A stretch of DNA of 57,549 bases from Clostridia bacterium (GTDB lineage: Bacteria; Bacillota; Clostridia; UBA1212), in contig JAGDAX010000163.1 of NCBI GenBank assembly GCA_017848335.1, positions 1-57,549 on the forward strand, written 5' to 3'. The notes beneath the pieces were generated by a model. That model was not told the DNA's origin. It ran no database searches and worked only from the letters and a program-made list of their open reading frames with translations. Shown here piece by piece: positions 1 to 57,549 of this stretch. The first letter of the stretch is position 1; each line of letters begins with the position of its first letter. A program made the position numbers and the translations under genes.

Positions 1-90
1 GGTTTCAGCTGATTTCAGTTCAACATTCTGGAATTCTGAACGACGTTGCTGGATCTTTCTAACCAATAAAATCAGTTCTTCCTCGCGCAT
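1..90 (-). CDS. 5' end of a putative AlbA_2/Schlafen-domain DNA/ATP-binding protein (runs off the window edge)
   Basis: Not in the ORF track. Manual translation from ATG at 90 gives MREEELILLVRKIQQRRSEFQNVELKSAET, with an AGGAGG RBS at about 101-106. The 'E-x-x-x-VELK' pattern is typical of AlbA_2 N-termini. Confidence 0.6.
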   Translation of the reverse strand, partial: MREEELILLVRKIQQRRSEFQNVELKSAET

Positions 91-121
91 TGGTTGCCAA
101 CCTCCTACTATGACTATCACT

Positions 122-150
122 ATTATACCATCAAGAACGCGATTTGTCAA
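122..150 (-). promoter_or_regulatory. Sigma-A/70 promoter for the gene starting at 90
   Basis: Minus strand reads TTGACA-17 nt-TATAAT (perfect consensus) with an extended TG. Confidence 0.8.
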
Positions 151-324
151 GTATTACGCTAAATTTGACAACTTTTTTCGCGAGTTTAGCAAGCGGTTGG
201 CAAGTAGTTATTTTATTTGGCAAGTGGTTGACAAGTGCTTGCCAACTTGACAACCAATCTTTCCTTTTAAGAAACATATTTGTGTAATGGTATCACCTAT
301 GTTTTACACCTTTGCTGCATAATC

Positions 325-590
325 AAAGATATCATTCTGGACGATTTTGAATGGAGAGCGCTTGTCAAGGGTATCAACGAATATCGGAAACAGGTCATCG
401 ACGAAGACGGATTGCCCGTATCCTTTCAGAGCGTAAGATCCCGAACCCGACGGCGTACTGGCTCGACAAAGGAATCAATCGCGGCGGCAAGAAAATGCCG
501 AAAGATCCGCATCTATGGAAGTGCGTTACCGTTGGCAAGATTCTTTCAAATCAGGAATACTGCGGTGACGTGATCAATTTCAAGACCTAA
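325..590 (+). pseudogene. Fused remnants of mobile-element genes: a small ICE-type hypothetical fragment joined to an internal fragment of a large serine recombinase (TnpX-like)
   Basis: RIARILSERKIPNPTAYW...PHLWKCVTVGKILSNQEYCGDVINFKT resembles the recombinase domain of TnpX-like serine recombinases. The catalytic N-terminus is missing and the frame ends in TAA at 588-590. A different upstream frame reads IILDDFEWRALVKGINEYRKQVIDEDG. Confidence 0.65.
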
Positions 591-789
591 CATACGATTT
601 AACCCCTAATAGCGGCCAAAATCTACCTGCTCGATTAACCATCGAGCAGTTTTTATATCCGAAAACCCTCACCGGAAATCCCATATGGTAAAAAAACAAA
701 TCCCAATCTAAGTCGACAAGGCGGAGGTGCAGCGGCACTCGGCACTCTCGTCCGCGCAGCGCTCTCTGGCCTCTGGCCTTTCTCGGCAC

Positions 790-2979
790 TCACCCCTGCC
801 CCTCCTGGCTCTCTTTCTCCAGCGCCCGGTAATCCACCTTTCCCACCGGCGTCTTGGGCAGGCTCTCCCTGAACTCGACGACCGAGGGCACAGAGATCTT
901 CATCATGCGCTCTTTGCAGAAGGAGCGGATGTCATTCTTGAGCATCTCGGACGGGGCCACGCCCTTCTTCAGCACCACGAAGGCCTTGACTTTTTCCATC
1001 TTGTAGTCGTCCTTGATGCCGATGACGCAGCAGGAATCCACGTCCGGGTGTGTGCAGACCATGTTTTCCACCACCGACGGGTAAACGTTGTAGCCCGACG
1101 TCACGATGAGCCGCTTGAGGCGCTGCCTGAAGTAGACGAAGCCGTCCTCGTCAATGACGCCCAGGTCGCCGGTGTGGAGCCAGATCTTGCCGTCCTTGTG
1201 AACGCGAAGAGCGTCGGCGGTCTCCTTCTCGTTGTCGATGTAGCCCTTCATCACCAGCGGCCCGCGAAGAACGATCTCGCCCTCAGAGCCCGCGGGAAGC
1301 GAATCCACCGTGCCCGGCTTCACGATGTCGTAGTAATGGTCGGAGTAAGGTATGCCGATGCTGCCGCGCCTGGCTCCCTTGCGGGGCGTAAGGCAGGACG
1401 CAGTGACGCACTCTGTGGTGCCGTAGCCTTCGCGGATCTCCACGGTGGCGCGGTGCTTCCTGAGGAAGTCGTCCACGCGGTCCTTGAGCTCCGGAAGAAG
1501 CGTATCGCCGCCGGAATAAACGCCCACCAGGAAGGACAGGTCCGCATTCTCGAGCTGCTTCGAGCGCAGAAGGGCCTCAAAAAGCGTGGGCACACCGGGG
1601 ATGAAATTCGGCTTCTTGGTGCGCAGTACCTTCGCGTAGCCCTCGATGGAGAAGCGCGGCATCAGAATGCAGCAGATCCCGAAATAGATGGGCATGTGAA
1701 TGCCTATGCCCAGTCCGAAGCCGTGGAACAGGGGCATCACCGACAGCATTTTGTATTCCGGCTTTATCTCCTCGACCCCGGCAATGCGCGTCTCCAGCGC
1801 CAGCGCATTAAGGTTCAGGTCCGTCAGCATGATGCCTTTGGGCTCTCCGGTGGTGCCTCCGCTGAAGAGGATCACGGCGGTGTCGTCCGGCTTCTTGCCG
1901 GTCCTGTAGTTGCATTCAATGTCGCAGCAAGAGCGCCTGCTCTCATTTACGGGCCTGCTTTCATTCGCGGGCCTGCTCTCATTTGCGGGCCTGCTCTCAT
2001 TTGCGGGCCTGCTCTCATCCGCGGGCCTTCCGCCTTCGCCGGTGCGCTTCCCGGGCTCGTCCGCAAGAATGCGTCCCTCGGCCATAAACCTCCGCCAGCT
2101 CATTGCGTTCGGAGGCAGCTTTCTGCCTGGAATGCGGTCCTTGTTGATGAACTTGTACATGAAGCCCTTGGTGCGGGAAAGGCCGTCGCCGATCGAGGTC
2201 ACGACGGTCATGATTTTCTGGCCCGTGGCCTCGCCGTAGTCCATTGCCGCGCGGTAGTTCTTCTTGAAAAACATGTCCACCGTCACCACGGCCTTGCTTT
2301 TGGACAGCCTGATGTATTGCAGGATCTCGTTCTCGGCGGACAGCGGGTGAATCATTGCCGGCACCGCGCCGATCATGCTGAGGCCGTAGAAGCAGTAGAG
2401 CGCCTGGGGGATGTTGGGGAGCGACAAGGTCACGGCGTCGCCGGGCCTTATTCCCATTGCGTAAAAGCTGCGTCCGGCCAGGACCGCCATCTTTTTCAGC
2501 TTTTTGTATGAAATCTTCGTGCCCTCGAAGTCTATTGCCGCGGCGGCCGGGTTCCTGCTTTCGGAATCCGCAAGGGCCTCGAAAAGAGTTTTCTTAGGAT
2601 AAAGGAGCAGGAATTTGTCCGTCCCGTAGTGCTTCAGCCAGCGTTCGCGGGATTTCATCTCCTCCCAGGGGCTGCCGGGCTCGACGTCGAAAAAGCCCGA
2701 AGCGGCATTGCCGGCATTGGCAGAAGTGCCGGAAGGCGCCGCAGAAGTATCCGCGTTGGCAGAAGTGCCGGAAGGCGCCGCAGAAGTATCCGCGTTGGCA
2801 GAAGTGCCGGAAGGCGCCGCAGAAGGCGCAGCAATATCCGCTGCATCCGCGCCGTCCGCTCTTCCCGCGGCGTCCGCATTGTCCGACGTGTCCGCCGTAT
2901 CCGCTGTGTCCGCATTATCCAACGTGTCCGCCGTATCCGCTGTGTCCGCATTGTTCTTTAAACAGTCAAAAGAATCCAT
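790..2979 (-). CDS. Long-chain fatty acid--CoA ligase / AMP-binding enzyme with low-complexity insertions
   Basis: AMP-binding signature ILFSGGTTGEPKG, plus EGYGTTE, WLHTGDLG and LPKTPVGK. Start placed at ATG 2979 (GGAGG RBS at 2984-2988) rather than the ORF-track 3030. Confidence 0.9.
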   Translation of the reverse strand: MDSFDCLKNNADTADTADTLDNADTADTADTSDNADAAGRADGADAADIAAPSAAPSGTSANADTSAAPSGTSANADTSAAPSGTSANAGNAASGFFDVEPGSPWEEMKSRERWLKHYGTDKFLLLYPKKTLFEALADSESRNPAAAAIDFEGTKISYKKLKKMAVLAGRSFYAMGIRPGDAVTLSLPNIPQALYCFYGLSMIGAVPAMIHPLSAENEILQYIRLSKSKAVVTVDMFFKKNYRAAMDYGEATGQKIMTVVTSIGDGLSRTKGFMYKFINKDRIPGRKLPPNAMSWRRFMAEGRILADEPGKRTGEGGRPADESRPANESRPANESRPANESRPVNESRRSCCDIECNYRTGKKPDDTAVILFSGGTTGEPKGIMLTDLNLNALALETRIAGVEEIKPEYKMLSVMPLFHGFGLGIGIHMPIYFGICCILMPRFSIEGYAKVLRTKKPNFIPGVPTLFEALLRSKQLENADLSFLVGVYSGGDTLLPELKDRVDDFLRKHRATVEIREGYGTTECVTASCLTPRKGARRGSIGIPYSDHYYDIVKPGTVDSLPAGSEGEIVLRGPLVMKGYIDNEKETADALRVHKDGKIWLHTGDLGVIDEDGFVYFRQRLKRLIVTSGYNVYPSVVENMVCTHPDVDSCCVIGIKDDYKMEKVKAFVVLKKGVAPSEMLKNDIRSFCKERMMKISVPSVVEFRESLPKTPVGKVDYRALEKESQEGQG

Positions 2980-3065
2980 AAATCCTCCGTCAATAATTCG
3001 AAGCGGCCGTCGCCGCGGCCTTAAAGACACAAGGCAGTGCCGCTGTCTAGATTATATACTTTGCC

Positions 3066-3101
3066 AAAAAAAAAGCAAGCAATCATCACTGATTGCTCGC
3101 C
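3066..3101 (-). terminator. Rho-independent terminator
   Basis: Minus strand GCGAGCAATCA-gtga-TGATTGCTTGC followed by a 9-U run. Confidence 0.8.
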
Positions 3102-3224
3102 TTTAAAAGGGAATAGGGGGTTTTTATAATTGCGGCCTATGAAAAAGGAAAGGAGTTTGCAAATCGCCACAACAGTTAGGAGGAGGTGCCGCAATTATGT
3201 GCTCGGGGTTTGGTCCCCTTGCGT
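3066..3224 (-). ncRNA. Candidate small regulatory RNA with anti-Shine-Dalgarno loops
   Basis: TATAAT at 3230-3235 (minus strand), perfect 11-bp stem 3126-3136/3188-3198 enclosing CCUCCUCCU and CUCCUUUCCUU, and a terminator at 3066-3101. No ORF in the track. Confidence 0.55.
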
Positions 3225-3353
3225 CTCTAATTATACTCAGTTAAATTGAAACAAACTTAAAGCGCTTCCCTGCAGCAAATTCTGTTTTAAGGTTATTTTA
3301 AACGTTTGACCTGCGCGGGATTACCGGCTTCTCCATTCTGCAATGCAGCGAAT

Positions 3354-4805
3354 TCACTCCCTGAGCGCCGCACCCTTCTCCGCGGTCTCCAGAATCTTGC
3401 GCCCCTTGACCTCGCCGGCGTGCTTCTCGAGCATCGGGATAATATCTCCGCCAAGGTGCCGCAGCGACACGGGCCCGTTAATGCACCCTCCGACGCAGGC
3501 CATGCCCTCGATGAAGTTCCCGTCAGCCCTGCCGTAGACGGCCTTTCTGAGCGTTTTAATGCACTCCTCGGTGCCCGCGGCAATGCAGGTCTTGATCTCG
3601 AAGCTGTCCTCAAGGCCCTCGGATTCCTCGCGCATCGCCTTGGTGACCGCAGTGGCCACGCCGCCCGATCTTGCGAAATTGCGCCCGTATCTGGAAGCAT
3701 CCGCCACGTTCACGGGCTCCAGCGCAGCAATATCAATATTCCGCGCATCGAAAAGCGCGTCCATTTCCTCGAAGGTGATCACGTTGTCAATGAAGGGCTT
3801 CACCTCTGCCAGCTCGGCCTCGGCCTTCTTGGCGGTGCAGGGCCCGATGAACACCACCTTTGCCCCCGGCAGCCTTTCCTTTACGTGCATCGCCGCCATG
3901 ACCATAGGCGAAGGCGTTTCCGAAATCTGGGCCGCCAGCTCCGGGAATTTCTTCCTGACAAGCGACACAAACGCGGGGCAGCAGGAGCTCATGAGGGTAC
4001 CCTTGTCGGCAAGCTCCCTGGCCTCCCTGGCCGCAGTCATATCCGCGCCAAGAGCCGCCTCCGTCACGTGCGTGAAGCCCAGCTTCAGCAGCCCGGCCAC
4101 CACCTGATCCACGTGAACGTTCTTGTACTGCACCGCCACGGAGGGCGCCACCACGGCCACCAGCTTCCGGTTCGGATTGTCGCGGGCCTCCTTCAGAAGC
4201 TCCACGGTCTCGAGCACAAAGGACTTCTCGACAATAGCCCCAAAAGGACACTGGTTGACGCACGCGCCGCATACCGTGCAATCCTGCTGGCGAACCGTGG
4301 CGGCGCCGTCCTCGTCCATACCGATAGCGCCGGTCTGACACGCATTCTCGCAGGGTCTCCTGTAATTCACCACCGCGGCGTAAGGGCACACCTGGGAGCA
4401 CTTGCCGCACTGGACGCACTTCTCCACGTCAATATGAGCCCGCTGCTTCTCGTTGAAGGTGATCGCACCCCTGGGGCACACCGCCTCGCACCTGTGGGCA
4501 AGGCAGCCCCTGCAATTATCCGTCACCTGGTACCCGCCCTTGGCGCACTCGTCGCAGGCGATGCTTATGACCTGAACGATGTCCGGCCCGCAAAGCCCCA
4601 TGGCCACCTTGATCCTCTCCGCGAGAATAGCTCTCTCCTTGTAAACGCAGCACCGCATGGTGGGCTTGTTGCCGGGAATGATCTTCTGCGGAATGTTAAG
4701 CACGGTCTCCGCAAGCTTGCTCTCGAAGGCCGCCTCAGCCACATATTTAATGACCATGTGCTTTATATGCTGTACTCTTGTCTCAAAATTATACTCTTTT
4801 GGCAA
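3354..4805 (-). CDS. Monomeric [FeFe]-hydrogenase (group B-like) with N-terminal 4Fe-4S ferredoxin motifs
   Basis: H-cluster motifs SSCCPAF, GPCTAKKAE and EGMACVGGCING. CxxCxxCxxxCP motifs CVQCGKCSQVCP and CTVCGACVNQCP. TTG start with GGAGG RBS. Confidence 0.85.
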   Translation of the reverse strand: MPKEYNFETRVQHIKHMVIKYVAEAAFESKLAETVLNIPQKIIPGNKPTMRCCVYKERAILAERIKVAMGLCGPDIVQVISIACDECAKGGYQVTDNCRGCLAHRCEAVCPRGAITFNEKQRAHIDVEKCVQCGKCSQVCPYAAVVNYRRPCENACQTGAIGMDEDGAATVRQQDCTVCGACVNQCPFGAIVEKSFVLETVELLKEARDNPNRKLVAVVAPSVAVQYKNVHVDQVVAGLLKLGFTHVTEAALGADMTAAREARELADKGTLMSSCCPAFVSLVRKKFPELAAQISETPSPMVMAAMHVKERLPGAKVVFIGPCTAKKAEAELAEVKPFIDNVITFEEMDALFDARNIDIAALEPVNVADASRYGRNFARSGGVATAVTKAMREESEGLEDSFEIKTCIAAGTEECIKTLRKAVYGRADGNFIEGMACVGGCINGPVSLRHLGGDIIPMLEKHAGEVKGRKILETAEKGAALRE

Positions 4806-4912
4806 AATTGCGCCTCCGATAATGTAGTTTGGTTTTGGTAGTGCCCGGTGCCTGAAACAGGCCAGAGGCTACAGGCCAGAGGCCGGAGCGCAGCTGCGCG
4901 GACGCAAAAAGC

Positions 4913-7219
4913 TCACCTGACCTTAAAGATCTCGATCCCCTGGCTGTCGTAAACCTTCTCGTAATTCGCCCTCAAATAGTCCGTGATGAGGTCACTGCCG
5001 AACTCGCCGCGCTCGTAATCGCCCACGTACACGTAGTCGATGCCGGCCGACTCCTTGGCGGACTCAAAGAAGGCCGCGTCCGTAAACATACGGCGCATAA
5101 AGACTTCGCGGGATCTGTAATTGACGCCGTGGAAATAGAGGAACGTGCCCGCGCCCACGTAAATGTTCCTGCCCGTCAGCGCCGCAATGGCGTTGTTGTG
5201 GTTGTTCTTGCAGAGGAATACCGCCGTAGGCTCCGTGTTTTCCCCGATCCAGAAGGCCGCCTGCGTGTTGGCCTTGTTGTACAGCTGGTAAGCCGGCCCG
5301 GTGTTCTTTTCCTTGTTGCGCAGGCCGGAGACGTATTCGCGGGCAATCGTCAGCGAGCCCGGCAATATCATCACGATAATGAGAATCGCCGCGGCAAAGC
5401 GGATGCCCCGGATGTCCTTGAGGCGCTCCATGACCTTGCCGAACAGATCCGCCGTCATTATGGCCACAAAAAGGTACCATACAAAGAACAGCTTGATATT
5501 GTCGTACAGGTTGGGCTGGAACACGATAAGCTCCGCCACGAGGAAGATCAGGAATGCCCCGGTGTAGGCCATGCGCTTGTGCTTCTCCGCGCTGAGAAAG
5601 GCGGTGGGGATGAGCAGGAACGCGATGCCCACGTTCTTGACCCAAAACCATATCCAGCTGTCGCCGGCCTCGCTGTTGGACCAGTTGAACACAAACCGCA
5701 GGAAGTGCTCGCCGCCCACGGCATTGAAGGTCCACTGGAGCAGCTGCGGCACGGAAAGGAGCAGCGCCGGAATGCCGAAGGCCAGCCACGAAAGCAGCGT
5801 GCCTGTTTTCATCCTGTCCCTAATGAGGCTCACCGCGATCCACGCGATGGCAATGAGTCCCACCGCAAAATAGGAGTGGGTGTGCACCATCGGCAGCAGC
5901 CCGGCCATTATTCCAGCGGGCAGGAAGTAGCTCTTCTTCTCCTCAAACACCGCCCGGTAGAGCACGTATATCACCGCAAAAAGGCAGCACCACCCGAAAA
6001 GCGTGGCCCTCTGCGGCAGAAGCATGTCCGCGATGACGTTGGTCCACCTGACGTTCTCGCCCACCAGATTGGTGGGAGTTTCGTAAAACGCCGTGAATAT
6101 GCGGGTGAAATTCTTGGGCTCGGTCTTGGTCCCGTCAAGGAAATAGAACAGCCCCAGGCCGCCGTCCAGAAGGAAAAGCACGTAAGCCACAGCCGTCCGG
6201 CCGGTCTTCTTGAGAATGACCCCGGCAAGGCACCACACGCCCATAAACACCAGCAGGAACGCCCCGAACATAGGCACCATATAGGCCCAGCGGAGCGGCG
6301 TGCCGAAAAGCAGCAGCGACGACGAAACCGAGTCGCACAGGAATGGGTAATTGAGGGGCTCGACGCCGCCCATCAGCGAATAGGCCGGCGGGAACATGTT
6401 CTGGTTCGCGATGCTTGTGACGAAGCCGAGATGCATGTTCATGTCGCCGTAGGTGCACTGGCCCGTGTAAAAGCTGCCGTCGTCGTAGTTCAGCGTGTGC
6501 GACAGGAGCATCAATATCACCAGCACCAGGAAGGGCACCACCGCGATAATGAGCGCCGCGTCGTCCTTCGTGAATTTTGTGAGGAATTTGCGGAAGGGCT
6601 CCGCCGCCCGCGCAAGAAGCATCCTGGGCGACACGGGGGCTTTGGGGGAAGCGCCGCCGAAGGCGTTTCGGAAAAAGCTGCCAAAGGCCGGGCCTGCGGC
6701 GGCCGCGTTTGTTTGGTCTGCCCCGGCGGTTTGACCGCCGGTTTGCCCGGCTGCCCGGCCTGTTGTCTGACCGGCTGTTTGATTGGCTGTTTTTTCGGCC
6801 GTTTGCCCGGCTGTTTGTTCTGTTTGGGCGCCTGCCCGGGCGAAGTCAGCGTTTGCCTGCCCGGTATCCGCTACGGTAAACAGAGTCTCCTGCTGCTCGT
6901 CAGCGTCGCCGAAGTCCGTGAGCGACCGCCTCTCCGGGGATGCCGCGGCGGGATCTCTTCCGGCGTCGAAACAGGCCTTGCCGAGCACCAGCGCCGCCAC
7001 CGTGACCAGCGAAAGCACCATGCCGAGAATATGCGAACTCACCGTGAAGCCCATCATAAACGAGAAGGGCACGTGGGACCACATAAGAAGCAGCATGCCG
7101 CAAACGCCGCCAAGCCAGATCTTTACGAGAAAGGATTTCTCTTTCGCGAAAAGCACGGCCCCGGCGGTTATTCCGAGAGTTATGTAGAAAAGAAAAAGTA
7201 ATATTCCACCCATAATCAT
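4913..7219 (-). CDS. Large polytopic membrane protein, probable GT-C-fold glycosyltransferase-like
   Basis: Many hydrophobic segments. A loop after the early TMs (YGDMNMHLGFVTSI...FPP...YPFL) and a C-terminal extracytoplasmic domain (GIDYVYVG) resemble lipid-linked-sugar GT-C enzymes. Contains an AGQT-repeat insertion. Confidence 0.6.
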   Translation of the reverse strand: MIMGGILLFLFYITLGITAGAVLFAKEKSFLVKIWLGGVCGMLLLMWSHVPFSFMMGFTVSSHILGMVLSLVTVAALVLGKACFDAGRDPAAASPERRSLTDFGDADEQQETLFTVADTGQANADFARAGAQTEQTAGQTAEKTANQTAGQTTGRAAGQTGGQTAGADQTNAAAAGPAFGSFFRNAFGGASPKAPVSPRMLLARAAEPFRKFLTKFTKDDAALIIAVVPFLVLVILMLLSHTLNYDDGSFYTGQCTYGDMNMHLGFVTSIANQNMFPPAYSLMGGVEPLNYPFLCDSVSSSLLLFGTPLRWAYMVPMFGAFLLVFMGVWCLAGVILKKTGRTAVAYVLFLLDGGLGLFYFLDGTKTEPKNFTRIFTAFYETPTNLVGENVRWTNVIADMLLPQRATLFGWCCLFAVIYVLYRAVFEEKKSYFLPAGIMAGLLPMVHTHSYFAVGLIAIAWIAVSLIRDRMKTGTLLSWLAFGIPALLLSVPQLLQWTFNAVGGEHFLRFVFNWSNSEAGDSWIWFWVKNVGIAFLLIPTAFLSAEKHKRMAYTGAFLIFLVAELIVFQPNLYDNIKLFFVWYLFVAIMTADLFGKVMERLKDIRGIRFAAAILIIVMILPGSLTIAREYVSGLRNKEKNTGPAYQLYNKANTQAAFWIGENTEPTAVFLCKNNHNNAIAALTGRNIYVGAGTFLYFHGVNYRSREVFMRRMFTDAAFFESAKESAGIDYVYVGDYERGEFGSDLITDYLRANYEKVYDSQGIEIFKVR

Positions 7220-7263
7220 TCATCCGGCCCGGTGCCGCCAACGGCAGGCCCGCCGCGAGACCA

Positions 7264-7819
7264 TCGTCACTTGCGTAAAGAGCATTTAATCAGCAAGGCT
7301 GTGTAAATGCTGATTTAACAGCTATTTTTGCGTGCGCGACCCTGAAGCTGTACGAAGGTACTGCGAACGGGGAGCTCGCGCAAAGCAAGTGACGAATTAA
7401 AGTCGTAAGACACCTTGTTTCGCTCAAGTTACGCGGGAAGTTGAGTAAGACACCTTGTTTCACTCAAGTTACGCGGAAAGTTGAATTTCAGCTCAAATTT
7501 CGCTTATCTCTCATGTTGATAAATCTCGTCACTTGCGTAAAGAGCATTTAATCAGCAAGTCTGTGTAAATGCTGATTTAATAGCTATTTTTGCGTGCGCG
7601 ACCCTGAAGCTGTACGAAGGTACTGCGAATGGGGAGCTCGCGCAAAGCAAGTGACGAATTAAAGTCGTAAGACACCTTGTTTCACTCAAGCTACGCGGAA
7701 AGTTGAGTAAGGACACCTTGTTTCGCTCAAGTTACGCGGAAAGTTGAATTTCAGCTCAAATTTCGCTTATCTCTCATTTTGACAATATCGTCACTTGCGT
7801 AAAGAGCATTTAATCAGCA
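7264..7819. repeat. Tandem 262-bp structured element (two full copies plus a 32-bp partial third), MITE/REP-like
   Basis: TCGTCACTTGCGTAAAGAGCATTTAATCAGCA occurs at 7264, 7526 and 7788, and the intervening sequences are nearly identical. Internal inverted repeat TCGTCACTTGC...GCAAGTGACGA and an internal ~41-bp tandem. Confidence 0.9.
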
Positions 7820-8502
7820 TTTACCGCGGGGTATTCGTTGCAGAGCAGCCTGTACGGCGGCTCGTCCTCGTCGATCGCCGGGAACCTTCCGGCGGGAGGA
7901 TTGAAGCGGTTGTCGTTGTTGTCGTCGTTGCACTGGCTGACCTCGCCCAGCAGCACGTCGCCGGAACCGGGCTCCACCGAAAAGTCGTGGTACAGCCGCT
8001 GCGTGATGTGGATGCTCTCGCCGGGCGTAAGCCTCACCTGCGTACCCGCGGGCACCGTATAGGTGCGGCCGTCGCAATGCACCGTCACGTCGGACTCGTA
8101 GTCAATCTCCTCGTCGGGCAGCGCATTGTACACCCTGATGAGAATGTTGCCGCCGCCGCGGTTTATGATATCCTCGGTCTTGTACCAGTGGAAGTGGTTC
8201 AGCGCGTACTGGCCCTCCTTGAGGAACAGTATCTTTTCGGCATATACCTTGGGGTACTTGTCGGGCATGAGGCGGTTGCCGTTCCTTATGGTGATGAGCG
8301 AGAAGCCCACCTCGTCGAACTTGCCGAGGCCGTAGTCGGTGATGTCCCAGCCCAGCATGCATTCGCGGACCTCGTCATATTCGTGGCCCAGCGTCTGCCA
8401 TTGCTCCGGCGTGAAGCCGCAGAAGGGCGGCAGCATAAATTGGTGCTTTTCGCACATTGCCTCCAGCTCTTTGAGCGCCTTGTTTATTTCCGATCTTTTC
8501 AT
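7810..8502 (-). CDS. D-lyxose/D-mannose family sugar isomerase (cupin)
   Basis: MKRSEIN start, LGWDITDYG, YAEK, HFHWYKTEDIINRGGG and GEVSQCNDDNNDNRF motifs. Confidence 0.9.
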   Translation of the reverse strand: MKRSEINKALKELEAMCEKHQFMLPPFCGFTPEQWQTLGHEYDEVRECMLGWDITDYGLGKFDEVGFSLITIRNGNRLMPDKYPKVYAEKILFLKEGQYALNHFHWYKTEDIINRGGGNILIRVYNALPDEEIDYESDVTVHCDGRTYTVPAGTQVRLTPGESIHITQRLYHDFSVEPGSGDVLLGEVSQCNDDNNDNRFNPPAGRFPAIDEDEPPYRLLCNEYPAVNAD

Positions 8503-8670
8503 GAAATTTCTCCTTTCGGTTTTGGCTGACCCTTTTGGGAATTCGGTTCAAATCGTTTTGGCTGACCGCTTGTGGCGGCCGCACGGGCGACCCGGTTTGG
8601 TCGATTCCGTTCAAATCGCTTTAGGGCTCAGGCTCAAGTCGTCCTGGGGCGACCCTTCCCGGGCCCCGGT

Positions 8671-9870
8671 TCAAAATTCGCTTTCCGCATTGATGACCGC
8701 GTGCAGGCTTCTGTCCTCCTCACGCAGCTTCTCCTTGACGGTTTTCACCGCCTCCTTGCGCTCGGCGATGCTCATTTCCGTCGGCACCACCAGGTCGAAA
8801 ATCAAATTGACCCAGTCCTCGCCGTCGGTTATTCTGAAATCGTGTATCGAGAAGGCTCCGTTGACGCCGACGCATATCCGCTCGGTCATTTCGCGCAGCG
8901 CGTCAACACGCGGGCTGTCGTTCACCACCGGATCCATGTGGACCACCAGCACCACGCCGAGCTCGCGCTGGACGTCATTCTCGATCTTGTCGATGGTCTC
9001 GTGAAGCTCCATCATATTGCCCTTGTACGGCACCTCGGCATGGGCGGAGGCGAAAACTCTTCCCGGGCCGTAGTCGTGCACGATCAGGTCGTGTATCCCG
9101 AGAATATCCTTCCCGGATGTCACGTGCTTCTTGATTTCCGACACCAGCAAGGGATCCGGCGCGCCGCCGAGAATCCTGTTCACCACGTCGCGGGCGATGC
9201 AAAAGCCGCTCCACAGTATGAACAGCGACATCACAAGGCCTATGATCCCGTCGAAGGGCACCTTCGAAATGAAGCTCCCCGCGTACCGGCTGCCCCCGAA
9301 AATATAAGCCAGCACCGCGCCTGCAATGGCGGCCAGAGTCCTCAGCGAGTCCCACAGACTGTCCTTGGCGGCGGCCAGAAGCAGCGTCGACCCGATGGCC
9401 CTGCCCAGCTTGCGGTTGACTGCCCACAGCCTGATCTTGATGCCGATGGACAGCACCAGGATGACGATCATGGGGAGAGACAGCTTTACGGGCTCCGGAT
9501 GAATAATTCCCTCGACCGAGGACTTCAGCATTTCCGCGCCCACCACCATGATGACCATGGCCATGACGAGGGAAGCCACGTATTCCACGCGGCCGTGTCC
9601 GAAGGGGTGCTCCCTGTCAGGCTGCTTGCCGGAAAGCCTCGCGCTCACCAGCGTCACCACGGACGTTCCCAAATCGGAGAGGTTGTTGAAGGCGTCGGAC
9701 GTTATTGCGATACTCGCGGAGATTATCCCGATAATGAGCTTCACCGCAAACAGTATCCCGTTATAGACGATCCCCAGAACCCCGGAAAGCACCGTATACC
9801 GCGACCTCACCGCCGGATTGCCTGTGTCCCCGCTGTTTTTTATGAATTTTCTAACCCAAAAATCCGTCAT
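8671..9870 (-). CDS. Cation diffusion facilitator family transporter
   Basis: SDAFNNLSD, PDREHPFGHGRVEY and HDLIVHDYGPGR motifs, with multiple TMs. Its start overlaps the upstream stop (ATGA). Confidence 0.92.
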   Translation of the reverse strand: MTDFWVRKFIKNSGDTGNPAVRSRYTVLSGVLGIVYNGILFAVKLIIGIISASIAITSDAFNNLSDLGTSVVTLVSARLSGKQPDREHPFGHGRVEYVASLVMAMVIMVVGAEMLKSSVEGIIHPEPVKLSLPMIVILVLSIGIKIRLWAVNRKLGRAIGSTLLLAAAKDSLWDSLRTLAAIAGAVLAYIFGGSRYAGSFISKVPFDGIIGLVMSLFILWSGFCIARDVVNRILGGAPDPLLVSEIKKHVTSGKDILGIHDLIVHDYGPGRVFASAHAEVPYKGNMMELHETIDKIENDVQRELGVVLVVHMDPVVNDSPRVDALREMTERICVGVNGAFSIHDFRITDGEDWVNLIFDLVVPTEMSIAERKEAVKTVKEKLREEDRSLHAVINAESEF

Positions 9871-11060
9871 TTCGCATAGGACTCCGCAAGCAGGCGGAAC
9901 TTCTCAAGGGAGCGGGCGACCTTCTCCTCGGGCTGGCAGAAGGCTATCCTGAAGTGCCCCTTGCAGCCGAAGCCGTCTCCGGGCACCAGCACCAGCTCAA
10001 ACCTTTTGGCTCTCTCGCAGAAAGCCGTCGCGTCGGGCTCCAAAGACCTGGGGAACGCGTAGAATGTACCGCCGGGCTCCACGCAGAAATAGCCCGCGTC
10101 AATAAGCCCCCGGTAAAGAACGTCCTTGTTGCGCTGGTACACGGAAAGGTCCGCGGTCTCGCCGCAGCAAAGCCCCGCCACCATCTGGTAAAGCGCCGGC
10201 ACGCCCACGTAAGCCATGTCCCTGGCCGCTCCCGCCAGCACCTTCAGCAATATATCCGCGTCCTCACAGCGCTCCGTAAACGCCACGTAGCCGATCCTCT
10301 CTCCGGGTATCGAAAGCGCCTTGCTGTAGGAATAGCACGTCAGCGTGTTGTCGTAAAATTTGGCCACGTATGGCACCGAAAAGCCCTTAAAAACGATCTC
10401 CCGATAAGGCTCGTCGGAAATAATATAGATGCTGTGCCCGTACTCCTTTTCCTTGGCGCGCAGGAATTCCGCCAGCTTCTTTACGGTCGCCTCGCTGTAA
10501 ACGGCGCCGCTGGGATTGTTGGGCGAATTGATAAGTATCCCCCTGGTTTTAGGCGAAACCGTCCTGTCCAGCGCATCGAAGTCAATCTGAAACGAGTCGA
10601 TCTCCGCAGGAATGACGTTAAGCCTCACCCCCGCGGACGCCGCATAAACGTTGTACTCCGGGAAGTAAGGCGCAAAGGTTATTATCTCGTCGCCCGTCCC
10701 GTAATCGGTAAGCGCCCTGATGCAGCAGGTCACCGCCGCGGCCGCTCCTATGGTCATGAAAATATTCTTCCCGGAATAGCTCTCGCCGAAGCGCCGGTTA
10801 AGGTCCGCAGCAATAGCCTGCCTCACCGCAGGAATCCCCTCCGCGCTGGGATATCCGTGCACAGCCGTGGGCTCCATCTCCGAAAGCAGACGGACGGCCT
10901 CGGTGGTGATTTGCTCCGGCGGCGGCACACTGGGGTTGCCTATACTGAAATCGAAAACGTTGTCCGCGCCGATCTCAGCGGCTCTTGCCTTACTGTATTC
11001 AAAAAGATCCCTGATGACGGATCTCGCGTTAACGTTCTTACTGTATTTTGCGGATAACAT
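9867..11060 (-). CDS. Class I/II PLP-dependent aminotransferase
   Basis: DFSIGNP, INSPNNPSG, ISDEPY and SYSKALSIPGERIGY (PLP lysine). Start placed at ATG 11060 (MLSAKY). Confidence 0.9.
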   Translation of the reverse strand: MLSAKYSKNVNARSVIRDLFEYSKARAAEIGADNVFDFSIGNPSVPPPEQITTEAVRLLSEMEPTAVHGYPSAEGIPAVRQAIAADLNRRFGESYSGKNIFMTIGAAAAVTCCIRALTDYGTGDEIITFAPYFPEYNVYAASAGVRLNVIPAEIDSFQIDFDALDRTVSPKTRGILINSPNNPSGAVYSEATVKKLAEFLRAKEKEYGHSIYIISDEPYREIVFKGFSVPYVAKFYDNTLTCYSYSKALSIPGERIGYVAFTERCEDADILLKVLAGAARDMAYVGVPALYQMVAGLCCGETADLSVYQRNKDVLYRGLIDAGYFCVEPGGTFYAFPRSLEPDATAFCERAKRFELVLVPGDGFGCKGHFRIAFCQPEEKVARSLEKFRLLAESYAK

Positions 11061-11213
11061 TTGGTCGTGTCCCCCGTTGTCTTTGTCTCCGCTGCCATAT
11101 AAACAGCCACGAGAATGATAGCACATTCGGGCCGGCTTTTAAAGGGGGAAGCGAGGGCGCCTCGCGCGCCTCGCGCGTTCCGCGCGAGTTATGAAATGGG
11201 AGCAATAGGACTG

Positions 11214-11334
11214 GAGTTATGGGACGGTGGTTATGAGTCGATCGTACCGCTGCGCGGTGACCCGGTGCCAAGTGCCCGGTGCGCAGCGCCGAGGAGGACT
11301 GAGTCTGAGGCGCTCCGCGCAAATAAACAGCCTT
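11214..11334 (+). repeat. ~120-bp direct repeat, copy 1 (copy 2 at 12999-13117)
   Basis: GAGTTATGGGACGGTGG...GATCGTACCGCTGCGC.GTGACCCGGTGCCAAGTGCCCGGTGCGCAGCGCCGAGGA...CTGAGTCTGAGGCGCTCCGCGCAAATAAA(A)CAGCCTT in both copies. Confidence 0.9.
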
Positions 11335-11445
11335 GGTGTCATCATGGAATGGACATCGAACCATCCCGCTTCGACTGACTTGCCGCTCGTACCGCTCCGC
11401 CGCCATCCCCGGCGTGACCTTCGATTTGACGGCTTCAAAAATGCA
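11330..11445 (-). pseudogene. Remnant of a CHC2 zinc-finger DNA primase-like gene
   Basis: IFEAVKSKVTPGMAAERY...SRSGMVRCPFHDDT matches the N-terminus of CHC2 zinc-finger proteins from mobilizable elements. It is truncated at the repeat boundary. Confidence 0.7.
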
Positions 11446-11550
11446 AGGCGAAAGGAGGGCTGTGGTAAGCAATCAGTGCCTTTACCCGGAGCAAATGCAT
11501 ATAAAAATGTGATTATGCCGCACGAAAATATAAATAATTTCGTGATGCTG

Positions 11551-11579
11551 TTGCCATTTTGCGTTTCGTCGGGTATAAT
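11551..11579 (+). promoter_or_regulatory. Sigma-A/70 promoter for the 11638 ATPase
   Basis: TTGCCA-17 nt-TATAAT, with a GGAGG RBS before ATG 11638. Confidence 0.7.
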
Positions 11580-11637
11580 AATAGTGTGAAAAGTTGCACT
11601 AAATCTCCAAGAATAATGTGATGGAGGAATTCTCTTT

Positions 11638-12975
11638 ATGGAACGACTGATTCTAAAACGGCTGCTGGAGTGGAAGAACTCTCCTTATCGCAAGCCGCTG
11701 GTCCTGAAAGGCGTGCGGCAGGTGGGCAAGACATGGGCTCTCAAGGAATTCGGCAGGCGTTATTATGAAAATACAGCATATTTCAACTTTGATGAGAACG
11801 AGGAATACCGGCAATTCTTTGAAACCACCAAGGATGTCGACCGCATTCTGCAAAACCTGATGCTGGCCAGCGGGCAAAAGATCCTGCCGGAAAAGACTCT
11901 GATCATTTTCGATGAGGTTCAGGACTGCCCAAAGGTCATCAATTCCATGAAGTATTTCTGCGAGAACGCGCCGCAGTACCACATTGCCTGCGCCGGTTCT
12001 CTGCTGGGAATCGCATTGTCGAAGCCGTCTTCCTTCCCCGTGGGCAAGGTCAATTTCATGCAGATCGACCCGATGACCTTTACGGAATTCCTGCTGGCCA
12101 ACGGCGACGCTAATCTGGCAAAGGTTCTCGACACCGTAGACACCATAGAGCCGCTGCCGGACGCCTTCTTCAATCCCCTCTACGAAAAGCTCAAAATGTA
12201 CTATGTCACCGGCGGGATGCCGGAGCCGGTGCTGATGTGGACAGAGGCCCGGGATGTGGACGCCATGCAGGAGGCGCTTTCGAGCATTATCGGCGCCTAT
12301 GAGCGTGACTTTGCAAAGCATCCCAATGTCAGCGAGTTCCCGAAGATCTCGATGATCTGGAAGTCCGTCCCTTCCCAGCTTGCCAGAGAAAACAAGAAAT
12401 TTATATATAAGGTCGTCAAAGAGGGAGCCAGAGCCAGAGAATACGAGGACGCGCTGCAATGGCTGGTAGACGCCAGGCTTGTCCATAAGGTCTACCGCAG
12501 CACCGCGCCGGGGCTCCCCATGTCGGCCTATGACGATTTGTCTGCATTCAAGATCTATCTGGTGGACGTGGGGCTGTTGCGTCGGCTTGCGCAGCTTGCC
12601 CCCACCGCATTCGGAGAGGGCAACCGCCTGTTCACCGAGTTCAAGGGCGCGCTGGCGGAAAACTATGTGCTGCAAACGCTTGCTACGCAATTTGAAGTCA
12701 TGCCGCGCTATTGGAGCCAAAGCAATCCTCCGTATGAAGTGGATTTTCTCATTCAACGGGAAAACGATGTTTTCCCTATCGAGGTGAAGTCCGAAGCCAA
12801 CACCACCAGCCGCAGCCTGAAAAAGTTCAAGGATCTGTTTCCGGATCAGGTGAAGCTCCGCGTGCGCTTCTCTCTGGACAATCTGAAGCTGGATGATGAT
12901 GTGCTGAATATCCCGCTGTTCATGGCGGACCAGGCAGACCGGCTGATCGGGCTTGCGCTGGAACAGAGAAAATGA
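11638..12975 (+). CDS. AAA_14 ATPase with DUF4143 C-terminal domain
   Basis: Walker A GVRQVGKT, Walker B IFDEVQ, plus TGGMPE, KIYLVDVGLL and C-terminal EVDF...PIEVKS (PD-(D/E)XK-like). Confidence 0.9.
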   Translation: MERLILKRLLEWKNSPYRKPLVLKGVRQVGKTWALKEFGRRYYENTAYFNFDENEEYRQFFETTKDVDRILQNLMLASGQKILPEKTLIIFDEVQDCPKVINSMKYFCENAPQYHIACAGSLLGIALSKPSSFPVGKVNFMQIDPMTFTEFLLANGDANLAKVLDTVDTIEPLPDAFFNPLYEKLKMYYVTGGMPEPVLMWTEARDVDAMQEALSSIIGAYERDFAKHPNVSEFPKISMIWKSVPSQLARENKKFIYKVVKEGARAREYEDALQWLVDARLVHKVYRSTAPGLPMSAYDDLSAFKIYLVDVGLLRRLAQLAPTAFGEGNRLFTEFKGALAENYVLQTLATQFEVMPRYWSQSNPPYEVDFLIQRENDVFPIEVKSEANTTSRSLKKFKDLFPDQVKLRVRFSLDNLKLDDDVLNIPLFMADQADRLIGLALEQRK

Positions 12976-12998
12976 ATGCGGTGGCCAGAGGCCGGCGC

Positions 12999-13117
12999 GA
13001 GTTATGGGACGGTGGACGTGAGTTGATCGTACCGCTGCGCTGTGACCCGGTGCCAAGTGCCCGGTGCGCAGCGCCGAGGACTGAGTCTGAGGCGCTCCGC
13101 GCAAATAAAACAGCCTT
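12999..13117 (+). repeat. ~120-bp direct repeat, copy 2
   Basis: Near-identical to 11214-11334 and begins 24 nt after the ATPase stop codon. Confidence 0.9.
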
Positions 13118-13337
13118 CCCCATGTGAATATCCACGGAGAAAGGCCGTTGACAAAATTGCCGGTCACTTTTTTATATGCACTGCTTTGCTCTAAGTAAAG
13201 GATTCTCTATGTATGCGGTAATCCTCATCACCAGTAATCTGTATTTATCTAATATGTGGCACGATGTTTACTGCAACAGGAAACCATGCTTACCGGTATC
13301 AACTCCGTTTATTATCTCAATTATTTTCAAATGAAAG

Positions 13338-13784
13338 TCAAATTAATTGTATTGATGTATAATAAGCTATCACAGCGGATTTCAGGCAATAATATTCAAC
13401 AGCAAGTTTTGATGTATTGTCGTTTAAATTGACATTGTTTCTTTTACAAAAATCATCAAATACCGCCTCGTCAAGTAGTATTCTTTTGTGTTGTGACAAT
13501 GCACCGATCATTAATGCACTTTTTATCTCCTTTTCCGCGTCTTCAGCGCACATAAGATAAAATCCATCCTCACCGATTCCTAAAACACTAGTATAGTATT
13601 CTTCAAGTGAAATACCCAATGAGGTGCCAATTTCAGTATTTTCTTTGACTATCTGTTGGGTATACCGCCTTAAATCTTCCTCGGATATGCGATATTCGGC
13701 ACAACTCGTTGCATAATCAAGAAACTCATTGGCAATTTTATTATTCTGCTCAAAATTGAATTCACTTATCTTCATTTCAAACAA
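13338..13784 (-). CDS. AT-rich hypothetical protein, possibly a trigger-factor C-terminal-like fragment
   Basis: Helical pattern LGISLEEYYTSVLGI...AEDAEKEIKSALMIGAL resembles trigger-factor C domains. No clear RBS, so it is probably 5'-truncated. Confidence 0.4.
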   Translation of the reverse strand: MFEMKISEFNFEQNNKIANEFLDYATSCAEYRISEEDLRRYTQQIVKENTEIGTSLGISLEEYYTSVLGIGEDGFYLMCAEDAEKEIKSALMIGALSQHKRILLDEAVFDDFCKRNNVNLNDNTSKLAVEYYCLKSAVIAYYTSIQLI

Positions 13785-14007
13785 GTAATGATAAAAATCT
13801 GCAAAAGATTCAAATCCATGAGTATCGAGAAATGCACCAGTCTCTTCCTTTTCAGTGTAATCAAATATTCCGAGAATTGATACGTTTAAGGAACAGCTAT
13901 TGTCGATTTCAAAAAAATCGCATTGACAAATTTCGCTTGGAACTACAATGCAACCCGCGAATGGGTTTGTCCGGGAAACGGAAAAATATCAAGAATTTTT
14001 GTTTCAG

Positions 14008-14100
14008 GTTGCAATTTTCCCAGATAACTCTATTGACAAGCAGGATTAAAAGTGCTATTATATGCTTGAAAACAATTATGAGTTGCAATTTTCCCGGATA
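14008..14100 (+). promoter_or_regulatory. Promoter flanked by 19-bp direct repeats (operator-like)
   Basis: TTGACA(14033)-17 nt-TATTAT with an extended TG. GTTGCAATTTTCCC(A/G)GATA occurs at 14008-14026 and 14082-14100. Confidence 0.65.
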
Positions 14101-14111
14101 GGAGCTTGAAT

Positions 14112-15407
14112 ATGGAAATCAAACGCGATTTGTACCTGAATCAATTGATCTCAAGAAAGCGCAACGGATTGATCAAGGTGGTCACCGGTGTGCGTCGGTG
14201 CGGCAAATCATATCTGCTGAACAACATCTTTTACCGCCACTTGCTCAGCGACGGCGTCGATCCAGACCATATCATCCGTTTTGCCTTCGACTCCGCCGAT
14301 GATCTGCTGCTGATCGGCGAGAATCTGATCAAACTGCAGAAAGCGAATAAAAAGGTCAACCCCGAGAAGTTCATGGCGTATATCCGCACGAAGATCATTG
14401 ACGAAGAAATGTACTATCTCCTCCTCGATGAAGTGCAGGAGATGGACGCCTTTGAAACGGTGCTGAACGGATACCTGCGCCGTGAAAACATGGACGTTTA
14501 CGTCACGGGGAGCAACGCGAAGTTCCTTTCGAGCGACATCATCACCGAGTTTGAAGGGCGCGGCGACGAGGTGCATTTGAATCCGCTGAGTTTCTCCGAG
14601 TTTATGACGGTTTGGGAAGGCGATAAATACGAAGGCCTCTCGCAATATATGCTTTACGGCGGGATCCCTCTCGTTGTGCTGCGCAAGGACGATCGCGATA
14701 AAGCGACGACGCTCCAGCGGCTTTTCGATGAGATCTATATCAAGGATATCGTCAAACGTCACAAGGTGCGCAAGCAGGAGGAAATGGAAGACCTTCTGAA
14801 TATACTGTCGTCTTCCGTCGGATCACTCACCAATCCCGAAAAGCTGAAAAACACCTTCCGGAGCGTTAAAAAATCGACGATCTCTTCCGAAACGGTCAAA
14901 CGGTATATTTCCTATTTTGCGGATTCCTTTTTGCTGGAGGAAGCAAAGCGTTACGACGTCAAGGGCAGAGCGTATATCAGCACGACGAACAAGTATTATT
15001 TTTCCGATCTCGGACTTCGCAACGCGCGGATCAACTTCCGTCAGTTCGAGCAGAACCATACGATGGAAAACGTGATTTATAACGAACTGCGTATGCGCGG
15101 CTATAACGTTGACGTCGGAGTCGTGCCGATAGCCGAAAAAGATAAAAAAGGCACTGTCACCAGGCAGTACCTTGAAGTCGATTTTATCTGCAATCTCGGT
15201 TCAGGCAGAGTCTATATTCAGTCCGCGTATTCAATTCCCGATGAAGAAAAGCGCGCTCAGGAGACCCGCTCGTTCAGAAGGATCGACGATTCATTCAAAA
15301 AAATCATCGTCACCCGCGATACCGCACAGCCGTGGTTTGACGATAACGGCATCCTGACTGTAAGCATCTATGATTTCCTGCTGGACCGAACGATCATCGA
15401 GAGGTAG
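14112..15407 (+). CDS. AAA_14 ATPase with DUF4143 domain (a second, divergent subfamily)
   Basis: GVRRCGKS, LLDEVQ, VTGSNAKFLS, YGGIP, KYYFSDLGLRNA and EVDFI...YIQS motifs. Confidence 0.9.
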   Translation: MEIKRDLYLNQLISRKRNGLIKVVTGVRRCGKSYLLNNIFYRHLLSDGVDPDHIIRFAFDSADDLLLIGENLIKLQKANKKVNPEKFMAYIRTKIIDEEMYYLLLDEVQEMDAFETVLNGYLRRENMDVYVTGSNAKFLSSDIITEFEGRGDEVHLNPLSFSEFMTVWEGDKYEGLSQYMLYGGIPLVVLRKDDRDKATTLQRLFDEIYIKDIVKRHKVRKQEEMEDLLNILSSSVGSLTNPEKLKNTFRSVKKSTISSETVKRYISYFADSFLLEEAKRYDVKGRAYISTTNKYYFSDLGLRNARINFRQFEQNHTMENVIYNELRMRGYNVDVGVVPIAEKDKKGTVTRQYLEVDFICNLGSGRVYIQSAYSIPDEEKRAQETRSFRRIDDSFKKIIVTRDTAQPWFDDNGILTVSIYDFLLDRTIIER

Positions 15408-15539
15408 TTACAAAACACCGGACTCGAAATCAGTGATGCAGAAGGTAAGCCCCATCCTCGAAAACCCTTTATTTATAAGTGGTATTGCTCAAAGGGACAG
15501 GAAGTGAACAGAGAGCGATGCCGGTACGGGTGCAAGGGA

Positions 15540-15576
15540 AAGGACGCCACAGATCGAAACGGTCCGTGGCGTCCTT
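15540..15576. terminator. Strong hairpin, possible terminator
   Basis: AAGGACGCCAC...GTGGCGTCCTT inverted repeat downstream of the 14112 ATPase. The U-tail is weak. Confidence 0.45.
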
Positions 15577-15897
15577 ATATTGCTTCGGTTTATTGAAAAA
15601 ATACTGTCACAACTGTAGTGGTACAAAGGTCCCGCTATAAGACGTGCTCCGGAGACGCAGAGCCATAGAGACCCGGAGACGCAGAGCCACAGAGGAGTCC
15701 CTTGATTAAACAAAACCTCTCTGTTATAATGTGCCTACAAATGGCTCGACGGATAATGGTTTTCCATTATAACTTGAGCATTAAGGATATTGACTGCAAT
15801 GGCAAAATCAACATTTTTTAGTGATGTGTTTTCCGACGATCCGGTTTGTGACAGGCATTCTTCCCTGTGCATAGATTATGTAAGGAGGTAACTAACA

Positions 15898-16812
15898 ATG
15901 GATAAAAAAAGATTACGTGCATAATTATGTTTTCTCTGGCTTTGCTTTGCATCCTGAGCTCCTGTTTTATACCTCAAAAGGATAAATATGAAGTGTTGTT
16001 CGCCGGCCGCTCATCCTGTTTAAACGGGCTTGTTATTCCGTTGGATATCGACTTACACCACCGTAAAGATACAAGCAGAGATATTGGTTTATGGCCCGAT
16101 GAGATGAGTATCCTTTTCGAGGGAACGTCATACGATTGCACTTTCTATGAGGTACAACATCAGAATAAAAATACAGGATATATGTATCAATTCGATAAGA
16201 CTGAAAAAACACCCTCAGGTTATTTTGTGCTGAATGAAAATAAAGATGTGGTGGGCTACTCCGGCAAAACAAGGCTCAGTGAAGAAGAAAAAAAAAGGAC
16301 TCACCCAGATAAATGAAGACGAAGCTGTTGTTATTGCAGAACAAATATTCAGAAAATATTTCGACGTTGATTATTCGATGTACTCCTTAGCTGTAAATAA
16401 GGATGATAGCTCGCCCACGATGAGCTGCTATGACATAAACTTTTGGAAAAACAGCGATTACCCGATAGGTATTACTGATAGTCTTTATGTTTCGGTTGGA
16501 CTTTACGGTGAGATTATATGGTTTTATGGCCTTAGTATCGATTCAATAACAGCGCCTGAGGAAATAATTAATGTAGACGACGTACAGCAATGCATAGAAA
16601 AACGTTTGGATGAAGTGTTTAAGGATAATAAATTTGTTTATTCTGACCTTAAGGTAAACATAGATGGCTTGGTATTAGGATATGATGCGAAAGAAAGCCG
16701 GTACGAAATACGCAGCATATTTACATTTGATTGTATCGGGAGATTTGGTAACGGTGAAGAGCAAACCTTGCACGATCGCATACAGATCATAATAAAATGC
16801 AATTTTGAATGA
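15898..16812 (+). pseudogene. Lipoprotein gene interrupted by frameshifts at two poly-A tracts
   Basis: AAGGAGG RBS then ATG 15898. A7 at 15904-15910 and A9 at 16288-16296. Setting both tracts to A8 gives one ORF, MDKKKITCIIMFSLALLCILSSC..., that joins ORFs 15927..16316 and 16234..16812. Confidence 0.7.
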
Positions 16813-16845
16813 GATAATCATCCTTTTTCTCCGAAAAACAGACAA

Positions 16846-16890
16846 AAAACGCTATGCGAGAGTACGTTTATACCTGCATAGCGTTTTATT
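16846..16890 (+). terminator. Rho-independent terminator (possibly bidirectional)
   Basis: AAAACGCTATGC...GCATAGCGTTTT hairpin between convergent genes. Confidence 0.6.
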
Positions 16891-16967
16891 GTTTTGGGTG
16901 ATTCGGCCGGCTCGACCGGCCGCCTTTGCTGCCCTGAGGCTCACCGTCGCAGGGAAAAAGGGCTTTC

Positions 16968-17095
16968 CGATCCGCTTGATTTGCCGGACAGTTCACGCTG
17001 CCGGTTCGCCCGATCCGCTCATCTGCCTGGCCGTTCACGCTGCCGGTTCGCCCCGATCCGTTCACTTGCCGGGCCGTTCACCTGCCGGACCGTCC
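16968..17095. repeat. Degenerate ~42-bp tandem repeat (about 3 copies)
   Basis: CGATCCGCT..T.TGCC.G.C.GTTCACGCTGCCGGTTCGCC units. Confidence 0.6.
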
Positions 17096-17125
17096 CACCC
17101 GGAAATTCGCATGCGTAATGCCTGA

Positions 17126-18268
17126 TCAGAAGGATCTCTTCTTGAGGACAACCGTCGCCGCGAGAGCCAGCACGGCCACGAGCGCGAAGATGACCATCAC
17201 GCTGTCGCCTGTGTCGGGGGTAGCCGGAGTGCCGTCGGAAGGAGCAGCACCGTCAGCCGGGTTGGCCGCAAAATATGCATCGTTCGAGATATTGTCGGCA
17301 CCGAAGAGGGTGATGTTCACGTTGTGGTCGTTTGTGTTGATGAACTCAAACTTCGAATCGTCAACGTCGCCTACTGCATCCGGGAATACGATGTATGCGG
17401 TTTCCTTGTCAACGCCGGTAGCGGTCTCACCGAAGATGGTGACCTGGAGGATGTATGTGCCCGCTGCGAGCTTGTCCTCGAACTGGAACGAGAGAGCCGG
17501 GTTGTTGTCGCCGATCCAGTCGAAGTTCTGAGCGTACACGGGAGCCTTGCTGAGCGTGGTGTCAGCGTTGGTGTCGAAAGCATAGAACTCTATCTTAACG
17601 CTTCCGCGGGGGCCCGTACCTGTGTCGGGGTTGGAAGCCCAGTAAGAGAATTCGACGCCGCCGATCTCGCCGGTGGTGGTGAACTTAACCGCAAAGTACT
17701 CGCCGTCCTCGTTAAGCCAAACAGCGTTGGCAGGGCTGGCGTCGTTGTTGCCGATGGACTTTCTCTCAAACACCGTGCCGGTGGGCTCTTCGTTGACGTA
17801 GGAAATGGTGTGGATAACGGAAGCCTTGTCGCCGACCATCTTGTAGAATTTTACATCCACGCTGCCTTCCTGAATCGGAAGAGTGACGTTGTAGCGAGCG
17901 CAATACTTGAATCCCGCTGCTGCTGCAAGCTCAGGCTGTACCTGGATCTGTCCCCAGGTGATCTCACCGTCGTTGAACTGGTAGCCGATGTCGGTATAAT
18001 CGTCATCGTCATCTCCCCACCATCCCTGAATGTGGAAATAGGAGAAGCCAAGGCCGTAAATACTTCCAAGGTCGCCTGCTGCCGAGCCCGCTGCTACGTC
18101 CTTCTCGCCCTCGACCGGAACCCAGGGCTGCGAACGCGAAAGAACCGGGTCGGAATCGTTGGTCAGGTATGCGCCGTCAATCTGAAAATGAGTGTTGGCA
18201 TACGAAACCACTGCGCACATTGAGACCAGCATAGCCAGCACAACAATTGCCGCAAATAACTTTTTCAT
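17126..18268 (-). CDS. Secreted cell-wall-anchored protein (sortase-type TPDTG motif), paralog A
   Basis: Signal peptide MKKLFAAIVVLAMLVSMCAVVSYA. C-terminal TPDTG, hydrophobic helix and KKRSF tail. Start at ATG 18268 with GGAGGT RBS. Confidence 0.8.
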   Translation of the reverse strand: MKKLFAAIVVLAMLVSMCAVVSYANTHFQIDGAYLTNDSDPVLSRSQPWVPVEGEKDVAAGSAAGDLGSIYGLGFSYFHIQGWWGDDDDDYTDIGYQFNDGEITWGQIQVQPELAAAAGFKYCARYNVTLPIQEGSVDVKFYKMVGDKASVIHTISYVNEEPTGTVFERKSIGNNDASPANAVWLNEDGEYFAVKFTTTGEIGGVEFSYWASNPDTGTGPRGSVKIEFYAFDTNADTTLSKAPVYAQNFDWIGDNNPALSFQFEDKLAAGTYILQVTIFGETATGVDKETAYIVFPDAVGDVDDSKFEFINTNDHNVNITLFGADNISNDAYFAANPADGAAPSDGTPATPDTGDSVMVIFALVAVLALAATVVLKKRSF

Positions 18269-18637
18269 AGTAGTTACCTCCAAATTTGGAATATTCATCT
18301 TCGAAAGAGCCGTACGCGCTCATATCTTCGAAGTCGGTTAAATGTTACCACTATGCCGGTAATCCGTCAAGCTATTTTGAAATTTCCCGGTAAATCGCGG
18401 TTTTTTCCCGCGATTCTTCACGTTTTCCCGCGATTCCTCACGTTTCCCCGCTTTTCTTCTCGTTCTCACGCTTTTCCTTTTCGGCGTTTTTACTCCAGGG
18501 ATCTCAGCGCCGGACCAGCCGTCCCAGACAGAGCTTCCGTTCGATTTCCATATTGCCCTCCCGCTTCCGCAAAAAGTGTTCTCACACCTTTTGCGAAATT
18601 ATTATGCCGGATGCCATTTGGGAGAGCTAAGTCTTCT

Positions 18638-18684
18638 TTGTGACTTCATTTGTGACTTCATTTGTGACTTCATTTGCGACTTCA
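18638..18684. repeat. 12-bp tandem repeat x4 (TTTGTGACTTCA)
   Basis: Read directly from the sequence. Reads EVTNEVTNEVT on the minus strand. Confidence 0.8.
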
Positions 18685-18792
18685 TAAAAAGAAAAAAGCA
18701 ACAGATCTGGATTGCCGCCTTGTGTAAGGTCTGCTTTTGTTTGCTCGTTTGAACCAACGGCTTGCCTTGCAATCGCACCTTCCGAAAATAAC

Positions 18793-18837
18793 GAAAAGCC
18801 GCTGCTTTCCAATAAGAGAGCAGCGGCTTTTCTTTTA
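18793..18837. terminator. Rho-independent terminator hairpin
   Basis: GAAAAGCCGCTGCT...AGCAGCGGCTTTTC followed by TTTT. Confidence 0.65.
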
Positions 18838-19110
18838 CGCCCGAAACGGTCGGCTAACAGAAATCAGTTTGATTGGTTCCTTATCACTGTTAAGTCCGCC
18901 CCTCCGGAGCTTCGTTCATTGACAGCTGACAGCGGCCCGCGGCAACTGCCGCCTTCAGGCCCTGACGTGCCTCAGACACGATCTCTTTAGCCGCGGTCTG
19001 CCGCCGAAGCGCTGCGGCGAACGTCCGTCAGTCCGTAGGTCCGTCAGTCTGTCAATTTATCAATTATTCGGTTTGTCAGCCGGTTTGCAAAAACCGTCTC
19101 CGACCCTGCG

Positions 19111-20256
19111 TCAGAAGGATTTCTTCTTGATGAACAGTGTCGCCGCGAGAGCCAGCACCGCCACGAGCGCGAAGATGACCATCGTGTTGTCGCCTGTCGC
19201 AGGAGCGGGCGTTACCGGGTCGTCGCCGTCTCCGGAAGGAGTACCGTCCGCCGGATTGACTCCGTAGAAATCAGCAATATCGCGGGATCCGTGGATCGCG
19301 AAGTTGAATTTGCGGTCACTCGTGCCGAAGTACTCGAACTTGTTCTCGTCGACCTCACCGTTGACAGCGGGGAATACAACGTAAGCTGTTTCCTGCGAAA
19401 CACCGGTTGCGTCGTCACCGAAGATAGTGAACCTGAGAATATAGGTTCCCTTCTTGAGAGCCTTATCGAGCTTCCATTTGAACGCGGGCTTGTTGTTGTC
19501 CTGCCAGTCAACGACGGTGGAAGCAACGGGCTGCTTATTATCGCCGAGGGTGGTATCATTGTCGGTGTCGAAGGCGAAAAGCTCAGCTCTGAAGGAACCG
19601 AGAGGGCCGTTCGTTCCGTTGGAAGCCCAGTAAGAAATCGACACTCCGCCAATCTCGCCGTTGGTGGTGAACTTGACCGCGGCAAATTCGCCGTCTTCGT
19701 TCAGCCAGACAGACTCGCCCGGCACAGTGGAGTTCCCCGAAACGCTCTTCTCTTCGAAGACTATTCCTTCGGACTTTTCATTGACGTACTTGATTGTGGC
19801 AATAACCGTCTCACCGCCTGCCGCCTTCTTGTAGAATTTCAGTTCGACGGTGCCCTCCTGAAGAGGAAGCGTGACGTTGTAGCGGGCGCAGTAATTAAGA
19901 CCTGCGTTTGCCGCAAGTCCGGGATCCGGTTTGAGATAGCCCCAGACGATCTCGCCGTTGTTATGCTGAATACCAATGTCCGTGAAGTCTTCCGCATCGC
20001 CCCACCATCCCTGAATGTGGAAATAGGAATATCCGAGGCCGTAAACGTATCCGATGTCACCCGCCTGCGCGCCTGTCTGTACGTCCTTTTCCTCCGCATT
20101 CGGGACCCAGTCCTTAGCGTGAGATTCCGAAGGATTCGCTTCATTGGTCAGATAAGCGCCGTCAATGTGAAACCTGCTGTTGGCCGCATGCGAAACCACT
20201 GCAAACATTGAGACCAGCATAGCCAGTACAACAATTGCTGCAAATAATTTTCTCAT
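19111..20256 (-). CDS. Secreted cell-wall-anchored protein (APATG motif), paralog B of 17126..18268
   Basis: Colinear with paralog A (F.IDGAYLTN, SYFHIQGWWGD, CARYNVTLP.QEG, VWLNEDGE, SYWASN). C-terminal APATG, TM and KKKSF tail. Confidence 0.8.
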   Translation of the reverse strand: MRKLFAAIVVLAMLVSMFAVVSHAANSRFHIDGAYLTNEANPSESHAKDWVPNAEEKDVQTGAQAGDIGYVYGLGYSYFHIQGWWGDAEDFTDIGIQHNNGEIVWGYLKPDPGLAANAGLNYCARYNVTLPLQEGTVELKFYKKAAGGETVIATIKYVNEKSEGIVFEEKSVSGNSTVPGESVWLNEDGEFAAVKFTTNGEIGGVSISYWASNGTNGPLGSFRAELFAFDTDNDTTLGDNKQPVASTVVDWQDNNKPAFKWKLDKALKKGTYILRFTIFGDDATGVSQETAYVVFPAVNGEVDENKFEYFGTSDRKFNFAIHGSRDIADFYGVNPADGTPSGDGDDPVTPAPATGDNTMVIFALVAVLALAATLFIKKKSF

Positions 20257-21028
20257 AGTCATATACCTCCAAATTTGGAAAAATGTGTTGCCTTTTGAGG
20301 CAGGAGCGTACGTACCCGTTAAGCCTCAGCCGGCGGTGTTATGGTATCATAACCAAAATTATGTGTCAACAGCAATTTTACCTATAGACAGGGAAAAACC
20401 GGGCTCTTTAGGCGGGGTTTCGAGGGGTCTTTTGAGGGCATTTTTTTGCCTTTTCGGACTAACCGTTTCGGTTTTTCGGCGATTTTCGGCATATTTTCGG
20501 ATTATTCGGGAAATTTCGTTAAAATATCTCTCGTTTTCTCTTTTTTTCTCGCTAAATCTCTCAAATTCTTCGTTTTTCTTTCACGCCGCAAAAATTAGAG
20601 AGCAGATGATTCTCAGCCCGGCAGCGTGTGCGGGTCTTGAATATTTTTTTGATTTTTCGTGAAATTTTTGGGCCGTAATTGCGCGGCGGCGGGCAGCGGG
20701 TCCTTTTTTTGCTTCATGATTTTCGCGGCAAGAGTTCCTCCTCAGGCTTCGGTACGCAGGGCTCCGTCCGGGTTCCGTCACCCCGGCAACCCCGGCATCC
20801 CGGCAGCCCGGCAGCCCGGCATTCGGCACCAAGTATCCGCGCAGCGCTCTCCGGCCTCCGGCCTCTGGCCTCTGGCCTCTGGCCTTACCGTTACAGTGTC
20901 ACAGTCCGTCACAGCCTGAAAGCAAAGATAGATTCTTGCAACCCGCCTCACATTTCTATATAATATAAACATCCATCCGCCTGCGCCGCACGCGCGGGCA
21001 CTGTACAAACCTTCACGGAGAACAAGCC

Positions 21029-24000
21029 ATGAGAAGACACGTTTTTATAATTCTTGCGATCGTACTGTCCGTTGCCACCCTTGCATCGCTTTTGGGCGGC
21101 TGCGTCGGCGAGCCGGCGACACCCGGGGAGACCGACGGACCTTCCGGCCGCGAAATTCCGACACAGGAGCCTATAATTATGAGAGATTTATCAAACGACA
21201 CTGCACTTTCCGACACACTGCTGTATGCCAACAGCGTGGCGGGCAGCATTACCGCGCGCTATGCCAACGCTCAGAGAAACGCCTTTGAGATCATCAACCG
21301 CAACGTCCGCGTGGTGGAGTCCAACGACACCGACGGCAAGCTGGGCATCAAGAGCATCGAGAACCTAAGCGGCGGCGTCTACACGACGGACACCATGAAC
21401 CTTTACGTGGTGGACGGCAGCGGCAAGGTCTGGCGCGACAATTATTCCTCCTCCGTGGGGCGCACCAATACCACACGCCACGGGTACTATTATTGGGAAG
21501 TGTTCCAGCGCGACCAGGAATTCGGCACCCCCGAAGGCGGCAGCAACGTTTTTGCCAAGGAGGTTCCCGTGGGACGGTACGACAACGACTGGTTCGTTTC
21601 GGCCGACTGCGATCTTTCCTACGACAAGGGCAAATCCGTCACGATCACGCTTACCGGAGGGCTGGACCCCAACCTGGCTATTGTCCTTCCTGAGCCCGTG
21701 CCGAAGAGCGAGGCAACGCATATTGCGGTTACGATCAGCTCATCCGATTCGGGCGGCAGGTCGCAGCTTTTCATTTGCGACAGGAAAACCCGGGATTTCA
21801 ACGCCCAGCAGATGATCAACTTTGAGATCACCGCGGACGGCAAGCCGCACACGTACCTTCTGGACATCTCGGGAATGCTCACCGATGACCTTACCGGGAT
21901 CCGCTTTGACACGGGCAAGACGGTGGGCGAGAAGTACACCTTCTCGGACGTGAAGGTCGTCTACCTGGGCAAGTCGGTGGCCGCCAAGAGCGAGCGCACC
22001 CTTGACGTGTATCCCGACAAGCTCCACCAGAGCTTCAGGCTTCTGGCGCGGCCGGGCTACGAGGAGGTCTCCGAGTTCGGCATGATCTGGGAAATGGATC
22101 AGAGCAAGGTCGAGGCCGTCAGGATCCGCGACCTTGACGGCGTGCACGAGGATCTCTCCGTCAACGAGAACACGGTGCAGTACGTAGCCTTCAAGGTGAA
22201 GGACGCGGGCGTCATAGGGATCATTATCCCGGACGATTCGAGCACGCTCAAAACGTCGGTGACGCTGGAGGACGGCAAGTACGTGGTGAAGCAGGTGGCC
22301 GGCGGCAAGCTCGCGCTGAAGGCAGGCGACGACTGCAGGTTCGGGCACAGGATATACACGGACGACACCGGAAGGCTCGAGTCCATCGACAACGTTGCCT
22401 GGGCCGAGCGCACTCCTCTTGCCGCGGAGAGCATTAACGTTAACACCGGCTCCTCGGGCACCAAGGTGCGCGGCTACGACCGCCTCAAGGGCTACTACAG
22501 CCTGACAATGAGCGGCATCAACTTCCCGCAGGCCTTCAGCCCCTCCGGCAACAACAAATACCTTACGTCCAACCTGACCGTCAACGCGGACGGCGCCGAC
22601 AGGACTCTCTATTTCTGCATCAGATCCACGCCCGGCACCCTCGAGTGCGCGGCAATGCTTGACGACAAGGACATGCTGGTCCCGATGCCCATGCAGGTCT
22701 GCAAGAATTTCGACTGCGAGAAGGAGGAGGCCATTTACGATCCGCAGGATATGTCCTTCGGCGACTCGATCTTCCCCATCGTGGCCAAGGCGGGCACCGT
22801 CAGCACGTTCACGGACATTCATCTCTATATGAACTGGGGCATTTTCCACCTCAAGCAGCTCTCGTCGATCCAGTTCTTCGTGGGCTACTACCACCTGTCA
22901 ACGGGCGTCAGCGAGTCCAACTGCATAAGCTTCTACGGCGTGTTCGGCAAGGACGGCCTCCTGCTGCCTGACTTCAGGGGCCACAGCGGCATTCGCTGGA
23001 GCACGGACCCGCAGTTCACCTCCGTCGCCTCCCCCAAGGCCACATCTTACCGCGACAACAGCGGCAAGCTGGTCATGAGCGAGTACCTGGGCTCGAAGAT
23101 CAACAGCAGCGGCCCCATTTACGCGGACCTCGAATACTCCTACCTGTCGGATTGCGGCTCCTTTAAGTACACACTGCGCCACACAGAATTCCCGCAGACG
23201 GACGAGAACAGAACGTATTACACGCTGGATCTCACCTTCCTCAAGGATCTCACGCTGAACGACGTGAAGAACCAGCTGACCATTGTCGAGCAGGACAGCC
23301 GCACGCAGACCTTCAGCGAGCTCAGCTACAGGGACCCCGAAGGCAACAGGCAGCACGCCTACCTCACGGTCACCGACAAGCGCGGCAACACCTACTACAC
23401 GCTGGACGGCGAGCACGGCTGGTACGCATACTACCACAGCAACAGGCCGGTCATTTTCCAGACCGAAACCGAGGACGATCCGATGAACTACGCCGTGATC
23501 GTCAAGAGCACCGACTTCGTCATCGGCGGCAAGCCCGTTGAATGCAATCTCATCCTTCGCGACAGCTTCGCCAACGGCATCAACTATTCCGCGCTTTCCC
23601 TTGATTTAGGCAAAACCACCTTCAAGAAGGGCGACACGATCCGCATGGAATTCCTGATGCTGCCCTGGGCAAGCCGCGACCTCACCTCGGACGCCAACAT
23701 CCCCATAGTCTTTGAGGACTCCGTCGAGAAGCCGCTCACCGTCAAGTCCGTTGCCACGGGCACGATAATGGAAGAGCCCTACCTCGCGAGAATCCAGGCC
23801 TCCGACAACAAGGCGGAATTTACGGTCACCGGCGGACGCAACAGGAACGCGGTCAGAGTCGACGGCTTCGACGTCCTCTGCAGGCCGGTCATCGAGGAGC
23901 TTTCGGCGGACGGCACCTGGGTGCCCTACGTGACCAACGTCAAGGAGTACGACGGCTACGGGGTCTACCTCAACCGCGACGGCTCCTACGGCTACGCGTT

Positions 24001-24061
24001 CATTTACGAGGCGGCCACGCCGGATCAGGAGCGCACGTTCAGGATCTCAGTGCAGAGGTGA
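21029..24061 (+). CDS. Large (1010 aa) lipoprotein of unknown function with a putative carbohydrate-binding beta-sandwich domain
   Basis: Lipobox LLGGC after a hydrophobic leader, GGAG RBS and host-like codon usage. Contains the segment FEITADGKPHTYLLDIS...GIRFD. Confidence 0.75.
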   Translation: MRRHVFIILAIVLSVATLASLLGGCVGEPATPGETDGPSGREIPTQEPIIMRDLSNDTALSDTLLYANSVAGSITARYANAQRNAFEIINRNVRVVESNDTDGKLGIKSIENLSGGVYTTDTMNLYVVDGSGKVWRDNYSSSVGRTNTTRHGYYYWEVFQRDQEFGTPEGGSNVFAKEVPVGRYDNDWFVSADCDLSYDKGKSVTITLTGGLDPNLAIVLPEPVPKSEATHIAVTISSSDSGGRSQLFICDRKTRDFNAQQMINFEITADGKPHTYLLDISGMLTDDLTGIRFDTGKTVGEKYTFSDVKVVYLGKSVAAKSERTLDVYPDKLHQSFRLLARPGYEEVSEFGMIWEMDQSKVEAVRIRDLDGVHEDLSVNENTVQYVAFKVKDAGVIGIIIPDDSSTLKTSVTLEDGKYVVKQVAGGKLALKAGDDCRFGHRIYTDDTGRLESIDNVAWAERTPLAAESINVNTGSSGTKVRGYDRLKGYYSLTMSGINFPQAFSPSGNNKYLTSNLTVNADGADRTLYFCIRSTPGTLECAAMLDDKDMLVPMPMQVCKNFDCEKEEAIYDPQDMSFGDSIFPIVAKAGTVSTFTDIHLYMNWGIFHLKQLSSIQFFVGYYHLSTGVSESNCISFYGVFGKDGLLLPDFRGHSGIRWSTDPQFTSVASPKATSYRDNSGKLVMSEYLGSKINSSGPIYADLEYSYLSDCGSFKYTLRHTEFPQTDENRTYYTLDLTFLKDLTLNDVKNQLTIVEQDSRTQTFSELSYRDPEGNRQHAYLTVTDKRGNTYYTLDGEHGWYAYYHSNRPVIFQTETEDDPMNYAVIVKSTDFVIGGKPVECNLILRDSFANGINYSALSLDLGKTTFKKGDTIRMEFLMLPWASRDLTSDANIPIVFEDSVEKPLTVKSVATGTIMEEPYLARIQASDNKAEFTVTGGRNRNAVRVDGFDVLCRPVIEELSADGTWVPYVTNVKEYDGYGVYLNRDGSYGYAFIYEAATPDQERTFRISVQR

Positions 24062-24466
24062 GGCAGTGCCGAGTGCTGAGAAAGGCCAAAGGCCTGAGGC
24101 CTGAGGCTAAAGGTCAGAGATCAGCGCGAGTTATGGCCTGTGAGCTATGGGACGCGAGTCGTGGCCCGTGAGTTATGGGACTCGCGTTATGGGACTTGAG
24201 TTTTGGGACTTGATTGCCAAGTGCCAGGCTGTCAACGAATGGACGTCCGCGTCAGCATTTTGAGACAGGAACGGTTCACGCGTCAGCGTGCTCAGTAAAC
24301 ACTGGTCAAATGCTATTTACTCAGCGTTCACCTAAGAGCGGGGCTCAGTATGCTGCGCGGCGGCGCGGTGGCCGGAGACCGGAGAAGGCGGCCCGCGGGC
24401 AATCTGTCGGGCCGCCGCTCCCACGAGCCAACGCTGAGGCAGGCAGCAAAAAACAAAAAGACAAGC

Positions 24467-24527
24467 AAAAAAAGAGGAAATTCGCGGCAGGCATCTCAAC
24501 AGTGCCGCGAATTTCCTCGTTTTTTTT
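24467..24527. terminator. Bidirectional Rho-independent terminator between convergent genes
   Basis: A-run, GAGGAAATTCGCGGCA...TGCCGCGAATTTCCTC stem, T-run. Confidence 0.8.
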
Positions 24528-24634
24528 GACGGCAGAATGCCATTCGCTGCCGGGCTGAGCTGACTGCGGCTCATGCTTGGCCGCAGGACTGCCTGCAGTG
24601 AAGGCTGCCGGAATCCTCTTCGGGCGCCGCGCTC

Positions 24635-27600
24635 TCAGCCGCCTTCGCCCTTGCCTGCATCACCTTCATCGACTCCCGGCGCGGTCATTGCGTCACCGGG
24701 CTTCAGCTTCCTTCTCAGCATCAGCAGCACCGCGCCGCCTGCCAGAAGCGACGGGACGGCCACGATCAGGAGCACCGAGACCGGTGAAGCCCCGGGGCCG
24801 GTATATTTGACAACTTCCACGTCAATGGTCCTCCACGAGGGCACGACCTCGGGGGCGCCGTCGTTATTGAGATCTATCCGGTGGGAGTATGCGCCGATGA
24901 CGGTCTTGCCGGGCGACATTCCGATGACGGAGCCGTTGAAGATCTCCACGCAGCTGCCTGTTTCCGGCAGCGTGTAGCAGTCGATCGGTATGCTCTCAAT
25001 GCCGTTGGCGGTGAAGCATTTCAGGCTTTCCTTTTTGAGGGCTTCATTGACGGACAGCTTCAGTTCCACTTCCTCGAGATCGAGCACGGCGGGAACCACG
25101 GTGAGCTCGCCGGGGTAAAATTCGATAACGTAGCAGTCTGTCACGTCGCGCCCGTTTTCGTTCACGACCCGGATGTTGCGGAAGTGGTTCGGCGACGTAC
25201 CGGCGTAAAGCTGTGCGCCTGCTATGGTGTATTCCAGCTTGTGGCCATCGAGAAGCCTGCCGTACAGGAAAATGAGCGCGTCGTTGGTGAGGTATTCGCC
25301 GTCAAAGGGCTTGGATTTGCTGCCGGAGGCAAGGAGCACCTTTACCAGAGACTTGCCGTTTTCGGCCTCGATGATCTCGGGCTCGTCGGAAACGCCGGCC
25401 TCGCGAAGCATCCACTGAGCGGGCGGAGAGTCCATTATTCTCAGGTGCTCGAAAACGCGCACGGTCACCTCGCGGCTGACAATAAGCTCGGGGCGGCCGT
25501 CGGCGGACGGCGTATCCGGTGCGCCGTTGAACGGATCAGGCGTCACGACGGAGCTGTTCGGGTAGTAGCGGGCGTAGCCTTTCATGTAATATTCCGCGTC
25601 GGGGCTCAAGCCCATTTCGTACAGGAAGGCTTCACGGTCAACGCCAAGGTCGTCGGAGTATTCCATGGTCAGGCGTCCGGAGGCCGTCGCGGTCACCGTG
25701 CCGTCGGGATTCGCGCGCATTATTCCGTAGGGGTCGTTAAAATTGAAGCTCATTTCGGCGTTCTCCCAGATTGCGCCCTGAGGAAGCTCGTAATCGAACT
25801 CCTGCGGCAGCGTCTGGCCTACGTAAATCTCCGCCGGCTCAAGGTCGATGCGCAAGGGATTTACGGTGAGCTCAGCCGGATACACGAAAATCTCGTACTC
25901 GTCCGTGATGTCCTTGCCGGTACTGTCGATAATTCTCAGATACTCAGGCGCTGCAAGCACCGAGCCCACGCGGGTTATGGACTTTGAGCGCGCCTCTATG
26001 CGTACGCCGGGGTCGAGCATTATATTGCCCATGACCATCACCTCGTCGGAGTAGAGCGGCTCGCCGTCGAAAGTCTTCTCCTTGCCCTGAAATTGCACCG
26101 CCAGCACGTTGTATTTGAATATCTTGTCGAGATCGGGAAGCACCTCCAGATTCTCCGGGATCGCGCCGGACTGAATGGACGGCGTCACCTCCACGGGAAC
26201 CCATCCCACGCCGTGAAGGTAAATCTCGACCCATGCGTGAGCGTTGATGCCGGAGTATTCGTTCTCCCTGCCGGGTTCGGCGTTCACCAGGAAGCCGCCC
26301 ACGTACCTCGCGGGTATACCGATTGTCCGGTAAGCCATCGTGGCCGCGGAAGCGAAGTGCGCACAAATGCCCGACTTGCTCTCGGTAAGGAAATACATTA
26401 TCGGGTCGGCATCCGCCGGAACCTCCTTGAAATTGGTCTCGTATCTGGCCGACGAAAGAATGAACTTCTGCACCGCGGTTATCTGATCCCTCGCGACAAG
26501 AACGCCCGCGTCCGAAAGGAGCTCGGTCATCCTTTGGCGTATATCCCCGGGCACCGTCAGATAGAACTCCCGGACGACCGCGTTGTAGATGCCGAAATCC
26601 ACCTCCCCGGCGGGCTTCACAGAGGTCATTGTCTGAAGGGGAACGCCCATTATCGTGTTGAAGCTGACCCGGCTTCCTTGGGTATCATAACCCTCTATCG
26701 CGTGGTCCGTCCATGATCGGCCCGCCAGCCCTTCCAGCCAGCCCGAGGACGTGTAGTATGGCACAGGCGTCAGCCCGTCCTCAAGAAGGTCATTCACAGT
26801 CACCTCGTTCATGTCGCTCAAACCGTTTTCCAGGAGCGTCAGATACGTCAGGTCGAGCGGGTGCTCGCCATACGGAGTTCTCTCCGCTATGCGGTCGCTG
26901 ACGGAGAAAGGCTCCTGCCAGCTTTTTCCGTTGTAGTCGCCGAAGCTGGTCAGCCGCAGGTAGATCTGTCCGGCGCGTTCCGTGGTAACGGTGCCAAGAA
27001 CAGTTTTGCTGCGTTCTGCGGGAAGTCGGGGAACCAGCCCCGAAGGAGCGGAAACAGGCATGCCGCCGTTTACTCCGCTGCCGCCGCTGCCGCCTATGCC
27101 TTCCCGCATCTGCCTCTCCAGCTCCTCGGCATTCACCTCAATGCGAAGCGTCAGGTCATAGTCCGCCGTCCTGTACCTGTCTGCCCAATCATAGTTTACG
27201 ATATCCACTGTTGCGTGCTCGGAGATCTTCTCTGTGGGCACGCTGAAAGGCACCGATTCCGCCTCTGCGTAGTCGCCTTCAGCCAGATTGTCGGTGATGA
27301 AGCTCGACGGCAGGTAAACCCTTGATTCCATATCCGCAAAACCGTACACCACCGTAACGGAAGCGGGTCTCCTGTTCACGACGATTTTCCCGGGAATATA
27401 TTCAATATCGTAGGAGTCAGTGACGTTTCCGTATTTTTCCGAGCTGATTTCGACACGGAAGTCGTTATCGTACGTACCCGCGTGAAGAACCTCCACCGCC
27501 ACCACGGTCGTTATGGCGTCTCCCGGAGCAAGGCTTCCCGAGGTGACGCCTGCTATGTCACTGAACCGGTGGTATCGGGCGTCGTACGTTATCGGATCCG

Positions 27601-28783
27601 GCGAGAGGCTTTCTATGCTGACCGGCCTCTTTTTTACGGTGACCTTGCCGAAATTCCACACAAATGCATAATAGTCCGTGGGGTATCCGCCTGGCTCCAG
27701 AATGTCGACCCGCACGCGGTTCTGATGTTCGCCGGCCTTCACCACAGGGGCCCATGCGGAGACCTCGAGCGTGTCCCCGGCAAGAACCTTCCCGGCCGTC
27801 ACCTCGCAGCTGTCGCAATAATACGGCTCCCCGTCGTATATCTTCTCGTGATCCGGCGTGGTGATCTCCAGCCTGATCTTCGTCACGGTGTAAAGTCCGG
27901 GCTCTCTTTTCACGACGTAATTGCCGGTGACGTCGCTCCCGTCCTCCGACGTTATCGCGAATGTAAAATCGTTTCGGTAGCTTCCCGGCTGTACGGCGTT
28001 TACCGGCTTCCAGGATATGCTGATCGTATCATTGTATGCCAGACCGTCGCCGCCCACCTGATATTCCCGCGGCGTTGAAAGAGACTTCCTGTCATATTCC
28101 TTCTCCGCGGAATTGGTCGTCACCGTAATGTTCCGCTGCGAGATCCTGATCGTTCCGTCCGTGAAGATCCAGTCGTAATAGTCGGAGACGTCCCCGCCCT
28201 CGGCGTTTTTCACCGTCAAGGACAGTATTCTGAAGTCCGAGCTGCCTATATTTCTGTCATATTCAGCCCGATAGTCCGTGACCCTGTCGCCCGGCGCCAG
28301 ATCCAGCGTCTCAAAAAGCTTCGCGAGGTCAGGCTTCTCGCCGTAGACCGCTTCGACCACCCCGGGATCCACGCTGACCTGACGCTTTGTGATCAAGAAG
28401 GAAACCTCCTGCGTCCGCACAATACGCAGCAGATTCTCCGTGCGTGCTTCCATGTTGTATTCCCCCGGCGGAAGCATGGCCATATCGGGCCCGCCGTCGA
28501 TCTGCTCCCCAGGCATCTCCCGGTAAGCGGAATAGACCACCCGCGCAAAGAGCGCCCTCGCTCCCGGCGATTTGGGGGTTCCGTAAACACTGTCACTGAG
28601 AGTCATGTTTTGAAGGAAAATCCCCGTCAGGACCATGAGCGTCCCGGCAAGCGCAAACAGAGCAGCCACACCGAACACAATTCCCACCCGGTGCTTTTTG
28701 ACTGTCTTTAAAAAGGCTATGCGCCGCTCTTCGCGTTTTACAACTTTTGACTTGTATTCGTCGTACATGGTTTTTTTCCTCAT
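24635..28783 (-). CDS. Membrane-anchored transglutaminase-like (TgpA-type) protein with MBG-like repeats
   Basis: Core GICAHFASA...GIPARYVGGF...AHAWVEIY...GWVPVEVTP (Cys-His-Glu). Repeated 'K.YDG.P' and 'DVT..Y...G.LTV' units. N- and C-terminal TM helices. Confidence 0.85.
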   Translation of the reverse strand: MRKKTMYDEYKSKVVKREERRIAFLKTVKKHRVGIVFGVAALFALAGTLMVLTGIFLQNMTLSDSVYGTPKSPGARALFARVVYSAYREMPGEQIDGGPDMAMLPPGEYNMEARTENLLRIVRTQEVSFLITKRQVSVDPGVVEAVYGEKPDLAKLFETLDLAPGDRVTDYRAEYDRNIGSSDFRILSLTVKNAEGGDVSDYYDWIFTDGTIRISQRNITVTTNSAEKEYDRKSLSTPREYQVGGDGLAYNDTISISWKPVNAVQPGSYRNDFTFAITSEDGSDVTGNYVVKREPGLYTVTKIRLEITTPDHEKIYDGEPYYCDSCEVTAGKVLAGDTLEVSAWAPVVKAGEHQNRVRVDILEPGGYPTDYYAFVWNFGKVTVKKRPVSIESLSPDPITYDARYHRFSDIAGVTSGSLAPGDAITTVVAVEVLHAGTYDNDFRVEISSEKYGNVTDSYDIEYIPGKIVVNRRPASVTVVYGFADMESRVYLPSSFITDNLAEGDYAEAESVPFSVPTEKISEHATVDIVNYDWADRYRTADYDLTLRIEVNAEELERQMREGIGGSGGSGVNGGMPVSAPSGLVPRLPAERSKTVLGTVTTERAGQIYLRLTSFGDYNGKSWQEPFSVSDRIAERTPYGEHPLDLTYLTLLENGLSDMNEVTVNDLLEDGLTPVPYYTSSGWLEGLAGRSWTDHAIEGYDTQGSRVSFNTIMGVPLQTMTSVKPAGEVDFGIYNAVVREFYLTVPGDIRQRMTELLSDAGVLVARDQITAVQKFILSSARYETNFKEVPADADPIMYFLTESKSGICAHFASAATMAYRTIGIPARYVGGFLVNAEPGRENEYSGINAHAWVEIYLHGVGWVPVEVTPSIQSGAIPENLEVLPDLDKIFKYNVLAVQFQGKEKTFDGEPLYSDEVMVMGNIMLDPGVRIEARSKSITRVGSVLAAPEYLRIIDSTGKDITDEYEIFVYPAELTVNPLRIDLEPAEIYVGQTLPQEFDYELPQGAIWENAEMSFNFNDPYGIMRANPDGTVTATASGRLTMEYSDDLGVDREAFLYEMGLSPDAEYYMKGYARYYPNSSVVTPDPFNGAPDTPSADGRPELIVSREVTVRVFEHLRIMDSPPAQWMLREAGVSDEPEIIEAENGKSLVKVLLASGSKSKPFDGEYLTNDALIFLYGRLLDGHKLEYTIAGAQLYAGTSPNHFRNIRVVNENGRDVTDCYVIEFYPGELTVVPAVLDLEEVELKLSVNEALKKESLKCFTANGIESIPIDCYTLPETGSCVEIFNGSVIGMSPGKTVIGAYSHRIDLNNDGAPEVVPSWRTIDVEVVKYTGPGASPVSVLLIVAVPSLLAGGAVLLMLRRKLKPGDAMTAPGVDEGDAGKGEGG

Positions 28784-28886
28784 TGGTTATGCAGGTGCTC
28801 CCGGCTCAAGCGGCGGGGCGCCCCCTGATCATTCGTGACTCAACTGCGTCTCTGAGTCCGGGGATCGTCCCCGGCTTGTCCGCAGC

Positions 28887-29501
28887 TCACCCTTGGGGCC
28901 ACGTCGGGCCCTTCAGCATAGTCATCGGCACCGTGAAGGCCGCCCTGGCTCCGCCGGCGTCCTGCCACTCAACGTAGCTCATAATGCCCTGCAGCTGACC
29001 TTCGCTCCCGTCCCTGCTTATCGGGACTGTGAACTCAAATGTCTTGTCGCTCCCCGGGTCCATCGTCACGCCCTCCGCTGCGGTGAACTGACCGATACAC
29101 GCCCCGTTGACGTCATAAATCGCGCACTCGATCCGCTCCACGCCGGCAACACCCACCGAGTTATTGTAAAGGATCAACGTCGCGACGTATTCGCCGCGTT
29201 CGGGATCATCCGCCAAAACGAGGCGCTTAATAATGAGCCTGCCCTCGGTGCCTTCGTTGAAATCCCGGAAATATACCGGCTCCTGTTTAAACTCAGGCGC
29301 CTCAAAAACCTGCTGCGGTACGCCGCTCCTGTCAATGAACCGGTCCGCCCCGAAGGCCTGTTTGAAAAAGAACACCGCCAATATCAGCGCCAAAGCCGCG
29401 GCAATTCCGGCCACCGGCATGATCAGCGTGCGCATGCGCGCCTTCTCGGAGGCGGCGTCCAAAGCGGATATTCTGCGGCTGCTGTCATCGTAATCCTTCA
29501 T
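28887..29501 (-). CDS. Single-pass membrane protein with an Ig-like (FxLYD-like) extracytoplasmic domain
   Basis: TM LIMPVAGIAAALALILAVFFF. The segment LYNNS...IECAIYDVNGACIG...MDPGSDKTFEF resembles FxLYD domains. Confidence 0.6.
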   Translation of the reverse strand: MKDYDDSSRRISALDAASEKARMRTLIMPVAGIAAALALILAVFFFKQAFGADRFIDRSGVPQQVFEAPEFKQEPVYFRDFNEGTEGRLIIKRLVLADDPERGEYVATLILYNNSVGVAGVERIECAIYDVNGACIGQFTAAEGVTMDPGSDKTFEFTVPISRDGSEGQLQGIMSYVEWQDAGGARAAFTVPMTMLKGPTWPQG

Positions 29502-29507
29502 CGGAAA

Positions 29508-30977
29508 TCACACTCCCTCCGTAAATCTCAGGAGAAACTCTTCGCAGTCCGGCAGCGCGCGGCGGCCGAAAATCGCGGTCAACTGCCTTGCGAGACCCGG
29601 CGCCTCCCTGCGCGTCAGTACCGGATTCATGCCCTCAATTTTGCGGAGGATCTTGTGGCAGAGAACCATATCCGCCGCTTCATTCTCGGTGCCTCCGCAT
29701 GCCTTGAAAACGGGCACGAAGCGCTCAAGCTGCTTCATGGCGCGGTTGCCGACGGTTATCCCCAGCCGTTCCTGCAAATACCGGTCAAGCTGAACGAAGG
29801 CCTCGCGAAGCTTCGCGGAAAGAGGCTCCGCCGCGACAGCCCTGTCGAACATCGCGTGAAGCTCCTCCGCCTTGACGTCGGCACAGGCTCCGGGGGCGGC
29901 ATCGAAGGGCTTGCACCTCGAATTCAGGTCGATAACGAAGGCGCGGTCGTAGACCTTGTCGGATATGACAAGGGTGGACTCGTCATTGTTGGCGGTGCCT
30001 GCGAACCAGACGTTGTCGGGCAGCGAAAGCTTGCCCTCCTCCAAAAGCTCCGGGTCGCCGGGCAGCACGTCCGCGGCCACGCTTATCCTGCGCATGGACT
30101 TGTCGGGAATCTCGAGAATCGACAGAAATTCCGCAAAATAGTACTCGACCCTCGCGATGTTCATCTCGTCAAGAACAACGGTGTATATGCGGTCGCTGCG
30201 GTTTGCCTCGTACAGCTTGCAGAGGAGCTCCGTCTCGGAATAGTTGGCCGTGAATTCGTTGTAGTACCCGAGAAGGTCCGTGCGGTCCCTCCAGGAGGGC
30301 TGCACAGGCGTCACCACCGCGGGATTTCCCACGTATTTCCCGAAGGCGTAAGCCAGCGAGGTCTTGCCTGTGCCCGATATGCCCTGCATTATGGTCAGCC
30401 TGGCGGCGGCCATTGCCGCGATATACGTGCGTATGACGCGCGGCTCGTAATAAAGGCCCAGCGTGCCTGCGGCGTATTCGCGGAAGCCGTCGGCGAACTC
30501 CCTGAGGCCGGCCGGCCTGAAGACGTACCCGGCCGGCGCTGCGCCGGAGGGGCTGGCAGCACCCGGGTTGTCTGAAGCCTTCGGAACCCCGGAAACGCCC
30601 GGAGCGTCTGAAACGCCGTAATCTCCGGAAGCAGCCCCGTTGTTCTTACTTCTTAATTCATTGTCAAGAGCGGAAAGCCGCGGAAATCTCGGCTTCGAGG
30701 TGCGCCTGCGCTCTCCTATACGAACGCGGCGCAGCCTTACTGCGGAAACCGCCAGCAACACCGTCAGCACCACCAGCGCGATATCCAGCAGAACAAGCCC
30801 TGTCAAAATGGCCCGGGCGGTATATTCCGTCGTGCCCAGCAGGTAATTCCAGCCGTACAGCGGGGTGTATCCCCAATAAGTCTTGTCCCAAAGCGCCATT
30901 AAGAACAGCGCCGCCAAAAGCGTCACGAAGCTTACCGCGACAGACAGAAGGACTGTGGAAATGATGACTTTTTTCAT
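29508..30977 (-). CDS. McrB-like AAA+ NTPase with two N-terminal TM helices (paralog 2)
   Basis: GISGTGKTS, VQPSW.DRTDLLGY, VLDEMNIARVEYYFAEFLSILE, GTANNDEST and SDKVYDRA motifs, with hydrophobic N-terminal segments. Confidence 0.85.
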   Translation of the reverse strand: MKKVIISTVLLSVAVSFVTLLAALFLMALWDKTYWGYTPLYGWNYLLGTTEYTARAILTGLVLLDIALVVLTVLLAVSAVRLRRVRIGERRRTSKPRFPRLSALDNELRSKNNGAASGDYGVSDAPGVSGVPKASDNPGAASPSGAAPAGYVFRPAGLREFADGFREYAAGTLGLYYEPRVIRTYIAAMAAARLTIMQGISGTGKTSLAYAFGKYVGNPAVVTPVQPSWRDRTDLLGYYNEFTANYSETELLCKLYEANRSDRIYTVVLDEMNIARVEYYFAEFLSILEIPDKSMRRISVAADVLPGDPELLEEGKLSLPDNVWFAGTANNDESTLVISDKVYDRAFVIDLNSRCKPFDAAPGACADVKAEELHAMFDRAVAAEPLSAKLREAFVQLDRYLQERLGITVGNRAMKQLERFVPVFKACGGTENEAADMVLCHKILRKIEGMNPVLTRREAPGLARQLTAIFGRRALPDCEEFLLRFTEGV

Positions 30978-32737
30978 TTCTTTTCACCCTCCTCTCCGCG
31001 GATCCCGTTATGGTTTTCGGTTTCTGAGGCTTGCGAGAGCCCGGGGGATTGCAGCGTTTCCTGAACCTCGCGCGAATCAACCGGCTTTTCCGCCTCCTTG
31101 GAAACAGCAGGATCTTCCGTTTCCCTCGAATCCTCGGGATCTCCCGCTTGAGGCGCACCGGACGGACGGCCCTTCCTGAACGAAGCCTTCACGTCGCGGC
31201 GGATCTTGCCCTTGCAGAGCTTCCACTGGCGCTTAAAATACCTGTCGAAGGCTTCCTTCTCGCCCTCAAGCCCGATGAATTCCTCGCGCTCCATCTCCGG
31301 ATCGATATCCGCCGTGGGGTCGCTGCAAAGACCGCGGGCCCTGAGCCTTGCCTTGAGAAGATTGACGGTCTCCGTCCAGCGTGCCACGGCCTCCGCCATG
31401 TCAGCCTCGGCCTTCCTCGTTATTTTCTCTATTTTTTCGTTGTTTTCCTGCGACAATGATATCAGCGCCGCTCGCATTCTGTCGCCGGAATCCCGTCTTA
31501 TTTCCTCGGCTTCGCGGCGCAGCTTGGCTGCTTCCGCTTCCAGCCTCGCTTTTTCGAAGACAGCGTCCCCGGCCTTCCGCTGAATCCCGGCGCGATCCTC
31601 GACCACGGTCTCAAGCTCCGCGGTGACCTCGCGAAGCTTCTCTATGAGAACGTCCGCGAATTCGCCGTCGCTGCCGCACTTGTCGCGAAGAGCCGCCATA
31701 TCGTCAAGAAATTTCCTGTGTTCACGGGCAGACGCGCTCTGAAGGTACGTTTTCTCCGTCTCGTAAAGCTTTTCCTTGTCGGCCCATCCGTCAAAAGCAC
31801 CCTGGTACGCCGCATAAAGCTGGAGGCCCGACAGCGCCTTCAGAGCCTTGCCGGTGATCCCGCCGATCTCGCTGAGAGAGCGCTCCTCGTCCGTTATCTC
31901 ATAGCCGGAGTCCCTGTAGGAGTCCACAAAGGCGTACATCTCGAAAACGGCGGAAAAGCTGGTGTTGCTCTTGATGACGTTGGTCCTCACCACGGGCGGC
32001 GTCAGCTTCGGGGCATCGGCCACGCGGATCATAAGAGGCGTCGCCAGCATTGAGTCCACCGTATTCATGATCTCGCCGATGCGCTCAAGAATGCCTTCGT
32101 TGTCCGGGTTGTTTGCGCCCGCCCTCCGGACGGTCCGCTCAAGAAGCTCCAGCCGCACTCCGCCCTGTCTGCCGTTGTTCTCGGCATATCCGTCGTAAAC
32201 CAGCCGGATCCTGCTCGCGGCGGCGGCTTCGCGGATGGAATTGTAGCGAATTCCTACGAACACCTTCAGCAGGGACAGCACGAAGTACAGGAAGCGGTTC
32301 TCGTAAACCGCGTATTCCTCGTCATTCTCGGTGACGTAGATCTCCTCGGGCCTGACGCGCCCGTCGTCGCCCACGTCCTTGATGGCGTTGCTGTGCCTGG
32401 CCAGATAGCCGACGGATTCCCGCGAGAAACGCTTCGCCCGGTCGATGCGGACCACGTCGCCCTCCTTCTTGATAAGGCTGCGGGCCTGGTCGATGGCCTT
32501 CTGAACGTGCGGAAGACCCTCCTCGATGCGCTCCACCCAGGTGATGTCCACCTTGCAGACCTGACGCGAGGCCTCGATCTCCTGAATGCGCGCATTGCCC
32601 GAGAACGCAAGCTCAATTCCCTCGCCTGCGTCAAGGCTTTCGGCCGCGCGAATAACGTCCGCGACGATCTTATAGAACGCCGCGTCCCTGCTGAAGCCCG
32701 AGCGGATAAGGTCAAACGAATCGTAGCTCTCTTTCAT
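30974..32737 (-). CDS. DUF2357 (McrC N-terminal-like) protein with a C-terminal coiled coil
   Basis: WVERIEEGLPHV, RESVGYLARHS and YAVYENRF motifs. The C-terminal third is a heptad-rich E/K/R/A helix. No PD-(D/E)XK motif recognised. Confidence 0.75.
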   Translation of the reverse strand: MKESYDSFDLIRSGFSRDAAFYKIVADVIRAAESLDAGEGIELAFSGNARIQEIEASRQVCKVDITWVERIEEGLPHVQKAIDQARSLIKKEGDVVRIDRAKRFSRESVGYLARHSNAIKDVGDDGRVRPEEIYVTENDEEYAVYENRFLYFVLSLLKVFVGIRYNSIREAAAASRIRLVYDGYAENNGRQGGVRLELLERTVRRAGANNPDNEGILERIGEIMNTVDSMLATPLMIRVADAPKLTPPVVRTNVIKSNTSFSAVFEMYAFVDSYRDSGYEITDEERSLSEIGGITGKALKALSGLQLYAAYQGAFDGWADKEKLYETEKTYLQSASAREHRKFLDDMAALRDKCGSDGEFADVLIEKLREVTAELETVVEDRAGIQRKAGDAVFEKARLEAEAAKLRREAEEIRRDSGDRMRAALISLSQENNEKIEKITRKAEADMAEAVARWTETVNLLKARLRARGLCSDPTADIDPEMEREEFIGLEGEKEAFDRYFKRQWKLCKGKIRRDVKASFRKGRPSGAPQAGDPEDSRETEDPAVSKEAEKPVDSREVQETLQSPGLSQASETENHNGIRGEEGEKK

Positions 32738-32753
32738 AACGCATCAGCCCCCG

Positions 32754-34025
32754 TCAGTTACCGGAATATTTCGCAAGGTATGCCAGACACGCCGGCATCG
32801 CATTCTCCCCGAAAATTTCATTGATCTTTTTAACAAGGGAGTCCGCCCTCGCACTCACAATCACAGGGTTCAGATTGTCAAGCTTTCGAAGCACCTTTTT
32901 GCAAAGAATGATATCCACTGCCTCTTCCTCGGTGCCGCCGGCCTCCACGAAGACAGGCACGAACCCCTCCGTCTGCCGGAGAATTCTGTTGCCGAAGGTG
33001 ATCCCGAAACGGTCCACGAGCACCGCGTCCAGAAGACCGATCTTAGCACGCATATTGTCGGACATCCTGCCATGCCTCAAGGCCTCCTCGAACATTCTTG
33101 AAAGATCCTTGCAGGTCACGTGACGGGTGCCCGGGTTTACCGCCCCGAAGGGCTCGGCGCGGCTCGAAAGCTCCAGCACCATGGCCCGGTCGTACACCTT
33201 GTCGGAAATCGCCAGCGTCGAATCGTCGTTGTTGGCGGTGCCCACAAACCAGACGTTCTCAGGGATCAGCAGCTTGCCGTTCTTCATGAGCTTCGGGTCG
33301 CTCTTGCGAGTAGCCGAAACCACCTCGATCAGCCTCGCCTCCGGATCCGGTATCTCAAGCAGCGACAGAAAGTCCGCAAAATAGTATTCGATGCGCGCGA
33401 TATTCATCTCGTCAAGGATCACCACGAAGACGTCCTTGGACAGGTTCGCCTCGTAAAGCATATACAGCAGCTCGGTCTCCGTGAATCTGTCCGTGAATTC
33501 ATTGTTGTACCCGAGAATATCACTCTTGTCCTTCCAGGAGGGCTGCACCGGCACGACGGCTGCGTCGCGGCAGATGAACTTGCCGAAGGCGTAGGGCAGC
33601 GAAGTCTTGCCCGTTCCCGACACGCCCTGAAGCACCATCAGCTTCGTGACCGCCAACGACGACACAAACGCCCTTATAACTCCGGGCGCATAATAGAGGC
33701 CCAGTTCCGCCGCGGCATAGTCCCTGAAGTCCGAGCAGAACGCACTGAGCGTCCCTTTGTAATCCTCCTCGGGCCCCTTGCGCAGCTCGCCGGCACGCCT
33801 GTCAAGCTCGCCAAGCCTCGCGAACCGCGGCTTTTCCTTTTTGCGCTTCTTTTCGTCCTCCCTGGCCTTCACGTCCTGCGCGTTCCTGATGATCAGGAAT
33901 ACCATCACCGCGACAATGGAAAGCATAAGAACGCCCGCCAATATCATCAGCGCAGACCCCGACAGCAAGTCCGGGAACAAGCGTAATCCTTTATTCTCTG
34001 TGGCTAAAAGTAAAATTCGATTCAT
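32754..34025 (-). CDS. McrB-like AAA+ NTPase with an N-terminal TM helix (paralog 1)
   Basis: GVSGTGKTS, VQPSWKDKSDILGY, ILDEMNIARIEYYFADFLSLLE, GTANNDDST and SDKVYDRA motifs. TM ALMILAGVLMLSIVAVMVFLII is followed by a basic stretch. Confidence 0.85.
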   Translation of the reverse strand: MNRILLLATENKGLRLFPDLLSGSALMILAGVLMLSIVAVMVFLIIRNAQDVKAREDEKKRKKEKPRFARLGELDRRAGELRKGPEEDYKGTLSAFCSDFRDYAAAELGLYYAPGVIRAFVSSLAVTKLMVLQGVSGTGKTSLPYAFGKFICRDAAVVPVQPSWKDKSDILGYNNEFTDRFTETELLYMLYEANLSKDVFVVILDEMNIARIEYYFADFLSLLEIPDPEARLIEVVSATRKSDPKLMKNGKLLIPENVWFVGTANNDDSTLAISDKVYDRAMVLELSSRAEPFGAVNPGTRHVTCKDLSRMFEEALRHGRMSDNMRAKIGLLDAVLVDRFGITFGNRILRQTEGFVPVFVEAGGTEEEAVDIILCKKVLRKLDNLNPVIVSARADSLVKKINEIFGENAMPACLAYLAKYSGN

Positions 34026-34287
34026 AATTCATTCTGTTCTTCGCTGTAAGATATCTCTGTGCAAATATTGAAACGGGCGGCAGGGGCATTTGCTGTATGA
34101 GGCGGCAGTCCCGGCGCACGTTTCTTGTCCGACTCCATTCTATAACATGGGAGCGCGTCTTTTCAATAGTCTGCTTCATCGGGCGCCGCGCTTTAAGCAG
34201 CTTTTAAGCCTTCGGCTTTGCGCGGCGCGGGCGCAGGGTTTTTGCATTTCCTCAAGAGCCGCTGTGCGCGCGACCGCGCGCACAGCG

Positions 34288-34328
34288 AAACACCGCCCCT
34301 CCGAAAATTCAGAAGGGGCGGTGTTTTT
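34288..34328. terminator. Rho-independent terminator hairpin
   Basis: AAACACCGCCCCT...AGGGGCGGTGTTT. It separates the upstream lipoprotein gene from the McrB-like cluster. Confidence 0.7.
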
Positions 34329-34512
34329 GGTTTGTTTGTCTGCCGGTCACTGAAAGTCATTGACGGTATTGCCGGTCAGAAACAGCCGGTAACGGTATCG
34401 CCGGTCATTGCCGGGCTGAAACATTCAGTAACGGTCAGTATCGGTCAGCGCAGCTCCTTACCGGTCAGCGCATGTCCTTGCCGGTCAGATCCGGCCTATC
34501 GGTCTGCGCCTG

Positions 34513-35760
34513 TCAGTATGCCACGTACTCGTGGAGGGAGAGGCCCTTCGCGGTCCAATCGCTGCCGGGAATTTCGGACTGATTGGTGAAGCCCTCGGAG
34601 GTGTTCAGAACCACGAACATACCGAAGTACAGGTTCTCCCTGGCGAGGTTGAAATCGGCCGCATTCTCGACGTCGGTGACCTTAAAGAAGTCCGCGGGAA
34701 TCTTGGCCTCCACACCGAAGCCGCCCTCGATCGCGACAGGCTTTGCCTCGATGAGCGCAGTAATATCAGCCGCTTTGCCGTCGAGCTCGTCCTTGAGCGC
34801 AGTCTTGTGGTTGTTCTGGATGACCTTTACGGTTTCGCCCATCTCGAAGGTGATGAACAGCGCCTCGGTTTCGTCGATTCTCGCGCCGGGGTTGAAGCTC
34901 AGCTGCAGCTGGTCGCCCGCAACAGCACCTTTGCCCTCGATGGCAACGTAAACGGCGTCCTCAGCCTTGGAGATATGGTAGGTGATGACTCTGTCGCCAA
35001 GCTCGGAGCCGGTCCAGGTCTTGGCGGTCGCGCTGTCGATAACGTAGGTGGCGGCATATTCGCCTTCCTTGATTTCGCCGTCAACAGCCTTCTCCACTGC
35101 GTCAGGTCCGTCGTAGTAGATCACGTAGCCCAGCGCATCGGGATTGATGTAGTAAATGTCGCCAAGCTCGGTCTTCACGATAACCTTGAGCTCGTGGCCC
35201 TTGCCGGTAAGGCCCTTCACGGGCACGTCAACTCTGAATCTCTGAGCAAACTCGCCGCCTGCGCCCTTGACAGCCGCCTCGGTGGTGGTGAAGCCGCCCG
35301 TGAATACAGGAGCTCTGTCGTCGATCTGGTAGCCGATGTCGACCATTTCCTCCTCGTTGAAGCCGGCCCAGCCTCTCATACCGACCGAACCGATGTTCCC
35401 TGCGGTGCCGTCGACGGTGTCGTCATTTTCGGACTTCCAGCCTGCAACGTCTCCGTCTGTGACAGTGGTGTTGTCAAAGAACAGTGTGTCGAAGGAAAGG
35501 CTCCTGACGTCGCCATCTTCCCAGTCAAGAATCGTAACCGCATAGGGGTCCGTGAATGGCACCGGCGTGGGGTCGGGCTCCTTGGTGGGCTCCTCTGTGA
35601 CAACCTCCGTGGGCTCCTCTGTGGGCTCTCCGACCGGAGCCTCAGTTGCCTGAGAAGGCGCGTCCGTGGGCGCCGGCTTTTTCGTGTCCGGCCCAGTGCA
35701 GGCCGCGAAAAGTGCCGCAACAATGAGAATGCTAAGTAAAACAGTCAATATTTTCTTCAT
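34513..35760 (-). CDS. Lipoprotein with a P/T/E-rich linker, a GW..DIGYQ domain and a CBM9/DOMON-like C-terminal domain
   Basis: MKKILTVLLSILIVAALFAAC lipobox (ATG 35760, GGAGG RBS) and PTEEPTE linker. VDGEIKEGEY...VYVAIE...GDQLQL...GFGVEAKIP resembles CBM9-like sugar-binding folds. Confidence 0.7.
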   Translation of the reverse strand: MKKILTVLLSILIVAALFAACTGPDTKKPAPTDAPSQATEAPVGEPTEEPTEVVTEEPTKEPDPTPVPFTDPYAVTILDWEDGDVRSLSFDTLFFDNTTVTDGDVAGWKSENDDTVDGTAGNIGSVGMRGWAGFNEEEMVDIGYQIDDRAPVFTGGFTTTEAAVKGAGGEFAQRFRVDVPVKGLTGKGHELKVIVKTELGDIYYINPDALGYVIYYDGPDAVEKAVDGEIKEGEYAATYVIDSATAKTWTGSELGDRVITYHISKAEDAVYVAIEGKGAVAGDQLQLSFNPGARIDETEALFITFEMGETVKVIQNNHKTALKDELDGKAADITALIEAKPVAIEGGFGVEAKIPADFFKVTDVENAADFNLARENLYFGMFVVLNTSEGFTNQSEIPGSDWTAKGLSLHEYVAY

Positions 35761-36110
35761 AACAAAATACCTCCAATTCGTTATGTATGTCTGCATTTTA
35801 ATATATCCGCGCGATTTTCGCAACCCCTTCGGTGCCTTTAAGTGCCGTCCGCGCGTTCCGCGCGAGTTATGGAACGCGGGTTATGAGATGTGAGTTCTGT
35901 GACTTGAGTCATGGCACGGGAGTTTTGAGTGACCGGTGCCGCTTCGCGACGACAAGGCCAGCGGCCAGAGGACGCTTCGCGGATGCGAGTGCCGAGTGCC
36001 CTGACCGCCCGTCTCCTCAGGCCGCCAAACAGCAGGAATCCTCCCCTGCGGCAAAACAAACCGCAAAGGAGGATCTGTGCTTTGAATCTGTTTCTTTAAA
36101 TCTTTTGCCG

Positions 36111-36235
36111 CAAGGCCGTAAGCCTGTTGCTTTAGCCCGTTTCCCTCAAGGCCGCGAGCCTGTTGCTTTAGCCCGTTTGCCTCAAGGCCGCGAGCCTGTT
36201 GCTTTAAACCTGTTCGTTGCCAAGCCGTAAGCCTG
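36111..36235. repeat. 36-bp tandem repeat (about 3 copies), no spacers
   Basis: CAAGGCCG(C/T)(G/A)AGCCTGTTGCTTTA units at 36-bp spacing. Confidence 0.75.
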
Positions 36236-36278
36236 TCCGCAGCAAGCCTCTGCAAGCGCGGCGCCGCTTTTCGCGCCT

Positions 36279-37163
36279 TCACTCGCTCCATTCCAGACTG
36301 AACGACACCGTCACGCCGCCGCTCCCCAGCGCCTCCTGCAGCGCGTTCTTGTCGGGGCTGCCGATGACGGCCAGCCGCGTTAAATCCCATGTGTTCTCGC
36401 CGTAATAGATCGTAATTTGGTTGCCCTGATAGAGGATGACGTCCCCGGCCTTGGCGGTCATCCGGCTGTCGCTTCGGGGCAGCTCCCAGGGCAGCGCGCC
36501 CACCTTCTCGAAGCCGCCGTAGTCCTCCATGTCGACGGAAATGCACGCCGGGCTGAGCTTCTCGATAAGCGCCTTCGCCGAGGGGTTGTCCTCAAGGCTC
36601 GCGTAGAAGGTCTTGCCGCCGACCTCGATCACCAGCACCGGCACAGGGGTTTCGACCGGCACAGGGGTTTCGGCAGACACCGGGGTTTCGACCGGCTCAG
36701 TGGCTTCGGCAGACACCGGGGTTTCGGCCGTCCCGGAGGTTTCGGCCGTCCCGAGGGGCTTGATCGACGCGTTTTCCGCAGGCATGAACCTGTCGCCGTC
36801 ATTCACGGTCAGATACGTGAATTTGCTTGAGCCCTCGGCAATATAAACCAGGCCGCCGTCCTTGCAGGCAAAGCGGAAGGAGCGGTCGATGCCCGTCGTC
36901 TCGGTAAGTGTGACGATGCCGTCCTTCTCGGACCAGCTGCCCATGCCGATGTAGCTGCTGAGCGTGCCTTCGTAGTATTGGTACGTTCCGTCCTCCCGCA
37001 GCGTCAGCGTGAACAAGCCGCCGAAGCCGGGCTTTTCCCAGACAAACGTCTTCCCGACAATATCAGCCATTTCCGTATTTTCCCCTCCTGTACACGCGCA
37101 GATGCCCGCCAATAACACCGCGAGCACCGCCGAAAGCAGCAATTTGACAGCCCTTCTTTTCAT
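36279..37163 (-). CDS. Lipoprotein with a C-terminal cyclophilin-like fold domain
   Basis: Lipoprotein leader (LLAGICAC). C-terminus LEDNPSAKAL...MEDYGGFEKVGALP...AGDVILYQGNQITIYYG. ETPVSA repeat linker. Start at ATG 37163 with AGGAG RBS. Confidence 0.8.
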   Translation of the reverse strand: MKRRAVKLLLSAVLAVLLAGICACTGGENTEMADIVGKTFVWEKPGFGGLFTLTLREDGTYQYYEGTLSSYIGMGSWSEKDGIVTLTETTGIDRSFRFACKDGGLVYIAEGSSKFTYLTVNDGDRFMPAENASIKPLGTAETSGTAETPVSAEATEPVETPVSAETPVPVETPVPVLVIEVGGKTFYASLEDNPSAKALIEKLSPACISVDMEDYGGFEKVGALPWELPRSDSRMTAKAGDVILYQGNQITIYYGENTWDLTRLAVIGSPDKNALQEALGSGGVTVSFSLEWSE

Positions 37164-37264
37164 CGTGCAGCTCCTACGTCGTCTCTTAAAAAAGGTTTTC
37201 GATTTGCGCGAAAAGCGACGCTTGCGCAAAAGCAGTCAGCCCGCGGCATCACTGCGCCGGCCGC

Positions 37265-38014
37265 TTAAAACCTGATCTTCAGCACCACCTCGATGCCTTC
37301 GTCCACAGCGTCCCTGAAGGTTTCGCCGTCCTTCGCACGCCCGACGATGTCCCCGTAGTGCACCGGAATCGCGACCTTGGGGCGGATCCTGTTGACCAGC
37401 GCCGCAGCCTGCTTCGCGTTCATCGTGTAAGTGCCTCCCGCCGGAACCAGCGCCACGTCGCATTTCACCGCCGCGGCTTCCTCCGTAGCGTCCGTGTCCC
37501 CGGCAATATAGACCCGCTGTCCGGCAATCTTCAGCACGTATCCGACCCAGCCCGCGCTTCTGGGGTGAAAGGGCTTGCCGACGTTGTAAGACGGCACCGT
37601 TTCGAGCTCGAGAAGCTTCGCGCCGCAGCCATTTTCGGCGGCCGCACCTTCAGCCTGCTCTGCGGAAACGTTCGCGGCAATACCCTCCACCGTGTACGCC
37701 TCGCCCGGCTTCACGGTGACGATCTTCCCGACAATGCCCTCCGCCGCGGCTGCCTTGGCGCGCATATTCTCGGGCACCACCAGCACGGTATTGGCGCAGG
37801 CGACGCTCTCGACGTCCTTCAGCGAAAAATGGTCGTGGTGATCGTGGGTTATCAGCACAAAATCGGCATTCCTTGGCGCGGCTTCGGCGCGAAAAGGATC
37901 CACGTGGATCTCCATGCCGCAGGCACTGAGCCTGACGTGGTTCTGCTTCAGCACGTCAATGCCGGCCACGATGCTTGCGGTGTCGCCAGCCGCCGGGAAT
38001 GAAAGGTTGTTCAT
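37265..38014 (-). CDS. MBL-fold metallo-hydrolase (UlaG-like family)
   Basis: VDPF, LITHDHHDH, YIAGDT and AIPVHYG motifs. Confidence 0.9.
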   Translation of the reverse strand: MNNLSFPAAGDTASIVAGIDVLKQNHVRLSACGMEIHVDPFRAEAAPRNADFVLITHDHHDHFSLKDVESVACANTVLVVPENMRAKAAAAEGIVGKIVTVKPGEAYTVEGIAANVSAEQAEGAAAENGCGAKLLELETVPSYNVGKPFHPRSAGWVGYVLKIAGQRVYIAGDTDATEEAAAVKCDVALVPAGGTYTMNAKQAAALVNRIRPKVAIPVHYGDIVGRAKDGETFRDAVDEGIEVVLKIRF

Positions 38015-38187
38015 GATCGGACTCCTTTCGGTAAAAATTTAAATAAATAAAACAGTATGAATACCGTAAAAGCTTCAGTATCAATCAGCAAGAGATTCAA
38101 AAATCCGGGGTATATCGACACGACGGCTGCATATTCTCGCCGCATCCCCGATAGCTTTCCGGCATTGTCTGAAAGCCGGCGCCGCAC

Positions 38188-38634
38188 TCATTCCTCCTCA
38201 GTCTCGGAGAGCTTATTGCCCTTCAGGCCCATCAAGCGGCTGTTCAGCTCCTTGAGCAGCTCCCGGTCGCTGCCCGAATACTTCTGGTACTCCGAGAATC
38301 TGCAGTAATCGGAGACGGTCCTGCCAAATCTCGTTTTGTTGCAGTCGATGCTGTAGCTCCAGGGGCTGTAATCCGTGGCGAAAAGGCCGCTTTTGGGCCG
38401 CTTCCCAAGCGACAGAACGCGCTTCCTGATCACAAACGCCTCGAACTCTTCGACGGCTTCGGGGGCGACCTCGTAGGTGACCACCACCGTCGGCGAGCTG
38501 TGCATCCTGCGGTCGCGGCACTCCATCACCCAGCTGCCGTCCTTGTTCTGTCCGAGCGTCACACTGTGGCTCTCGCCCCGCATATCGCAATAGCCCGGGC
38601 TGTATCTGACCGAGCGAAGGTTAATCTTTTTCAT
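38188..38634 (-). CDS. Hypothetical protein
   Basis: Same strand as its neighbours. Start placed at ATG 38634 (MKKINL) after GAGGA. No recognised motif. Confidence 0.6.
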   Translation of the reverse strand: MKKINLRSVRYSPGYCDMRGESHSVTLGQNKDGSWVMECRDRRMHSSPTVVVTYEVAPEAVEEFEAFVIRKRVLSLGKRPKSGLFATDYSPWSYSIDCNKTRFGRTVSDYCRFSEYQKYSGSDRELLKELNSRLMGLKGNKLSETEEE

Positions 38635-38731
38635 ACGTCTATCCTCATTTTCCATATTTTCCACGCCGCGACGATCAGATCCTGCGCGCCGTTCCGTCGG
38701 AGCGCCGGTCAATTCCCGCGACGCAATTCCG

Positions 38732-39181
38732 TCATCCCAGCGCGTCAAGCTTCGCGAGCTCGTCCGCATTGTCCTTCGGCTGCCTCAAATGGATCACCGC
38801 GGCATCCGGGTACAGCTTCGCGACCTTGGCGGAGGCGTTTTTGGCGCCGCCGCTGCCGCTGCAGAGCACGAAGGTCAGCTTCTTGCCGGACAGATCCGTG
38901 TCCCTGAGAACGGTGTTCACGGGGCTCGCAAACCGCCCGTTCCAAATGGGCGCACCAATACAAACCTCATCAAAGCCGCTGACGTCGCTGTCGTAATTTG
39001 TGAGCGCCGGCTTCTGGGAAATTGCCGCGGAAAAGCCGCCCTTCATCATCTGCGGAAAAAGCTTGTCGCTGAGCTTGAAGGGAGTCTCGACCCTCCGGAG
39101 CTCGAAGCCCTTTTCGGCCATTTTGGCGGCCACTGCGTCACCGTTCCCGCTGAACGAATAGTAGATAAAAAGTTTTGACAT
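38732..39181 (-). CDS. Flavodoxin-like protein
   Basis: IYYSFSGNG, FDEVCIGAPIW and GKKLTFVLCSGSG. Start at ATG 39181. Confidence 0.85.
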   Translation of the reverse strand: MSKLFIYYSFSGNGDAVAAKMAEKGFELRRVETPFKLSDKLFPQMMKGGFSAAISQKPALTNYDSDVSGFDEVCIGAPIWNGRFASPVNTVLRDTDLSGKKLTFVLCSGSGGAKNASAKVAKLYPDAAVIHLRQPKDNADELAKLDALG

Positions 39182-39210
39182 GGTGATTTCCTTTCGTTGA
39201 TCCGTGCACC

Positions 39211-39284
39211 TTTCGCAAATCCCTGCGCCATTTTCGCAAACCCCGCGGCCATTTTCGCAAACCCTGCGCCATTTTCGCAAACCG
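39211..39284. repeat. ~20-21-bp tandem repeat x4
   Basis: (GCCAT)TTTCGCAAA(C/T)CC units upstream of the flavodoxin gene. Confidence 0.7.
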
Positions 39285-39369
39285 GCACCTTAAAGCAAGC
39301 CCGGCGCTCTTGCCGCGGCTAATTCAAGCCGTCCCTGTCAAGGCTTGTCCCGGCAGCCCGCGTCGCGTC

Positions 39370-39789
39370 TTATTCAAACATCGCGATCTCCACGGAGTCC
39401 ATAAACTGGCACATGGAGAGGTTGAAATTCCTGTAGTCCGCCTCGGCGAATTCCTCCGCCAGCTTTTCGTCGTCCGTTTTCGCGAACACTGAGAGCCTGA
39501 CCAGGTCCGACTGGTTGAAAACCGTAATCACCAGCGGCAGGCGAATGATCCCGGAAACACCGCGAATGGTCAGATAGCCGTTTTCCTCGATATCCATTAC
39601 CTCCTCCGCGCTCGCGACCATGGCCTTCTTCTCGCCGGTGCCGCCGCTTCCCACGAATATCTCCGGGTCCTCGGTGTACCTGTAAACCAGCGAAGCCGCT
39701 TTGCAAATGCTGTCCCATCCGACCCTGTACGTCAACGTCCATTCCGAATAAAGCCAATCTCCGTCCTTTTTGACGCCCAATAATTTCAT
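39370..39789 (-). CDS. Hypothetical protein
   Basis: 139-aa ORF with an AGGGGG RBS. No recognised motif. Confidence 0.65.
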   Translation of the reverse strand: MKLLGVKKDGDWLYSEWTLTYRVGWDSICKAASLVYRYTEDPEIFVGSGGTGEKKAMVASAEEVMDIEENGYLTIRGVSGIIRLPLVITVFNQSDLVRLSVFAKTDDEKLAEEFAEADYRNFNLSMCQFMDSVEIAMFE

Positions 39790-40223
39790 ACCGATCCCCC
39801 TTCTGATATTGCCGCGAAGTTAAAAACCGAATCTCACGCGAAGCCCGTGAAGCTGCCGCCCGCGAAGCCGGAGCCCTTGATTCCCCGAATCCCCGACCCG
39901 CGAAGCCTCTTCCAAAGCACTTCCCGGTACGCGAAGGCGCCCCTTCCAAGGCACTGCCCGATTACAGTTTTAATATACCCCAGCCGCCCTTCAAAATCAA
40001 CCGGTTTTATATTTCCACGCTTTTCCCGGGCATTTTCCGGGGAAATTTCAAGCGTCCACGTTGCCGGATAAATTTCATACTTCCACATTTCCGGGTAGAT
40101 TTCAGGCGTCCGCATTGCCGAACAATCACCCACGGCTCAGCCGCAAATTCTCCGCAGCGCACCGGATTTCAAACGCCCATCTGCGCCGCAGTCACCGCAG
40201 TCCTCGCATGAACCGCCGGCCCT

Positions 40224-41213
40224 TCAGACGCCCTTCTCCAGCGCCCTGTACGCCTTGGTGACAAAAGCCGCGTAGCCCTCCCGCACGTCCGCGGGCGCCT
40301 CAATGCTGACCAGCCCCCCGAAGCCCACGATCCACGCGTAAAGCACGCTGTTCACGGCCACCTCCACGTCCGCCCGGAAGCGGTCCTCGCCGCATTGACG
40401 GGTCTTGACGGTCTCGCCGAAGCGGTCTATTATCGCGTCCATCACGGAATTGTCGCACAGCAGCTCCACGTTCCTGCGGTCGGAGGTGAACATGTGGTAC
40501 ATGGTGTTGAGGTAGCGGTCCAGGTCGAAGCCCCGGGGCATGGGCAGTGCGTCCTCGGGCAGCAGCTTCGGCGTCGCAGCAATACGATCCACCCGATAAT
40601 TCGTGACCGTGTCGTGCTTGTGGCACCAGCCCACCACGTAGTAGAAGTCGCCGTTCCAGACAAGCTGCCAGGGGCTGAAGCGGTACCAGTAGCCGTCGTG
40701 GCGCGGCTTGCGCTCTTTGCGGGCGTTGTACGCGAAGTACTGAAAGACGATCTGCCGCCGCTCGGTAATGGCCGTATTGATCGCGTCGACGATGCTCATG
40801 ACCTTGCGGTTGGTGCCCTTGATGCGCCTCTCCACGGAGACGTTGCGGATCATGCGCGAGGACGCGTGCTGCCCGGCAAGGGAGCTTATCTTCTCGATAA
40901 TTTTCCGGCTCTGGCTCTTGGAAATGAACCGGGCGGAGGCCACCGCGTCGATCATCATGCGCAGCTCGGAGTCGCTGAAGAAGCGGTCCAGCACGTTGTA
41001 TTTGTTCTGGGTGGACTTGGTGAGCTGGATGTCCATGCCGAGGCTTTGCAGCAGCTCGACGTCCGGGCCGATGGTGGTCCGGTGGGTGGGCATGCCGAAT
41101 TCCTCCTCAAGGATCTTCGTCAGCTGCGCCGTGGTGAGGCTGTGCTCCGGATCGGTGCGCTCGTACAGGATTTTCGCCAGGATGAAGGGGCGAAGCTTTG
41201 CGTCGTTGTCCAT
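40224..41213 (-). CDS. WYL-domain transcriptional regulator (wHTH-WYL-WCX)
   Basis: ILYERTDPEHSLT, DAVASARFIS, FSPWQLVWNGDFYYVV, YRVDRI and AIIDRFG motifs. Confidence 0.9.
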   Translation of the reverse strand: MDNDAKLRPFILAKILYERTDPEHSLTTAQLTKILEEEFGMPTHRTTIGPDVELLQSLGMDIQLTKSTQNKYNVLDRFFSDSELRMMIDAVASARFISKSQSRKIIEKISSLAGQHASSRMIRNVSVERRIKGTNRKVMSIVDAINTAITERRQIVFQYFAYNARKERKPRHDGYWYRFSPWQLVWNGDFYYVVGWCHKHDTVTNYRVDRIAATPKLLPEDALPMPRGFDLDRYLNTMYHMFTSDRRNVELLCDNSVMDAIIDRFGETVKTRQCGEDRFRADVEVAVNSVLYAWIVGFGGLVSIEAPADVREGYAAFVTKAYRALEKGV

Positions 41214-41256
41214 GGGGTAAACTCCTATCGCGAGTTAGAGTAGTCTCGTTTTCAAA

Positions 41257-41493
41257 TCATCTAATTATCATCTGATTAATTCTGACTTGTGCCATAGTAT
41301 ATCCAAGTGCAGCAGCTCGTTGGTATGCTTTAAGCGTTTGAACTCGATTCCCGGAATTACGAAAATACTCACCCATAACAAAAATTATCGTAGCGATACT
41401 TCTGCTGACCATTTTTGCGTAACTGTCATTTGGATTATACTCACCTTCTGAATCAGAAGAAAAAACTTTTCTTATCTTAATTGAATTAGCCAC
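41257..41493 (-). pseudogene. Short AT-rich ORF or remnant with a Sel1/TPR-like end
   Basis: YQRAAALGYTMAQ resembles a Sel1-like repeat. No good RBS, and the open frame extends upstream only to a TGA. Confidence 0.3.
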
Positions 41494-42511
41494 AAGGCTA
41501 TCCTTCTCTTCCTTTGTAAAATATTCTTGAGTGTATATATTTGACTTGTATCCATTTCGGTGGTTCCTTCTTTTGCATCAATGTCAGTATCGGCGTTCCT
41601 CAAGGTCTGCAATACTCGTGTATAGCCTTTGCTTCATATTTGCAAGTCTTTTAAATGAAAACCTCTGTCAAAACTGCTTATAGCATAATAATAAACCAAT
41701 TGTCAGTATACCCCACTTCCCGGCCCTTTTCAATACCGCACGCCTGTATTATTGAGAAAAGCCCCGCTGGTGTCGCTTTCAGCCGACAATAAAACGCATT
41801 TTTCACCCTTCCGCTTAATCTCTCGCATTCGTTTCCGGACGAAGAACAGGATTAAGCGATGAAAAATGATCGATGACTCAATGTCTGATAACGGATGTAC
41901 CTTCCCCGGGAACCGTTCCGGTTTTTGCGCGAACAGTCGCCAGTGAGGCGGTCAAACCGCGGTCAAACCGCCGCTACAAAAAATCTTGAAAAACCGGAAT
42001 TTCAATGCTATCATACTTAGGAGTAAGGTACTATTAAGAAACGTGCCGAACGCGAAAACGATGACATCGATTTATAAAGTTTTTAATAACAGATAAGATT
42101 AAAGTAAAATGGGTGACCTTATGAATTGTCTTTCAAGTATCGATAACGCATTCATCATATGATATAGCCCTTACTTCCAGGTGCCGTTTGTGTAACGAAA
42201 CAGATCTTGATGCAGAAACTCAAAAAGAAAAAACCATACAGTCTTTTAAGTGTTCTTGCCATACATACAGTGGCTGCTCAAAACGGGGACTAAACGGCGG
42301 TGCCGCACAGTCAACAGGCTCTCCTAAATGATTCGTGAGCACAATTTCACAACAATTGCAGTTGTAATAAAAGTCAACTGCATCGTTTCAAGAGTAAAGT
42401 ATAATGATGTTTCTTGCCGGATTTACAAGATCTGCTTGCACAGTCGCATTTTTAATAAGAATCATTTTTATCGTTGAGTGACGAATTTCACAATAAACGG
42501 AGGAAAACTGT

Positions 42512-44299
42512 TTGAAAAGACTAAAAAACATTTTATTGTCTATGGATAATAAAACAAGCACATACAGGGAGATGTACGAAGGTCCGATTTTTATTGTCCC
42601 CGAAGAGGGAATACCGTACGAAGATAGTGATAATGTATATTATGATGATTCAATTGGATACAAAATAACTCGAACAAACAAACTGGCTCTTGACAAACCA
42701 ACAATTACAATTCAAATTCCTGTTGATTTAATTGGGATTAGAAAATGTTCAATTGCGGCAGCAGATTATTGTTTGCGCTCACTCAAACCGTATATTGAAA
42801 GAATAAACGACAGTCTTTTCAATCGAAATCGCCCGGATTCCGAAAACGGAAAATTCCATGTGTATAATCCGGGTGGGGAAGTATTGGTGCGTAATACGTC
42901 ATTTTTTTGGGATTGCATACAAAAGGATTATGAAAGCGGTGCCGGAGTAACAGTGTTTTTAACAAATAAAAGCAAGGATGAATTTTCAAAAACGTGTCTT
43001 TGTGTTGTTATTCAAGCCCAGCTACCATCAAAAAGAATAAAAAAAACGATTCAGATGTTATGTAAAGATTTGCCGGCGGCTGTTAATTCTTTTGTTTCGG
43101 AATTTGATGTTTGTGAATTGGAGACTGTTTATGCGCTTGAAGATAAGCAAACCGGCATTCGTGAATGGTTAGGGAAGAACGGTTACTGTGCTTTTATCGC
43201 TAACGGAAGTATATTGCCTCGCGTTGGAGGAAGCGATCAACCGCTTCCAGACGCAGTTCCGTTTAGTTCTGCTCCTAACCACGAAATTGAAATTTGCGGA
43301 GTCTGCGGGATGGGAATCAAGTGCGGAGTAACTGTAATTTCCGGCGGTGGGTACTCCGGAAAATCCACATTGCTTGATGCTATAGCTGCAGGTATTTATA
43401 ACCATGTTTTGGGAGACGGTCGAGAACTATGCATCACTGACAGTAGTGCAATGACGATAGTCGCTGAAGACGGTCGAAGTATAAAAAGCGTTAATATCTC
43501 CCCATTTATTCAATGGTTACCAAAAGGCGACCCGCATAATTTTACTACCGATAATGCATCCGGCTCAACTTCTCAGGCGGCGAATATTATGGAAGCAATT
43601 AATTGTGGTTCTAAATTGCTTCTTATCGATGAAGACAGAAGTGCGACAAATTTTATGATTCGTGATAATGTTATGCGAGAACTTATTAATAAAGAACCTA
43701 TTACACCTTTCACTGATCGGGCACAAGAATTATACCAAACATGCGGAGTTTCTACTGTTCTTGTAATAGGTGGAAGCGGTGAGTATTTACCTGTTGCTGA
43801 CGAAGTGTTTGTAATGGACGGTTTTCAGGTAAAAGATGAAACAAAAAAGGCTAAGGACATCTGCAAAAAACACAAGTATACCAGATCTGTAATGACACCT
43901 GCTGTTTGGACACAGAAGCGCGTACTGTATTCAGAAGGATTCACTTCGTATCCCAAAGGAAGCGGAAGCGAAAAACTCGAAGTGTCGGCACAAGGTTTTA
44001 TATTTATGGGCGATGAAGAAATATCTGTTCGAAGTCTCCTGAATATTGTTACGAAAAACCAATTGGATTCTATAGGATATATGCTCCGTTATATTGCAAT
44101 AAAGAATACAGATGAAATTATTGATTCTGACATCCGGATTAAAGAATTATACAACCTCATTGAAGACAACAAACTTGACTGTATTTATTCCGGTTTTTTT
44201 ACAAAAACGGAACGTTTTCTTGATTTACCTCGTCCACAGGAGTTGCTGGCAGTAATAAATAGAATGAGAATGATTAAAATGAAAACAGGAGAAAACTAA
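42512..44299 (+). CDS. ABC-class P-loop ATPase ('predicted ATPase of the ABC class' / MRB1590-like family)
   Basis: FIANGSILPR, GGGYSGKSTLL, GDGRE, AEDGR, ASGSTSQAANIMEA, LLIDEDRSATNFMIRD and EPITPF motifs. TTG start with GGAGG RBS. Confidence 0.85.
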   Translation: MKRLKNILLSMDNKTSTYREMYEGPIFIVPEEGIPYEDSDNVYYDDSIGYKITRTNKLALDKPTITIQIPVDLIGIRKCSIAAADYCLRSLKPYIERINDSLFNRNRPDSENGKFHVYNPGGEVLVRNTSFFWDCIQKDYESGAGVTVFLTNKSKDEFSKTCLCVVIQAQLPSKRIKKTIQMLCKDLPAAVNSFVSEFDVCELETVYALEDKQTGIREWLGKNGYCAFIANGSILPRVGGSDQPLPDAVPFSSAPNHEIEICGVCGMGIKCGVTVISGGGYSGKSTLLDAIAAGIYNHVLGDGRELCITDSSAMTIVAEDGRSIKSVNISPFIQWLPKGDPHNFTTDNASGSTSQAANIMEAINCGSKLLLIDEDRSATNFMIRDNVMRELINKEPITPFTDRAQELYQTCGVSTVLVIGGSGEYLPVADEVFVMDGFQVKDETKKAKDICKKHKYTRSVMTPAVWTQKRVLYSEGFTSYPKGSGSEKLEVSAQGFIFMGDEEISVRSLLNIVTKNQLDSIGYMLRYIAIKNTDEIIDSDIRIKELYNLIEDNKLDCIYSGFFTKTERFLDLPRPQELLAVINRMRMIKMKTGEN

Positions 44300-46098
44300 T
44301 GAAGCGTTGGCGATTGTTTGTTAAATCAATACAATATTCAATAAATCTATTGTATCGCTCAAGCAAACTTTGGGTATTATTATATTCCTTGTTGCATTTA
44401 TTGTGTTCGTTAATTCCTTTGCTTTCAACTTTCTTAATAAAATGTTTGTTAGATGCGTTGCAAAATAATATAGAAATCATATTTAACATCGCACTGATCA
44501 TATCTTTGTATATTGCTTTGCTTGTTGTGTCATGCGCAATCAATTCGTTTAAAACAATCGTATATGATACTGTTACTAAAAAAGCTGAGCATTTATATGA
44601 TTGCGAACTTTCAGAAAAACTATCCGACCTTCCGCTTTCTTTTATTGATACGTCAGAGGGAAAAGACATAGTGGAGGATGTGAGATACAATAAAGAAGTA
44701 GCTGTTAGTTTAGTCCACCATATTATTCGTATTATTTCTTCATTTTATACATTTTTGATTGCGTTTATCACGCTCATGTCATTCAGTGTACTATTTTCTT
44801 TGATTTTTCTTGCGCTTACACTGCCGGGAGTGATTGCGGATGTATTTTATGATAAAAAATCAGATGAATTACGCCGAAAAACGGCTCCGGACGTTCGGAA
44901 ATTTTGTTATTATAGATGGATGCTGACAGATTCATGGCCTGCAAAAGACATACGGATGTATGACCTAACTGTTCATCTTAAAAAACGGTATGATGAGGAA
45001 AAAAGTATTTATCGAAAAGAAAATGCCGCTCTTGATCGAAAAAAAACTGTGGCCAATTTGCTCGCTGAACTCGTAATGAGAAGCGGAGAAATCGTATTTA
45101 CAGTGTTTGTAGTGTTCCTGACTATTGAAGGGAAGATTACAATTGGAGACGCTACTATGTATATTGGATTTGCAATTACAGCGGCCGCGTCTTTTCAAGG
45201 GATGACATTTGTTTCTGTTTTGATATATGCAAGAGTCACAGAAACAATGGGAAGATTGTTTGACTTTCTTGATATTTGTAATCCACAGACAACTGTTGAC
45301 AAACGCAGTATTGATTCATTTGAGTCCATTGCTTTTGAAAATGTTTATTTTAAATACCCTTTAACAGAAAAATATGTGTTATCCGGTATTTCTTTTTCAT
45401 TGAATCGCGGAGACACATTATCAATTGTTGGTGTTAATGGCTCGGGCAAATCAACGATTGTTAAACTTATGTTAGGATTATATGAAATTGAATCCGGATC
45501 AATTTTAATCAACGGATATCCTATGAATGATTATGATATCAATGATGTAAGACGAATGTTCTCGGTGTTGTTTCAAACTTTTGTGCAGTATCCGTTAACT
45601 TTAAAGGATAACATTGTTTTGTCCGATATTACCAAATCATATGATGATTCTGCAGTGGTTGGGTCTCTCATGCAAAGCGGAGTATATAGCGAATTACTGC
45701 CAAAACTTGAAAACGGTCTTGACTCCTATATGACTCGAAACTTTGATGACAATGGAACAGAATTATCCAAAGGGCAATGGCAGAAAGTTGCTTTATCACG
45801 AGCTTATTACAAAAATGCGCCAATTATTATTTTTGATGAACCGTCTGCTGCACTTGATGCTGAAGCTGAGGACAAAATATTCAAAAATTTCGAGGCAATA
45901 TCCGAGAATAAAACCGGTATTATGATCTCACACCGTATTTCTGCTGCACGAATGTCAAATAAAATTATTGTGATTGACAATGGAAGTGTCGTAGAACAGG
46001 GAACTCACGACGAACTTGTTTTGCTTAATGGTCTGTACTCAAAATTATATAATCTCCAAAAAGCAAAGTATGTTACTATAGAGGAAGATTATGAATAA
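44299..46098 (+). CDS. ABC exporter, fused permease/ATP-binding subunit
   Basis: N-terminal TM domain, GVNGSGKST, LSKGQWQK, IFDEP and ISHR. Translationally coupled to the upstream gene (TAATG). Confidence 0.92.
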   Translation: MKRWRLFVKSIQYSINLLYRSSKLWVLLYSLLHLLCSLIPLLSTFLIKCLLDALQNNIEIIFNIALIISLYIALLVVSCAINSFKTIVYDTVTKKAEHLYDCELSEKLSDLPLSFIDTSEGKDIVEDVRYNKEVAVSLVHHIIRIISSFYTFLIAFITLMSFSVLFSLIFLALTLPGVIADVFYDKKSDELRRKTAPDVRKFCYYRWMLTDSWPAKDIRMYDLTVHLKKRYDEEKSIYRKENAALDRKKTVANLLAELVMRSGEIVFTVFVVFLTIEGKITIGDATMYIGFAITAAASFQGMTFVSVLIYARVTETMGRLFDFLDICNPQTTVDKRSIDSFESIAFENVYFKYPLTEKYVLSGISFSLNRGDTLSIVGVNGSGKSTIVKLMLGLYEIESGSILINGYPMNDYDINDVRRMFSVLFQTFVQYPLTLKDNIVLSDITKSYDDSAVVGSLMQSGVYSELLPKLENGLDSYMTRNFDDNGTELSKGQWQKVALSRAYYKNAPIIIFDEPSAALDAEAEDKIFKNFEAISENKTGIMISHRISAARMSNKIIVIDNGSVVEQGTHDELVLLNGLYSKLYNLQKAKYVTIEEDYE

Positions 46099-47884
46099 AA
46101 CGAACAGTATTCTTAGCAATATTACAAAGAACATTTGGTTTGGAATCAAAACAAGCTTTTGCGCTTCAAAAAAATATTTTTTGCTAAAGTTTTTAGTGTT
46201 GGTATCGACAACCGTGATCCCACTAGTCAATATCTGGCTTTGGAAAGAGATTCTTAACGGAATAATAAATGTTGATATTAGTAAAGGGTATGTCACAGCG
46301 TGTCTTGCAATATATCTGTTGCTTAAATTGTGCACATATCTGTTAGCCAGATTTGATGAATATATCAATAGTCGCTACAGCGATGAACTGCACTTTTATA
46401 TTGAGAGTGTAATGATTAATAAAATATCCCGTATAGACTTGTCATTTTTTGACTCTGCGTCCATGAGTGATAAAGTTCGACACGCCAGAAGCAACTTTGA
46501 TATCATGTCGCAAATGACATGGTTGGTTTTTAATATCATATCGGAAATCTTCAATATTATTGCAACACTCACTATTGTCATCCACTATAAATGGTGGGTG
46601 GGAATTCTAACGATCATACTGTTAATTCCGTTTATGATTTATAACAAAAAACATGCTGATAATCGGCTCGAAATGGAGAAAGAACAGCTTCGCGATAACA
46701 GAAAATTAGATTTTTATAAAAATGTTTTCTTTGATACCAATATTCAATTTGAAATCAAGCTAAATAATATAGGCGGCTTTTTCATAAACCGTTATAAAGA
46801 AATATGGAATAATCTTTATAAAATTAACAAAAAAGCGGATATCCGCCACAGCATCGTGAATAGTGGCATTATGATATTGAATGTTTCAAGCGAAATATTA
46901 GTGCTTGCGGTATCTGTTGCAGATGTTATTGCTGCAAGAATCGGTATTGGTGATTTGCAGTACAATTTGGGTATGGTAACAAGACTTCGTGAGCAGGCAA
47001 GCGGGCTTATGAACGATTTGAATCGGTTTTTGATCAATAATAAACGATTAAACGAACTACAAGAATTTATAGCTATCAACCCGGAATATGAAAAGAGCGG
47101 GAAAAAAATACCGTCAAATAATCCGAAAATCGAGTTCTGCAATGTTAGTTTTCGTTATCCAAATTCGGAACAATATGTGTTGAAAAACTGCTCTTTTACA
47201 ATTGAACCGCATGAAAGAATCGGTATAATCGGATTAAACGGTTCCGGAAAATCAACAATTATAAAATTGATGTTTCGTTTCTATGACCCGCAAAAAGGGA
47301 ATATCAGACTGGACGGCGTAGATTTGAAAGAATACGATATTTATTCCGTGCGAAAAGTGTTTGGCGTACTGTTTCAAGATTATGTTACATATTGCCTGCC
47401 ATTGCGCGAAACTATTGCCTTGTCTGATTTTGAAAACCGGTTTGACGACGACAAATTGAACAAGGCTTGTGACATCAGCGGAGCAAGCACAATAATCAGA
47501 GATTGGGAAAAAGGTTATGACAGCGTTCTCGGCAGACATTATGCGGACGATGGAAAAGATCTTTCGGGCGGGCAGTGGCAGATTGTAGGACTTGCGCGTG
47601 CATATTTTAAAGAGAGCAAATTTATGGTTCTTGATGAGCCATCTGCCTCACTTGATCCTATTTCTGAAGATAGAATATTTGAACAACTTTATCACTTAAG
47701 CGAGGGTAAGAGTTCGATTACTATTTCTCACCGCCTTTCAAATACCATTCTTGCTGATAAAATACTCGTAATCAGCAACGGCCATATTGTTGAACAAGGT
47801 TCACATTTTGATTTATTGAAAAAAAACGGTGAATACGCGCGTTTGTTTAAATTACAAGCAAGCAAATATACGGCATCAAATTAG
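46091..47884 (+). CDS. ABC exporter, fused permease/ATP-binding subunit (probable heterodimer partner)
   Basis: TM domain, GLNGSGKST, LSGGQWQ, VLDEP and ISHR. Overlaps the previous gene by 8 nt. Confidence 0.92.
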   Translation: MNKTNSILSNITKNIWFGIKTSFCASKKYFLLKFLVLVSTTVIPLVNIWLWKEILNGIINVDISKGYVTACLAIYLLLKLCTYLLARFDEYINSRYSDELHFYIESVMINKISRIDLSFFDSASMSDKVRHARSNFDIMSQMTWLVFNIISEIFNIIATLTIVIHYKWWVGILTIILLIPFMIYNKKHADNRLEMEKEQLRDNRKLDFYKNVFFDTNIQFEIKLNNIGGFFINRYKEIWNNLYKINKKADIRHSIVNSGIMILNVSSEILVLAVSVADVIAARIGIGDLQYNLGMVTRLREQASGLMNDLNRFLINNKRLNELQEFIAINPEYEKSGKKIPSNNPKIEFCNVSFRYPNSEQYVLKNCSFTIEPHERIGIIGLNGSGKSTIIKLMFRFYDPQKGNIRLDGVDLKEYDIYSVRKVFGVLFQDYVTYCLPLRETIALSDFENRFDDDKLNKACDISGASTIIRDWEKGYDSVLGRHYADDGKDLSGGQWQIVGLARAYFKESKFMVLDEPSASLDPISEDRIFEQLYHLSEGKSSITISHRLSNTILADKILVISNGHIVEQGSHFDLLKKNGEYARLFKLQASKYTASN

Positions 47885-47940
47885 AAGCAAAAAGATATAA
47901 TACCAAGAACAAAAACGTAACCATTAATGAAAACAATCAT

Positions 47941-49743
47941 ATGAACCAATTTCAAAACAATTCTTTTATTCAAATCAATCCATTACTGTATTTTATCAAC
48001 GAACCGGCTTTAGTCGGATGGATATACGAAAGATTCGTTAACATACTGATGTACGACGGAATTGTGGATTATGTGGATAACGTCAATTATTCCGGTCTTT
48101 TTCTTCATGTCAGGAGTTACGCATTAAACGAATTAGAAAATTTTGATAAAACAATAAACTACTCCGTGTCATTTGACCGGTTTGCGGTTCTATGGGTCGA
48201 TGAGTTCTTTATTCCTCAATCATACAGATATGGACAGAACCATTTTGTTCACCCATTGATTGTATATGATTATGATAAAGAAGCAGATAATTATGGTGTA
48301 ATCTTCTTCGATATTATGAAAGGGCAGGTTTTTATAAGCATATCCGCAGAAAAACTCAATGCTGCAGTATCCGGAGTAAAAGATTATTATATGATTGGCG
48401 GTAACATATCAGCTGTTGAAAAAACTCTTTCGGTATTTAGACCGTATTCGTGCCTGAAAGGAGACTTTCATCTTGATGTTTTCATTAGAAATCTATCATA
48501 CTACTTATATTGTACATACGATGCGGGGGCCGAATGGTATAACTTACAACGCAAGGAGCTTTTTCATAATCGTAATGTGATTTACGGTGTACAGATATAT
48601 ATGGCATTAATTAATGAATTGAAAATGCCCGAGTGCAGAATCAATTATAAAACCATTCATGATTTCGTAAATCACAAAAGATTTCTTTACGAAAAGCTGT
48701 TATATATTGAAAACGAATATAATGTGAGCCAGACATTGAAACGCTTGATAGAACGGTTCTGCAAACATGCGGAAGAGTTAGAACGAATCAGATTGCTGAA
48801 CATGAAATATCAGATAAAAAACAGCAATTTCCCAGCATCATTATGTTTTGATCCTGATTTCAAATCGAAATTGATATGCGTATTGGCGCGCGGATACGAT
48901 ACGGAGCTTGAAATTATACCGAAAATTCTGTGTGAATTGCGTCTCTTAACGTACACAAAAAGCTTTTTGGCGAATCACCATATTGTACAGCGTAACGTTT
49001 CACTGCATAAGTTCAGAGAAGAATACTGTGTCGAGCGATTCTTATTTGATAAACCACTGTATTCAAGCAGAATAGATATCGTGAGGGAAATCGAAAAAGC
49101 TATTACCGGAGAGAACACTGTCATCATAAATGGAGAATACAGATATTCAGTCAATAAGGCTATTGTGAATCACGGTCGTGTTCATTCTGTAAACATACCC
49201 GTGACGCCGATTTATAAAATAGAATGCATATCATCTGAAATGATAGATTACACGCTGAATATTATTTGTCTGCCGGGACAGGATACATCAAAACCGACAT
49301 TTGAACCGGAACTTTTGCGCGAGTATGACGGAACAAATCAAATGGCTATACTTGGCGATGTTAACGACGCTGTACGATTTCAGTTTTTGGGAAATGATCC
49401 ATATGTATTCAAAACCGGGTTTGCTATAGCCGCATCTGTCTACAGATACTTACGTATTGATATGAAAACTGCCGATATATGCGGAAAAGCTCAGGTGTTT
49501 TTTTCAGAAGTCGGCAGAGAAATATGGTCAGTGAAACGTATGGTTGAGTTTGACATTATCCCGGATGGAAAATTTCATACATATATCGTAGATATGGCCC
49601 GAAACGAGAACTGGGCCGGTTTTATAGGCGGTATTCGACTTGATCCCGCTCATTACGATTCATCATACGTGTGGAGTGAGAATTTGTCCGGCGAATGTAC
49701 TATAAGCAGTTTTACCTTTTGTTCTGCATGTGAAGGTCTATGA
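47941..49743 (+). CDS. Hypothetical protein with a BtrH/papain-like N-terminal region and a C-terminal carbohydrate-binding-like domain
   Basis: VDEFFIP...HFVHPLIVYDYD resembles BtrH_N/C39-like folds. C-terminus DPYV...YLRIDMK...AQVFF...DGKFHTYIVDM...W.G...IRLDP. Confidence 0.55.
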   Translation: MNQFQNNSFIQINPLLYFINEPALVGWIYERFVNILMYDGIVDYVDNVNYSGLFLHVRSYALNELENFDKTINYSVSFDRFAVLWVDEFFIPQSYRYGQNHFVHPLIVYDYDKEADNYGVIFFDIMKGQVFISISAEKLNAAVSGVKDYYMIGGNISAVEKTLSVFRPYSCLKGDFHLDVFIRNLSYYLYCTYDAGAEWYNLQRKELFHNRNVIYGVQIYMALINELKMPECRINYKTIHDFVNHKRFLYEKLLYIENEYNVSQTLKRLIERFCKHAEELERIRLLNMKYQIKNSNFPASLCFDPDFKSKLICVLARGYDTELEIIPKILCELRLLTYTKSFLANHHIVQRNVSLHKFREEYCVERFLFDKPLYSSRIDIVREIEKAITGENTVIINGEYRYSVNKAIVNHGRVHSVNIPVTPIYKIECISSEMIDYTLNIICLPGQDTSKPTFEPELLREYDGTNQMAILGDVNDAVRFQFLGNDPYVFKTGFAIAASVYRYLRIDMKTADICGKAQVFFSEVGREIWSVKRMVEFDIIPDGKFHTYIVDMARNENWAGFIGGIRLDPAHYDSSYVWSENLSGECTISSFTFCSACEGL

Positions 49744-50465
49744 GAACTGCATGTAAAACCAGCATGGCAACTGTTCCAGATTAATTCAGGCGGATATTAT
49801 TTGGATGTGATCTTCCCAGATAATTTACACGCAATATTCCAAGAGAAGAACAATTCCGACGTTTTACACCGGGACGTTGTCAATCTATTTGACTTCAGCG
49901 CCGGTCAGTTCATCGGCAAGGCGTTGCCCGTATGCAATCGGACCGTCTATGCCCTTTGCTTCTTAAGCGGAAACGCAGCCGGGACTCTTGAAGGAGCAGT
50001 TTCTTTCACTTTCTCCGGGGGATATATTTTTACTCGTAAAGCTGAAGATAAAGCCCCTTTTTAGACAGTGAAGTATTCTTTAGATATGACGTTTTGAGGC
50101 ATCTCTATTATCAAATAAAGGAACCTTCGGCTCATCGGGCTTTCATACGTCTGATAGCTTATTTATGATACCTCATTTTAGTTGACTTGCTAATTCGCAG
50201 GCCCGCATCGCGGGTGTACAATGGCAAGCGATGGCACGGTACAGTTTTGAGCAGCAAAGGGGTTCAATCCAGAACGGTCGAGGGATCCAACGTAACCGAT
50301 ATATTCAAAGAGATTGAAATTCCGATTCAAAGAGTGTATCATACACTTGCGGATTGCGCGTTATCGCGCTCTTGCTTTATTTAAAATCAAAATAAAGGCT
50401 TTTTGAGGTACGTGGGTACGTGGGCCTGTTAGGCCGCGCAGGGAGCGGCGGAGGATCCGCACTCT

Positions 50466-50542
50466 CAAAAGCAGCCGTACGCACCGCTCAGGCTTCCCGC
50501 GCACAAAAGCAGCCGTACGCACCGCTCAGGCTTCCTGCGCAC
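50466..50542. repeat. 38-bp tandem duplication upstream of metG
   Basis: CAAAAGCAGCCGTACGCACCGCTCAGGCTTCC.GCGCAC x2. Confidence 0.8.
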
Positions 50543-50705
50543 ACGATGCAACGGGGCAAAGAAGCGACAGAGCAAACAAGGCCGCAAAGCAGCGAAGCGA
50601 CGCAGCCGGAAAGCGACAGAGCACGCGACGCAGCAACGCAACCACACAAAAAGCACAACACCGACAAACCGGCAAGGCGGCAAGGCGGCCGCTTCGGAGG
50701 ATACA

Positions 50706-52826
50706 ATGGCAGAACAAACGAAAACCTACTATATTTCCACGCCCATTTACTACCCCAGCGACAAGCTGCACATCGGGCACTCCTACACCACGGTGGCGGC
50801 GGACTGCATGGCCAGGTACAAGAGGCTTCGCGGGTACGACGTGATGTTCCTTACCGGGACGGACGAGCACGGCCAGAAGATCGAGCGCCGCGCGGAAGCC
50901 AAGGGCGTGACGCCCCAGCAGTACGTGGATGATATTGTCGCGGGCATCAAGGACCTCTGGTCCATTATGGACATTTCCTACGACAAGTTTATACGCACCA
51001 CCGACGACTACCACGTGGCCGGCGTGCAGAAGATATTCAAGGACCTTTACGACAAGGGCGAGATCTACAAGGGCCACTACGAGGGCTACTATTGCACGCC
51101 CTGCGAGTCCTTCTGGACCAAAACGCAGCTGAAGGACGGCGGACGCTGCCCGGATTGCGGCGGCGAGACACAGCTTGCCCGCGAAGAGTGCTACTTTTTC
51201 AGGCTCTCCAAGTACAGCCGCGTTCTCATCGACTATTTCAACGACCACCCGGAGTTCATTAACCCGCCGGCCCGCAAGAATGAAATGATCGCAAACTTCC
51301 TCGAGAAGGGCCTTGAGGACCTGTGCGTGTCGCGCTCCAGCTTTAAGTGGGGCATTCCCGTGACCTTCGACCCGGGCCACGTGGTCTACGTGTGGGTGGA
51401 CGCCCTCTCCAACTATATTACCGCGCTGGGCTACGGCGGCGGCGACCTGTCGCTTTACAATAAATTCTGGCCCTGCGACCTGCACCTGGTGGGCAAGGAG
51501 ATCGTGCGCTTCCATACGATCATCTGGCCGGCCATTCTGATGGCCCTGGGGCTGCCGCTTCCCAAGAGCGTGTACGGCCACGGCTGGCTGCTCCTTAACG
51601 GCGACAAGATGTCCAAATCCAAGGGCAACGTGGTGGATCCCGTGGTGCTGGTGGAGCGCTACTCCTCCGACGCCATCCGCTACTTCCTGCTCCGCGAAGT
51701 GCCCTTCGGCTCCGACGGCAGCTTTACGCCGGAGTCGCTGCTTTCGCGCATCAATTCCGACCTGGCCAACGACCTGGGCAACCTGGTTTCGCGCACGGTC
51801 AGCATGCAGCTGAAGTACTTTGAGGGCGTCGCCGCGGAGGCTTCCGAAAGGCAGAGCGCGCCCATCGACGACGAGATCAGGGAGCTCTTCAGCGGGCTCA
51901 AGACAAGGGTGGAAAACGAGATCGAAGCCCTGCAGTTCCCGGTGGCATTGACCGAGATCTGGAAGTGCGTTTCGAGGCTCAACAAGTACATCGACGAGAC
52001 CGCGCCCTGGGCGCTGGCCAAGGATCCCGCGGCGCTTCCGAGGCTTCGCGAGGTGCTTTACGTGCTTCTTGAGGGCATTCGCGTCATCGCGGTGCTGCTG
52101 ACGCCCTTCATGCCAAGGACTCCCGGCGAGATCTTCAGACAGCTGGGCCTTGCCGAAGGCATTGACGGCGGCGAAGTCACCTGCTGGGATTCGGCGGCAG
52201 AATTCGGCCTGTATCCCGCCGGTACGGTCTGCCAAAAGGGCGGCGTGCTGTTCCCGCGGCTTGACGTGGCGAAGGAGCTTGACGCGCTCGAAGAGATAAA
52301 GCAGAAGGCGCTGGGCGCTGCAGGTAATGCAGGCTCCGCTTCGGATGGCGCTGCAGGTTCGGGCGCGAGCAGCGACGCCGCCGGGAACAGGGCTTCGGCT
52401 TCGACACAACCTTCGGCTGAGGGCAAAGCATCCGCTGAGGGCAAAGCATCCGCTGACGGCAAAGCTGCGGCCGGGAGCAAGGCTGCTGATGCGCTTCCCG
52501 AGGGCCTCATCACGATCGACGATTTTGCCAAAATGAAGCTTGTCGTGGCAAAGGTGCTGTCCGCCGAAGCGGTGGAAGGCTCCTCCAAGCTTCTCAAAAT
52601 CATGCTCGATACGGGCAGCGGCACCAGACAGGTGGTCTCAGGCATCGCCAAGGCCTATGCGCCGGCTGACCTTACCGGCAGGAACGTGATCTTCATCGCA
52701 AATCTTGTGCCCGCCAAGCTTCGCGGCGTCCTCTCCGAGGGCATGCTGCTGGCGGCAGCCTCCGGGGACGAGCTCAGGCTTCTCACCGTCGACGGCGACC
52801 TTCCCGCGGGAAGCGCTGTGTCGTGA
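50706..52826 (+). CDS. metG: Methionine--tRNA ligase with C-terminal tRNA-binding domain
   Basis: HIGH and KMSKS motifs, TGTDEHGQKI, Zn knuckle CTPC...CPDC and C-terminal OB domain (RQVVSGI, SEGMLL). GGAGG RBS. Confidence 0.97.
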   Translation: MAEQTKTYYISTPIYYPSDKLHIGHSYTTVAADCMARYKRLRGYDVMFLTGTDEHGQKIERRAEAKGVTPQQYVDDIVAGIKDLWSIMDISYDKFIRTTDDYHVAGVQKIFKDLYDKGEIYKGHYEGYYCTPCESFWTKTQLKDGGRCPDCGGETQLAREECYFFRLSKYSRVLIDYFNDHPEFINPPARKNEMIANFLEKGLEDLCVSRSSFKWGIPVTFDPGHVVYVWVDALSNYITALGYGGGDLSLYNKFWPCDLHLVGKEIVRFHTIIWPAILMALGLPLPKSVYGHGWLLLNGDKMSKSKGNVVDPVVLVERYSSDAIRYFLLREVPFGSDGSFTPESLLSRINSDLANDLGNLVSRTVSMQLKYFEGVAAEASERQSAPIDDEIRELFSGLKTRVENEIEALQFPVALTEIWKCVSRLNKYIDETAPWALAKDPAALPRLREVLYVLLEGIRVIAVLLTPFMPRTPGEIFRQLGLAEGIDGGEVTCWDSAAEFGLYPAGTVCQKGGVLFPRLDVAKELDALEEIKQKALGAAGNAGSASDGAAGSGASSDAAGNRASASTQPSAEGKASAEGKASADGKAAAGSKAADALPEGLITIDDFAKMKLVVAKVLSAEAVEGSSKLLKIMLDTGSGTRQVVSGIAKAYAPADLTGRNVIFIANLVPAKLRGVLSEGMLLAAASGDELRLLTVDGDLPAGSAVS

Positions 52827-52876
52827 AGGAGCCCGGCCGCAGGCTCGCAAAGAACGTCCGCGGCCCCGACGAATTC

Positions 52877-52967
52877 CCGGGCTTTGGAGGAATTCCATTC
52901 CCGGGCCCCACGGAATCGCATTTTCGGGCCCACGGAATCGGGCTTTGGAGGAATTCCGTTCCCGGGC
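52877..52967. repeat. ~30-bp direct repeat x2 between metG and the LicD gene
   Basis: CGGGCTTTGGAGGAATTCC.TTCCCGGGC x2, also GGGCCC(C)ACGGAATCG x2. Confidence 0.7.
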
Positions 52968-53074
52968 ATAAAACACTTGAGCGATATCGCACTAAAAGCG
53001 CCTGCAGGCATTTACAAAAGACCTTTACCGAAGAGACTTATTTTGGATAAACTAAAGAAAAAGACAGGACGATT

Positions 53075-54043
53075 ATGAAAAACGATACAACCGAGCTTCG
53101 GGCTTCCGGCGAGACGACCGCACCGGTCTGGGATCCCGAGCTTCTGAAAGGCATCCACTACGCGCAGGAGCAGCTGCTTCTCGAGGTGGACCGGATCTGC
53201 AAAAAGCACAATATCACCTATTTTCTGTGGGCAGGCACCCTTCTGGGCGCGGTTCGGCACGGCGATTTCATACCCTGGGACGACGATGTTGACGTGGCCA
53301 TGAAGCGCGACGATTTTGAGACATTCCTCCGCGTCGCGCCGAAGGAGCTTCTGCCCGCTTTTCAGTTGGTGATGCCCGGCGAGGACGACCGCTTCTTCGA
53401 CATGATCCCCAAGGTCAACTACGTGGCCAGCAAGCTGCGGCAAAACGACCCCGACGACGAATTCTACCGCGGCAAGCACAACAAGGTATCCCTCGACGTG
53501 TTCTGCCTTGACGCGCCAATGAGCGGCCTTCGCTTCAAGACGCAGATCCTGGCCCTCAAGCGCCACTACGGCCACGCCATGGGCCACCGCAGGACGCTGG
53601 ACTTCTCGAAATATCCGGTCTGGCAAAGGCCCTTCATCAGGATGTTCGCCAAGGCCGGCCGCCGCCTGAGCATGGCCGGGATCCTGGAGGCTCAGCGTGC
53701 CGAGTCCGTGAAGGCATCCGCCCGCAAAGCGGCTTCCCCGGGCAGCGCGCCCGACAAGACTTCCCGCAAGGCCCGCGGCGAGAGCCCTTATTACTGCGTA
53801 TTCAACGAGCGCATCTTCTTCATCTACCCGCGCTTCAAGAAGGAATGGTTCGACCGGACCGAGGAATACTCTATCAGGGGCCACAAGTTCACGTCAATGT
53901 GCAGCGCGGACGACTACCTGCGCTTCGTGTACGGCGACTACATGACGCTGCCGCCCGAAAAGGACAGGGTGCCTTCGCACGCGGCGTATCTGCCGGAGGT
54001 CGAGGTGTACGATCTGGAGGGGAACCTGCTGCGGGAGGTGTGA
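53075..54043 (+). CDS. licD: LicD family phosphotransferase
   Basis: YFLWAGTLLGAVRHGDFIPWDDDVDVAM, SLDVF and YGDYMTLPP motifs. Confidence 0.9.
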   Translation: MKNDTTELRASGETTAPVWDPELLKGIHYAQEQLLLEVDRICKKHNITYFLWAGTLLGAVRHGDFIPWDDDVDVAMKRDDFETFLRVAPKELLPAFQLVMPGEDDRFFDMIPKVNYVASKLRQNDPDDEFYRGKHNKVSLDVFCLDAPMSGLRFKTQILALKRHYGHAMGHRRTLDFSKYPVWQRPFIRMFAKAGRRLSMAGILEAQRAESVKASARKAASPGSAPDKTSRKARGESPYYCVFNERIFFIYPRFKKEWFDRTEEYSIRGHKFTSMCSADDYLRFVYGDYMTLPPEKDRVPSHAAYLPEVEVYDLEGNLLREV

Positions 54044-54131
54044 GGGGTTCCAAGCGCCGGGTGCCTCTTGCCGCTAGCCTTACAGCTGCTCTAAGCATCT
54101 ACCCAATCTGACAAACTAAGGAGACGACCTT

Positions 54132-55754
54132 TTGAAAAAGAAACCTTCCGGGACCAAACTCAATAGCGACACGGCCTTGCCGGGCAGCGCGGCCCGGCAG
54201 GGCAAAAAGCCCCGCTTCAAGGAATTTTTCTACATTTCCTTCTGTCTGTTTATTGCCTTTTTCCTGCTGACCGTCTACGTCACAGGGGGAAGCAGTCTGA
54301 AGGCGGCGCTCTTCTCGGACACGTCGGACACGTTCATGGACCACTATAACAGCGTGGTTTACAACGGTGTTGACGATCCATACGAGATATTGGTGGTCTA
54401 CCCGCCGCTGGCGTCGCTGCTTTACAAGCTCTGCAATATGATCATTCCCGGGGACGATTACCGGACGCTGGTGACGGACCCGTCGATACTGGCGCAGGAG
54501 CGGGCCATCAAGGTGGGCCAGTCCTTCGTGTTCCAGTTCATACTTTACGCGGTTTTTTCCATCATCATTTACGTGGCGGCGGTGTCGCTGCTCAAGAAGG
54601 GATCCGGCACCGAGAAGCTGTTCTTCGTGCTGGTGACGGTGTTTTCGTCGCCCTTCCTGTATATGGCGGACCGCGGCAACAACGTGCTGCTGCCTGTGGC
54701 ATTCTCGATCTTCTTCCTGATCTTCTTTGACCACAAGAGCAAGCTGCTGCGGGAGCTGGCGCTCATTTCGCTGGCGGTGGCCATCGGGCTCAAGATCTAC
54801 CCGGCGGCGTTCCTGGTGCTCTTCATCGCCAGGCGCAAATACAAGGAGCTTTTGAGGGAGCTCGGCTACGTTTTCGTCACGCTGATACTGCCCTTCTTCA
54901 TATTCTACAACGGATTTTCCAGCATGAAGCTGATGCTGCACAACCTGCTGGGCTTCGACGCAAAGCGGACCACCGAGGACAACATCGGCGGCCAGCTGGA
55001 CTTTAAGCGGATGTTTTTCTTCCTCTACGGCGGCCTGAGGCGCTACACGGGCATCACCATATCCGACAATATGCGCGAGCTCTACGCCACGCTGTGCAGG
55101 TTCGGCATGTCTGCGGTCTGCGGCCTGGGGGCGCTCTTCTCCAAGAAGCTCTGGAAGCAGACGCTGCTGCTTTCGGCGGTGATCTACGGCTTCCCGGGGT
55201 CGGCGTCCACGTACATTCTGCTGTTTTTGGTCATTCCGACGGCGCTCTTTTTGGACACCGAGAAGAAGGCCAGCCTCAAAAATTACGCGTACCTCGCCCT
55301 CATGGTGCTGGCGCAGATCCCGGTGATACTCCGCAGCAACGGCGAATTCAGCCGCTACTGGCCCACCAAGGTCTCCAGCCTGGCGATCGCGGGCATTGTG
55401 TTACTGGCGTTCCTCGAGATGATCTCGGCCTTCGCGGCCTGGAACGAGGCGCGGCGGCGCGACGGCAAGCCGCTTTTCCGCACGGCCCGGGAGACGGTGC
55501 GCGAGTACGTGAAATATATGCTGAAAACAGGCGAAAAGGGCGCTGTCCGCGAAGCTGAGCAGCTGACTCTTTTTGACGTGGCGGCCACCCCGGAATATTT
55601 TCCAACCGCGGCCGGAGCGGAAAATCCCCCGGCACCGGCATCGGTTTCTGCACCGGAACAGGCTCCGGCACCGGCACAGGCACCGGCACAGGACGCTCTT
55701 ATCGCGCAAGACCCGGACGGCGATCCCGCAGCAAAGGAGGGCGGCGAGTCATGA
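54132..55754 (+). CDS. GT87/DUF2029-like membrane glycosyltransferase
   Basis: DTFMDHYNS, VYPPL, DRGNN and AIGLKIYPA motifs in a polytopic membrane protein. Confidence 0.75.
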   Translation: MKKKPSGTKLNSDTALPGSAARQGKKPRFKEFFYISFCLFIAFFLLTVYVTGGSSLKAALFSDTSDTFMDHYNSVVYNGVDDPYEILVVYPPLASLLYKLCNMIIPGDDYRTLVTDPSILAQERAIKVGQSFVFQFILYAVFSIIIYVAAVSLLKKGSGTEKLFFVLVTVFSSPFLYMADRGNNVLLPVAFSIFFLIFFDHKSKLLRELALISLAVAIGLKIYPAAFLVLFIARRKYKELLRELGYVFVTLILPFFIFYNGFSSMKLMLHNLLGFDAKRTTEDNIGGQLDFKRMFFFLYGGLRRYTGITISDNMRELYATLCRFGMSAVCGLGALFSKKLWKQTLLLSAVIYGFPGSASTYILLFLVIPTALFLDTEKKASLKNYAYLALMVLAQIPVILRSNGEFSRYWPTKVSSLAIAGIVLLAFLEMISAFAAWNEARRRDGKPLFRTARETVREYVKYMLKTGEKGAVREAEQLTLFDVAATPEYFPTAAGAENPPAPASVSAPEQAPAPAQAPAQDALIAQDPDGDPAAKEGGES

Positions 55755-57238
55755 AAACCAGCGTAACCCCCCTCAGATCCGACAGGGACAAAACCTATTA
55801 CAAAACCGTTTTCTACTTCATCTCCGGTGTGTTCGCGGCGTCCTTCTTCATACTGCTTCTGACGACTGGCGGCTACGCGGCGAGGGGCATCCTTTTCGCG
55901 TCCAGAGAGCAGACGTTTATGGACTTCTTCAACAGCCTGCTGTCCACCTCCAAGAACCCCTACGAGAACTACTCCTTCTACCCGCCCTTCGCCATGCTTT
56001 GCTACAAGCTGCTGCTTTACATGGTGCCCGGCAAGGTCCTCGACAGGGTCATTGTGAGCCGCTCCGCCACCTCCTTCAGCCCCGACGCGAAGCTTTTCCA
56101 ACAGCTTTACTTCCCCTTCATACTGTACTCGCTGCTGACTGTCATCCTGTTGTTTTTTGCCTTAAAATCGGCAAAATCCGGCAAGACAGCCGAGCGCGTC
56201 GCCTTCATATTCCTGGCCTTCACCTCGGCGCCCATGCTCTTCATGCTCGAGCGCGCCAACAATATCATCATCCCGCTGTTCCTCCTGATCTACTTCGTGA
56301 AGCAAAAGGACAGCGAGCGGCGGCTGAACCGCGAATTGGCCCTGGCGGCCCTTGGCGTGGCGGCGGCCTTCAAGATCTACCCCATCCTGTTCTGCGCCCT
56401 CCTCCTGCACGAGAAGCGCATCAAGGACATCCTGAAGGTGGCGGCGTACTTCCTGGTCCTGTCGATCCCTCCGATATTCATCTTCTTCGGCGGCATCGGC
56501 AGCTTCCGCATGATCGTTGAAAACCTGGCGATCTACGGCGACAAGCACGGCCTTGCCATCGGCTCGCAGCTGAACTTCGCCAAGACGGTCATTTTCCCCT
56601 TCACGTACAGCACGGTCTCCAGCGACCTCCTGCTCCGCATCGGTCAGGCCTTCAAGGTCACCGTCACCCTGTTCGCCTCCGTCGGCGCGGTCTTTGCCCG
56701 CAAAGAATGGCAGCGCGCGGCCCTGGTCTGCTGCATCATTTACGGCTACCCTGCCGCCTGCAGCACCTACCTGCTGACGTTTTTCCTCATCCCGATAATG
56801 CTCCTCCTCGACACCGAGAAGGAAAACTCCCCCGTATCATACGCGTCCCTCGTCCTTATGACGCTGACGCAGATCCTGCTGGTGGTGCCGAACCCCTTGA
56901 CGGGCGCCTTCACCAGAGACGTGCCCACCAAGGTCACCAGCTACGCAATAATCCTCCTCACCGTTTTGCTCTCCGCGAAGGGCTGCCTTGACGCCGCCGA
57001 CGCCGCGGCGCAGCACCTCAAGGTCCGCAAGTCCGTCTGCATATTCGCGGAAATTCTTCTCACCGCAGGCGTGCTGGCCGTGGTGCTCCTGCTGGGCCGG
57101 TCAAGCGTCTTCGGGCTCGTGAAGATCCCCGGCCTCTCCGGCCTGCTCGTCAATCTCATCTTCTGCGGCGGCCTCCTGCTGGCGCTTGTAATCCTCGCGG
57201 CGATAAGGTATACTGTGGTGAGACGGAAGAAGCTATAG
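55751..57238 (+). CDS. GT87/DUF2029-like membrane glycosyltransferase (paralog)
   Basis: TFMDFFNS, FYPPF, ERANN and AAFKIYPI motifs. ATGA overlap with the previous gene. Confidence 0.75.
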   Translation: MKTSVTPLRSDRDKTYYKTVFYFISGVFAASFFILLLTTGGYAARGILFASREQTFMDFFNSLLSTSKNPYENYSFYPPFAMLCYKLLLYMVPGKVLDRVIVSRSATSFSPDAKLFQQLYFPFILYSLLTVILLFFALKSAKSGKTAERVAFIFLAFTSAPMLFMLERANNIIIPLFLLIYFVKQKDSERRLNRELALAALGVAAAFKIYPILFCALLLHEKRIKDILKVAAYFLVLSIPPIFIFFGGIGSFRMIVENLAIYGDKHGLAIGSQLNFAKTVIFPFTYSTVSSDLLLRIGQAFKVTVTLFASVGAVFARKEWQRAALVCCIIYGYPAACSTYLLTFFLIPIMLLLDTEKENSPVSYASLVLMTLTQILLVVPNPLTGAFTRDVPTKVTSYAIILLTVLLSAKGCLDAADAAAQHLKVRKSVCIFAEILLTAGVLAVVLLLGRSSVFGLVKIPGLSGLLVNLIFCGGLLLALVILAAIRYTVVRRKKL

Positions 57239-57443
57239 GCTAGAGGCTAGAGACTAGGTGGCCGGGGATCTCGGCAGCTGCTGAACGAAAAGGAACCCGC
57301 GTCTGCATTTTGAGACGCGAACGATTCACGCGAGAGCGTGCTCAGTGAGAGGCTCAATATGCTGCGCGGTGGCTATAGTCCGGAGATCTCGGCAGCTGCT
57401 GAACGAAGCAGTATGAACAACAAATCACAAAGGAGAAAACAAC

Positions 57444-57549
57444 ATGAAAATCAGACTTGCCGACTATGTCGCTGACTTCCTCGTAAACCACGGAGTCACG
57501 GACGTCTTCAGTGTTGTCGGAGGAGGCGCAATGCACCTCAATGACGCCA
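57444..57549 (+). CDS. 5' end of a thiamine-pyrophosphate-binding (acetolactate synthase-like) protein
   Basis: Not in the ORF track. AAGGAG RBS, then MKIRLADYVADFLVNHGVTDVFSVVGGGAMHLNDA, which runs off the window. Confidence 0.85.
   Translation, partial: MKIRLADYVADFLVNHGVTDVFSVVGGGAMHLNDA

Follow-up and report, generated by a model that had tools for sequence, protein, structure and literature searches.

The locus lies between positions 24635 and 34025 of the window, by which we mean the whole 57,549-nt stretch of DNA that was analysed, and comprises five co-oriented genes on its minus strand. The ORF coordinates given in an initial sequence-only reading were reproduced exactly, and the ORF calls in the window, with intergenic gaps of 16, -4, 6 and 103 nt, bear out the five-gene cluster that it described. 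A promoter-like site (34137..34166, minus strand; TTGAAA, an 18 nt spacer and TAGAAT, 10/12 matches, a consensus match only) is found some 110 nt ahead of the first gene. The hairpin with a T-rich tail at 34288..34320 (minus strand) ends the upstream lipoprotein gene, and the operon is thus bounded on its 5' side; a strong intrinsic terminator at 24467..24518 (minus strand), with a perfect 16-bp stem followed by T7, comes after the last gene. Both hairpins with their T-runs, also reported initially as the bounds of the cluster, are visible in the sequence; the automatic terminator scan listed neither, the loop of the 24467..24518 terminator being too long for it. GC3 is 0.73-0.76 in the five operon genes against 0.73-0.84 in the flanking genes, and the codon style is therefore host-like, as had been proposed. 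Membrane helices were assigned with a Kyte-Doolittle hydropathy scan rather than a dedicated predictor, and hydrophobic segments were present in all four proteins for which helices had been claimed (P0001, P0003, P0004 and P0005).

The first and third genes encode membrane-anchored McrB-type GTPases. B1 (P0001; 423 aa; 32754..34025, minus strand) has an N-terminal membrane helix followed by an McrB-type AAA+ GTPase domain, and B2 (P0003; 489 aa; 29508..30977, minus strand), which is 48% identical to B1, has a membrane hairpin, a low-complexity linker and the same type of GTPase domain. The hydrophobic windows of B1 overlap, with peaks at 16-34 and 28-46, and were read as one helix (approximately residues 28-46); the hairpin of B2 is made up of segments 9-27 and 62-80. 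Across related loci the same scan gave one helix for B1 in 34 loci and two in 8, and for B2 two helices in 26, three in 16 and four in one. Between the helix and the AAA+ domain B1 has a basic juxtamembrane stretch with R67-F68, an R-F motif that is also present in B2 and is invariant among the aligned B proteins. The catalytic motifs are intact in both translations, as had been stated, with Walker A as GVSGTGKT (B1, at 134) or GISGTGKT (B2), Walker B as LDEMNIA in both, the sensor motif as GTANNDDST (B1) or GTANNDEST (B2), and DKVYDRA in both.

The assignment of the two NTPases to McrB was upheld. NCBIfam McrB matched the B proteins at E=2.1e-5 and 7.1e-3, AAA_5 was matched by 55/65 members of the B family, and the solved structures matched by P0001 and by the 65-sequence family profile were McrB only, apart from 1yr6_A, an unrelated GTP-binding protein matched by the family profile at chance level (E 0.58). 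A MoxR identity was rejected on the basis of the structure and NCBIfam matches. Canonical McrBC (E. coli McrB/McrC; 6hz4, 6ut6) is the best solved homologue and has in common with the present system the AAA+ GTPase with Walker A/B and sensor motif, and a partner with a DUF2357/McrC N-domain. It differs in that membrane helices here replace the DNA-reading N-domain, the family-invariant pattern is NxD rather than NxxD, there are two GTPase paralogues, and no PD-(D/E)xK nuclease is found.

The second gene encodes C (P0002; 587 aa; 30974..32737, minus strand), composed of an McrC-N/DUF2357-like alpha/beta domain (residues 1-315; 31793..32737, minus strand), a long coiled coil (residues 318-522; 31172..31786, minus strand) and a disordered acidic tail. 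The N-domain was assigned by Pfam and by structure: DUF2357 was matched at E<=0.01 by 38/41 C family members, and two McrC chains gave the two longest alignments among the structure matches listed (VIA-align; 6ut5_G, Z 8.0, 137 aligned; 6hz4_M, Z 6.9, 141 aligned). The YENRF motif is at residues 145-149. In the AF2 model (pLDDT 79) the last strand ends by residue 288 and only helix or disorder follows residue 315, with coiled-coil helices at 318-353, 359-472 and 484-522; across the family the coiled coil varies in length, and its last helix is basic and conserved (W505, K509). Neither domain searches nor the AF2 model revealed a PD-(D/E)xK nuclease in 30974..32737, and C is thus, as first read, a DUF2357 protein without the nuclease. 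Across the five operon proteins, profile searches and the AF2 model likewise gave no sign of a cytoplasmic effector, whether nuclease, HEPN or other.

The last gene encodes T (P0005; 1382 aa; 24635..28783, minus strand), a surface protein with YDG/MBG-like repeats (approximately 100-560 and 890-1240), a TgpA-like transglutaminase module (approximately 590-870) and membrane helices at 33-51 and 1337-1355. The C-terminal helix was absent from the earlier description of the protein. The repeats are not called by Pfam in P0005 itself and were assigned by alignment to homologues with Pfam YDG/MBG domains; the proposal of MBG-like repeats therefore holds by homology and not by a direct call. The expected transglutaminase core is located at residues 765-865 (26189..26491, minus strand; Pfam Transglut_core E=4.5e-20) with Cys807, His849 and Glu865. 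Across 42 transglutaminase modules the Cys is present in 40/42, the His in 42/42, and the third position is Glu in 32/42 and Asp in 10/42. The cytoplasmic tail that precedes the first membrane helix of T contains conserved Y7 and Y10 (Y-x-x-Y), part of an N-terminus of the form M-x-Y-D-x-Y-x-x-K that is common to the surface proteins, with both tyrosines invariant in 31 aligned sequences; an N-terminal membrane helix was found by the hydropathy scan in 44/44 complete surface ORFs. Between B2 and T lies I (P0004; 204 aa; 28887..29501, minus strand), with a short cytoplasmic N-terminus, one membrane helix (26-44) and an extracellular domain modelled by AF2 as a generic 7-strand Fn3/Ig-like sandwich. 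The membrane-bound Ig-like character suggested earlier is thus retained, but FxLYD gave only a weak match (E=0.038). I is not S26-like, and an S26 signal-peptidase identity was rejected.

Gene linkage was counted, with our own crude ORF calls, around the 73 relatives that scored best among 538 confirmed ones. Excluding loci in which B2 was missed by the ORF caller (e.g. L006, L013 and L017), 43 B-C-B loci were called, and 42 of these had at least 1.5 kb of downstream DNA and were assessable; the records come from Clostridia, Christensenellaceae, Anaeroplasma, Acholeplasma, Izemoplasma and Haloplasma. A P0005-like surface ORF was among the next three ORFs in all 42, with order and strand conserved in these distant lineages. 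The transglutaminase core was present in 24/42 and the other 18 had repeats only, and we therefore rejected the transglutaminase as the constant partner, which is instead the YDG/MBG-repeat surface protein with the conserved N-terminal tail. Only four families recur widely in these best 73 of 538 loci: B (70), C (62), the surface protein (56) and I (16/73, confined to the window's own clade). The earlier expectation that the transglutaminase and Ig-like genes accompany the McrB pair consequently stands for the surface protein, but not for the transglutaminase domain or I. A degenerate McrBC-like module lying by chance beside an adhesin gene, with no functional link, is already disfavoured and very improbable: genes for large surface proteins are frequent in gut Bacillota, and BspA LRR proteins are further examples within these loci, but the conserved order and strand, the close spacing within one promoter-terminator unit and the family-specific tail of the surface proteins all argue against it.

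The same counts bear on a functional analogy with MoxR-DUF58-TgpA clusters, in which the AAA+ module would be a dedicated chaperone that matures or activates the transglutaminase as its specific client, with the repeats as a passive stalk. The module of T is TgpA-like (solved TgpA, 6g49_A, E=4.1e-11; a weak TgpA_N match), its triad is conserved, and AAA_5 includes both MoxR and McrB. As far as the accessible text of PMC6803598 goes, the MoxR-DUF58-transglutaminase gene order is widespread and in bifidobacteria includes an FN3 adhesin, so that both systems bring together, in one operon, an NTPase of the AAA_5 clan, an adaptor, a membrane-bound transglutaminase and an Fn3/Ig-type surface protein. 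T differs in that its long Ig-like repeats are accompanied by a membrane helix at either terminus, in place of a polytopic N-terminal region. The NTPase here is McrB-like, the adaptor is McrC-N and not DUF58, and profile searches found no DUF58 or vWA partner. Moreover, the transglutaminase and the AAA+ domains lie on opposite sides of the membrane, the former outside the cell and the latter in the cytoplasm, and since the core is missing in 18/42 loci the domain cannot be an obligate client. We consider this explanation unlikely.

Relatives were found in 12/46 genomes of the order, the window's own included, and in 2/401 genomes of a phylum sample; of seven further genomes from the same genus, two had one, in each case of the single-B sister type. 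So patchy a distribution would be equally expected of accessory adhesins and of accessory defence genes, and it is one of several observations that favour a Type IV restriction-derived defence against phages or plasmids, in which the giant surface proteins would detect phage adsorption or prevent it, the membrane GTPase would transduce a signal or drive exclusion or an abortive response, and the extracellular transglutaminase/protease could be the effector. Such a role would also agree with the McrBC ancestry and with the faster divergence of T than of B in the nearest loci (approximately 30-34% vs 45-60% identity). The best PADLOC match of B is PDC-M26A (E 4.5e-45 for B1 and 9.4e-48 for B2, in the AAA+ cores), a match that is strong but partial, with the best stretch covering approximately 312-432 of 724 profile positions; in the accessible text of 10.1101/2024.01.29.577857 the PDC models are untested candidates chosen by their embedding in known defence systems, and a description of PDC-M26 content was not found in searchable literature text. 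On the other hand, C proteins match no PADLOC PDC-M26 component, P0002 had no match in 50,697 phage records, and none of the cytoplasmic effectors sought was found. The flanking context is not defence-like: only 9/103 flanking ORFs had any PADLOC match at E<=1e-5, most of them generic, the window's own flanking genes encode lipoproteins, and neighbours at related loci include BspA LRR surface proteins and, at several loci, housekeeping genes such as rpoA/rplQ.

The NxD(D/E) signature places the B proteins in a GTPase branch named CoCoNuT/CoCoPALM by Bell et al. (eLife 2024), a further point in favour of defence. CoCoNuTs have the same NxD GTPase and an McrC homologue with a coiled coil. Outside the membrane-anchored types, the relatives closest to B, with 43-44% identity over the AAA+ domain, are encoded on Rhodoferax and Deinococcus plasmids in operons of the order helicase, unknown, McrB-like and DUF2357; in a similar operon of another genome, G394 (33% identity), the helicase is of the AAA_11/AAA_12 type. 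However, the proteins of the window are membrane-anchored and paired with surface proteins, and nuclease, HEPN, helicase and RNA-binding domains are lacking, whereas nuclease-less McrC homologues of CoCoNuTs always adjoin other nucleases (Bell et al., eLife 2024). Taken together, we regard a defence function as a minority possibility.

CoCoPALM, which in the accessible part of Bell et al. (eLife 2024) is given one paragraph and deferred to later publication, is closer. As described there, it has the NxD(D/E) signature, a GTPase anchored via N-terminal membrane helices, an McrC homologue with a coiled coil but no nuclease, and an association with cell-surface structures. Sister loci of the same order, with one B, C, SipW-like S26 peptidases, 'AWF'-type signal-peptide proteins and BspA LRR proteins, fit this short description; identity between their B proteins and B of the L053 type is 53-62%, with GTANNDDST in common except in L082 (GTINNDDST). 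The window's type differs from that paragraph in having two B genes flanking C, no signal-peptidase gene (HMM searches found no S26 peptidase in the window or any B-C-B locus) and YDG/MBG-repeat partners, often with a transglutaminase core, a word not found in the accessible text. The earlier suggestion of an undescribed system may thus apply to the two-B type without peptidase, but the system is not wholly uncatalogued, its GTPases belonging to a branch that already has a name.

We give about even weight, for and against, to the reading that the operon encodes a nuclease-free, McrBC-derived GTPase module at the membrane, whose task is the assembly or control of giant surface proteins rather than an action on DNA. 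B1 and B2 would assemble into an AAA+ ring, presumably a hexamer like that of McrB and possibly a heterohexamer, held against the inner face of the membrane by their N-terminal helices. The McrC-N domain of C would plug into the ring and activate GTP hydrolysis in the way that McrC activates McrB, with the coiled coil in place of the nuclease as a dimerising or spacing arm. The ring may act on the surface protein encoded directly downstream, probably through its cytoplasmic Y-x-x-Y tail and the adjacent membrane helix, and, working from inside the cell outwards, may drive or gate its insertion, assembly, positioning or conformation. The output here would be an extracellular TgpA-like Cys-His-Glu transglutaminase or protease on a YDG/MBG-like Ig-repeat stalk, with I as a putative accessory. 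LapD-LapG-LapA, in which a transglutaminase-like cysteine protease that acts on a giant repeat adhesin is governed across the membrane by a nucleotide-dependent signal from the cytoplasm, offers an analogy for such possible control; its cytoplasmic parts have no homology to those here, where a single polypeptide carries both the protease-like domain and the repeats and the hosts are Gram-positive or wall-less. Since McrC fills the ring pore in McrBC, a way for the ring to take hold of a membrane protein does not readily suggest itself.

Counting against a surface role are the ancestry in restriction and defence, the likeness of the nearest non-membrane relatives to CoCoNuT defence loci and the status of the best PADLOC match of B as a defence candidate. 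Precedents in its support are the AAA+-transglutaminase clusters of bifidobacteria and PcdA of Staphylococcus aureus, a Bacillota McrB-family protein co-opted from restriction to cell division and envelope biology. According to the accessible text of PMC10602043, PcdA is single and cytoplasmic and carries EVE domains, its Walker motifs are degraded and it lacks an McrC partner, unlike the present system, which keeps intact motifs and McrC-N. The arrangement, kept in many gut bacteria, suggests that a restriction motor now serves the cell surface, where its role would be in adhesion or surface remodelling.

The operon lies on the minus strand and comprises five co-oriented genes: B1 (32754-34025) and B2 (29508-30977), encoding membrane-anchored McrB-like GTPases; between them C (30974-32737), encoding an McrC N-terminal (DUF2357) protein with a coiled coil; and then I (28887-29501) and T (24635-28783), encoding an Ig-like protein and a surface transglutaminase. 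The ORF calls reproduced exactly the positions proposed in the sequence-only reading and the gaps along the operon (16, -4, 6 and 103 nt). A promoter-like site was given by the promoter scan at 34166-34137 (minus strand). The two terminators said to bound the operon are both present when the sequence is read by eye, one as a hairpin with a T-rich tail that terminates the upstream gene (about 34320-34288, minus strand), the other after T as a perfect 16-bp stem followed by T7 (24518-24467, minus strand). Neither was listed by the automatic terminator scan, in the latter case because the loop is too long for it. The GC content (0.58-0.59) and GC3 (0.73-0.76) of the five genes match those of their neighbours, in agreement with the host-like, GC-rich codon style noted before.

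Both NTPases are of the McrB type and not of the MoxR type, as had been suggested. B1 and B2 contain Walker A, Walker B (DExN) and Nx(x)D sensor motifs, and all motifs quoted for B1, C and B2 in the sequence-only reading were found in the translations. B1 matched the McrB chain 6hz4_A in the PDB (E 9.2e-5), and a profile of 65 B family sequences likewise matched McrB (E 1.1e-4), its sole other PDB match being the unrelated GTP-binding protein 1yr6_A at chance level (E 0.58). Pfam AAA_5 was matched by 55 of the 65 family members. Since the scores with the NCBIfam McrB model (E 2.1e-5 for B1 and 7.1e-3 for B2) are far under the equivalog cut-off, the two proteins are family-level relatives of McrB and not orthologues. 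Kinship with MoxR was rejected, as no MoxR/RavA sequence match was obtained in the PDB or NCBIfam. In the 65-sequence alignment N265 and D267 are invariant and N266 and D268 about 90% conserved, B2 has NNDE, and NHDE is found in the nearest non-membrane relatives, whose AAA+ cores share 43-44% identity; the constant of the family is thus NxD(D/E). B1 alone is ambiguous between NxD and NxxD, since HMMER aligns its NNDD gaplessly to the E. coli NTAD, and the canonical NxxD sensor suggested by that alignment was dropped because the family alignment and the NHDE relatives contradict it.

No DNA-reading N-terminal domain was found in B1 or B2 with Pfam, and membrane helices and a short linker occupy that position instead. 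A hydropathy scan recovered the membrane helices proposed earlier, a single one in B1 and in I, two in B2 and one near the N-terminus of T, and added a further one at the C-terminal end of T. Judged by the basic residues that flank the helices (the positive-inside rule), the AAA+ domains would be cytoplasmic and most of I and T extracellular, a topology that is predicted from the sequences. Directly after the last membrane helix the B proteins have an invariant R-F.

The C protein matched Pfam DUF2357 below threshold (E=0.0042), and the same family was matched by 38 of 41 aligned C family members at E<=0.01 (best 1.4e-9); DUF2357 clusters were also found throughout among its ESM Atlas neighbours. 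In a fold search of the N-domain against 48,161 PDB representatives, the McrC chains 6ut5_G (Z 8.0, 137 residues) and 6hz4_M (Z 6.9, 141 residues) gave the two longest alignments among the listed matches, with Z values that are not decisive alone. C is thus homologous to the McrC N-domain that activates McrB, and activation itself is predicted. In the AF2 model (mean pLDDT 79) an alpha/beta domain extends to about residue 315 and is followed by helices at 318-353, 359-472 (a single helix of 114 residues) and 484-522 and by a disordered tail. With no strand beyond residue 288 and only helix or disorder after about residue 315, the model leaves no space for a PD-(D/E)xK fold, and no nuclease family was found in the operon proteins in Pfam, NCBIfam or PADLOC, so that the earlier description of C as lacking a nuclease holds. 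Foldseek with the whole model gave nothing in the PDB at E<=0.001, and the long coiled coil dominates that search; the full-length sequence profile matched coiled-coil proteins only, and RavA appeared solely as a generic helical fold match. The C family is large: among 1.84 billion representatives at 50% identity the N-domain profile gave 1970 matches at E<=0.001, of which 1362 reach E<=1e-10 and 979 reach E<=1e-30, and public names in the family are just 'hypothetical protein' or 'DUF2357 domain-containing protein'.

The structure model of I shows one membrane helix and a 7-strand sandwich, with Foldseek matches to TRAP-beta, ApaG and the Fn3-like domains of GH3/GH2 enzymes. The FxLYD match expected for it was seen, but is weak (E 0.038). 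A degenerate signal peptidase was considered for I and rejected, as the protein is unrelated to S26 proteins and its Foldseek matches include no signal-peptidase fold. T matched Transglut_core (Pfam E 4.5e-20) and, weakly, TgpA_N, and its residues 590-890 matched the solved P. aeruginosa TgpA (6g49_A, E 4.1e-11). In 42 aligned modules the triad Cys807/His849/Glu865 of T is represented by Cys in 40, His in 42, and Glu in 32 with Asp in the other 10, consistent with T being an extracellular TgpA-like transglutaminase or protease, its activity being predicted. The repeats of T align repeatedly with a homologue bearing a Pfam YDG domain. In front of the membrane helix, T-type surface proteins begin with M-x-Y-D-x-Y-x-x-K, in which Y7 and Y10 are invariant (31 aligned sequences), and this tail and the R-F of the B proteins would be the obvious candidates for a cytoplasmic contact. 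A predicted complex of the T tail (residues 1-32), cytosolic B2 and the C N-domain, run without controls, scored 0.00 and is taken as neutral.

A scan of 185,579 species genomes, one genome per species, gave 599 candidate stretches and 538 confirmed relatives of B2. Those kept are records of Bacillota or related groups only, carried by rumen and gut Clostridia, Christensenella, Oscillospiraceae, Anaeroplasma, Acholeplasma, Izemoplasma and Haloplasma. The best 80 of the 538 relatives (73 loci) were used for the locus analyses, in which an all-against-all comparison of 692 ORFs gave B (in 70 loci), C (in 62), the surface protein (in 56) and I (in 16) as the only four widely recurring families. 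With our own ORF calls and BLAST, triads of two B genes flanking C (B-C-B) were called in 43 loci, 42 of them with at least 1.5 kb of downstream sequence; L006, L013, L017 and similar loci were left out since the caller had taken an antisense ORF for B2, even though both B genes were recovered there by tblastn. For B1 a single membrane helix was counted in 34 loci and a pair in 8; for B2 the counts are two helices in 26 loci, three in 16 and four in 1. The complete surface ORFs have an N-terminal membrane helix in 44 of 44 cases and a C-terminal one as well in 14.

In all 42 assessable B-C-B loci a T-like ORF was found within the next three ORFs. The link between motor and surface protein claimed in the sequence-only reading is thus borne out comparatively, and a coincidental adjacency of the two kinds of genes is scarcely credible. 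The transglutaminase as the core partner did not stand, since only 24 of the 42 T-like ORFs have a transglutaminase core and the other 18 consist of repeats only. A chaperone specific to the transglutaminase is weakened as an explanation by the 18 loci without a core, and we regard it as very unlikely. One locus (L057:11018-16297) encodes a 1759-aa surface protein with five tandem transglutaminase cores (five Pfam stretches), in two of which the catalytic Cys is replaced by Ser.

Many B-C-B loci are preceded by a gene for a 1074-1347-aa protein with Glyco_hydro_3_C and Fn3-like domains (Pfam), for instance at L039:6093-9503, L046:2303-5845, L071:6060-9575, L073:5475-9518 and L057:3104-6328. 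It has a membrane hairpin in its middle and a distant McrB-like domain at its C-terminus, and since Walker A was found in none of 29 upstream ORFs examined, it looks like a third, inactive paralogue. No such protein is encoded in the window.

The B1 and B2 proteins encoded in one locus share 83-100% identity across about 370-490 residues in 27 of the 43 B-C-B loci (e.g. L073:9515-14314, L054:9500-14437 and L037:6339-10999), whereas B proteins of different loci are only about 45-60% identical. In the DNA of the three loci that were compared directly, a 300-nt reference copy recurred at 96-100% identity about 3.3-3.6 kb away. These sequence comparisons indicate concerted evolution of direct repeats flanking C, via gene conversion or re-duplication. 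All loci with near-identical copies are from metagenome assemblies, where repeats assemble poorly, and the pattern recurs in many independent assemblies. The two B proteins of the window are 48% identical, and the other 16 loci, i.e. 13 of the window's clade together with L028, L057 and L066, also have diverged pairs (50-61%); the range for the window's clade as a whole is 48-57%. The differences between B1 and B2 lie mainly in the N-terminal anchors, as judged from the unequal helix numbers and from alignments that usually begin a few to about 100 residues into B1. One may speculate that near-identical motors with differing anchors suit a mixed ring of two anchor types.

The operon is set among surface-protein genes, with lipoprotein-like genes on both flanks: one of 1010 aa on the plus strand, convergent with T (21029-24061), and one of about 410 aa on the minus strand, upstream of the operon (34513-35823). 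Both encode a signal peptide ending in a Cys lipobox, and neither has a family in Pfam, NCBIfam or PADLOC. Elsewhere in the window, a WYL and WCX regulator gene (40224-41213, minus strand; Pfam E 1.5e-15 and 2.5e-7, PADLOC WYL E 2.8e-31) lies about 6 kb upstream of the operon. Two AAA_14/DUF4143 ATPases on the plus strand (11638-12975 and 14106-15407) match the PADLOC candidate PDC-S01 (E 1.5e-182 and 1.8e-112) and belong to a stretch of lower GC content (0.47-0.49 at 12-18 kb against 0.54-0.60 around it). Finally, GC content falls to 0.35-0.39 at 42001-50000 (plus strand), compared with 0.53-0.61 on either side; this island was probably acquired horizontally and contains four tandem genes of about 600 aa each, encoding a PF09818 ABC_ATPase/MRB1590-type protein, two ABC exporter-type proteins (ABC_membrane and ABC_tran) and one protein without a family match.

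The distribution of the system is patchy. Counting the window's own genome, 2 of 401 genomes in a phylum sample and 12 of 46 genomes of its order gave matches, and 2 of 7 other genomes of its genus did so, both with a distant subtype. The window's genome, a 2.4-Mb assembly that is 79% complete, has a single copy. Half or more of the sequence words of the operon occur in at least 7 runs of bovine-gut or gut metagenomes, from 2 studies; 4 of these runs are from one study that may be the source of the window, and 2 of those 4 are flagged as possible sources. No RNA run was among those listed.

A defence system with a surface sensor or an extracellular effector would be an unlikely alternative. 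The strongest library match of B1 and B2 is indeed a PADLOC model, PDC-M26A (E 4.5e-45 and 9.4e-48), with partial coverage of the profile, and no other PDC-M26 component was matched in the operon. PDC models are described, in the part of the source available, as untested candidates picked from homologues embedded in known defence systems (10.1101/2024.01.29.577857), and no description of PDC-M26 was found in the literature searched. In the flanks of the related loci only 9 of 103 ORFs had any PADLOC match at E<=1e-5, mostly generic AAA+ or DprA-like; neighbours there include rpoA/rplQ (in L001) and, in several loci, BspA leucine-rich repeat proteins. No match to C was found in the phage collection.

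As to placement, the available text of Bell et al. (eLife 2024, PMC11090510) defines a major McrB GTPase branch by an NxD motif, usually followed by E/D, and includes the CoCoNuTs and CoCoPALMs in it. The B family has this signature. CoCoPALM is given one paragraph in that text, as a GTPase fused to an FtsB-like membrane helix and a coiled coil, with the full description left to a later paper (PMC11090510). In the operon proteins no FtsB/DivIC family was matched at E<=0.1 (Pfam), B1 has only a short charged stretch after its helix, and no long coiled coil is evident in the B1 and B2 sequences, whereas C has one in its AF2 model. CoCoPALMs are further associated with signal-peptidase-family (pilus assembly) proteins, and the window's system has no such gene. 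An S26 HMM, built from four S26-like proteins of the sister loci described below, matched nothing in the window (six-frame ORFs) or in any B-C-B locus, and among the 73 loci only L041, a locus with a single B gene. Since this association was tested and is absent, the window's system was not filed as a CoCoPALM member. We regard it as an architectural variant of its own, placed either inside CoCoPALM or next to it, and the full account of CoCoPALM that is to come may already include it.

The sister loci, with one B gene and C, represent the distant C-family matches in the window's order (L079:6612-18999, L080:1-11998, L081:6262-19998 and L082:3911-16295). In all four the protein adjoining B has a weak Peptidase_S26 match (E 1.9e-6 to 9.7e-4) and is SipW-like, with a retained S-M-x-P-T box, and further S26 paralogues and several proteins with N-terminal 'AWF'-type signals are encoded in these loci. 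BspA leucine-rich repeat proteins are encoded in L081 and L082, and L079 and L080 have a giant ORF of more than 2200 aa. By their gene content the sister loci fit the published CoCoPALM sketch. A GGDEF-EAL protein gene adjoins the L079 locus (3988-6363).

Unlike CoCoNuTs, in which tandem nucleases or HEPN accompany a coiled-coil McrBC pair, the window's operon has neither; no nuclease or HEPN match was obtained for its five proteins or for the genes immediately next to them. The nearest non-membrane B relatives are encoded in operons of the order helicase, unknown, McrB-like and DUF2357, two of them on Rhodoferax and Deinococcus plasmids, and a similar operon in one scanned genome (G394) has a B protein of 33% identity and an AAA_11/AAA_12 helicase. 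These helicase-linked relatives look like CoCoNuT types II/III as outlined in the available text (PMC11090510). In a quick IQ-TREE of the C N-domain, with SH-aLRT support only, the helicase-linked proteins are separate (99), and there are two B-C-B clades, one of 19 rows to which the window belongs (100) and one of 27 rows (94), and two single-B groups, with no resolved order among these four; L006, L013 and L017, labelled single-B in the tree, are the ORF-caller artefacts with two B genes. The claim that the system is undescribed stands in part. No published description of the architecture was found in the literature searched, although it may be listed in the supplements to Bell et al.; its branch has already been named in print, if barely described, and among the relevant literature matches CoCoPALM appeared only in the eLife paper and its preprint.

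Taken together, the evidence favours a role at the cell surface over one on nucleic acids. It comes from the membrane-bound GTPases without a nuclease or cytoplasmic effector, from a sole constant partner that is exposed at the surface, anchored in the membrane and equipped with a cytoplasmic tail peculiar to its family, from the ties of the sister class to signal peptidases and secreted fibre-like proteins, and from the housekeeping and surface neighbours, the few PADLOC matches in the flanks and the lack of a phage match for C. In the model we prefer, to which we give roughly even chances, B1 and B2 would form a GTP-driven ring under the membrane that is switched on by the McrC N-domain of C. 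From inside, this ring would act on the surface protein by assembling it, positioning it or controlling it allosterically. The output in the window would be an extracellular TgpA-like transglutaminase or protease on a stalk of Ig repeats. By analogy, such a system would work like LapD-LapG-LapA, an inside-out control of a giant adhesin, or like the MoxR-DUF58-transglutaminase clusters. The latter include the PFNA cluster of bifidobacteria, which encodes an FN3 adhesin (PMC6803598). These modules have a MoxR-type ATPase and DUF58, whereas the window has no MoxR match and no DUF58.

A bolder version, which we consider quite unlikely, is that B-C-B constitutes a new transmembrane mechanochemical machine, in which the GTP-driven ring would grip the Y-x-x-Y tail and work across the bilayer. 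The work done on the surface protein would then be extension, retraction, force-dependent adhesion or surface movement, and the near-identity of B1 and B2 would reflect selection for a mixed ring of identical motors with two kinds of membrane anchors. The gliding mycoplasmas, with an internal motor and surface legs, are loosely comparable. If true, this would mean an energised adhesin for wall-less or thin-walled gut Bacillota such as Anaeroplasma, Acholeplasma, Haloplasma, Christensenella and rumen Clostridia.

McrBC, the textbook example of a restriction motor driven by GTP, is known to have left its DNA work in a few cases only, among them, as far as the available text covers them, the animal CTTNBP2-type proteins and staphylococcal PcdA, a McrB-family protein of Bacillota that moved from restriction to envelope biology (PMC10602043). 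The present family has kept the GTPase motifs and a homologue of the McrC-type activator, lost the nuclease and gained membrane anchors and a giant surface partner. A nuclease-free, membrane-tethered and duplicated McrBC with giant surface proteins should be surprising to specialists, with a function that we infer. Should it prove to be a defence system instead, a McrBC derivative without a nuclease and with an extracellular effector would be equally unusual. If the coupling to the surface protein is real, it would offer a concrete system for probing the role of the named but undescribed CoCoPALM branch, provide a function for abundant 'hypothetical' and 'DUF2357' proteins of rumen and gut bacteria, and represent a new route by which bacteria that lack an outer membrane put nucleotide energy from the cytoplasm to use at their surface.
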